64,000 nt of DNA. Source: Auanema rhodensis (Eukaryota > Animalia > Nematoda). This document shows positions 1 to 64,000 of the stretch, piece after piece. The position numbers were made by a program, and so were the translations under genes. The DNA lies in assembly GCA_964057225.1 (NCBI GenBank), contig OZ059900.1, positions 21,390,001-21,454,000 of the forward strand. Reading direction: 5' to 3'. Every line of letters starts with the position of its first letter. Position 1 is the first letter of the stretch. A model generated the notes under the pieces. It saw only the letters and a list, made by a program, of their open reading frames with translations. It was not told the DNA's origin and ran no database searches.

Positions 1-342
1 ACCTAGCTCAAAATTGTTCGTACAACGTCTAGTTCCACTTTCACGACAAAAAAACAGGGGTTAGAAAATTAAGGAAATTAGCATATTCTGAGGGCACGCC
101 CCTTATGGCTAATATTGATTAAATCGATTTTTGTTCATATGAGTAGTCAAATGCAACGAATTTCAGCGTGTCACATACTAAAATGAAGCATTTTACATGC
201 TGAACATTAGAAAAATACAAAAACACAGTATTTCCCATGAGAAATATTTTATTATGCTGGAAAACCAGTTTTTGGAAATTTCGCTGTAAACAAGGTTTTG
301 ACTTACGATTTCATGTGTTCAAACTCATGCAATGTCAATGAA
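1..342 (+). repeat. Representative 342-bp monomer (phase chosen arbitrarily at the window start)
   Basis: 1-342 is repeated at 343-684 with about 3 substitutions. I counted 115 G+C in 342 bases (about 34% GC). Confidence 0.97.
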
Positions 343-3300
343 ACCTAGCTCAAAATTGTTCGTACAACGTCTAGTTCCACTTTCACGACAAAAAAACAGG
401 GGTTAGAAAATTAAGGAAATTAGCATATTCTGAGGGCACGCCCCTTATGGCTAATATTGATTAAATCGATTTTTGTTCATATGAGTCGTCAAATGCAACG
501 AATTTCAGCGTGTTACATACTAAAATGAAGCATTTTACATGCTGAACACTAGAAAAATACAAAAACACAGTATTTCCCATGAGAAATATTTTATTATGCT
601 GGAAAACCAGTTTTTGGAAATTTCGCTGTAAACAAGGTTTTGACTTACGATTTCATGTGTTCAAACTCATGCAATGTCAATGAAACCTATCTCAAAATTG
701 TTCCTACAACGTCTAGTTCCACTTTCACGACAAAAAAACAGGGGTTAGAAAATTAAGGAAATTAGCATATTCTGAGGGCACGCCCCTTATGGCTAATATT
801 GATTAAATCGATTTTTGTTCATATGAGTCGTCAAATGAAACGAATTTCAGCGTGTTACATACTAAAATGAAGCATTTTACATGCTGAACACTATAAAAAT
901 ACAAAAACACAGTATTTCCCATGAGAAATATTTTATTATGCTGGAAAACCAGTTTTTGGAAATTTCGCTGTAAACAAGTTTTTGACTTACGATTTCATGT
1001 GTTGAAACTCATGCAATGTCAATGAAACCTAGCTCATAATTGTTCCTACAACGTCTAGTTCCACTTTCACGACAAAAAAACAGGGGTTAGAAAATTAAGG
1101 AAATTAGCATATTCTGAGGGCACGCCTCTTATGGCTAATATTGATTAAATCGATTTTTGTTCATATGAGTCGTCAAATGCAACGAATTTCAGCGTGTTAC
1201 ATACTAAAATGAAGCATTTTACATGCTGAACACTATAAAAATACAAAAACACAGTATTTCCCATGAGAAATATTTTATTATGCTGGAAAACCAGTTTTTG
1301 GAAATTTCGCTGTAAACAAGGTTTTGACTTACGATTTCATCTGTTCAAACTCATGCAATGTCAATGAAACCTAGCTCAAAATTGTTCGTACAACGTCTAG
1401 TTCCACTTTCACGACAAAAAAACAGGGGTTAGAAAATTAAGGAAATTAGCATATTCTGAGGGCACGCCCCTTATGGCTAATATTGATTAAATCGATTTTT
1501 GTTCATATGAGTAGTCAAATGCAACGAATTTCAGCGTGTTACATACTAAAATGAAGCATTTTACATGCTGAACACTAGAAAAATACAAAAACACAGTATT
1601 TCCCATGAGAAATATTTTATTATGCTGGAAAACCAGTTTTTGGAAATTTCGCTGTAAACAAGGTTTTGACTTACGATTTCATGTGTTCAAACTCATGCAA
1701 TGTCAATGAAACCTAGCTCAAAATTGTTCGTACAACGTCTAGTTCCACTTTCACGACAAAAAAACAGGGGTTAGAAAATTAAGGAAATTAGCATATTCTG
1801 AGGGCACGCCCCTTATGGCTAATATTGATTAAATCGATTTTTGTTCATATGAGTCGTCAAATGCAACGAATTTCAGCGTGTTACATACTAAAATGAAGCA
1901 TTTTACATGCTGAACACTAGAAAAATACAAAAACACAGTATTTCCCATGAGAAATATTTTATTATACTGGAAACCAGTTTTTGGAATTTTCGCTGTAAAC
2001 AAGGTTTTGACTTACGATTTCATGTGTTCAAACTCATGCAATGTCAATGAAACCTAGCTCAAAATTGTTCCTACAACGTCTAGTTCCACTTTCACGACAA
2101 AAAAACAGGGGTTAGAAAATTAAGGAAATTAGCATATTCTGAGGGCACGCCCTTTATGGCTAATATTGATTAAATCGATTTTTGTTCATATGGGTCGTCA
2201 AATGCAACGAATTTCAGCGTGTTACATACTAAAATGAAGCATTTTACATGCTGAACACTATAAAAATACAAAAACACAGTATTTCCCATGAGAAATATTT
2301 TATTATGCTGGAAAACCAGTTTTTGGAAATTTCGCTGTAAACAAGGTTTTGACTTACGATTTCATGTGTTCAAACTCATGCAATGTCAATGAAACCTAGC
2401 TCAAAATTGTTCCTACAACGTCTAGTTCCACTTTCACGACAAAAAAACAGGGGTTAGAAAATTAAGGAAATTAGCATATTCTGAGGGCACGCCCCTTATG
2501 GCTAATATTGATTAAATCGATTTTTGTTCATATGAGTAGTCAAATGCAACGAATTTCAGCGTGTTACATACTAAAATGAAGCATTTTACATGCTGAACAC
2601 TAGAAAAATACAAAAACACAGTATTTCCCATGAGAAATATTTTATTATGCTGGAAAACCAGTTTTTGGAAATTTCGCTGTAAACAAGGTTTTGACTTACG
2701 ATTTCATGTGTTCAAACTCATGCAATGTCAATGAAACCTAGCTCAAAACTGTTCCTACAACGTCTAGTTCCACTTTCACGACAAAAAAACAGGGGTTAGA
2801 AAATTAAGGAAATTAGCATATTCTGAGGGCACGCCCCTTATGGCTAATATTGATTAAATCGATTTTTGTTCATATGAGTCGTCAAATGCAACGAATTTCA
2901 GCGTGTTACATACTAAAATGAAGCATTTTACATGCTGAACACTATAAAAATACAAAAACACAGTATTTCCCATGAGAAATATTTTATTATGCTGGAAAAC
3001 CAGTTTTTGGAAATTTCGCTGTAAACAAGGTTTTGACTTACGATTTCATGTGTTCAAACTCATGCAATGTCAATGAAACCTAGCTCATAATTGTTCCTAC
3101 AACGTCTAGTTCCACTTTCACGACAAAAAAACAGGGGTTAGAAAATTAAGAAAATTAGCATATTCTGAGGGCACGCCTCTTATGGCTAATATTGATTAAA
3201 TCGATTTTTGTTCATATGAGTCGTCAAATGCAACGAATTTCAGCGTGTTACATACTAAAATGAAGCATTTTACATGCTGAACACTATAAAAATACAAAAA

Positions 3301-6300
3301 CACAGTATTTCCCATGAGAAATATTTTATTATGCTGGAAAACCAGTTTTTGGAAATTTCGCTGTAAACAAGGTTTTGACTTACGATTTCATGTGTTCAAA
3401 CTCATGCAATGTCAATGAAACCTAGCTCAAAATTGTTCGTACAACGTCTAGTTCCACTTTCACGACAAAAAAACAGGGGTTAGAAAATTAAGGAAATTAG
3501 CATATTCTGAGGGCACGCCCCTTATGGCTAATATTGATTAAATCGATTTTTGTTCATATGAGTCGTCAAATGCAACGAATTTCAGCGTGTTACATACTAA
3601 AATGAAGCATTTTACATGCTGAACACTAAAAAAATACAAAAACACAGTATTTCCCATGAGAAATATTTTATTATGCTGGAAAACCAGTTTTTGGAAATTT
3701 CGCTGTAAACAAGGTTTTGACTTACGATTTCATGTGTTCAAACTCATGCAATGTCAGTGAAACCTAGCTCAAAATTGTTCCTACAACGTCTAGTTCCACT
3801 TTCACGACAAAAAAACAGGGGTTAGAAAATTAAGGAAATTAGCATATTCTGAGGGCACGCCCTTTATGGCTAATATTGATTAAATCGATTTTTGTTCATA
3901 TGAGTCGTCAAATGCAACGAATTTCAGCGTGTTACATACTAAAATGAAGCATTTTACATGCTGAACACTATAAAAATACAAAAACACAGTATTTCCCATG
4001 AGAAATATTTTATTATGCTGGAAAACCAGTTTTTGGAAATTTCGCTGTAAACAAGGTTTTGACTTACGATTTCATGTGTTCAAACTCATGCAATGTCAAT
4101 GAAACCTAGCTCAAAATTGTTCCTACAACGTCTAGTTCCACTTTCACGACAAAAAAACAGGGGTTAGAAAATTAAGGAAATTAGCATATTCTGAGGGCAC
4201 GCCCTTTATGGCTAATATTGATTAAATCGATTTTTGTTCATATGAGTCGTCAAATGCAACGAATTTCAGCGTGTTACATACTAAAATGAAGCATTTTACA
4301 TGCTGAACACTATAAAAATACAAAAACACAGTATTTCCCATGAGAAATATTTTATTATGCTGGAAAATCAGTTTTTGGAAATTTCGCTGTAAACAAGGTT
4401 TTGACTTACAATTTCATGTGTTCAAACTCATGCAATGTCAATGAAACCTAGCTCAAAATTGTTCCTACAACGTCTAATTCCACTTTCACGACAAAAAAAC
4501 AGGGGTTAGAAAATTAAGGAAATTAGCATATTCTGAGGGCACGCCCCTTATGGCTAATATTGATTAAATCGATTTTTGTTCATATGAGTCGTGAAATGCA
4601 ACGAATTTCAGCGTGTTACATACTAAAATGAAGCATTTTACATGCTGAACACTAGAAAAATACAAAAACACAGTATTTCCCATGAGAAATATTTTATTAT
4701 GCTGGAAAACCAGTTTTTGGAAATTTCGCTGTAAACAAGGTTTTGACTTACGATTTCATGTGTTCAAACTCATGCAATGTCAATGAAACCTAGCTCAAAA
4801 TTGTTCGTACAACGTCTAGTTCCACTTTCACGACAAAAAAACAGGGGTTAGAAAATTAAGGAAGTTAGCATATTCTGAGGGCACGCCCCTTATGGCTAAT
4901 ATTGATTAAATCGATTTTTGTTCATATGAGTCGTCAAATGCAACGAATTTCAGCGTGTTACATACTAAAATGAAGCATTTTACATGCTGAACACTAGAAA
5001 AATACAAAAACACAGTATTTCCCATGAGAAATATTTTATTATGCTGGAAAACCAGTTTTTGGAAATTTCGCTGTAAACAAGGTTTTGACTTACGATTTCA
5101 TGTGTTCAAACTCATGCAATGTCAATGAAACCTAGCTCAAAATTGTTCCTACAACGTCTAGTTCCACTTTCACGACAAAAAAACAGGGGTTAGAAAATTA
5201 AGGAAATTAGCATATTCTGAGGGCACGCCCCTTATGGCTAATATTGATTAAATCGATTTTTGTTCATATGAGTCGTCAAATGCAACGAATTTCAGCGTGT
5301 TACATACTAAAATGAAGCATTTTACATGCTGAACACTAGAAAAATACAAAAACACAGTATTTCCCATGAGAAATATTTTATTATGCTGGAAAACCAGTTT
5401 TTGGAAATTTCGCTGTAAACAAGGTTTTGACTTACGATTTCATGTGTTCAAACTCATGCAATGTCAATGAAACCTAGCTGAAAATTGTTCCTACAACGTC
5501 TAGTTCCACTTTCACGACAAAAAAACAGGGGATAGAAAATTAAGGAAATTAGCATATTCTGAGGGCACGCCCCTTATGGCTAATATTGATTAAATCGATT
5601 TTTGTTCATATGAGTCGTCAAATGCAACGAATTTCAGCGTGTTACATACTAAAATGAAGCATTTTACATGCTGAACACTATAAAAATACAGAAACACAGT
5701 ATTTCCCATGAGAAATATTTTATTATGCTGGAAAACCAGTTTTTGGAAATTTCGCTGTAAACAAGGTTTTGACTTACGATTTCATGTGTTCAAACTCATG
5801 CAATGTCAATGAAACCTAGCTCAAAATTGTTCGTACAACGTCTAGTTCCACTTTCACGACAAAAAAACAGGGGTTAGAAAATTAAGGAAATTAGCATATT
5901 CTGAGGGCACGCCCCTTATGGCTAATATTGATTAAATCGATTTTTGTTCATATGAGTCGTCAAATGCAACGAATTTCAGCGTGTTACATACTAAAATGAA
6001 GCATTTTACATGCTGAACACTATAAAAATACAAAAACACAGTATTTCCCATGAGAAATATTTTATTATGCTGGAAAACAAGTTTTTGGAAATTTCGCTGT
6101 AAACAAGGTTTTGACTTACGATTTCATGTGTTCAAACTCATGCAATGTCAATGAAACCTAGCTCAAAATTGTTCGTACAACGTCTAGTTCCACTTTCACG
6201 ACAAAAAAACAGGGGTTAGAAAATTAAGGAAATTAGCATATTCTGAGGGCACGCCCCTTATGGCTAATATTGATTAAATCGATTTTTGTTCATATGAGTC

Positions 6301-6800
6301 GTCAAATGCAACGAATTTCAGCGTGTTACATACTAAAATGAAGCATTTTACATGCTGAACACTATAAAAATACAAAAACACAGTATTTCCCATGAGAAAT
6401 ATTTTATTATGCTGGAAAACCAGTTTTTGGAAATTTCGCTGTAAACAAGGTTTTGACTTACGATTTCATGTGTTCAAACTCATGCAATGTCAATGAAACC
6501 TAGCTCAACATTGTTCCTACAACGTCTAGTTCCACTTTCACGACAAAAAACAGGGGTTAGAAAATTAAGGAAATTAGCATATTCTGAGGGCACGCCCCTT
6601 ATGGCTAATATTGATTAAATCGATTTTTGTTCATATGAGTCGTCAAATGCAACGAATTTCAGCGTGTTACATACTAAAATGAAGCATTTTACATGCTGAA
6701 CACTAAAAAAATACAAAAACACAGTATTTCCCATGAGAAATATTTTATTATGCTGGAAAACCAGTTTTTGGAAATTTCGCTGTAAACAAGGTTTTGACTT
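1..6800 (+). repeat. Left forward-orientation block, 19 full monomers plus one truncated at monomer position 304
   Basis: Monomer starts run from 1 to 6498. The forward sequence stops at ...gttttgactt (6800) instead of continuing into acgatttc. Confidence 0.95.
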
Positions 6801-9800
6801 TTGAGCTAGGTTTCATTGACATTGCATGAGTTTGAACACATGAAATCGTAAGTCAAAACCTTGTTTACAGCGAAATTTCCAAAAACTGGTTTTCCAGCAT
6901 AATAAAATATTTCTCATGGGAAATACTGTGTTTTTGTATTTTTATAGTGTTCAGCATGTAAAATGCTTCATTTTAGTATGTAACACGCTGAAATTCGTTG
7001 CATTTGACGACTCATATGAACAAAAATCGATTTAATCAATATTAGCCATAAAGGGCGTGCCCTCAGAATATGCTAATTTCCTTAATTTTCTAACCCCTGT
7101 TTTTTTGTCGTGAAAGTGGAACTAGACGTTGTAGGAACAATTTTGAGCTAGGTTTCACTGACATTGCATGAGTTTGAACACATGAAATCGTAAGTCAAAA
7201 CCTTGTTTACAGCGAAATTTCCAAAAACTGGTTTTCCAGCATAATAAAATATTTCTCATGGGAAATACTGTGTTTTTGTATTTTTTTAGTGTTCAGCATG
7301 TAAAATGCTTCATTTTAGTATGTAACACGCTGAAATTCGTTGCATTTGACGACTCATATGAACAAAAATCGATTTAATCAATATTAGCCATAAGGGGCGT
7401 GCCCTCAGAATATGCTAATTTCCTTAATTTTCTAACCCCTGTTTTTTTGTCGTGAAAGTGGAACTAGACGTTGTACGAACAATTTTGAGCTAGGTTTCAT
7501 TGACATTGCATGAGTTTGAACACATGAAATCGTAAGTCAAAACCTTGTTTACAGCGAAATTTCCAAAAACTGGTTTTCCAGCATAATAAAATATTTCTCA
7601 TGGGAAATACTGTGTTTTTGTATTTTTCTAGTGTTCAGCATGTAAAATGCTTCATTTTAGTATGTAACACGCTGAAATTCGTTGCATTTGACGACTCATA
7701 TGAACAAAAATCGATTTAATCAATATTAGCCATAAGGGGCGTGCCCTCAGAATATGCTAATTTCCTTAATTTTCTAACCCCTGTTTTTTTGTCGTGAAAG
7801 TGGAACTAGACGTTGTAGGAACAATTTTGAGCTAGGTTTCATTGACATTGCATGAGTTTGAACACATGAAATCGTAAGTCAAAACCTTGTTTACAGCGAA
7901 ATTTCCAAAAACTGGTTTTCCAGCATAATAAAATATTTCTCATGGGAAATACTGTGTTTTTGTATTTTTCTAGTGTTCAGCATGTAAAATGCTTCATTTT
8001 AGTATGTAACACGCTGAAATTCGTTGCATTTGACGACTCATATGAACAAAAATCGATTTAATCAATATTAGCCATAAGGGGCGTGCCCTCAGAATATGCT
8101 AACTTCCTTAATTTTCTAACCCCTGTTTTTTTGTCGTGAAAGTGGAACTAGACGTTGTACGAACAATTTTGAGCTAGGTTTCATTGACATTGCATGAGTT
8201 TGAACACATGAAATCGTAAGTCAAAACCTTGTTTACAGCGAAATTTCCAAAAACTGGTTTTCCAGCATAATAAAATATTTCTCATGGGAAATACTGTGTT
8301 TTTGTATTTTTCTAGTGTTCAGCATGTAAAATGCTTCATTTTAGTATGTAACACGCTGAAATTCGTTGCATTTCACGACTCATATGAACAAAAATCGATT
8401 TAATCAATATTAGCCATAAGGGGCGTGCCCTCAGAATATGCTAATTTCCTTAATTTTCTAACCCCTGTTTTTTTGTCGTGAAAGTGGAATTAGACGTTGT
8501 AGGAACAATTTTGAGCTAGGTTTCATTGACATTGCATGAGTTTGAACACATGAAATTGTAAGTCAAAACCTTGTTTACAGCGAAATTTCCAAAAACTGAT
8601 TTTCCAGCATAATAAAATATTTCTCATGGGAAATACTGTGTTTTTGTATTTTTATAGTGTTCAGCATGTAAAATGCTTCATTTTAGTATGTAACACGCTG
8701 AAATTCGTTGCATTTGACGACTCATATGAACAAAAATCGATTTAATCAATATTAGCCATAAAGGGCGTGCCCTCAGAATATGCTAATTTCCTTAATTTTC
8801 TAACCCCTGTTTTTTTGTCGTGAAAGTGGAACTAGACGTTGTAGGAACAATTTTGAGCTAGGTTTCATTGACATTGCATGAGTTTGAACACATGAAATCG
8901 TAAGTCAAAACCTTGTTTACAGCGAAATTTCCAAAAACTGGTTTTCCAGCATAATAAAATATTTCTCATGGGAAATACTGTGTTTTTGTATTTTTATAGT
9001 GTTCAGCATGTAAAATGCTTCATTTTAGTATGTAACACGCTGAAATTCGTTGCATTTGACGACTCATATGAACAAAAATCGATTTAATCAATATTAGCCA
9101 TAAAGGGCGTGCCCTCAGAATATGCTAATTTCCTTAATTTTCTAACCCCTGTTTTTTTGTCGTGAAAGTGGAACTAGACGTTGTAGGAACAATTTTGAGC
9201 TAGGTTTCACTGACATTGCATGAGTTTGAACACATGAAATCGTAAGTCAAAACCTTGTTTACAGCGAAATTTCCAAAAACTGGTTTTCCAGCATAATAAA
9301 ATATTTCTCATGGGAAATACTGTGTTTTTGTATTTTTTTAGTGTTCAGCATGTAAAATGCTTCATTTTAGTATGTAACACGCTGAAATTCGTTGCATTTG
9401 ACGACTCATATGAACAAAAATCGATTTAATCAATATTAGCCATAAGGGGCGTGCCCTCAGAATATGCTAATTTCCTTAATTTTCTAACCCCTGTTTTTTT
9501 GTCGTGAAAGTGGAACTAGACGTTGTACGAACAATTTTGAGCTAGGTTTCATTGACATTGCATGAGTTTGAACACATGAAATCGTAAGTCAAAACCTTGT
9601 TTACAGCGAAATTTCCAAAAACTGGTTTTCCAGCATAATAAAATATTTCTCATGGGAAATACTGTGTTTTTGTATTTTTATAGTGTTCAGCATGTAAAAT
9701 GCTTCATTTTAGTATGTAACACGCTGAAATTCGTTGCATTTGACGACTCATATGAACAAAAATCGATTTAATCAATATTAGCCATAAGAGGCGTGCCCTC

Positions 9801-9909
9801 AGAATATGCTAATTTTCTTAATTTTCTAACCCCTGTTTTTTTGTCGTGAAAGTGGAACTAGACGTTGTAGGAACAATTATGAGCTAGGTTTCATTGACAT
9901 TGCATGAGT
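6799..9909 (-). repeat. Inverted satellite block, 3,111 bp, about 9.1 monomers
   Basis: The sequence reads ttttgagctaggtttcattgacattgcatgag..., the reverse complement of the monomer, from 6799 until ...tgcatgagt at 9909. Confidence 0.97.
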
Positions 9910-12900
9910 GAGAAATATTTTATTATGCTGGAAAACCAGTTTTTGGAAATTTCGCTGTAAACAAGGTTTTGACTTACGATTTCATGTGTTCAAACTCATG
10001 CAATGTCAATGAAACCTAGCTCAAAATTGTTCCTACAACGTCTAGTTCCACTTTCACGACAAAAAACAGGGGTTAGAAAATTAAGGAAATTAGCATATTC
10101 TGAGGGCACGCCCCTTATGGCTAATATTGATTAAATCGATTTTTGTTCATATGAGTCGTCAAATGCAACGAATTTCAGCGTGTTACATACTAAAATGAAG
10201 AATTTTACATGCTGAACACTAGAAAAATACAAAAACACAGTATTTCCCATGAGAAATATTTTATTATGCTGGAAAACCAGTTTTTGGAAATTTCGCTGTA
10301 AACAAGGTTTTGACTTACGATTTCATGTGTTCAAACTCATGCAATGTCAATGAAACCTAGCTCAAAATTGTTCCTACAACGTCTAGTTCCACTTTCACGA
10401 CAAAAAAACAGGGGTTAGAAAATTAAGGAAATTAGCATATTCTGAGGGCACGCCCCTTATGGCTAATATTGATTAAATCGATTTTTGTTCATATGAGTCG
10501 TCAAATGCAACGAATTTCAGCGTGTTACACACTAAAATGAAGCATTTCACATGCTGAACACTAGAAAAATACAAAAACACAGTATTTCCCATGAGAAATA
10601 TTTTATTATGCTGGAAAACCAGTTTTTGGAAATTTCGCTGTAAACAAGGTTTTGACTTACGATTTCATGTGTTCAAACTCATGCAATGTCAATGAAACCT
10701 AGCTCAAAATTGTTCCTACAACGTCTAGTTCCACTTTCACGACAAAAAAACGGGGGTTAGAAAATTAAGGAAATTAGCATATTCTGAGGGCACGCCCCTT
10801 ATGGCTAATATTGATTAAATCGATTTTTGTTCATATGAGTCGTCAAATGCAACGAATTTCAGCGTGTTACATACTAAAATGAAGCATTTTACATGCTGAA
10901 CACTAGAAAAATACAAAAACACAGTATTTCTCATGAGAAATATTTTATTATGCTGGAAAACCAGTTTTTGGAAATTTCGCTGTAAACAAGGTTTTGACTT
11001 ACGATTTCATGTGTTCAAACTCATGCAATGTCAATGAAACCTAGCTCAAAATTGTTTGTACAACGTCTAGTTCCACTTTCACGACAAAAAAACAGGGGTT
11101 AGAAAATTAAGGAAATTAGCATATTCTGAGGGCACGCCCCTTATGGCTAATATTGATTAAATCGATTTTTGTTCATATGAGTCGTCAAATGCAACGAATT
11201 TCAGCGTGTTACATACTAAAATGAAGCATTTCACATGCTGAACACTAGAAAAATACAAAAACACAGTATTTCCCATGAGAAATATTTTATTATGCTGGAA
11301 AACCAGTTTTTGGAAATTTCGCTGTAAACAAGTTTTTGACTTACGATTTCATGTGTTCAAACTCATGCAATGTCAATGAAACCTAGCTCATAATTGTTTG
11401 TACAACGTCTAGTTCCACTTTCACGACAAAAAAACAGGGGTTAGAAAATTAAGGAAATTAGCATATTCTGAGGGCACGCCCCTTATGGCTAATATTGATT
11501 AAATCGATTTTTGTTCATATGAGTCGTCAAATGCAACGAATTTCAGCGTGTTACATACTAAAATGAAGCATTTCACATGCTGAACACTAGAAAAATACAA
11601 AAACACAGTATTTCCCATGAGAAATATTTTATTATGCTGGAAAACCAGTTTTTGGAAATTTCGCTGTAAACAAGTTTTTGACTTACGATTTCATGTGTTC
11701 AAACTCATGCAATGTCAATGAAACCTAGCTCATAATTGTTCCTACAACGTCTAGTTCCACTTTCACGACAAAAAAACAGGGGTTAGAAAATTAAGGAAAT
11801 TAGCATATTCTGAGGGCACGCCCCTTATGGCTAATATTGATTAAATCGATTTTTGTTCATATGAGTCGTCAAATGCAACGAATTTCAGCGTGTTACATAC
11901 TAAAATGAAGCATTTCACATGCTGAACACTAGAAAAATACAAAAACACAGTATTTCCCATGAGAAATATTTTATTATGCTGGAAAACCAGTTTTTGGAAA
12001 TTTCGCTGTAAACAAGTTTTTGACTTACGATTTCATGTGTTCAAACTCATGCAATGTCAATGAAACCTAGCTCATAATTGTTCCTACAACGTCTAGTTCC
12101 ACTTTCACGACAAAAAAACAGGGGTTAGAAAATTAAGGAAATTAGCATATTCTGAGGGCACGCCTCTTATGGCTAATATTGATTAAATCGATTTTTGTTC
12201 ATATGAGTAGTCAAATGCAACGAATTTCAGCGTGTTACATACTAAAATGAAGCATTTTACATGCTGAACACTAGAAAAATACAAAAACACAGTATTTCCC
12301 ATGAGAAATATTTTATTATGCTGGAAAACCAGTTTTTGGAAATTTCGCTGTAAACAAGGTTTTGACTTACGATTTCATGTGTTCAAACTCATGCAATGTC
12401 AATGAAACCTAGCTCAAAATTGTTCGTACAACGTCTTGTTCCACTTTCACGACAAAAAAACAGGGGTTAGAAAATTAAGGAAATTAGCATATTCTGAGGG
12501 CACGCCCCTTATGGCTAATATTGATTAAATCGATTTTTGTTCATATGAGTCGTGAAATGCAACGAATTTCAGCGTGTTACATACTAAAATGAAGCATTTT
12601 ACATGCTGAACACTAGAAAAATACAAAAACACAGTATTTCCCATGAGAAATATTTTATTATGCTGGAAAACCAGTTTTTGGAAATTTCGCTGTAAACAAG
12701 GTTTTGACTTACGATTTCATGTGTTCAAACTCATGCAATGTCAATGAAACCTAGCTCAAAATTGTTCGTACAACGTCTAGTTCCACTTTCACGACAAAAA
12801 AACAGGGGTTAGAAAATTAAGGAAGTTAGCATATTCTGAGGGCACGCCTCTTATGGCTAATATTGATTAAATCGATTTTTGTTCATATGAGTCGTCAAAT

Positions 12901-15142
12901 GCAACGAATTTCAGCGTGTTACATACTAAAATGAAGCATTTTACATGCTGAACACTAGAAAAATACAAAAACACAGTATTTCCCATGAGAAATATTTTAT
13001 TATGCTGGAAAACCAGTTTTTGGAAATTTCGCTGTAAACAAGGTTTTGACTTACGATTTCATGTGTTCAAACTCATGCAATGTCAATGAAACCTAGCTCA
13101 AAATTGTTCGTACAACGTCTAGTTCCACTTTCACGACAAAAAAACAGGGGTTTGAAAATTAAGGAAATTAGCATATTCTGAGGGCACGCCCCTTATGGCT
13201 AATATTGATTAAATCGATTTTTGTTCATATGAGTCGTCAAATGCAACGAATTTCAGCGTGTTACACACTAAAATGAAGCATTTCACATGCTGAACACTAG
13301 AAAAATACAAAAACACAGTATTTCCCATGAGAAATATTTTATTATGCTGGAAAACCAGTTTTTGGAAATTTCGCTGTAAACAAGGTTTTGACTTACGATT
13401 TCATGTGTTCAAACTCATGCAATGTCAATGAAACCTAGCTCAAAATTGTTCCTACAACGTCTAGTTCCACTTTCACGACAAAAAAACGGGGGTTAGAAAA
13501 TTAAGGAAATTAGCATATTCTGAGGGCACGCCCCTTATGGCTAATATTGATTAAATCGATTTTTGTTCATATGAGTCGTCAAATGCAACGAATTTCAGCG
13601 TGTTACATACTAAAATGAAGCATTTTACATGCTGAACACTAGAAAAATACAAAAACACAGTATTTCTCATGAGAAATATTTTATTATGCTGGAAAACCAG
13701 TTTTTGGAAATTTCGCTGTAAACAAGGTTTTGACTTACGATTTCATGTGTTCAAACTCATGCAATGTCAATGAAACCTAGCTCAAAATTGTTTGTACAAC
13801 GTCTAGTTCCACTTTCACGACAAAAAAACAGGGGTTAGAAAATTAAGGAAATTAGCATATTCTGAGGGCACGCCCCTTATGGCTAATATTGATTAAATCG
13901 ATTTTTGTTCATATGAGTCGTCAAATGCAACGAATTTCAGCGTGTTACATACTAAAATGAAGCATTTCACATGCTGAACACTAGAAAAATACAAAAACAC
14001 AGTATTTCCCATGAGAAATATTTTATTATGCTGGAAAACCAGTTTTTGGAAATTTCGCTGTAAACAAGTTTTTGACTTACGATTTCATGTGTTCAAACTC
14101 ATGCAATGTCAATGAAACCTAGCTCATAATTGTTCCTACAACGTCTAGTTCCACTTTCACGACAAAAAAACAGGGGTTAGAAAATTAAGGAAATTAGCAT
14201 ATTCTGAGGGCACGCCTCTTATGGCTAATATTGATTAAATCGATTTTTGTTCATATGAGTAGTCAAATGCAACGAATTTCAGCGTGTTACATACTAAAAT
14301 GAAGCATTTTACATGCTGAACACTAGAAAAATACAAAAACACAGTATTTCCCATGAGAAATATTTTATTATGCTGGAAAACCAGTTTTTGGAAATTTCGC
14401 TGTAAACAAGGTTTTGACTTACGATTTCATGTGTTCAAACTCATGCAATGTCAATGAAACCTAGCTCAAAATTGTTCGTACAACGTCTAGTTCCACTTTC
14501 ACGACAAAAAAACAGGGGTTAGAAAATTAAGGAAATTAGCATATTCTGAGGGCACGCCCCTTATGGCTAATATTGATTAAATCGATTTTTGTTCATATGA
14601 GTCGTGAAATGCAACGAATTTCAGCGTGTTACATACTAAAATGAAGCATTTTACATGCTGAACACTAGAAAAATACAAAAACACAGTATTTCCCATGAGA
14701 AATACTTTATTATGCTGGAAAACCAGTTTTTGGAAATTTCGCTGTAAACAAGGTTTTGACTTACGATTTCATGTGTTCAAACTCATGCAATGTCAATGAA
14801 ACCTAGCTCAAAATTGTTCGTACAACGTCTAGTTCCACTTTCACGACAAAAAAACAGGGGTTAGAAAATTAAGGAAGTTAGCATATTCTGAGGGCACGCC
14901 TCTTATGGCTAATATTGATTAAATCGATTTTTGTTCATATGAGTCGTCAAATGCAACGAATTTCAGCGTGTTACATACTAAAATGAAGCATTTTACATGC
15001 TGAACACTAGAAAAATACAAAAACACAGTATTTCCCATGAGAAATATTTTATTATGCTGGAAAACCAGTTTTTGGAAATTTCGCTGTAAACAAGGTTTTG
15101 ACTTACGATTTCATGTGTTCAAACTCATGCAATGTCAATGAA

Positions 15143-17194
15143 ACCTAGCTCAAAATTGTTCGTACAACGTCTAGTTCCACTTTCACGACAAAAAAACAGG
15201 GGTTTGAAAATTAAGGAAATTAGCATATTCTGAGGGCACGCCCCTTATGGCTAATATTGATTAAATCGATTTTTGTTCATATGAGTAGTCAAATGCAACG
15301 AATTTCAGCGTGTTACATACTAAAATGAAGCATTTTACATGCTGAACACTAGAAAAATACAAAAACACAGTATTTCCCATGAGAAATATTTTATTATGCT
15401 GGAAAACCAGTTTTTGGAAATTTCGCTGTAAACAAGGTTTTGACTTACGATTTCATGTGTTCAAACTCATGCAATGTCAATGAAACCTAGCTCAAAATTG
15501 TTCGTACAACGTCTAGTTCCACTTTCACGACAAAAAAACAGGGGTTAGAAAATTAAGGAAATTAGCATATTCTGAGGGCACGCCCCTTATGGCTAATATT
15601 GATTAAATCGATTTTTGTTCATATGAGTCGTGAAATGCAACGAATTTCAGCGTGTTACATACTAAAATGAAGCATTTTACATGCTGAACACTAGAAAAAT
15701 ACAAAAACACAGTATTTCCCATGAGAAATATTTTATTATGCTGGAAAACCAGTTTTTGGAAATTTCGCTGTAAACAAGGTTTTGACTTACGATTTCATGT
15801 GTTCAAACTCATGCAATGTCAATGAAACCTAGCTCAAAATTGTTCGTACAACGTCTAGTTCCACTTTCACGACAAAAAAACAGGGGTTTGAAAATTAAGG
15901 AAATTAGCATATTCTGAGGGCACGCCCCTTATGGCTAATATTGATTAAATCGATTTTTGTTCATATGAGTAGTCAAATGCAACGAATTTCAGCGTGTTAC
16001 ATACTAAAATGAAGCATTTTACATGCTGAACACTAGAAAAATACAAAAACACAGTATTTCCCATGAGAAATATTTTATTATGCTGGAAAACCAGTTTTTG
16101 GAAATTTCGCTGTAAACAAGGTTTTGACTTACGATTTCATGTGTTCAAACTCATGCAATGTCAATGAAACCTAGCTCAAAATTGTTCGTACAACGTCTAG
16201 TTCCACTTTCACGACAAAAAAACAGGGGTTAGAAAATTAAGGAAATTAGCATATTCTGAGGGCACGCCCCTTATGGCTAATATTGATTAAATCGATTTTT
16301 GTTCATATGAGTCGTGAAATGCAACGAATTTCAGCGTGTTACATACTAAAATGAAGCATTTTACATGCTGAACACTAGAAAAATACAAAAACACAGTATT
16401 TCCCATGAGAAATATTTTATTATGCTGGAAAACCAGTTTTTGGAAATTTCGCTGTAAACAAGGTTTTGACTTACGATTTCATGTGTTCAAACTCATGCAA
16501 TGTCAATGAAACCTAGCTCAAAATTGTTCGTACAACGTCTAGTTCCACTTTCACGACAAAAAAACAGGGGTTTGAAAATTAAGGAAATTAGCATATTCTG
16601 AGGGCACGCCCCTTATGGCTAATATTGATTAAATCGATTTTTGTTCATATGAGTAGTCAAATGCAACGAATTTCAGCGTGTTACATACTAAAATGAAGCA
16701 TTTTACATGCTGAACACTAGAAAAATACAAAAACACAGTATTTCCCATGAGAAATATTTTATTATGCTGGAAAACCAGTTTTTGGAAATTTCGCTGTAAA
16801 CAAGGTTTTGACTTACGATTTCATGTGTTCAAACTCATGCAATGTCAATGAAACCTAGCTCAAAATTGTTCGTACAACGTCTAGTTCCACTTTCACGACA
16901 AAAAAACAGGGGTTAGAAAATTAAGGAAATTAGCATATTCTGAGGGCACGCCCCTTATGGCTAATATTGATTAAATCGATTTTTGTTCATATGAGTCGTG
17001 AAATGCAACGAATTTCAGCGTGTTACATACTAAAATGAAGCATTTTACATGCTGAACACTAGAAAAATACAAAAACACAGTATTTCCCATGAGAAATATT
17101 TTATTATGCTGGAAAACCAGTTTTTGGAAATTTCGCTGTAAACAAGGTTTTGACTTACGATTTCATGTGTTCAAACTCATGCAATGTCAATGAA
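15143..17194 (+). repeat. Local dimeric higher-order repeat, 684 bp x3
   Basis: Monomers alternate between type ggtttgaa + gagtag (15143, 15827, 16511) and type gtcgtgaa (15485, 16169, 16853). Confidence 0.85.
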
Positions 17195-20100
17195 ACCTAG
17201 CTCAAAATTGTTCGTACAACGTCTAGTTCCACTTTCACGACAAAAAAACAGGGGTTAGAAAATTAAGGAAGTTAGCATATTCTGAGGGCACGCCTCTTAT
17301 GGCTAATATTGATTAAATCGATTTTTGTTCATATGAGTCGTCAAATGCAACGAATTTCAGCGTGTTACATACTAAAATGAAGCATTTTACATGCTGAACA
17401 CTAGAAAAATACAAAAACACAGTATTTCCCATGAGAAATATTTTATTATGCTGGAAAACCAGTTTTTGGAAAGTTCGCTGTAAACAAGGTTTTGACTTAC
17501 GATTTCATGTGTTCAAACTCATGCAATGTCAATGAAACCTAGCTCAAAATTGTTCCTACAACGTCTAGTTCCACTTTCACGACAAAAAAACAGGGGTTAG
17601 AAAATTAAGGAAATTAGCATATTCTGAGGGCACGCCCCTTATGGCTAATATTGATTAAATCGATTTTTGTTCATATGAGTCGTCAAATGCAACGAATTTC
17701 AGCGTGTTACATACTAAAATGAAGCATTTTACATGCTTAACACTAGAAAAATACAAAAACACAGTATTTCCCATGAGAAATATTTTATTATGCTGGAAAA
17801 CCAGTTTTTGGAAATTTCGCTGTAAACAAGGTTTTGACTTACGATTTCATGTGTTCAAACTCATGCAATGTCAATGAAACCTAGCTCAAAATTGTTCCTA
17901 CAACGTCTAGTTCCACTTTCACGACAAAAAAACAGGGGTTAGAAAATTAAGGAAATTAGCATATTCTGAGGGCACGCCCCTTATGGCTAATATTGATTAA
18001 ATCGATTTTTGTTCATATGAGTCGTCAAATGCAACGAATTTCAGCGTGTTACATACTAAAATGAAGCATTTTACATGCTTAACACTAGAAAAATACAAAA
18101 ACACAGTATTTCCCATGAGAAATATTTTATTATGCTGGAAAACCAGTTTTTGGAAATTTCGCTGTAAACAAGGTTTTGACTTACGATTTCATGTGTTCAA
18201 ACTCATGCAATGTCAATGAAACCTAGCTCAAAATTGTTCGTACAACGTCTAGTTCCACTTTCACGACAAAAAAACAGGGGTTTGAAAATTAAGGAAATTA
18301 GCATATTCTGAGGGCACGCCCCTTATGGCTAATATTGATTAAATCGATTTTTGTTCATATGAGTAGTCAAATGCAACGAATTTCAGCGTGTTACATACTA
18401 AAATGAAGCATTTTACATGCTGAACACTAGAAAAATACAAAAACACAGTATTTCCCATGAGAAATATTTTATTATGCTGGAAAACCAGTTTTTGGAAATT
18501 TCGCTGTAAACAAGGTTTTGACTTACGATTTCATGTGTTCAAACTCATGCAATGTCAATGAAACCTAGCTCAAAATTGTTCGTACAACGTCTAGTTCCAC
18601 TTTCACGACAAAAAAACAGGGGTTAGAAAATTAAGGAAATTAGCATATTCTGAGGGCACGCCCCTTATGGCTAATATTGATTAAATCGATTTTTGTTCAT
18701 ATGAGTCGTGAAATGCAACGAATTTCAGCGTGTTACATACTAAAATGAAGCATTTTACATGCTGAACACTAGAAAAATACAAAAACACAGTATTTCCCAT
18801 GAGAAATATTTTATTATGCTGGAAAACCAGTTTTTGGAAATTTCGCTGTAAACAAGGTTTTGACTTACGATTTCATGTGTTCAAACTCATGCAATGTCAA
18901 TGAAACCTAGCTCAAAATTGTTCGTACAACGTCTAGTTCCACTTTCACGACAAAAAAACAGGGGTTAGAAAATTAAGGAAGTTAGCATATTCTGAGGGCA
19001 CGCCTCTTATGGCTAATATTGATTAAATCGATTTTTGTTCATATGAGTCGTCAAATGCAACGAATTTCAGCGTGTTACATACTAAAATGAAGCATTTTAC
19101 ATGCTGAACACTAGAAAAATACAAAAACACAGTATTTCCCATGAGAAATATTTTATTATGCTGGAAAACCAGTTTTTGGAAAGTTCGCTGTAAACAAGGT
19201 TTTGACTTACGATTTCATGTGTTCAAACTCATGCAATGTCAATGAAACCTAGCTCAAAATTGTTCCTACAACGTCTAGTTCCACTTTCACGACAAAAAAA
19301 CAGGGGTTAGAAAATTAAGGAAATTAGCATATTCTGAGGGCACGCCCCTTATGGCTAATATTGATTAAATCGATTTTTGTTCATATGAGTCGTCAAATGC
19401 AACGAATTTCAGCGTGTTACATACTAAATTGAAGCATTTTACATGCTTAACACTAGAAAAATACAAAAACACAGTATTTCCCATGAGAAATATTTTATTA
19501 TGCTGGAAAACCAGTTTTTGGAAATTTCGCTGTAAACAAGGTTTTGACTTACGATTTCATGTGTTCAAACTCATGCAATGTCAATGAAACCTAGCTCAAA
19601 ATTGTTCCTACAACGTCTAGTTCCACTTTCACGACAAAAAAACAGGGGTTAGAAAATTAAGGAAATTAGCATATTCTGAGGGCACGCCCCTTATGGCTAA
19701 TATTGATTAAATCGATTTTTGTTCATATGAGTCGTCAAATGCAACGAATTTCAGCGTGTTACATACTAAAATGAAGCATTTTACATGCTTAACACTAGAA
19801 AAATACAAAAACACAGTATTTCCCATGAGAAATATTTTATTATGCTGGAAAACCAGTTTTTGGAAATTTCGCTGTAAACAAGGTTTTGACTTACGATTTC
19901 ATGTGTTCAAACTCATGCAATGTCAATGAAACCTAGCTCAAAATTGTTCGTACAACGTCTAGTTCCACTTTCACGACAAAAAAACAGGGGTTTGAAAATT
20001 AAGGAAATTAGCATATTCTGAGGGCACGCCCCTTATGGCTAATATTGATTAAATCGATTTTTGTTCATATGAGTAGTCAAATGCAACGAATTTCAGCGTG

Positions 20101-21640
20101 TTACATACTAAAATGAAGCATTTTACATGCTGAACACTAGAAAAATACAAAAACACAGTATTTCCCATGAGAAATATTTTATTATGCTGGAAAACCAGTT
20201 TTTGGAAATTTCGCTGTAAACAAGGTTTTGACTTACGATTTCATGTGTTCAAACTCATGCAATGTCAATGAAACCTAGCTCAAAATTGTTCGTACAACGT
20301 CTAGTTCCACTTTCACGACAAAAAAACAGGGGTTAGAAAATTAAGGAAATTAGCATATTCTGAGGGCACGCCCCTTATGGCTAATATTGATTAAATCGAT
20401 TTTTGTTCATATGAGTCGTGAAATGCAACGAATTTCAGCGTGTTACATACTAAAATGAAGCATTTTACATGCTGAACACTAGAAAAATACAAAAACACAG
20501 TATTTCCCATGAGAAATATTTTATTATGCTGGAAAACCAGTTTTTGGAAATTTCGCTGTAAACAAGGTTTTGACTTACGATTTCATGTGTTCAAACTCAT
20601 GCAATGTCAATGAAACCTAGCTCAAAATTGTTCGTACAACGTCTAGTTCCACTTTCACGACAAAAAAACAGGGGTTAGAAAATTAAGGAAGTTAGCATAT
20701 TCTGAGGGCACGCCTCTTATGGCTAATATTGATTAAATCGATTTTTGTTCATATGAGTCGTCAAATGCAACGAATTTCAGCGTGTTACATACTAAAATGA
20801 AGCATTTTACATGCTGAACACTAGAAAAATACAAAAACACAGTATTTCCCATGAGAAATATTTTATTATGCTGGAAAACCAGTTTTTGGAAAGTTCGCTG
20901 TAAACAAGGTTTTGACTTACGATTTCATGTGTTCAAACTCATGCAATGTCAATGAAACCTAGCTCAAAATTGTTCCTACAACGTCTAGTTCCACTTTCAC
21001 GACAAAAAAACAGGGGTTAGAAAATTAAGGAAATTAGCATATTCTGAGGGCACGCCCCTTATGGCTAATATTGATTAAATCGATTTTTGTTCATATGAGT
21101 CGTCAAATGCAACGAATTTCAGCGTGTTACATACTAAAATGAATCATTTTACATGCTTAACACTAGAAAAATACAAAAACACAGTATTTCCCATGAGAAA
21201 TATTTTATTATGCTGGAAAACCAGTTTTTGGAAATTTCGCTGTAAACAAGGTTTTGACTTACGATTTCATGTGTTCAAACTCATGCAATGTCAATGAAAC
21301 CTAGCTCAAAATTGTTCCTACAACGTCTAGTTCCACTTTCACGACAAAAAAACAGGGGTTAGAAAATTAAGGAAATTAGCATATTCTGAGGGCACGCCCC
21401 TTATGGCTAATATTGATTAAATCGATTTTTGTTCATATGAGTCGTCAAATGCAACGAATTTCAGCGTGTTACATACTAAAATGAAGCATTTTACATGCTT
21501 AACACTAGAAAAATACAAAAACACAGTATTTCCCATGAGAAATATTTTATTATGCTGGAAAACCAGTTTTTGGAAATTTCGCTGTAAACAAGGTTTCGAC
21601 TTACGATTTCATGTGTTCAAACTCATGCAATGTCAATGAA
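16511..21640 (+). repeat. Local 5-mer higher-order repeat, 1,710 bp x3
   Basis: The variant order (tttga+gtag)(gtg)(gaagtt+cctct+aaagtt)(gcttaa)(gcttaa) starts at 16511, 18221 and 19931. Confidence 0.88.
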
Positions 21641-24600
21641 ACCTAGCTCAAAATTGTTTCTACAACATCTAGTTCCACTTTCACGACAAAAAAACAGGGG
21701 TTAGAAAATTAAGGAAATTAGCATATTCTGAGGGCACGCCCTTTATGGCTAATATTGATTAAATCGATTTTTGTTCATATGAGTCGTCAAATGCAACGAA
21801 TTTCAGCGTGTTACATACTAAAATGAAGCAGTTTACATGCTGAACACTATAAAAATACAAAAACACAGTATTTCCCATGAGAAATATTTTATTATGCTGG
21901 AAAACCAGTTTTTGGAAATTTCGCTGTAAACAAGGTTTCGACTTACGATTTCATGTGTTCAAACTCATGCAATGTCAATGAAACCTAGCTCAAAATTGTT
22001 TCTACAACGTCTAGTTCCACTTTCACGACAAAAAAACAGGGGTTAGAAAATTAAGGAAATTAGCATATTCTGAGGGCACGCCCCTTATGGCTAATATTGA
22101 TTAAATCGATTTTTGTTCATATGAGTCGTCAAATGCAACGAATTTCAGCGTGTTACATACTAAAATGAAGCATTTTACATGCTGAACACTATAAAAATAC
22201 AAAAACACAGTATTTCCCATGAGAAATATTTTATTATGCTGGAAAACCAGTTTTTGGAAATTTCGCTGTAAACAAGGTTTCGACTTACGATTTCATGTGT
22301 TCAAACTCATGCAATGTCAATGAAACCTAGCTCAAAATTGTTTCTACAACGTCTAGTTCCACTTTCACGACAAAAAAACAGGGGTTAGAAAATTAAGGAA
22401 ATTAGCATATTCTGAGGGCACGCCCCTTATGGCTAATATTGATTAAATCGATTTTTGTTCATATGAGTCGTCAAATGCAACGAATTTCAGCGTGTTACAT
22501 ACTAAAATGAAGCATTTTACATGCTGAACACTAAAAAAATACAAAAACACAGTATTTCCCATGAGAAATATTTTATTATGCTGGAAAACCAGTTTTTGGA
22601 AATTTCGCTGTAAACAAGGTTTTGACTTACGATTTCATGTGTTCAAACTCATGCAATGTCAATGAAACCTAGTTCAAAATTGTTCCTACAACGTCTAGTT
22701 CCACTTTCACGACAAAAAAACAGGGGTTAGAAAATTAAGGAAATTAGCATATTCTGAGGGCACGCCCTTTATGGCTAATATTGATTAAATCGATTTTTGT
22801 TCATATGAGTCGTCAAATGCAACGAATTTCAGCGTGTTACATACTAAAATGAAGCATTTTACATGCTGAACACTATAAAAATACAAAAACACAGTATTTC
22901 CCATGAGAAATATTTTATTATGCTGGAAAACCAGTTTTGGGAAATTTCGCTGTAAACAAGGTTTTGACTTACAATTTCATGTGTTCAAACTCATGCAATG
23001 TCAACGAAACCTAGCTCAAAATTGTTCCTACAACGTCTAATTCCACTTTCACGACAAAAAAACAGGGGTTAGAAAATTAAGGAAATTAGCATATTCTGAG
23101 GGCACGCCCCTTATGGCTAATATTGATTAAATCGATTTTTGTTCATATGAGTTGTGAAATGCAACGAATTTCAGCGTGTTACATACTAAAATGAAGCATT
23201 TTACATGCTGAACACTAGAAAAATACAAAAACACAGTATTTCCCATGAGAAATATTTTATTATGCTGGAAAACCAGTTTTTGGAAAGTTCGCTGTAAACA
23301 AGGTTTTGACTTACGATTTCATGTGTTCAAACTCATGCAATGTCAATGAAACCTAGCTCAAAATTGTTCCTACAACGTCTAGTTCCACTTTCACGACAAA
23401 AAAAACAGGGGTTAGAAAATTAAGGAAATTAGCATATTCTGAGGGCACGCCCCTTATGGCTAATATTGATTAAATCGATTTTTGTTCATATGAGTCGTCA
23501 AATGCAACGAATTTCAGCGTGTTACATACTAAAATGAAGCATTTTACATGCTTAACACTAGAAAAATACAAAAACACAGTATTTCCCATGAGAAATATTT
23601 TATTATGCTGGAAAACCAGTTTTTGGAAATTTCGCTGTAAACAAGGTTTTGACTTACGATTTCATGTGTTCAAACTCATGCAATGTCAATGAAACCTAGC
23701 TCAAAATTGTTCCTACAACGTCTAGTTCCACTTTCACGACAAAAAAACAGGGGTTAGAAAATTAAGGAAATTAGCATATTCTGAGGGCACGCCCCTTATG
23801 GCTAATATTGATTAAATCGATTTTTGTTCATATGAGTCGTCAAATGCAACGAATTTCAGCGTGTTACATACTAAAATGAAGCATTTTACATGCTTAACAC
23901 TAGAAAAATACAAAAACACAGTATTTCCCATGAGAAATATTTTATTATGCTGGAAAACCAGTTTTTGGAAATTTCGCTGTAAACAAGGTTTCGACTTACG
24001 ATTTCATGTGTTCAAACTCATGCAATGTCAATGAAACCTAGCTCAAAATTGTTTCTACAACATCTAGTTCCACTTTCACGACAAAAAAACAGGGGTTAGA
24101 AAATTAAGGAAATTAGCATATTCTGAGGGCACGCCCTTTATGGCTAATATTGATTAAATCGATTTTTGTTCATATGAGTCGTCAAATGCAACGAATTTCA
24201 GCGTGTTACATACTAAAATGAAGCAGTTTACATGCTGAACACTATAAAAATACAAAAACACAGTATTTCCCATGAGAAATATTTTATTATGCTGGAAAAC
24301 CAGTTTTTGGAAATTTCGCTGTAAACAAGGTTTCGACTTACGATTTCATGTGTTCAAACTCATGCAATGTCAATGAAACCTAGCTCAAAATTGTTTCTAC
24401 AACGTCTAGTTCCACTTTCACGACAAAAAAACAGGGGTTAGAAAATTAAGGAAATTAGCATATTCTGAGGGCACGCCCCTTATGGCTAATATTGATTAAA
24501 TCGATTTTTGTTCATATGAGTCGTCAAATGCAACGAATTTCAGCGTGTTACATACTAAAATGAAGCATTTTACATGCTGAACACTATAAAAATACAAAAA

Positions 24601-25745
24601 CACAGTATTTCCCATGAGAAATATTTTATTATGCTGGAAAACCAGTTTTTGGAAATTTCGCTGTAAACAAGGTTTCGACTTACGATTTCATGTGTTCAAA
24701 CTCATGCAATGTCAATGAAACCTAGCTCAAAATTGTTTCTACAACGTCTTGTTCCACTTTCACGACAAAAAAACAGGGGTTAGAAAATTAAGGAAATTAG
24801 CATATTCTGAGGGCACGCCCCTTATGGCTAATATTGATTAAATCGATTTTTGTTCATATGAGTCGTCAAATGCAACGAATTTCAGCGTGTTACATACTAA
24901 AATGAAGCATTTTACATGCTGAACACTAAAAAAATACAAAAACACAGTATTTCCCATGAGAAATAATTTATTATGCTGGAAAACCAGTTTTTGGAAATTT
25001 CGCTGTAAACAAGGTTTTGACTTACGATTTCATGTGTTCAAACTCATGCAATGTCAATGAAACCTAGCTCAAAATTGTTCCTACAACGTCTAGTTCCACT
25101 TTCACGACAAAAAAACAGGGGTTAGAAAATTAAGGAAATTAGCATATTCTGAGGGCACGCCCTTTATGGCTAATATTGATTAAATCGATTTTTGTTCATA
25201 TGAGTCGTCAAATGCAACGAATTTCAGCGTGTTACATACTAAAATGAAGCATTTTACATGCTGAACACTATAAAAATACAAAAACACAGTATTTCCCATG
25301 AGAAATATTTTATTATGCTGGAAAACCAGTTTTGGGAAATTTCGCTGTAAACAAGGTTTTGACTTACAATTTCATGTGTTCAAACTCATGCAATGTCAAC
25401 GAAACCTAGCTCAAAATTGTTCCTACAACGTCTAATTCCACTTTCACGACAAAAAAACAGGGGTTAGAAAATTAAGGAAATTAGCATATTCTGAGGGCAC
25501 GCCCCTTATGGCTAATATTGATTAAATCGATTTTTGTTCATATGAGTTGTGAAATGCAACGAATTTCAGCGTGTTACATACTAAAATGAAGCATTTTACA
25601 TGCTGAACACTAGAAAAATACAAAAACACAGTATTTCCCATGAGAAATATTTTATTATGCTGGAAAACCAGTTTTGGGAAATTTCGCTGTAAACAAGGTT
25701 TTGACTTACAATTTCATGTGTTCAAACTCATGCAATGTCAATGAA
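20957..25745 (+). repeat. 7-mer tandem duplication, about 2,394 bp x2
   Basis: The monomer with caacatct + gcagttt occurs at 21641 and 24036, and the ttggga/tacaat/caacgaa monomer at 22667 and 25062, in the same order. Confidence 0.82.
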
Positions 25746-28138
25746 ACCTAGCTCAAAATTGTTCCTACAACGTCTAATTCCACTTTCACGACAAAAAAAC
25801 AGGGGTTAGAAAATTAAGGAAATTAGCATATTCTGAGGGCACGCCCCTTATGGCTAATATTGATTAAATCGATTTTTGTTCATATGAGTCGTGAAATGCA
25901 ACGAATTTCAGCGTGTTACATACTAAAATGAAGCATTTTACATGCTGAACACTAGAAAAATACAAAAACACAGTATTTCCCATGAGAAATATTTTATTAT
26001 GCTGGAAAACCAGTTTTTGGAAATTTCGCTGTAAACAAGGTTTTGACTTACGATTTCATGTGTTCAAACTCATGCAATGTCAATGAAACCTAGCTCAAAA
26101 TTGTTCGTACAACGTCTAGTTCCACTTTCACGACAAAAAAACAGGGGTTAGAAAATTAAGGAAGTTAGCATATTCTGAGGGCACGCCCCTTATGGCTAAT
26201 ATTGATTAAATCGATTTTTGTTCATATGAGTAGTCAAATGCAACGAATTTTAGCGTGTTACATACTAAAATGAAGCATTTTACATGCTGAACACTAGAAA
26301 AATACAAAAACACAGTATTTCCCATGAGAAATATTTTATTATGCTGGAAAACCAGTTTTTGGAAATTTCGCTGTAAACAAGGTTTTGACTTACGATTTCA
26401 TGTGTTCAAACTCATGCAATGTCAATGAAACCTAGCTCAAAATTGTTCGTACAACGTCTAGTTCCACTTTCACGACAAAAAAACAGGGGTTAGAAAATTA
26501 AGGAAGTTAGCATATTCTGAGGGCACGCCCCTTATGGCTAATATTGATTAAATCGATTTTTGTTCATATGAGTAGTCAAATGCAACGAATTTTAGCGTGT
26601 TACATACTAAAATGAAGCATTTTACATGCTGAACACTAGAAAAATACAAAAACACAGTATTTCCCATGAGAAATATTTTATTATGCTGGAAAACCAGTTT
26701 TTGGAAATTTCGCTGTAAACAAGGTTTCGACTTACGATTTCATGTGTTCAAACTCATGCAATGTCAATGAAACCTAGCTCAAAATTGTTTCTACAACGTC
26801 TAGTTCCACTTTCACGACAAAAAACAGGGGTTAGAAAATTAAGGAAATTAGCATATTCTGAGGGCACGCCCCTTATGGCTAATATTGATTAAATCGATTT
26901 TTGTTCATATGAGTCGTCAAATGCAACGAATTTCAGCGTGTTACATACTAAAATGAAGCATTTTACATGCTGAACACTAGAAAAATACAAAAACACAGTA
27001 TTTCCCATGAGAAATATTTTATTATGCTGGAAAACCAGTTTTTGGAAATTTCGCTGTAAACAAGGTTTTGACTTACGATTTCATGTGTTCAAACTCATGC
27101 AATGTCAATGAAACCTAGCTCAAAATTGTTCGTACAACGTCTAATTCCACTTTCACGACAAAAAAACAGGGGTTAGAAAATTAAGGAAATTAGCATATTC
27201 TGAGGGCACGCCCCTTATGGCTAATATTGATTAAATCGATTTTTGTTCATATGAGTCGTCAAATGCAACGAATTTCAGCGTGTTACATACTAAAATGAAG
27301 CATTTTACATGCTGAACACTAGAAAAATACAAAAACACAGTATTTCCCATGAGAAATATTTTATTATGCTGGAAAACCAGTTTTTGGAAATTTCGCTGTA
27401 AACAAGGTTTTGACTTACGATTTCATGTGTTCAAACTCATGCAATGTCAATGAAACCTAGCTCAAAATTGTTCCTACAACGTCTAGTTCCACTTTCACGA
27501 CAAAAAAACAGGGGTTAGAAAATTAAGGAAATTAGCATATTCTGAGGGCACGCCCCTTATGGCTAATATTGATTAAATCGATTTTTGTTCATATGAGTCG
27601 TCAAATGCAACGAATTTCAGCGTGTTACATACTAAAATGAAGCATTTTACATGCTTAACACTAGAAAAATACAAAAACACAGTATTTCCCATGAGAAATA
27701 TTTTATTATGCTGGAAAACCAGTTTTTGGAAATTTCGCTGTAAACAAGGTTTCGACTTACGATTTCATGTGTTCAAACTCATGCAATGTCAATGAAACCT
27801 AGCTCAAAATTGTTTCTACAACGTCTAGTTCCACTTTCACGACAAAAAAACAGGGGTTAGAAAATTAAGGAAATTAGCATATTCTGAGGGCACGCCCCTT
27901 ATGGCTAATATTGATTAAATCGATTTTTGTTCATATGAGTCGTCAAATGCAACGAATTTCAGCGTGTTACATACTAAAATGAAGCATTTTACATGCTGAA
28001 CACTAGAAAAATACAAAAACACAGTATTTCCCATGAGAAATATTTTATTATGCTGGAAAACCAGTTTTTGGAAATTTCGCTGCAAACAAGGTTTTGACTT
28101 ACGATTTCATGTGTTCAAACTCATGCAATGTCAATGAA

Positions 28139-31100
28139 ACCTAGCTCAAAATTGTTCGTACAACGTCTAATTCCACTTTCACGACAAAAGAACAGGGGTT
28201 AGAAAATTAAGGAAATTAGCATATTCTGAGGGCACGCCCCTTATGGCTAATATTGATTAAATCGATTTTTGTTCATATGAGTCGTCAAATGCAACGAATT
28301 TCAGCGTGTTACATACTAAAATGAAGCATTTTACATGCTGAACACTAGAAAAATACAAAAACACAGTATTTCCCATGAGAAATATTTTATTATGCTGGAA
28401 AACCAGTTTTTGGAAATTTCGCTGTAAACAAGGTTTTGACTTACGATTTCATGTGTTCAAACTCATGCAATGTCAATGAAACCTAGCTCAAAATTGTTCG
28501 TACAACGTCTAGTTCCACTTTCACGACAAAAAAACAGGGGTTAGAAAATTAAGGAAATTAGCATATTCTGAGGGCACGCCCCTTATGGCTAATATTGATT
28601 AAATCGATTTTTGTTCATATGAGTCGTCAAATGCAACAAATTTCAGCGTGTTACATACTAAAATGAAGCATTTTACAAGCTGAACACTAGAAAAATACAA
28701 AAACACAGTTTTTCCCATGAGAAATATTTTATTATGCTGGAAAACCAGTTTTTGGAAATTTCGCTGTAAACAAGGTTTTGACTTACGATTTCATGTGTTC
28801 AAACTCATGCAATGTCAATGAAACCTAGCTCAAAATTGTTCGTACAACGTCTAGTTCCACTTTCACGACAAAAAAACAGGGGTTAGAAAATTAAGGAAAT
28901 TAGCATATTCTGAGGGCACGCCCCTTATGGCTAATATTGATTAAATCGATTTTTGTTCATATGAGTCGTCAAATGCAACAAATTTCAGCGTGTTACATAC
29001 TAAAATGAAGCATTTTACAAGCTGAACACTAGAAAAATACAAAAACACAGTTTTTCCCATGAGAAATATTTTATTATGCTGGAAACCAGTTTTTGGAATT
29101 TTCGCTGTAAACAAGGTTTTGACTTACGATTTCATGTGTTCAAACTCATGCAATGTCAATGAAACCTAGCTCAAAATTGTTCGTACAACGTCTAGTTCCA
29201 CTTTCACGACAAAAAAACAGGGGTTAGAAAATTTAGGAAATTAGCATATTCTGAGGGCACGCCCCTTATGGCTAATATTGATTAAATCGATTTTGGTTCA
29301 TATGAGTCGTCAAATGCAACGAATTTCAGCGTGTTACATACTAAAATGAAGCATTTTACATGCTGAACACTAGAAAAATACAAAACACAGTTTTTCCCAT
29401 GAGAAATATTTTATTATGCTGGAAAACCAGTTTTTGGAAATTTCGCTGTAAACAAGGTTTTGACTTACGATTTCATGTGTTCAAACTCATGCAATGTCAA
29501 TGAAACCTAGCTCAAAATTGTTCGTACAACGTCTAGTTCCACTTTCACGACAAAAAAACAGGGGTTAGAAAATTTAGGAAATTAGCATATTCTGAGGGCA
29601 CGCCCCTTATGGCTAATATTGATTAAATCGATTTTGGTTCATATGAGTCGTCAAATGCAACGAATTTCAGCGTGTTACATACTAAAATGAAGCATTTTAC
29701 ATGCTGAACACTAGAAAAATACAAAACACAGTTTTTCCCATGAGAAATATTTTATTATGCTGGAAAACCAGTTTTTGGAAATTTCGCTGTAAACAAGGTT
29801 TTGACTTACGATTTCATGTGTTCAAACTCATGCAATGTCAATGAAACCTAGCTCAAAATTGTTCGTACAACGTCTAGTTCCACTTTCACGACAAAAAAAC
29901 AGGGGTTAGAAAATTTAGGAAATTAGCATATTCTGAGGGCACGCCCCTTATGGCTAATATTGATTAAATCGATTTTTGTTCATATGAGTCGTCAAAAGCA
30001 ACGAATTTCAGCGTGTTACATACTAAAATGAAGTATTTTACATGCTGAACACTAGAAAAATACAAAAACACAGTATTTCCCATGAGAAATATTTTATTAT
30101 GCTGGAAAACCAGTTTTTGGAAATTTCGCTGTAAACAAGGTTTTGACTTACGATTTCATGTGTTCAAACTCATGCAATGTCAATGAAACCTTGCTCAAAA
30201 TTGTTCCTACAACGTCTAGTTCCACTTTCACGACAAAAAAACAGGGGTTAGAAAATTAAGGAAATTAGCATATTCTGAGGGCACGCCCCTTATGGCTAAT
30301 ATTGATTAAATCGATTTTTGTTCATATGAGTCGTCAAATGAAACGAATTTCAGGGTGTTACATACTAAAATGAAGCATTTTACATGCTGAACACTATAAA
30401 AATACAAAAACACAGTATTTCCCATGAGAAATATTTTATTATGCTGGAAAACCAGTTTTTGGAAAGTTCGCTGTAAACAAGGTTTTGACTTACGATTTCA
30501 TGTGTTCAAACTCATGCAATGTCAATGAAACCTAGCTCAAAATTGTTCCTACAACGTCTAATTCCACTTTCACGACAAAAAAACAGGGGTTAGAAAATTA
30601 AGGAAATTAGCATATTCTGAGGGCACGCCCCTTATGGCTAATATTGATTAAATCGATTTTTGTTCATATGAGTCGTCAAATGAAACGAATTTCAGCGTGT
30701 TACATACTATAATGGAGTATTTTACATGCTGAACACTAGAAAAATACAAAAACACAGTATTTCCCATGAGAAATATTTTATTATGCTGGAAAACCAGTTT
30801 TTGGAAATTTCGCTGTAAACAAGGTTTTGACTTACGATTTCATGTGTTCAAACTCATGCAATGTCAATGAAACCTAGCTCAAAATTGTTCCTACAACGTC
30901 TAGTTCCACTTTCACGACAAAAAACAGGGGTTAGAAAATTAAGGAAATTAGCATATTCTGAGGGCACGCCCCTTATGGCTTATATTGATTAAATCGATTT
31001 TTGTTCATATGAGTCGTCAAATGCAACGAATTTCAGCGTGTTACATACTAAAATGAAGCATTTTACATGCTGAACACTAGAAAAATACAAAAACACAGTA

Positions 31101-33945
31101 TTTCCCATGAGAAATATTTTATTATGCTGGAAAACCAGTTTTTGGAAATTTCGCTGCAAACAAGGTTTTGACTTACGATTTCATGTGTTCAAACTCATGC
31201 AATGTCAATGAAACCTAGCTCAAAATTGTTCGTACAACGTCTAATTCCACTTTCACGACAAAAGAACAGGGGTTAGAAAATTAAGGAAATTAGCATATTC
31301 TGAGGGCACGCCCCTTATGGCTAATATTGATTAAATCGATTTTTGTTCATATGAGTCGTCAAATGCAACGAATTTCAGCGTGTTACATACTAAAATGAAG
31401 CATTTTACATGCTGAACACTAGAAAAATACAAAAACACAGTATTTCCCATGAGAAATATTTTATTATGCTGGAAAACCAGTTTTTGGAAATTTCGCTGTA
31501 AACAAGGTTTTGACTTACGATTTCATGTGTTCAAACTCATGCAATGTCAATGAAACCTAGCTCAAAATTGTTCGTACAACGTCTAGTTCCACTTTCACGA
31601 CAAAAAAACAGGGGTTAGAAAATTAAGGAAATTAGCATATTCTGAGGGCACGCCCCTTATGGCTAATATTGATTAAATCGATTTTTGTTCATATGAGTCG
31701 TCAAATGCAACAAATTTCAGCGTGTTACATACTAAAATGAAGCATTTTACAAGCTGAACACTAGAAAAATACAAAAACACAGTTTTTCCCATGAGAAATA
31801 TTTTATTATGCTGGAAAACCAGTTTTTGGAAATTTCGCTGTAAACAAGGTTTTGACTTACGATTTCATGTGTTCAAACTCATGCAATGTCAATGAAACCT
31901 AGCTCAAAATTGTTCGTACAACGTCTAGTTCCACTTTCACGACAAAAAAACAGGGGTTAGAAAATTAAGGAAATTAGCATATTCTGAGGGCACGCCCCTT
32001 ATGGCTAATATTGATTAAATCGATTTTTGTTCATATGAGTCGTCAAATGCAACAAATTTCAGCGTGTTACATACTAAAATGAAGCATTTTACAAGCTGAA
32101 CACTAGAAAAATACAAAAACACAGTTTTTCCCATGAGAAATATTTTATTATGCTGGAAACCAGTTTTTGGAATTTTCGCTGTAAACAAGGTTTTGACTTA
32201 CGATTTCATGTGTTCAAACTCATGCAATGTCAATGAAACCTAGCTCAAAATTGTTCGTACAACGTCTAGTTCCACTTTCACGACAAAAAAACAGGGGTTA
32301 GAAAATTTAGGAAATTAGCATATTCTGAGGGCACGCCCCTTATGGCTAATATTGATTAAATCGATTTTGGTTCATATGAGTCGTCAAATGCAACGAATTT
32401 CAGCGTGTTACATACTAAAATGAAGCATTTTACATGCTGAACACTAGAAAAATACAAAACACAGTTTTTCCCATGAGAAATATTTTATTATGCTGGAAAA
32501 CCAGTTTTTGGAAATTTCGCTGTAAACAAGGTTTTGACTTACGATTTCATGTGTTCAAACTCATGCAATGTCAATGAAACCTAGCTCAAAATTGTTCGTA
32601 CAACGTCTAGTTCCACTTTCACGACAAAAAAACAGGGGTTAGAAAATTTAGGAAATTAGCATATTCTGAGGGCACGCCCCTTATGGCTAATATTGATTAA
32701 ATCGATTTTTGTTCATATGAGTCGTCAAAAGCAACGAATTTCAGCGTGTTACATACTAAAATGAAGTATTTTACATGCTGAACACTAGAAAAATACAAAA
32801 ACACAGTATTTCCCATGAGAAATATTTTATTATGCTGGAAAACCAGTTTTTGGAAATTTCGCTGTAAACAAGGTTTTGACTTACGATTTCATGTGTTCAA
32901 ACTCATGCAATGTCAATGAAACCTTGCTCAAAATTGTTCCTACAACGTCTAGTTCCACTTTCACGACAAAAAAACAGGGGTTAGAAAATTAAGGAAATTA
33001 GCATATTCTGAGGGCACGCCCCTTATGGCTAATATTGATTAAATCGATTTTTGTTCATATGAGTCGTCAAATGAAACGAATTTCAGGGTGTTACATACTA
33101 AAATGAAGCATTTTACATGCTGAACACTATAAAAATACAAAAACACAGTATTTCCCATGAGAAATATTTTATTATGCTGGAAAACCAGTTTTTGGAAAGT
33201 TCGCTGTAAACAAGGTTTTGACTTACGATTTCATGTGTTCAAACTCATGCAATGTCAATGAAACCTAGCTCAAAATTGTTCCTACAACGTCTAATTCCAC
33301 TTTCACGACAAAAAAACAGGGGTTAGAAAATTAAGGAAATTAGCATATTCTGAGGGCACGCCCCTTATGGCTAATATTGATTAAATCGATTTTTGTTCAT
33401 ATGAGTCGTCAAATGAAACGAATTTCAGCGTGTTACATACTATAATGGAGTATTTTACATGCTGAACACTAGAAAAATACAAAAACACAGTATTTCCCAT
33501 GAGAAATATTTTATTATGCTGGAAAACCAGTTTTTGGAAATTTCGCTGTAAACAAGGTTTTGACTTACGATTTCATGTGTTCAAACTCATGCAATGTCAA
33601 TGAAACCTAGCTCAAAATTGTTCCTACAACGTCTAGTTCCACTTTCACGACAAAAAACAGGGGTTAGAAAATTAAGGAAATTAGCATATTCTGAGGGCAC
33701 GCCCCTTATGGCTTATATTGATTAAATCGATTTTTGTTCATATGAGTCGTCAAATGCAACGAATTTCAGCGTGTTACATACTATAATGGAGTATTTTACA
33801 TGCTGAACACTAGAAAAATACAAAAACACAGTATTTCCCATGAGAAATATTTTATTATGCTGGAAAACCAGTTTTTGGAAATTTCGCTGTAAACAAGGTT
33901 TTGACTTACGATTTCATGTGTTCGAACTCATGCAATGTCAATGAA
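28139..33945 (+). repeat. 8-mer tandem duplication; the first copy has one extra monomer
   Basis: The aaagaac monomer occurs at 28139 and 31213. Each is followed by the same series: caacaaa/acaagc x2, atttagg, ccttgc/cagggt, ctataatggagt, gcttat. The extra monomer is at 29505. Confidence 0.85.
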
Positions 33946-36900
33946 ACCTAGCTCAAAATTGTTCCTACAACGTCTAGTTCCACTTTCACGACAAAAAACA
34001 GGGGTTAGAAAATTAAGGAAATTAGCATATTCTGAGGGCACGCCCCTTATGGCTAATATTGATTAAATCGATTTTTGTTCATATGAGTCGTCAAATGCAA
34101 CGAATTTCAGCGTGTTACATACTAAAATGAAGCATTTTACATGCTGAACACTAAAAAAATACAAAAACACAGTATTTCCCATGAGAAATATTTTATTATG
34201 CTGGAAAACCAGTTTTTGGAAATTTCGCTGTAAACAAGGTTTTGACTTACGATTTCATGTGTTCAAACTCATGCAATGTCAATGAAACCTAGCTCAAAAT
34301 TGTTCCTACAACGTCTAATTCCACTTTCACGACAAAAAAACAGGGGTTAGAAAATTAAGGAAATTAGCATATTCTGAGGGCACGCCCCTTATGGCTAATA
34401 TTGATTAAATCGATTTTTGTTCATATGAGTCGTCAAATGCAACGAATTTCAGCGTGTTACATACTAAAATGAAGTATTTTACATGCTGAACACTAGAAAA
34501 ATACAAAAACACAGTATTTCCCATGAGAAATATTTTATTATGCTGGAAAACCAGTTTTTGGAAATTTCGCTGTAAACAAGGTTTTGACTTACGATTTCAT
34601 GTGTTCAAACTCATGCAATGTCAATGAAACCTAGCTCAAAATTGTTCCTACAACGTCTAGTTCCACTTTCACGACAAAAAACAGGGGTTAGAAAATTAAG
34701 GAAATTAGCATATTCTGAGGGCACGCCCCTTATGGCTTATATTGATTAAATCGATTTTTGTTCATATGAGTCGTCAAATGCAACGAATTTCAGCGTGTTA
34801 CATACTAAAATGGAGTATTTTACATGCTGAACACTAGAAAAATACAAAAACACAGTATTTCCCATGAGAAATATTTTATTATGCTGGAAAACCAGTTTTT
34901 GGAAATTTCGCTGTAAACAAGGTTTTGACTTACGATTTCATGTGTTCGAACTCATGCAATGTCAATGAAACCTAGCTCAAAATTGTTCCTACAACGTCTA
35001 GTTCCACTTTCACGACAAAAAACAGGGGTTAGAAAATTAAGGAAATTAGCATATTCTGAGGGCACGCCCCTTATGGCTAATATTGATTAAATCGATTTTT
35101 GTTCATATGAGTCGTCAAATGCAACGAATTTCAGCGTGTTACATACTAAAATGAAGCATTTTACATGCTGAACACTAGAAAAATACAAAAACACAGTATT
35201 TCCCATGAGAAATATTTTATTATGCTGGAAAACCAGTTTTTGGAAATTTCGCTGTAAACAAGGTTTTGACTTACGATTTCATGTGTTCAAACTCATGCAA
35301 TGTCAATGAAACCTAGCTCAAAATTGTTCCTACAACGTCTAATTCCACTTTCACGACAAAAAAACAGGGGTTAGAAAATTAAGGAAATTAGCATATTCTG
35401 AGGGCACGCCCCTTATGGCTAATATTGATTAAATCGATTTTTGTTCATATGAGTCGTCAAATGCAACGAATTTCAGCGTGTTACATACTAAAATGAAGCA
35501 TTTTACATGCTGAACACTATAAAAATACAAAAACACAGTATTTCCCATGAGAAATATTTTATTATGCTGGAAAACCAGTTTTTGGAAATTTCGCTGTAAA
35601 CAAGGTTTTGACTTACGATTTCATGTGTTCAAACTCATGCAATGTCAATGAAACCTAGCTCAAAATTGTTCCTACAACGTCTAATTCCACTTTCACGACA
35701 AAAAAACAGGGGTTAGAAAATTAAGGAAATTAGCATATTCTGAGGGCACGCCCCTTATGGCTAATATTGATTAAATCGATTTTTGTTCATATGAGTCGTC
35801 AAATGCAACGAATTTTAGCGTGTTACATACTAAAATGAAGCATTTTACATGCTGAACACTAGAAAAATACAAAAACACAGTATTTCCCATGAGAAATATT
35901 TTATTATGCTGGAAAACCAGTTTTTGGAAATTTCGCTGTAAACAAGGTTTTGACTTACGATTTCATGTGTTCAAACTCATGCAATGTCAATGAAACCTAG
36001 CTCAAAATTGTTCGTACAACGTCTAGTTCCACTTTCACGACAAAAAAACAGGGGTTCGAAAATTAAGGAAATTAGCATATTCTGAGGGCACGCCCCTTAT
36101 GGCTAATATTGATTAAATCGATTTTTGTTCATATGAGTCGTCAAATGCAACAAATTTCAGCGTGTTACATACTAAAATGAAGCATTTTACAAGCTGAACA
36201 CTAGAAAAATACAAAAACACAGTTTTTCCCATGAGAAATATTTTATTATGCTGGAAAACCAGTTTTTGGAAATTTCGCTGTAAACAAGGTTTTGACTTAC
36301 GATTTCATGTGTTCAAACTCATGCAATGTCAATGAAACCTAGCTCAAAATTGTTCGTACAACGTCTAGTTCCACTTTCACGACAAAAAAACAGGGGTTAG
36401 AAAATTAAGGAAATTAGCATATTCTGAGGGCACGCCCCTTATGGCTAATATTGATTAAATCGATTTTTGTTCATATGAGTCGTCAAATGCAACGAATTTC
36501 AGCGTGTTACATACTAAAATGAAGCATTTTACATGCTGAACACTATAAAAATACAAAAACACAGTATTTCCCATGAGAAATATTTTATTATGCTGGAAAA
36601 CCAGTTTTTGGAAATTTCGCTGTAAACAAGGTTTTGACTTACGATTTCATGTGTTCAAACTCATGCAATGTCAATGAAACCTAGCTCAAAATTGTTCCTA
36701 CAACGTCTAATTCCACTTTCACGACAAAAAAACAGGGGTTAGAAAATTAAGGAAATTAGCATATTCTGAGGGCACGCCCCTTATGGCTAATATTGATTAA
36801 ATCGATTTTTGTTCATATGAGTCGTCAAATGCAACGAATTTTAGCGTGTTACATACTAAAATGAAGCATTTTACATGCTGAACACTAGAAAAATACAAAA

Positions 36901-37362
36901 ACACAGTATTTCCCATGAGAAATATTTTATTATGCTGGAAAACCAGTTTTTGGAAATTTCGCTGTAAACAAGGTTTTGACTTACGATTTCATGTGTTCAA
37001 ACTCATGCAATGTCAATGAAACCTAGCTCAAAATTGTTCGTACAACGTCTAGTTCCACTTTCACGACAAAAAAACAGGGGTTCGAAAATTAAGGAAATTA
37101 GCATATTCTGAGGGCACGCCCCTTATGGCTAATATTGATTAAATCGATTTTTGTTCATATGAGTCGTCAAATGCAACAAATTTCAGCGTGTTACATACTA
37201 AAATGAAGCATTTTACAAGCTGAACACTAGAAAAATACAAAAACACAGTTTTTCCCATGAGAAATATTTTATTATGCTGGAAAACCAGTTTTTGGAAATT
37301 TCGCTGTAAACAAGGTTTTGACTTACGATTTCATGTGTTCAAACTCATGCAATGTCAATGAA

Positions 37363-40300
37363 ACCTAGCTCAAAATTGTTCGTACAACGTCTAGTTCCAC
37401 TTTCACGACAAAAAAACAGGGGTTAGAAAATTTAGGAAATTAGCATATTCTGAGGGCACGCCCCTTATGGCTAATATTGATTAAATCGATTTTGGTTCAT
37501 ATGAGTCGTCAAATGCAACGAATTTCAGCGTGTTACATACTAAAATGAAGCATTTTACATGCTGAACACTAGAAAAATACAAAAACACAGTTTTACCCAT
37601 GAGAAATATTTTATTATGCTGGAAAACCAGTTTTTGGAAATTTCGCTGTAAACAAGGTTTTGACTTACGATTTCATGTGTTCAAACTCATGCAATGTCAA
37701 TGAAACCTAGCTCAAAATTGTTCGTACAACGTCTAGTTCCACTTTCACGACAAAAAAACAGGGGTTAGAAAATTTAGGAAATTAGCATATTCTGAGGGCA
37801 CGCCCCTTATGGCTAATATTGATTAAATCGATTTTTGTTCATATGAGTCGTCAAATGCAACGAATTTCAGCGTGTTACATACTAAAATGAAGTATTTTAC
37901 ATGCTGAACACTAGAAAAATACAAAAACACAGTATTTCCCATGAGAAATATTTTATTATGCTGGAAAACCAGTTTTTAGAAATTTCGCTGTAAACAAGGT
38001 TTTGACTTACGATTTCATGTGTTCAAACTCATGCAATGTCAATGAAACCTTGCTCAAAATTGTTCCTACAACGTCTAGTTCCACTTTCACGACAAAAAAA
38101 CAGGGGTTAGAAAATTAAGGAAATTAGCATATTCTGAGGGCACGCCCCTTATGGCTAATATTGATTAAATCGATTTTTGTTCATATGAGTCGTCAAATGA
38201 AACGAATTTCAGGGTGTTACATACTAAAATGAAGCATTTTACATGCTGAACACTATAAAAATACAAAAACACAGTATTTCCCATGAGAAATATTTTATTA
38301 TGCTGGAAAACCAGTTTTTGGAAAGTTCGCTGTAAACAAGGTTTTGACTTACGATTTCATGTGTTCAAACTCATGCAATGTCAATGAAACCTTGCTCAAA
38401 ATTGTTTCTACAACGTCTAGTTCCACTTTCACGACAAAAAAACAGGGGTTAGAAAATTAAGGAAATTAGCATATTCTGAGGGCACGCCCCTTATGGCTAA
38501 TATTGATTAAATCGATTTTTGTTCATATGAGTCGTCAAATGAAACGAATTTCAGGGTGTTACATACTAAAATGAAGCATTTTACATGCTGAACACTATAA
38601 AAATACAAAAACTTAGTATTTCCCATGAGAAATATTTTATTATGCTGGAAAACCAGTTTTTGGAAAGTTCGCTGTAAACAAGGTTTTGACTTACGATTTC
38701 ATGTGTTCAAACTCATGCAATGTCAATGAAACCTAGCTCAAAATTGTTCCTACAACGTCTTATTCCACTTTCACGACAAAAAAACAGGGGTTAGAAAATT
38801 AAGGAAATTAGCATATTCTGAGGGCACGCCCCTTATGGCTAATATTGATTAAATCGATTTTTGTTCATATGAGTCGTCAAATGCAACGAATTTCAGCGTG
38901 TTACATACTAAAATGAAGTATTTTACATGCTGAACACTAGAAAAATACAAAAACACAGTATTTCCCATGAGAAATATTTTATTATGCTGGAAAACCAGTT
39001 TTTGGAAATTTCGCTGTAAACAAGGTTTTGACTTACGATTTCATGTGTTCAAACTCATGCAATGTCAATGAAACCTTGCTCAAAATTGTTCCTACAACGT
39101 CTAGTTCCACTTTCACGACAAAAAAACAGGGGTTAGAAAATTAAGGAAATTAGCATATTCTGAGGGCACGCCCCTTATGGCTAATATTGATTAAATCGAT
39201 TTTTGTTCATATGAGTCGTCAAATGAAACGAATTTCAGGGTGTTACATACTAAAATGAAGCATTTTACATGCTGAACACTATAAAAATACAAAAACACAG
39301 TATTTCCCATGAGAAATATTTTATTATGCTGGAAAACCAGTTTTTGGAAAGTTCGCTGTAAACAAGGTTTTGACTTACGATTTCATGTGTTCAAACTCAT
39401 GCAATGTCAATGAAACCTTGCTCAAAATTGTTTCTACAACGTCTAGTTCCACTTTCACGACAAAAAAACAGGGGTTAGAAAATTAAGGAAATTAGCATAT
39501 TCTGAGGGCACGCCCCTTATGGCTAATATTGATTAAATCGATTTTTGTTCATATGAGTCGTCAAATGAAACGAATTTCAGGGTGTTACATACTAAAATGA
39601 AGCATTTTACATGCTGAACACTATAAAAATACAAAAACTTAGTATTTCCCATGAGAAATATTTTATTATGCTGGAAAACCAGTTTTTGGAAAGTTCGCTG
39701 TAAACAAGGTTTTGACTTACGATTTCATGTGTTCAAACTCATGCAATGTCAATGAAACCTAGCTCAAAATTGTTCCTACAACGTCTTATTCCACTTTCAC
39801 GACAAAAAAACAGGGGTTAGAAAATTAAGGAAATTAGCATATTCTGAGGGCACGCCCCTTATGGCTAATATTGATTAAATCGATTTTTGTTCATATGAGT
39901 CGTCAAATGCAACGAATTTCAGCGTGTTACATACTTAAATGAAGTATTTTACATGCTGAACACTAGAAAAATACAAAAACACAGTATTTCCCATGAGAAA
40001 TATTTTATTATGCTGGAAAACCAGTTTTTGGAAATTTCGCTGTAAACAAGGTTTTGACTTACGATTTCATGTGTTCAAACTCATGCAATGTCAATGAAAC
40101 CTAGCTCAAAATTGTTCCTACAACGTCTAGTTCCACTTTCACGACAAAAAACAGGGGTTAGAAAATTAAGGAAATTAGCATATTCTGAGGGCACGCCCCT
40201 TATGGCTTATATTGATTAAATCGATTTTTGTTCATATGAGTCGTCAAATGCAACGAATTTCAGCGTGTTACATACTAAAATGGAGTATTTTACATGCTGA

Positions 40301-43300
40301 ACACTATAAAAATACAAAAACACAGTATTTCCCATGAGAAATATTTTATTATGCTGGAAAACCAGTTTTTGGAAATTTCGCTGTAAACAAGGTTTTGACT
40401 TACGATTTCATGTGTTCAAACTCATGCAATGTCAATGAAACCTAGCTCAAAATTGTTTCTACAACGTCTTGTTCCACTTTCACGACAAAAAAACAGGGGT
40501 TAGAAAATTAAGGAAATTAGCATATTCTGAGGGCACGCCCCTTATGGCTAATATTGATTAAATCGATTTTTGTTCATATGAGTCGTCAAATGCAACGAAT
40601 TTCAGCGTGTTACATACTAAAATGAAGCATTTTACATGCTGAACACTAAAAAAATACAAAAACACAGTATTTCCCATGAGAAATAATTTATTATGCTGGA
40701 AAACCAGTTTTTGGAAATTTCGCTGTAAACAAGGTTTTGACTTACGATTTCATGTGTTCAAACTCATGCAATGTCAATGAAACCTAGCTCAAAATTGTTC
40801 CTACAACGTCTAGTTCCACTTTCACGACAAAAAAACAGGGGTTAGAAAATTAAGGAAATTAGCATATTCTGAGGGCACGCCCTTTATGGCTAATATTGAT
40901 TAAATCGATTTTTGTTCATATGAGTCGTCAAATGCAACGAATTTCAGCGTGTTACATACTAAAATGAAGCATTTTACATGCTGAACACTATAAAAATACA
41001 AAAACACAGTATTTCCCATGAGAAATATTTTATTATGCTGGAAAACCAGTTTTGGGAAATTTCGCTGTAAACAAGGTTTTGACTTACAATTTCATGTGTT
41101 CAAACTCATGCAATGTCAACGAAACCTAGCTCAAAATTGTTCCTACAACGTCTAATTCCACTTTCACGACAAAAAAACAGGGGTTAGAAAATTAAGGAAA
41201 TTAGCATATTCTGAGGGCACGCCCCTTATGGCTAATATTGATTAAATCGATTTTTGTTCATATGAGTTGTGAAATGCAACGAATTTCAGCGTGTTACATA
41301 CTAAAATGAAGCATTTTACATGCTGAACACTAGAAAAATACAAAAACACAGTATTTCCCATGAGAAATATTTTATTATGCTGGAAAACCAGTTTTGGGAA
41401 ATTTCGCTGTAAACAAGGTTTTGACTTACAATTTCATGTGTTCAAACTCATGCAATGTCAATGAAACCTAGCTCAAAATTGTTCCTACAACGTCTAATTC
41501 CACTTTCACGACAAAAAAACAGGGGTTAGAAAATTAAGGAAATTAGCATATTCTGAGGGCACGCCCCTTATGGCTAATATTGATTAAATCGATTTTTGTT
41601 CATATGAGTCGTGAAATGCAACGAATTTCAGCGTGTTACATACTAAAATGAAGCATTTTACATGCTGAACACTAGAAAAATACAAAAACACAGTATTTCC
41701 CATGAGAAATATTTTATTATGCTGGAAAACCAGTTTTTGGAAATTTCGCTGTAAACAAGGTTTTGACTTACGATTTCATGTGTTCAAACTCATGCAATGT
41801 CAATGAAACCTAGCTCAAAATTGTTCGTACAACGTCTAGTTCCACTTTCACGACAAAAAAACAGGGGTTAGAAAATTAAGGAAGTTAGCATATTCTGAGG
41901 GCACGCCCCTTATGGCTAATATTGATTAAATCGATTTTTGTTCATATGAGTAGTCAAATGCAACGAATTTTAGCGTGTTACATACTAAAATGAAGCATTT
42001 TACATGCTGAACACTAGAAAAATACAAAAACACAGTATTTCCCATGAGAAATATTTTATTATGCTGGAAAACCAGTTTTTGGAAATTTCGCTGTAAACAA
42101 GGTTTTGACTTACGATTTCATGTGTTCAAACTCATGCAATGTCAATGAAACCTAGCTCAAAATTGTTCGTACAACGTCTAGTTCCACTTTCACGACAAAA
42201 AAACAGGGGTTAGAAAATTTAGGAAATTAGCATATTCTGAGGGCACGCCCCTTATGGCTAATATTGATTAAATCGATTTTGGTTCATATGAGTCGTCAAA
42301 TGCAACGAATTTCAGCGTGTTACATACTAAAATGAAGCATTTTACATGCTGAACACTAGAAAAATACAAAAACACAGTTTTACCCATGAGAAATATTTTA
42401 TTATGCTGGAAAACCAGTTTTTGGAAATTTCGCTGTAAACAAGGTTTTGACTTACGATTTCATGTGTTCAAACTCATGCAATGTCAATGAAACCTAGCTC
42501 AAAATTGTTCGTACAACGTCTAGTTCCACTTTCACGACAAAAAAACAGGGGTTAGAAAATTTAGGAAATTAGCATATTCTGAGGGCACGCCCCTTATGGC
42601 TAATATTGATTAAATCGATTTTTGTTCATATGAGTCGTCAAATGCAACGAATTTCAGCGTGTTACATACTAAAATGAAGTATTTTACATGCTGAACACTA
42701 GAAAAATACAAAAACACAGTATTTCCCATGAGAAATATTTTATTATGCTGGAAAACCAGTTTTTAGAAATTTCGCTGTAAACAAGGTTTTGACTTACGAT
42801 TTCATGTGTTCAAACTCATGCAATGTCAATGAAACCTTGCTCAAAATTGTTCCTACAACGTCTAGTTCCACTTTCACGACAAAAAAACAGGGGTTAGAAA
42901 ATTAAGGAAATTAGCATATTCTGAGGGCACGCCCCTTATGGCTAATATTGATTAAATCGATTTTTGTTCATATGAGTCGTCAAATGAAACGAATTTCAGG
43001 GTGTTACATACTAAAATGAAGCATTTTACATGCTGAACACTATAAAAATACAAAAACACAGTATTTCCCATGAGAAATATTTTATTATGCTGGAAAACCA
43101 GTTTTTGGAAAGTTCGCTGTAAACAAGGTTTTGACTTACGATTTCATGTGTTCAAACTCATGCAATGTCAATGAAACCTTGCTCAAAATTGTTTCTACAA
43201 CGTCTAGTTCCACTTTCACGACAAAAAAACAGGGGTTAGAAAATTAAGGAAATTAGCATATTCTGAGGGCACGCCCCTTATGGCTAATATTGATTAAATC

Positions 43301-46300
43301 GATTTTTGTTCATATGAGTCGTCAAATGAAACGAATTTCAGGGTGTTACATACTAAAATGAAGCATTTTACATGCTGAACACTATAAAAATACAAAAACT
43401 TAGTATTTCCCATGAGAAATATTTTATTATGCTGGAAAACCAGTTTTTGGAAAGTTCGCTGTAAACAAGGTTTTGACTTACGATTTCATGTGTTCAAACT
43501 CATGCAATGTCAATGAAACCTAGCTCAAAATTGTTCCTACAACGTCTTATTCCACTTTCACGACAAAAAAACAGGGGTTAGAAAATTAAGGAAATTAGCA
43601 TATTCTGAGGGCACGCCCCTTATGGCTAATATTGATTAAATCGATTTTTGTTCATATGAGTCGTCAAATGCAACGAATTTCAGCGTGTTACATACTAAAA
43701 TGAAGTATTTTACATGCTGAACACTAGAAAAATACAAAAACACAGTATTTCCCATGAGAAATATTTTATTATGCTGGAAAACCAGTTTTTGGAAATTTCG
43801 CTGTAAACAAGGTTTTGACTTACGATTTCATGTGTTCAAACTCATGCAATGTCAATGAAACCTTGCTCAAAATTGTTCCTACAACGTCTAGTTCCACTTT
43901 CACGACAAAAAAACAGGGGTTAGAAAATTAAGGAAATTAGCATATTCTGAGGGCACGCCCCTTATGGCTAATATTGATTAAATCGATTTTTGTTCATATG
44001 AGTCGTCAAATGAAACGAATTTCAGGGTGTTACATACTAAAATGAAGCATTTTACATGCTGAACACTATAAAAATACAAAAACACAGTATTTCCCATGAG
44101 AAATATTTTATTATGCTGGAAAACCAGTTTTTGGAAAGTTCGCTGTAAACAAGGTTTTGACTTACGATTTCATGTGTTCAAACTCATGCAATGTCAATGA
44201 AACCTTGCTCAAAATTGTTTCTACAACGTCTAGTTCCACTTTCACGACAAAAAAACAGGGGTTAGAAAATTAAGGAAATTAGCATATTCTGAGGGCACGC
44301 CCCTTATGGCTAATATTGATTAAATCGATTTTTGTTCTTATGAGTCGTCAAATGAAACGAATTTCAGGGTGTTACATACTAAAATGAAGCATTTTACATG
44401 CTGAACACTATAAAAATACAAAAACTTAGTATTTCCCATGAGAAATATTTTATTATGCTGGAAAACCAGTTTTTGGAAAGTTCGCTGTAAACAAGGTTTT
44501 GACTTACGATTTCATGTGTTCAAACTCATGCAATGTCAATGAAACCTAGCTCAAAATTGTTCCTACAACGTCTTATTCCACTTTCACGACAAAAAAACAG
44601 GGGTTAGAAAATTAAGGAAATTAGCATATTCTGAGGGCACGCCCCTTATGGCTAATATTGATTAAATCGATTTTTGTTCATATGAGTCGTCAAATGCAAC
44701 GAATTTCAGCGTGTTACATACTTAAATGAAGTATTTTACATGCTGAACACTAGAAAAATACAAAAACACAGTATTTCCCATGAGAAATATTTTATTATGC
44801 TGGAAAACCAGTTTTTGGAAATTTCGCTGTAAACAAGGTTTTGACTTACGATTTCATGTGTTCAAACTCATGCAATGTCAATGAAACCTAGCTCAAAATT
44901 GTTCCTACAACGTCTAGTTCCACTTTCACGACAAAAAACAGGGGTTAGAAAATTAAGGAAATTAGCATATTCTGAGGGCACGCCCCTTATGGCTTATATT
45001 GATTAAATCGATTTTTGTTCATATGAGTCGTCAAATGCAACGAATTTCAGCGTGTTACATACTAAAATGGAGTATTTTACATGCTGAACACTATAAAAAT
45101 ACAAAAACACAGTATTTCCCATGAGAAATATTTTATTATGCTGGAAAACCAGTTTTTGGAAATTTCGCTGTAAACAAGGTTTTGACTTACGATTTCATGT
45201 GTTCAAACTCATGCAATGTCAATGAAACCTAGCTCAAAATTGTTTCTACAACGTCTTGTTCCACTTTCACGACAAAAAAACAGGGGTTAGAAAATTAAGG
45301 AAATTAGCATATTCTGAGGGCACGCCCCTTATGGCTAATATTGATTAAATCGATTTTTGTTCATATGAGTCGTCAAATGCAACGAATTTCAGCGTGTTAC
45401 ATACTAAAATGAAGCATTTTACATGCTGAACACTAAAAAAATACAAAAACACAGTATTTCCCATGAGAAATAATTTATTATGCTGGAAAACCAGTTTTTG
45501 GAAATTTCGCTGTAAACAAGGTTTTGACTTACGATTTCATGTGTTCAAACTCATGCAATGTCAATGAAACCTAGCTCAAAATTGTTCCTACAACGTCTAG
45601 TTCCACTTTCACGACAAAAAAACAGGGGTTAGAAAATTAAGGAAATTAGCATATTCTGAGGGCACGCCCTTTATGGCTAATATTGATTAAATCGATTTTT
45701 GTTCATATGAGTCGTCAAATGCAACGAATTTCAGCGTGTTACATACTAAAATGAAGCATTTTACATGCTGAACACTATAAAAATACAAAAACACAGTATT
45801 TCCCATGAGAAATATTTTATTATGCTGGAAAACCAGTTTTGGGAAATTTCGCTGTAAACAAGGTTTTGACTTACAATTTCATGTGTTCAAACTCATGCAA
45901 TGTCAACGAAACCTAGCTCAAAATTGTTCCTACAACGTCTAATTCCACTTTCACGACAAAAAAACAGGGGTTAGAAAATTAAGGAAATTAGCATATTCTG
46001 AGGGCACGCCCCTTATGGCTAATATTGATTAAATCGATTTTTGTTCATATGAGTTGTGAAATGCAACGAATTTCAGCGTGTTACATACTAAAATGAAGCA
46101 TTTTACATGCTGAACACTAGAAAAATACAAAAACACAGTATTTCCCATGAGAAATATTTTATTATGCTGGAAAACCAGTTTTGGGAAATTTCGCTGTAAA
46201 CAAGGTTTTGACTTACAATTTCATGTGTTCAAACTCATGCAATGTCAATGAAACCTAGCTCAAAATTGTTCCTACAACGTCTAATTCCACTTTCACGACA

Positions 46301-46936
46301 AAAAAACAGGGGTTAGAAAATTAAGGAAATTAGCATATTCTGAGGGCACGCCCCTTATGGCTAATATTGATTAAATCGATTTTTGTTCATATGAGTCGTG
46401 AAATGCAACGAATTTCAGCGTGTTACATACTAAAATGAAGCATTTTACATGCTGAACACTAGAAAAATACAAAAACACAGTATTTCCCATGAGAAATATT
46501 TTATTATGCTGGAAAACCAGTTTTTGGAAATTTCGCTGTAAACAAGGTTTTGACTTACGATTTCATGTGTTCAAACTCATGCAATGTCAATGAAACCTAG
46601 CTCAAAATTGTTCGTACAACGTCTAGTTCCACTTTCACGACAAAAAAACAGGGGTTAGAAAATTAAGGAAGTTAGCATATTCTGAGGGCACGCCCCTTAT
46701 GGCTAATATTGATTAAATCGATTTTTGTTCATATGAGTAGTCAAATGCAACGAATTTTAGCGTGTTACATACTAAAATGAAGCATTTTACATGCTGAACA
46801 CTAGAAAAATACAAAAACACAGTATTTCCCATGAGAAATATTTTATTATGCTGGAAAACCAGTTTTTGGAAATTTCGCTGTAAACAAGGTTTTGACTTAC
46901 GATTTCATGTGTTCAAACTCATGCAATGTCAATGAA
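37363..46936 (+). repeat. 14-mer tandem duplication, 4,787 bp x2, each copy containing a nested trimer duplication
   Basis: Private variants cagttttacc, tttagaaa, acttagt, tcttatt and acttaaat recur at a 4,787-bp offset (monomers at 37363 and 42150). Confidence 0.88.
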
Positions 46937-49900
46937 ACCTAGCTCAAAATTGTTCGTACAACGTCTAGTTCCACTTTCACGACAAAAAAACAGGGGTTAG
47001 AAAATTAAGGAAGTTAGCATATTCTGAGGGCACGCCCCTTATGGCTAATATTGATTAAATCGATTTTTGTTCATATGAGTAGTCAAATGCAACGAATTTT
47101 AGCGTGTTACATACTAAAATGAAGCATTTTACATGCTGAACACTAGAAAAATACAAAAACACAGTATTTCCCATGAGAAATATTTTATTATGCTGGAAAA
47201 CCAGTTTTTGGAAATTTCGCTGTAAACAAGGTTTCGACTTACGATTTCATGTGTTCAAACTCATGCAATGTCAATGAAACCTAGCTCAAAATTGTTTCTA
47301 CAACGTCTAGTTCCACTTTCACGACAAAAAACAGGGGTTAGAAAATTAAGGAAATTAGCATATTCTGAGGGCACGCCCCTTATGGCTAATATTGATTAAA
47401 TCGATTTTTGTTCATATGAGTCGTCAAATGCAACGAATTTCAGCGTGTTACATACTAAAATGAAGCATTTTACATGCTGAACACTAGAAAAATACAAAAA
47501 CACAGTATTTCCCATGAGAAATATTTTATTATGCTGGAAAACCAGTTTTTGGAAATTTCGCTGTAAACAAGGTTTTGACTTACGATTTCATGTGTTCAAA
47601 CTCATGCAATGTCAATGAAACCTAGCTCAAAATTGTTCGTACAACGTCTAATTCCACTTTCACGACAAAAAAACAGGGGTTAGAAAATTAAGGAAATTAG
47701 CATATTCTGAGGGCACGCCCCTTATGGCTAATATTGATTAAATCGATTTTTGTTCATATGAGTCGTCAAATGCAACGAATTTCAGCGTGTTACATACTAA
47801 AATGAAGCATTTTACATGCTGAACACTAGAAAAATACAAAAACACAGTATTTCCCATGAGAAATATTTTATTATGCTGGAAAACCAGTTTTTGGAAATTT
47901 CGCTGTAAACAAGGTTTTGACTTACGATTTCATGTGTTCAAACTCATGCAATGTCAATGAAACCTAGCTCAAAATTGTTCCTACAACGTCTAGTTCCACT
48001 TTCACGACAAAAAAACAGGGGTTAGAAAATTAAGGAAATTAGCATATTCTGAGGGCACGCCCCTTATGGCTAATATTGATTAAATCGATTTTTGTTCATA
48101 TGAGTCGTCAAATGCAACGAATTTCAGCGTGTTACATACTAAAATGAAGCATTTTACATGCTTAACACTAGAAAAATACAAAAACACAGTATTTCCCATG
48201 AGAAATATTTTATTATGCTGGAAAACCAGTTTTTGGAAATTTCGCTGTAAACAAGGTTTCGACTTACGATTTCATGTGTTCAAACTCATGCAATGTCAAT
48301 GAAACCTAGCTCAAAATTGTTTCTACAACGTCTAGTTCCACTTTCACGACAAAAAAACAGGGGTTAGAAAATTAAGGAAATTAGCATATTCTGAGGGCAC
48401 GCCCCTTATGGCTAATATTGATTAAATCGATTTTTGTTCATATGAGTCGTCAAATGCAACGAATTTCAGCGTGTTACATACTAAAATGAAGCATTTTACA
48501 TGCTGAACACTAGAAAAATACAAAAACACAGTATTTCCCATGAGAAATATTTTATTATGCTGGAAAACCAGTTTTTGGAAATTTCGCTGCAAACAAGGTT
48601 TTGACTTACGATTTCATGTGTTCAAACTCATGCAATGTCAATGAAACCTAGCTCAAAATTGTTCGTACAACGTCTAATTCCACTTTCACGACAAAAGAAC
48701 AGGGGTTAGAAAATTAAGGAAATTAGCATATTCTGAGGGCACGCCCCTTATGGCTAATATTGATTAAATCGATTTTTGTTCATATGAGTCGTCAAATGCA
48801 ACGAATTTCAGCGTGTTACATACTAAAATGAAGCATTTTACATGCTGAACACTAGAAAAATACAAAAACACAGTATTTCCCATGAGAAATATTTTATTAT
48901 GCTGGAAAACCAGTTTTTGGAAATTTCGCTGTAAACAAGGTTTTGACTTACGATTTCATGTGTTCAAACTCATGCAATGTCAATGAAACCTAGCTCAAAA
49001 TTGTTCGTACAACGTCTAGTTCCACTTTCACGACAAAAAAACAGGGGTTAGAAAATTAAGGAAATTAGCATATTCTGAGGGCACGCCCCTTATGGCTAAT
49101 ATTGATTAAATCGATTTTTGTTCATATGAGTCGTCAAATGCAACAAATTTCAGCGTGTTACATACTAAAATGAAGCATTTTACAAGCTGAACACTAGAAA
49201 AATACAAAAACACAGTTTTTCCCATGAGAAATATTTTATTATGCTGGAAAACCAGTTTTTGGAAATTTCGCTGTAAACAAGGTTTTGACTTACGATTTCA
49301 TGTGTTCAAACTCATGCAATGTCAATGAAACCTAGCTCAAAATTGTTCGTACAACGTCTAGTTCCACTTTCACGACAAAAAAACAGGGGTTAGAAAATTA
49401 AGGAAATTAGCATATTCTGAGGGCACGCCCCTTATGGCTAATATTGATTAAATCGATTTTTGTTCATATGAGTCGTCAAATGCAACAAATTTCAGCGTGT
49501 TACATACTAAAATGAAGCATTTTACAAGCTGAACACTAGAAAAATACAAAAACACAGTTTTTCCCATGAGAAATATTTTATTATGCTGGAAACCAGTTTT
49601 TGGAATTTTCGCTGTAAACAAGGTTTTGACTTACGATTTCATGTGTTCAAACTCATGCAATGTCAATGAAACCTAGCTCAAAATTGTTCGTACAACGTCT
49701 AGTTCCACTTTCACGACAAAAAAACAGGGGTTAGAAAATTTAGGAAATTAGCATATTCTGAGGGCACGCCCCTTATGGCTAATATTGATTAAATCGATTT
49801 TGGTTCATATGAGTCGTCAAATGCAACGAATTTCAGCGTGTTACATACTAAAATGAAGCATTTTACATGCTGAACACTAGAAAAATACAAAACACAGTTT

Positions 49901-52900
49901 TTCCCATGAGAAATATTTTATTATGCTGGAAAACCAGTTTTTGGAAATTTCGCTGTAAACAAGGTTTTGACTTACGATTTCATGTGTTCAAACTCATGCA
50001 ATGTCAATGAAACCTAGCTCAAAATTGTTCGTACAACGTCTAGTTCCACTTTCACGACAAAAAAACAGGGGTTAGAAAATTTAGGAAATTAGCATATTCT
50101 GAGGGCACGCCCCTTATGGCTAATATTGATTAAATCGATTTTTGTTCATATGAGTCGTCAAAAGCAACGAATTTCAGCGTGTTACATACTAAAATGAAGT
50201 ATTTTACATGCTGAACACTAGAAAAATACAAAAACACAGTATTTCCCATGAGAAATATTTTATTATGCTGGAAAACCAGTTTTTGGAAATTTCGCTGTAA
50301 ACAAGGTTTTGACTTACGATTTCATGTGTTCAAACTCATGCAATGTCAATGAAACCTTGCTCAAAATTGTTCCTACAACGTCTAGTTCCACTTTCACGAC
50401 AAAAAAACAGGGGTTAGAAAATTAAGGAAATTAGCATATTCTGAGGGCACGCCCCTTATGGCTAATATTGATTAAATCGATTTTTGTTCATATGAGTCGT
50501 CAAATGAAACGAATTTCAGGGTGTTACATACTAAAATGAAGCATTTTACATGCTGAACACTAAAAAAATACAAAAACACAGTATTTCCCATGAGAAATAA
50601 TTTATTATGCTGGAAAACCAGTTTTTGGAAATTTCGCTGTAAACAAGGTTTTGACTTACGATTTCATGTGTTCAAACTCATGCAATGTCAATGAAACCTA
50701 GCTCAAAATTGTTCCTACAACGTCTAGTTCCACTTTCACGACAAAAAAACAGGGGTTAGAAAATTAAGGAAATTAGCATATTCTGAGGGCACGCCCTTTA
50801 TGGCTAATATTGATTAAATCGATTTTTGTTCATATGAGTCGTCAAATGCAACGAATTTCAGCGTGTTACATACTAAAATGAAGCATTTTACATGCTGAAC
50901 ACTAAAAAAATACAAAAACACAGTATTTCCCATGAGAAATAATTTATTATGCTGGAAAACCAGTTTTTGGAAATTTCGCTGTAAACAAGGTTTTGACTTA
51001 CGATTTCATGTGTTCAAACTCATGCAATGTCAATGAAACCTAGCTCAAAATTGTTCCTACAACGTCTAGTTCCACTTTCACGACAAAAAAACAGGGGTTA
51101 GAAAATTAAGGAAATTAGCATATTCTGAGGGCACGCCCTTTATGGCTAATATTGATTAAATCGATTTTTGTTCATATGAGTCGTCAAATGCAACGAATTT
51201 CAGCGTGTTACATACTAAAATGAAGCATTTTACATGCTGAACACTATAAAAATACAAAAACACAGTATTTCCCATGAGAAATATTTTATTATGCTGGAAA
51301 ACCAGTTTTGGGAAATTTCGCTGTAAACAAGGTTTTGACTTACAATTTCATGTGTTCAAACTCATGCAATGTCAACGAAACCTAGCTCAAAATTGTTCCT
51401 ACAACGTCTAATTCCACTTTCACGACAAAAAAACAGGGGTTAGAAAATTAAGGAAATTAGCATATTCTGAGGGCACGCCCCTTATGGCTAATATTGATTA
51501 AATCGATTTTTGTTCATATGAGTTGTGAAATGCAACGAATTTCAGCGTGTTACATACTAAAATGAAGCATTTTACATGCTGAACACTAGAAAAATACAAA
51601 AACACAGTATTTCCCATGAGAAATATTTTATTATGCTGGAAAACCAGTTTTGGGAAATTTCGCTGTAAACAAGGTTTTGACTTACAATTTCATGTGTTCA
51701 AACTCATGCAATGTCAATGAAACCTAGCTCAAAATTGTTCCTACAACGTCTAATTCCACTTTCACGACAAAAAAACAGGGGTTAGAAAATTAAGGAAATT
51801 AGCATATTCTGAGGGCACGCCCCTTATGGCTAATATTGATTAAATCGATTTTTGTTCATATGAGTCGTGAAATGCAACGAATTTCAGCGTGTTACATACT
51901 AAAATGAAGCATTTTACATGCTGAACACTAGAAAAATACAAAAACACAGTATTTCCCATGAGAAATATTTTATTATGCTGGAAAACCAGTTTTTGGAAAT
52001 TTCGCTGTAAACAAGGTTTTGACTTACGATTTCATGTGTTCAAACTCATGCAATGTCAATGAAACCTAGCTCAAAATTGTTCGTACAACGTCTAGTTCCA
52101 CTTTCACGACAAAAAAACAGGGGTTAGAAAATTAAGGAAGTTAGCATATTCTGAGGGCACGCCCCTTATGGCTAATATTGATTAAATCGATTTTTGTTCA
52201 TATGAGTAGTCAAATGCAACGAATTTTAGCGTGTTACATACTAAAATGAAGCATTTTACATGCTGAACACTAGAAAAATACAAAAACACAGTATTTCCCA
52301 TGAGAAATATTTTATTATGCTGGAAAACCAGTTTTTGGAAATTTCGCTGTAAACAAGGTTTTGACTTACGATTTCATGTGTTCAAACTCATGCAATGTCA
52401 ATGAAACCTAGCTCAAAATTGTTCGTACAACGTCTAGTTCCACTTTCACGACAAAAAAACAGGGGTTAGAAAATTAAGGAAGTTAGCATATTCTGAGGGC
52501 ACGCCCCTTATGGCTAATATTGATTAAATCGATTTTTGTTCATATGAGTAGTCAAATGCAACGAATTTTAGCGTGTTACATACTAAAATGAAGCATTTTA
52601 CATGCTGAACACTAGAAAAATACAAAAACACAGTATTTCCCATGAGAAATATTTTATTATGCTGGAAAACCAGTTTTTGGAAATTTCGCTGTAAACAAGG
52701 TTTCGACTTACGATTTCATGTGTTCAAACTCATGCAATGTCAATGAAACCTAGCTCAAAATTGTTTCTACAACGTCTAGTTCCACTTTCACGACAAAAAA
52801 CAGGGGTTAGAAAATTAAGGAAATTAGCATATTCTGAGGGCACGCCCCTTATGGCTAATATTGATTAAATCGATTTTTGTTCATATGAGTCGTCAAATGC

Positions 52901-54456
52901 AACGAATTTCAGCGTGTTACATACTAAAATGAAGCATTTTACATGCTGAACACTAGAAAAATACAAAAACACAGTATTTCCCATGAGAAATATTTTATTA
53001 TGCTGGAAAACCAGTTTTTGGAAATTTCGCTGTAAACAAGGTTTTGACTTACGATTTCATGTGTTCAAACTCATGCAATGTCAATGAAACCTAGCTCAAA
53101 ATTGTTCGTACAACGTCTAATTCCACTTTCACGACAAAAAAACAGGGGTTAGAAAATTAAGGAAATTAGCATATTCTGAGGGCACGCCCCTTATGGCTAA
53201 TATTGATTAAATCGATTTTTGTTCATATGAGTCGTCAAATGCAACGAATTTCAGCGTGTTACATACTAAAATGAAGCATTTTACATGCTGAACACTAGAA
53301 AAATACAAAAACACAGTATTTCCCATGAGAAATATTTTATTATGCTGGAAAACCAGTTTTTGGAAATTTCGCTGTAAACAAGGTTTTGACTTACGATTTC
53401 ATGTGTTCAAACTCATGCAATGTCAATGAAACCTAGCTCAAAATTGTTCCTACAACGTCTAGTTCCACTTTCACGACAAAAAAACAGGGGTTAGAAAATT
53501 AAGGAAATTAGCATATTCTGAGGGCACGCCCCTTATGGCTAATATTGATTAAATCGATTTTTGTTCATATGAGTCGTCAAATGCAACGAATTTCAGCGTG
53601 TTACATACTAAAATGAAGCATTTTACATGCTTAACACTAGAAAAATACAAAAACACAGTATTTCCCATGAGAAATATTTTATTATGCTGGAAAACCAGTT
53701 TTTGGAAATTTCGCTGTAAACAAGGTTTCGACTTACGATTTCATGTGTTCAAACTCATGCAATGTCAATGAAACCTAGCTCAAAATTGTTTCTACAACGT
53801 CTAGTTCCACTTTCACGACAAAAAAACAGGGGTTAGAAAATTAAGGAAATTAGCATATTCTGAGGGCACGCCCCTTATGGCTAATATTGATTAAATCGAT
53901 TTTTGTTCATATGAGTCGTCAAATGCAACGAATTTCAGCGTGTTACATACTAAAATGAAGCATTTTACATGCTTAACACTAGAAAAATACAAAAACACAG
54001 TATTTCCCATGAGAAATATTTTATTATGCTGGAAAACCAGTTTTTGGAAATTTCGCTGTAAACAAGGTTTCGACTTACGATTTCATGTGTTCAAACTCAT
54101 GCAATGTCAATGAAACCTAGCTCAAAATTGTTTCTACAACGTCTAGTTCCACTTTCACGACAAAAAAACAGGGGTTAGAAAATTAAGGAAATTAGCATAT
54201 TCTGAGGGCACGCCCCTTATGGCTAATATTGATTAAATCGATTTTTGTTCATATGAGTCGTCAAATGCAACGAATTTCAGCGTGTTACATACTAAAATGA
54301 AGCATTTTACATGCTGAACACTAGAAAAATACAAAAACACAGTATTTCCCATGAGAAATATTTTATTATGCTGGAAAACCAGTTTTTGGAAATTTCGCTG
54401 CAAACAAGGTTTTGACTTACGATTTCATGTGTTCAAACTCATGCAATGTCAATGAA

Positions 54457-57400
54457 ACCTAGCTCAAAATTGTTCGTACAACGTCTAATTCCACTTTCAC
54501 GACAAAAGAACAGGGGTTAGAAAATTAAGGAAATTAGCATATTCTGAGGGCACGCCCCTTATGGCTAATATTGATTAAATCGATTTTTGTTCATATGAGT
54601 CGTCAAATGCAACGAATTTCAGCGTGTTACATACTAAAATGAAGCATTTTACATGCTGAACACTAGAAAAATACAAAAACACAGTATTTCCCATGAGAAA
54701 TATTTTATTATGCTGGAAAACCAGTTTTTGGAAATTTCGCTGTAAACAAGGTTTTGACTTACGATTTCATGTGTTCAAACTCATGCAATGTCAATGAAAC
54801 CTAGCTCAAAATTGTTCGTACAACGTCTAGTTCCACTTTCACGACAAAAAAACAGGGGTTAGAAAATTAAGGAAATTAGCATATTCTGAGGGCACGCCCC
54901 TTATGGCTAATATTGATTAAATCGATTTTTGTTCATATGAGTCGTCAAATGCAACAAATTTCAGCGTGTTACATACTAAAATGAAGCATTTTACAAGCTG
55001 AACACTAGAAAAATACAAAAACACAGTTTTTCCCATGAGAAATATTTTATTATGCTGGAAAACCAGTTTTTGGAAATTTCGCTGTAAACAAGGTTTTGAC
55101 TTACGATTTCATGTGTTCAAACTCATGCAATGTCAATGAAACCTAGCTCAAAATTGTTCGTACAACGTCTAGTTCCACTTTCACGACAAAAAAACAGGGG
55201 TTAGAAAATTAAGGAAATTAGCATATTCTGAGGGCACGCCCCTTATGGCTAATATTGATTAAATCGATTTTTGTTCATATGAGTCGTCAAATGCAACAAA
55301 TTTCAGCGTGTTACATACTAAAATGAATCATTTTACAAGCTGAACACTAGAAAAATACAAAAACACAGTTTTTCCCATGAGAAATATTTTATTATGCTGG
55401 AAACCAGTTTTTGGAATTTTCGCTGTAAACAAGGTTTTGACTTACGATTTCATGTGTTCAAACTCATGCAATGTCAATGAAACCTAGCTCAAAATTGTTC
55501 GTACAACGTCTAGTTCCACTTTCACGACAAAAAAACAGGGGTTAGAAAATTTAGGAAATTAGCATATTCTGAGGGCACGCCCCTTATGGCTAATATTGAT
55601 TAAATCGATTTTGGTTCATATGAGTCGTCAAATGCAACGAATTTCAGCGTGTTACATACTAAAATGAAGCATTTTACATGCTGAACACTAGAAAAATACA
55701 AAACACAGTTTTTCCCATGAGAAATATTTTATTATGCTGGAAAACCAGTTTTTGGAAATTTCGCTGTAAACAAGGTTTTGACTTACGATTTCATGTGTTC
55801 AAACTCATGCAATGTCAATGAAACCTAGCTCAAAATTGTTCGTACAACGTCTAGTTCCACTTTCACGACAAAAAAACAGGGGTTAGAAAATTTAGGAAAT
55901 TAGCATATTCTGAGGGCACGCCCCTTATGGCTAATATTGATTAAATCGATTTTTGTTCATATGAGTCGTCAAAAGCAACGAATTTCAGCGTGTTACATAC
56001 TAAAATGAAGTATTTTACATGCTGAACACTAGAAAAATACAAAAACACAGTATTTCCCATGAGAAATATTTTATTATGCTGGAAAACCAGTTTTTGGAAA
56101 TTTCGCTGTAAACAAGGTTTTGACTTACGATTTCATGTGTTCAAACTCATGCAATGTCAATGAAACCTTGCTCAAAATTGTTCCTACAACGTCTAGTTCC
56201 ACTTTCACGACAAAAAAACAGGGGTTAGAAAATTAAGGAAATTAGCATATTCTGAGGGCACGCCCCTTATGGCTAATATTGATTAAATCGATTTTTGTTC
56301 ATATGAGTCGTCAAATGAAACGAATTTCAGGGTGTTACATACTAAAATGAAGCATTTTACATGCTGAACACTATAAAAATACAAAAACACAGTATTTCCC
56401 ATGAGAAATATTTTATTATGCTGGAAAACCAGTTTTTGGAAAGTTCGCTGTAAACAAGGTTTTGACTTACGATTTCATGTGTTCAAACTCATGCAATGTC
56501 AATGAAACCTAGCTCAAAATTGTTCCTACAACGTCTAATTCCACTTTCACGACAAAAAAACAGGGGTTAGAAAATTAAGGAAATTAGCATATTCTGAGGG
56601 CACGCCCCTTATGGCTAATATTGATTAAATCGATTTTTGTTCATATGAGTCGTCAAATGAAACGAATTTCAGCGTGTTACATACTATAATGGAGTATTTT
56701 ACATGCTGAACACTAGAAAAATACAAAAACACAGTATTTCCCATGAGAAATATTTTATTATGCTGGAAAACCAGTTTTTGGAAATTTCGCTGTAAACAAG
56801 GTTTTGACTTACGATTTCATGTGTTCAAACTCATGCAATGTCAATGAAACCTAGCTCAAAATTGTTCCTACAACGTCTAGTTCCACTTTCACGACAAAAA
56901 ACAGGGGTTAGAAAATTAAGGAAATTAGCATATTCTGAGGGCACGCCCCTTATGGCTTATATTGATTAAATCGATTTTTGTTCATATGAGTCGTCAAATG
57001 CAACGAATTTCAGCGTGTTACATACTAAAATGAAGCATTTTACATGCTGAACACTAGAAAAATACAAAAACACAGTATTTCCCATGAGAAATATTTTATT
57101 ATGCTGGAAAACCAGTTTTTGGAAATTTCGCTGCAAACAAGGTTTTGACTTACGATTTCATGTGTTCAAACTCATGCAATGTCAATGAAACCTAGCTCAA
57201 AATTGTTCGTACAACGTCTAATTCCACTTTCACGACAAAAGAACAGGGGTTAGAAAATTAAGGAAATTAGCATATTCTGAGGGCACGCCCCTTATGGCTA
57301 ATATTGATTAAATCGATTTTTGTTCATATGAGTCGTCAAATGCAACGAATTTCAGCGTGTTACATACTAAAATGAAGCATTTTACATGCTGAACACTAGA

Positions 57401-59922
57401 AAAATACAAAAACACAGTATTTCCCATGAGAAATATTTTATTATGCTGGAAAACCAGTTTTTGGAAATTTCGCTGTAAACAAGGTTTTGACTTACGATTT
57501 CATGTGTTCAAACTCATGCAATGTCAATGAAACCTAGCTCAAAATTGTTCGTACAACGTCTAGTTCCACTTTCACGACAAAAAAACAGGGGTTAGAAAAT
57601 TAAGGAAATTAGCATATTCTGAGGGCACGCCCCTTATGGCTAATATTGATTAAATCGATTTTTGTTCATATGAGTCGTCAAATGCAACAAATTTCAGCGT
57701 GTTACATACTAAAATGAAGCATTTTACAAGCTGAACACTAGAAAAATACAAAAACACAGTTTTTCCCATGAGAAATATTTTATTATGCTGGAAAACCAGT
57801 TTTTGGAAATTTCGCTGTAAACAAGGTTTTGACTTACGATTTCATGTGTTCAAACTCATGCAATGTCAATGAAACCTAGCTCAAAATTGTTCGTACAACG
57901 TCTAGTTCCACTTTCACGACAAAAAAACAGGGGTTAGAAAATTAAGGAAATTAGCATATTCTGAGGGCACGCCCCTTATGGCTAATATTGATTAAATCGA
58001 TTTTTGTTCATATGAGTCGTCAAATGCAACAAATTTCAGCGTGTTACATACTAAAATGAAGCATTTTACAAGCTGAACACTAGAAAAATACAAAAACACA
58101 GTTTTTCCCATGAGAAATATTTTATTATGCTGGAAACCAGTTTTTGGAATTTTCGCTGTAAACAAGGTTTTGACTTACGATTTCATGTGTTCAAACTCAT
58201 GCAATGTCAATGAAACCTAGCTCAAAATTGTTCGTACAACGTCTAGTTCCACTTTCACGACAAAAAAACAGGGGTTAGAAAATTTAGGAAATTAGCATAT
58301 TCTGAGGGCACGCCCCTTATGGCTAATATTGATTAAATCGATTTTGGTTCATATGAGTCGTCAAATGCAACGAATTTCAGCGTGTTACATACTAAAATGA
58401 AGCATTTTACATGCTGAACACTAGAAAAATACAAAACACAGTTTTTCCCATGAGAAATATTTTATTATGCTGGAAAACCAGTTTTTGGAAATTTCGCTGT
58501 AAACAAGGTTTTGACTTACGATTTCATGTGTTCAAACTCATGCAATGTCAATGAAACCTAGCTCAAAATTGTTCGTACAACGTCTAGTTCCACTTTCACG
58601 ACAAAAAAACAGGGGTTAGAAAATTTAGGAAATTAGCATATTCTGAGGGCACGCCCCTTATGGCTAATATTGATTAAATCGATTTTTGTTCATATGAGTC
58701 GTCAAAAGCAACGAATTTCAGCGTGTTACATACTAAAATGAAGTATTTTACATGCTGAACACTAGAAAAATACAAAAACACAGTATTTCCCATGAGAAAT
58801 ATTTTATTATGCTGGAAAACCAGTTTTTGGAAATTTCGCTGTAAACAAGGTTTTGACTTACGATTTCATGTGTTCAAACTCATGCAATGTCAATGAAACC
58901 TTGCTCAAAATTGTTCCTACAACGTCTAGTTCCACTTTCACGACAAAAAAACAGGGGTTAGAAAATTAAGGAAATTAGCATATTCTGAGGGCACGCCCCT
59001 TATGGCTAATATTGATTAAATCGATTTTTGTTCATATGAGTCGTCAAATGAAACGAATTTCAGGGTGTTACATACTAAAATGAAGCATTTTACATGCTGA
59101 ACACTATAAAAATACAAAAACACAGTATTTCCCATGAGAAATATTTTATTATGCTGGAAAACCAGTTTTTGGAAAGTTCGCTGTAAACAAGGTTTTGACT
59201 TACGATTTCATGTGTTCAAACTCATGCAATGTCAATGAAACCTAGCTCAAAATTGTTCCTACAACGTCTAATTCCACTTTCACGACAAAAAAACAGGGGT
59301 TAGAAAATTAAGGAAATTAGCATATTCTGAGGGCACGCCCCTTATGGCTAATATTGATTAAATCGATTTTTGTTCATATGAGTCGTCAAATGAAACGAAT
59401 TTCAGCGTGTTACATACTATAATGGAGTATTTTACATGCTGAACACTAGAAAAATACAAAAACACAGTATTTCCCATGAGAAATATTTTATTATGCTGGA
59501 AAACCAGTTTTTGGAAATTTCGCTGTAAACAAGGTTTTGACTTACGATTTCATGTGTTCAAACTCATGCAATGTCAATGAAACCTAGCTCAAAATTGTTC
59601 CTACAACGTCTAGTTCCACTTTCACGACAAAAAACAGGGGTTAGAAAATTAAGGAAATTAGCATATTCTGAGGGCACGCCCCTTATGGCTTATATTGATT
59701 AAATCGATTTTTGTTCATATGAGTCGTCAAATGCAACGAATTTCAGCGTGTTACATACTATAATGGAGTATTTTACATGCTGAACACTAGAAAAATACAA
59801 AAACACAGTATTTCCCATGAGAAATATTTTATTATGCTGGAAAACCAGTTTTTGGAAATTTCGCTGTAAACAAGGTTTTGACTTACGATTTCATGTGTTC
59901 GAACTCATGCAATGTCAATGAA
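54457..59922 (+). repeat. 8-mer tandem duplication, 2,733 bp x2, paralogous to 28139-33945
   Basis: The aaagaac monomers at 54457 and 57190 are followed by the same variant series. Confidence 0.85.
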
Positions 59923-62900
59923 ACCTAGCTCAAAATTGTTCCTACAACGTCTAGTTCCACTTTCACGACAAAAAACAGGGGTTAGAAAATTAAGGAAATT
60001 AGCATATTCTGAGGGCACGCCCCTTATGGCTAATATTGATTAAATCGATTTTTGTTCATATGAGTCGTCAAATGCAACGAATTTCAGCGTGTTACATACT
60101 AAAATGAAGCATTTTACATGCTGAACACTAAAAAAATACAAAAACACAGTATTTCCCATGAGAAATATTTTATTATGCTGGAAAACCAGTTTTTGGAAAT
60201 TTCGCTGTAAACAAGGTTTTGACTTACGATTTCATGTGTTCAAACTCATGCAATGTCAATGAAACCTAGCTCAAAATTGTTCCTACAACGTCTAATTCCA
60301 CTTTCACGACAAAAAAACAGGGGTTAGAAAATTAAGGAAATTAGCATATTCTGAGGGCACGCCCCTTATGGCTAATATTGATTAAATCGATTTTTGTTCA
60401 TATGAGTCGTCAAATGCAACGAATTTCAGCGTGTTACATACTAAAATGAAGTATTTTACATGCTGAACACTAGAAAAATACAAAAACACAGTATTTCCCA
60501 TGAGAAATATTTTATTATGCTGGAAAACCAGTTTTTGGAAATTTCGCTGTAAACAAGGTTTTGACTTACGATTTCATGTGTTCAAACTCATGCAATGTCA
60601 ATGAAACCTAGCTCAAAATTGTTCCTACAACGTCTAGTTCCACTTTCACGACAAAAAACAGGGGTTAGAAAATTAAGGAAATTAGCATATTCTGAGGGCA
60701 CGCCCCTTATGGCTTATATTGATTAAATCGATTTTTGTTCATATGAGTCGTCAAATGCAACGAATTTCAGCGTGTTACATACTAAAATGGAGTATTTTAC
60801 ATGCTGAACACTAGAAAAATACAAAAACACAGTATTTCCCATGAGAAATATTTTATTATGCTGGAAAACCAGTTTTTGGAAATTTCGCTGTAAACAAGGT
60901 TTTGACTTACGATTTCATGTGTTCGAACTCATGCAATGTCAATGAAACCTAGCTCAAAATTGTTCCTACAACGTCTAGTTCCACTTTCACGACAAAAAAC
61001 AGGGGTTAGAAAATTAAGGAAATTAGCATATTCTGAGGGCACGCCCCTTATGGCTAATATTGATTAAATCGATTTTTGTTCATATGAGTCGTCAAATGCA
61101 ACGAATTTCAGCGTGTTACATACTAAAATGAAGCATTTTACATGCTGAACACTAGAAAAATACAAAAACACAGTATTTCCCATGAGAAATATTTTATTAT
61201 GCTGGAAAACCAGTTTTTGGAAATTTCGCTGTAAACAAGGTTTTGACTTACGATTTCATGTGTTCAAACTCATGCAATGTCAATGAAACCTTGCTCAAAA
61301 TTGTTCCTACAACGTCTAGTTCCACTTTCACGACAAAAAAACAGGGGTTAGAAAATTAAGGAAATTAGCATATTCTGAGGGCACGCCCCTTATGGCTAAT
61401 ATTGATTAAATCGATTTTTGTTCATATGAGTCGTCAAATGAAACGAATTTCAGGGTGTTACATACTAAAATGAAGCATTTTACATGCTGAACACTATAAA
61501 AATACAAAAACACAGTATTTCCCATGAGAAATATTTTATTATGCTGGAAAACCAGTTTTTGGAAAGTTCGCTGTAAACAAGGTTTTGACTTACGATTTCA
61601 TGTGTTCAAACTCATGCAATGTCAATGAAACCTAGCTCAAAATTGTTCCTACAACGTCTAATTCCACTTTCACGACAAAAAAACAGGGGTTAGAAAATTA
61701 AGGAAATTAGCATATTCTGAGGGCACGCCCCTTATGGCTAATATTGATTAAATCGATTTTTGTTCATATGAGTCGTCAAATGAAACGAATTTCAGCGTGT
61801 TACATACTATAATGGAGTATTTTACATGCTGAACACTAGAAAAATACAAAAACACAGTATTTCCCATGAGAAATATTTTATTATGCTGGAAAACCAGTTT
61901 TTGGAAATTTCGCTGTAAACAAGGTTTTGACTTACGATTTCATGTGTTCAAACTCATGCAATGTCAATGAAACCTAGCTCAAAATTGTTCCTACAACGTC
62001 TAGTTCCACTTTCACGACAAAAAACAGGGGTTAGAAAATTAAGGAAATTAGCATATTCTGAGGGCACGCCCCTTATGGCTTATATTGATTAAATCGATTT
62101 TTGTTCATATGAGTCGTCAAATGCAACGAATTTCAGCGTGTTACATACTATAATGGAGTATTTTACATGCTGAACACTAGAAAAATACAAAAACACAGTA
62201 TTTCCCATGAGAAATATTTTATTATGCTGGAAAACCAGTTTTTGGAAATTTCGCTGTAAACAAGGTTTTGACTTACGATTTCATGTGTTCGAACTCATGC
62301 AATGTCAATGAAACCTAGCTCAAAATTGTTCCTACAACGTCTAGTTCCACTTTCACGACAAAAAACAGGGGTTAGAAAATTAAGGAAATTAGCATATTCT
62401 GAGGGCACGCCCCTTATGGCTAATATTGATTAAATCGATTTTTGTTCATATGAGTCGTCAAATGCAACGAATTTCAGCGTGTTACATACTAAAATGAAGC
62501 ATTTTACATGCTGAACACTAAAAAAATACAAAAACACAGTATTTCCCATGAGAAATATTTTATTATGCTGGAAAACCAGTTTTTGGAAATTTCGCTGTAA
62601 ACAAGGTTTTGACTTACGATTTCATGTGTTCAAACTCATGCAATGTCAATGAAACCTAGCTCAAAATTGTTCCTACAACGTCTAATTCCACTTTCACGAC
62701 AAAAAAACAGGGGTTAGAAAATTAAGGAAATTAGCATATTCTGAGGGCACGCCCCTTATGGCTAATATTGATTAAATCGATTTTTGTTCATATGAGTCGT
62801 CAAATGCAACGAATTTCAGCGTGTTACATACTAAAATGAAGTATTTTACATGCTGAACACTAGAAAAATACAAAAACACAGTATTTCCCATGAGAAATAT

Positions 62901-63677
62901 TTTATTATGCTGGAAAACCAGTTTTTGGAAATTTCGCTGTAAACAAGGTTTTGACTTACGATTTCATGTGTTCAAACTCATGCAATGTCAATGAAACCTA
63001 GCTCAAAATTGTTCCTACAACGTCTAGTTCCACTTTCACGACAAAAAACAGGGGTTAGAAAATTAAGGAAATTAGCATATTCTGAGGGCACGCCCCTTAT
63101 GGCTTATATTGATTAAATCGATTTTTGTTCATATGAGTCGTCAAATGCAACGAATTTCAGCGTGTTACATACTAAAATGGAGTATTTTACATGCTGAACA
63201 CTAGAAAAATACAAAAACACAGTATTTCCCATGAGAAATATTTTATTATGCTGGAAAACCAGTTTTTGGAAATTTCGCTGTAAACAAGGTTTTGACTTAC
63301 GATTTCATGTGTTCGAACTCATGCAATGTCAATGAAACCTAGCTCAAAATTGTTCCTACAACGTCTAGTTCCACTTTCACGACAAAAAACAGGGGTTAGA
63401 AAATTAAGGAAATTAGCATATTCTGAGGGCACGCCCCTTATGGCTAATATTGATTAAATCGATTTTTGTTCATATGAGTCGTCAAATGCAACGAATTTCA
63501 GCGTGTTACATACTAAAATGAAGCATTTTACATGCTGAACACTAGAAAAATACAAAAACACAGTATTTCCCATGAGAAATATTTTATTATGCTGGAAAAC
63601 CAGTTTTTGGAAATTTCGCTGTAAACAAGGTTTTGACTTACGATTTCATGTGTTCAAACTCATGCAATGTCAATGAA
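58898..63677 (+). repeat. 7-mer tandem duplication, 2,390 bp x2
   Basis: The ccttgc/cagggt monomer occurs at 58898 and 61288, each followed by the same six monomer types (ctataatggagt, gcttat + ttcgaac and others). Confidence 0.87.
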
Positions 63678-64000
63678 ACCTAGCTCAAAATTGTTCCTAC
63701 AACGTCTAATTCCACTTTCACGACAAAAAAACAGGGGTTAGAAAATTAAGGAAATTAGCATATTCTGAGGGCACGCCCCTTATGGCTAATATTGATTAAA
63801 TCGATTTTTGTTCATATGAGTCGTCAAATGCAACGAATTTCAGCGTGTTACATACTAAAATGAAGCATTTTACATGCTGAACACTATAAAAATACAAAAA
63901 CACAGTATTTCCCATGAGAAATATTTTATTATGCTGGAAAACCAGTTTTTGGAAATTTCGCTGTAAACAAGGTTTTGACTTACGATTTCATGTGTTCAAA

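Follow-up and report, generated by a model that had tools for sequence, protein, structure and literature searches.

A very recent inverted duplication composed of two overlapping local pieces in a 342-bp satellite array of Auanema rhodense

Strand switches are common in the satellite arrays of complete assemblies, and their origin can rarely be read there, donor and copy having diverged. FoSTeS/MMBIR denotes replicative template switching that gives complex rearrangements, and in DUP-TRP/INV-DUP a pair of inverted repeats mediates one junction and the donor becomes triplicated with its middle copy inverted. Human fold-back inverted duplications have spacers of 766-70,466 bp (median 3,428 bp) and microhomology of 2-8 bp (Hermetz et al. 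2014, PMC3907307). Break repair in yeast produces templated insertions, some of them combining two pieces of a single locus, with one end primed by microhomology and the other captured by end joining (Yu et al. 2024, PMC11724301).

In Auanema rhodense, XT-2 has been described as an X-terminal, germline-restricted tandem repeat whose family forms multi-megabase blocks; the same genome preprint provides a 27-nt FISH probe for XT-2 and invokes in-register slippage for satellite arrays (bioRxiv 10.64898/2026.08.27.747507). The window analyzed here, meaning the whole 64-kb stretch of DNA, consists entirely of a 342-bp satellite of this nematode with a self-similarity of 98-99%. The XT-2 probe matched the window 173 times at no more than 1 mismatch, mostly exactly, with a chance expectation of none. 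Because the published probe sequence occurs about once per monomer, the satellite is identified by its sequence as the XT-2 repeat.

Two exact inverted copies with retained donors

An orientation map based on 15-mers revealed a sole reversed stretch in the 64 kb, at 6801-9900, and its bounds were refined to 6799-9909. The AT skew changes sign over this stretch, and the forward array resumes after 9909 and continues for 54 kb further. The donors, copies and joins (J1 to J3) are listed below, with the forward monomers numbered (M9, M10 and so on).

3058-5479, forward strand: donor piece A, the exact reverse-complement match of 7488-9909, composed of the last 20 nt of M9, M10-M16 and the first 8 nt of M17
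3428-4116, forward strand: donor piece B, nested in A, composed of M11, M12 and the first 13 nt of M13; sequence identity with the block continues upstream to 3288 (3288-4116 equals the reverse complement of 6799-7627)
4117-6798, forward strand: forward spacer of 2,682 bp from the upper end of donor B to J1
5480-6798, forward strand: uncopied part of the spacer
6799-6800: J1, forward to inverted, with a 2-nt TT that is compatible with the forward array running on as well as with the reversed donor
6799-7487, reverse strand: inverted copy of donor B, with the variants of M11 and M12
7488-7627, reverse strand: J2, a hidden in-register switch within 140 bp that are identical in both donors, seen as overlapping exact matches
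7488-9909, reverse strand: inverted copy of donor A, with the variants of M10-M16 in mirror order
9909-9910: J3, inverted to forward, with 1-nt microhomology (T at 9909)
9910-9975, forward strand: start of the resumed forward array, monomer phases 238-303

Alignment across the window showed that the reverse complement of 7488-9909 equals 3058-5479 over 2,422 bp with 0 mismatches, while the runner-up register had 26; a better donor for this part was sought and none was found in the window. The remaining part, 6799-7487, is the reverse complement of 3428-4116 (689 bp, 0 mismatches; runner-up, 6), and the maximal exact match of this smaller piece extends to 829 bp. When the full length of 3,111 bp was aligned as one unit, the best ungapped fit of its reverse complement was to 3058-6168 with 9 mismatches, followed by a second register with 24 and typical registers with 35-41. 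All 9 mismatches, including 7487 versus 5480, lie within 6799-7487, and the 9 sites at which 5480-6168 differs from the block correspond to the background level. A single colinear mirror of 3058-6168 was thus ruled out, since the mismatches are all in the final 689 bp, and these match 3428-4116 exactly. Alignment of 185 monomers gave the block order M10, M11, M12, M13, M14, M15, M16, M11, M12.

The block therefore consists of two exact inverted copies of overlapping upstream pieces, and the donors are retained. A simple in-place inversion was ruled out because both donors are still present in the forward array, as had been claimed by a sequence-only reading of this DNA, which had also anticipated the mirror of 3058-5479 in 7488-9909. 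That reading expected the whole of 6799-9909 to align to 3058-5479; this held for 7488-9909, whereas 6799-7487 derives from 3428-4116 and adds a third, internal junction. Each monomer variant that it named for M10-M16 was present in mirror order in the 185-monomer alignment. Their description as private applies to the window and not to the genome, in which their short-read k-mer depths are about 500-5,000.

The forward pieces are the source and the reversed block the copy, because the donor pieces are embedded in phase, seamlessly and without junctions in the forward array, and the out-of-phase joins, together with the register jump, are confined to the block. Copy and donors show 0 differences over 3,111 bp, and because of this identity the inverted duplication is very recent, in agreement with the earlier proposal of a young copy free of new mutations. 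The distance from the donors to the insertion site is 0.7-3.7 kb; this locality, like the uniqueness of the donors, was established within a 64-kb window of a multi-megabase array, and an identical donor may exist elsewhere in it.

Junction anatomy and comparison with described rearrangements

At J1 the forward array breaks off at monomer phase 301-303, and the block follows the donor from 4116/4114. At J2, the stretch of 140 bp reads alike at 5340-5479 and 3288-3427, and the copy shifts back by 2,052 bp, which is exactly 6 monomers. At J3 the match to the donor ends at 3058 (phase 322), with the forward array re-entered at phase 238. For random forward/reverse joins in the XT-2 satellite, the probability of at least 2 nt of microhomology is 0.19 and that of at least 1 nt is 0.47. 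The 2-nt microhomology at J1 and the 1-nt microhomology at J3 are accordingly at chance level and do not discriminate between mechanisms, and plain end joining would account for the two outer joins just as well.

Because the left flank already ends with the phases 238-303 found at 9910-9975, the event involved either a target duplication of 64-67 bp or a deletion of 275-278 bp plus whole monomers. The window contains no empty-site paralogue by which duplication and deletion could be told apart, and no regular higher-order repeat. Each monomer forms an imperfect palindrome with zero spacer, the center of which lies 1-2 nt from the re-entry point of J3. A hairpin or palindrome as the cause of the breakpoints was rejected, since the DNA at all four breakpoints folds no better than shuffled sequences (z from -1.05 to +0.54). 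No known RNA family was found at the gathering threshold in 6000-10800.

Like the human fold-back inverted duplications, the locus has an inverted copy near a retained original, with a spacer of 2,682 bp and a 2-nt inverted microhomology at the join of spacer and inversion, both within the published ranges, though 19% of random joins reach that length of microhomology (Hermetz et al. 2014, PMC3907307). The classical tract, in contrast, is long and accompanied by terminal deletion, translocation or ring formation via a dicentric intermediate, whereas the tract here stops after 3.1 kb, contains an internal register slip and is followed by the forward array. In a dicentric or hairpin product the inverted arm would run on, with loss or replacement of the distal sequence; at this locus the tract ends at 9909 with forward array beyond it.

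The resemblance to FoSTeS/MMBIR lies in three junctions in cis, templates within a few kb, originals kept, copy number gained and minimal homology at the out-of-register joins. It differs in that the microhomology (2 nt and 1 nt) does not exceed chance and that J2 uses 140 bp of perfect monomer homology, and in that the sequence is a nematode satellite rather than unique sequence, known from one assembly and not from a parent/offspring pair. With DUP-TRP/INV-DUP the block shares the forward-inverted-forward order and an inverted middle that is an extra copy. It was not assigned to that class, however, since there is no pre-existing pair of inverted repeats and the forward segment on the right does not repeat the donor again: outside the block no 15-mer in the window is common to the forward and reverse sets, and the sequence from 9910 on has no exact donor in the window. 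Because these 15-mer sets share nothing, pre-existing inverted repeats are excluded as substrates of a recombination. The fold-back insertions of yeast are similar in that sequence adjacent to a break is inserted inverted at that break, but local ones are mostly 5-34 bp, and the 3,111 bp observed here are about a hundredfold longer (PMC11724301).

Probable local templated synthesis and its rivals

The block is probably the product of a single event, local and recent, in which DNA was synthesized in inverted orientation from a template. A double-strand break or a collapsed or stalled fork would have interrupted the forward XT-2 array at about 6798-6800, and the 3' end may then have primed on an opposite-sense template 2.7 kb back, at 4116, via the 2-nt microhomology. 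Priming could have occurred by intrastrand fold-back, in which case the spacer 4117-6798 would be the loop, or by a switch to a sister or lagging-strand template. Copying would have proceeded from 4116 down to about 3428, made an in-register slip of six monomers to about 5479 and continued down to 3058, after which the new end would have rejoined the original forward molecule at 9910 with the 1-nt microhomology. One event rather than several is the parsimonious reading. We infer that its origin was replicative rather than the ligation of a free fragment, and synthesis may have run from left to right; a mirrored order that began at the right-hand end would fit just as well. The sequence-only reading had offered both FoSTeS/MMBIR-like template switching and reinsertion of a copied fragment; local templated synthesis is favored over re-insertion of a fragment because the donor lies so close to the insertion site in a multi-megabase array, because the copy is inverted with a 2.7-kb spacer, and because a second piece of the same locus is joined via an in-register slip of six monomers. 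Fragment capture, an older block refreshed by conversion and an assembly error are each less likely than local templated synthesis.

It is unlikely that end joining inserted a free array fragment, linear or derived from a circle and already carrying the six-monomer join, into a break in reverse orientation, even though such capture would suit outer joins with just 2 nt and 1 nt of chance-level microhomology and the join of 5479 to 3428, at exactly 6 monomers, is what a circle formed by in-register recombination would be expected to contain. In a multi-megabase array, a fragment taken at random would seldom originate less than 4 kb from where it lands, a locality judged within the 64-kb window. 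A rolling-circle or eccDNA origin was rejected, since neither a 6- nor a 7-monomer circle has a period that fits M10-M16 followed by M11-M12: M10 and M16 differ at 4 alignment columns, and the monomer after M16 is M11, not M10. Also improbable, and slightly more so, is a history of two or more steps, in which a simple inverted templated insertion was followed by an event inside the block that produced the six-monomer jump, for instance misaligned gene conversion with the forward array as its source, or unequal exchange combined with a deletion. In-register rearrangements are indeed very frequent in the array: exact direct repeats of at least 1 kb, with offsets near integer monomer counts, cover 74% of the window. 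M13-M16 occur only in the forward array, however, so that the second step would again need inverted copying from the same donor, and, both pieces showing 0 differences, none of the steps could be older than the others.

Gene conversion is known to homogenize inverted repeats that share a chromatid, as in sex-chromosome palindromes, and the block could in principle be an older one whose content was lately overwritten from nearby forward monomers, with old joins and young identity. This is very unlikely, because the whole block must then have been converted, in two different registers and with zero unconverted sites in 3,111 bp; the informative sites nearest the ends lie no more than 30 bp from J3 and 145 bp from J1. 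The least probable reading is an artefact of assembly or library, namely a chimeric long read or a misjoin in near-identical satellite. The high self-similarity of the array would favor it, as would the fact that, among the unitig rows listed, read evidence covers J3 alone of the three joins. Against it, false overlaps cannot make an inverted block when no 15-mer is common to both orientations, and missing-adapter products are spacer-less palindromes that run to the end of the read, whereas here there is a spacer and a return to the forward array. The typical HiFi read is likely longer than 3.1 kb, and single reads should thus span the block. Germline-restricted repeats had only about 29-fold HiFi coverage, which was counted for the artefact (bioRxiv 10.64898/2026.08.27.747507). 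The read check used Logan unitigs of 40-60 nt, among the listed rows of which a 52-nt short-read unitig from run X1 only, with a depth of 12.3 compared with about 500-5,000 for array k-mers, lies exactly across J3 at 9885-9936 with 0 differences; its flanks of 25 and 27 nt are below the 31+31 rule for spanning support, and run X1 may share its source strain with the assembly.

Meaning for germline-restricted arrays

The patch belongs to a known kind of copying or repair accident and reveals neither a new mechanism nor a function; it shows no sign of function, and the satellite is non-coding and germline-restricted. As a scar, it introduced a strand switch and lengthened the satellite by about nine monomers. 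With donor and copy intact and identical, and three joins placed to within 0-140 bp, the locus provides a clean natural example of a tandem array gaining an inverted block, and it illustrates that monomers can be reordered within the same event, via a six-monomer slip. J1 and J3 constitute PCR-sized markers for the rate at which germline-restricted satellites change between strains.

It is conceivable, if rather doubtful, that the germline-only arrays of Auanema rhodense are remodeled largely by break-induced, slip-prone templated synthesis, of which this patch would be one example. If so, one event would flip the strand, reorder monomers and change copy number together, beyond what in-register slippage does, and such repair would proceed at an unusually high rate in DNA that is discarded from the soma.

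Inverted block and its forward donors

The 15-mer orientation map showed a single reversed stretch in the window, at about 6801-9900, and no 15-mer was common to the forward and reverse sets. The reverse complement of the whole block aligned to 3058-6168 over its full length, ungapped and with 9 mismatches, as compared with 24 in the next register and 35-41 in typical registers. All nine mismatches were confined to 6799-7487. The segments referred to below are as follows.

6799-9909, reversed: the block, or patch
3058-5479, plus strand: donor piece A
3428-4116, plus strand: donor piece B
4117-6798: spacer
6799-6800: J1, forward/inverted join
7488-7627: J2, internal switch
9909-9910: J3, inverted/forward join

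The sequence-only reading had proposed that 7488-9909 mirrors 3058-5479, and this proved exact: the reverse complement matched donor piece A over 2,422 bp with 0 mismatches, the next best match in the window having 26. Its expectation that the entire block would align there was correct for this part only; the remainder, 6799-7487, was the exact reverse complement of donor piece B (689 bp, 0 mismatches; next best in the window, 6). Descent of 6799-7487 from 5480-6168 with later divergence was rejected. Both exact matches include the 140 bp of 7488-7627, and the donor-to-donor switch is placed somewhere within this interval. There the copy moves back in register by 2,052 bp, a distance of exactly six monomers.

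In an alignment of 185 monomers, numbered from M1 in the forward array, the minus strand of the block gave the order M10 M11 M12 M13 M14 M15 M16 M11 M12, with 20 nt of M9 and 13 nt of M13 in addition. Every block variant agreed with its donor monomer, so the order of upstream variants described from sequence alone was upheld. As monomer pairs differed at a mean of 6.3 sites and only 1.3% of pairs were identical, exact identity across nine ordered monomers is, by this comparison, far beyond chance.

The forward donor pieces are in phase with the forward array and end without discontinuity. The block, in contrast, has an out-of-phase join on either side and a register jump within it; we infer that it was copied from the forward sequence. 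A simple inversion was excluded, since the donor sequence remains in phase and unbroken in the forward array; the earlier view of a templated inverted copy therefore held. The claim that it is very recent also stood: 0 differences in 3,111 bp would place the event at less than about 2.4 × 10^5 generations ago (95%), on the assumption of 2 × 10^-9 mutations per site per generation, similar in magnitude to published Caenorhabditis rates. The apparent youth of the block could exceed its true youth through conversion.

Array context and read evidence

Tandem Repeats Finder returned a single array of a 342-bp unit over all 64,000 bases (187 copies, 96% matches), with a GC content of about 34%. The 27-nt FISH probe "XT-2_488 (X-elim)", given in a preprint on programmed DNA elimination in Auanema rhodense (bioRxiv 10.64898/2026.08.27.747507), had 173 matches in the window at up to 1 mismatch, mostly exact, with 0 expected by chance. 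Its occurrence about once per monomer identifies the window as XT-2, the X-terminal germline-restricted repeat. The same preprint ascribes repeat growth to replication slippage and does not discuss inversions inside arrays.

Exact direct repeats of at least 1 kb covered 74% of the window and 97% of 22001-64000, reaching 5,874 bp with zero differences and with offsets near integer multiples of the monomer (about 76, 60, 16 and 14 monomers within 22001-64000). Two examples from that region are listed here.

29441-35314 = 55418-61291: exact direct repeat
24677-29635 = 45184-50142: exact direct repeat

Recent in-register amplification is thus routine in this array, and in 22001-64000 the repeats point to very recent amplification of multi-kb segments. 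No direct repeat of at least 1 kb within the window involved 1-6798, whose sole exact duplicate is the inverted patch. Monomers of 341 bp (32 of 185, e.g. 1711-2051 and 10014-10354; frequent past 26000) owe their length to the loss of one base at one of a few fixed columns, and occur in blocks tracking the large exact duplications. The flanks carried different sets of common variants, by column 210T and 102T in 1-6798 and 194C, 295T and 18T in 9910-14000; the patch may lie where one variant domain of the array gives way to another, which would be compatible with monomer loss at the event.

The satellite was present, as Logan contigs, in 14 public runs, with unitigs of 40-60 nt when placed at ≥99% on 6300-10400. 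Among the matches listed, run X1, which has Illumina adapters in loose ends, contained a 52-nt unitig on 9885-9936 without a difference, spanning J3 with 25 and 27 nt per side, below the criterion of 31 + 31. Its depth was 12.3 versus 500-5,000 for the other block unitigs of X1 among those matches, as expected of a junction present in one or a few copies. Among the matches listed, no unitig spanned a junction in X4, X5 or X6, and none spanned J1 in any run. X1 unitigs over window-rare or window-private variants (9188-9238 and 6488-6538) had depths of 500-700 versus 12 for the J3 unitig. With depths of hundreds to thousands, variants that look private within the window must be repeated at many other places in the multi-megabase array.

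Joins and origin of the block

At J1, the forward array stops with "...GGTTTTGAC" at 6798, and the TT that follows is what either continuing forward or entering the reversed donor at 4116 would give. At J3, the reversed donor exits at 3058, the T at 9909 is compatible with both sides, and the forward array restarts at monomer phase 238. Random forward/reverse joins in this satellite have microhomology of at least 2 nt in 19% of cases and at least 1 nt in 47%; the microhomology at J1 and J3 is real but uninformative. Judged from the phases on the two sides, 301-303 where the left flank stops and 237-238 where the right one begins again, the event was either a target duplication of 64-67 bp or a deletion of 275-278 bp plus whole monomers. 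The window contained no exact donor for 9910 onward, nor did it hold an empty-site paralogue or a regular higher-order repeat that would choose between duplication and deletion.

Each monomer carries a 32-nt imperfect zero-spacer palindrome (75% complementary, phase 221-252, e.g. 5351-5382), the centre of which is 1-2 nt off the restart phase at J3. DNA folding at this element was no better than shuffles (z = -1.05), Rfam gave no family match, and a hairpin or palindrome as the cause of the breakpoints was tested and not supported.

Local templated synthesis in inverted orientation is favoured by several features: the donors are 0.7-3.7 kb from the landing site, the copy is inverted, a 2,682-bp spacer parts it from its donor, two pieces of one locus are joined via an in-register slip, and the return to the original molecule is at most one monomer phase from departure. 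A resected break end would fold back intrastrand, or a nascent strand would switch to a sister or lagging-strand template; low-processivity copying with one slip among identical monomers would follow, and the second end would be captured with minimal homology. Synthesis could have started at J1 or J3, and its template could have been the chromatid itself, the sister or the homologue.

A free fragment captured at a break would explain the blunt-like joins but not the locality of the donors as judged within the window, and is improbable; a simple rolling-circle product was excluded by monomer order. Slightly less probable again is a multi-step history, which requires repeated inverted copying from one donor. 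Refreshment of an old inverted block by gene conversion would have had to cover the block completely, in two registers and reaching as near as 30 bp to a join, and we give it little credence. Assembly error is unlikely, given two orientations without common 15-mers, a block whose 3.1 kb a typical HiFi read would probably exceed, and the presence of J3 in short reads. The J3 unitig argues against a long-read chimera; X1 is possibly the source strain and does not count as independent population evidence.

Relation to known rearrangements

The patch behaves like a product of fold-back or template-switch repair. Its spacer and microhomology fall inside the ranges published for human fold-back duplications (PMC3907307), and templated inverted insertions at breaks, mostly of 5-34 bp and some made of two pieces from a single locus, have been described in yeast (PMC11724301). 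Its inverted arm stops and no distal sequence is lost, which sets it apart from a classical fold-back; nor is it a DUP-TRP/INV-DUP, as mediating inverted repeats are absent and the right flank does not repeat the donor. With the loose description of FoSTeS/MMBIR it agrees in structure only. The patch has no apparent function, and is an unusually clean example of an already known kind of event.
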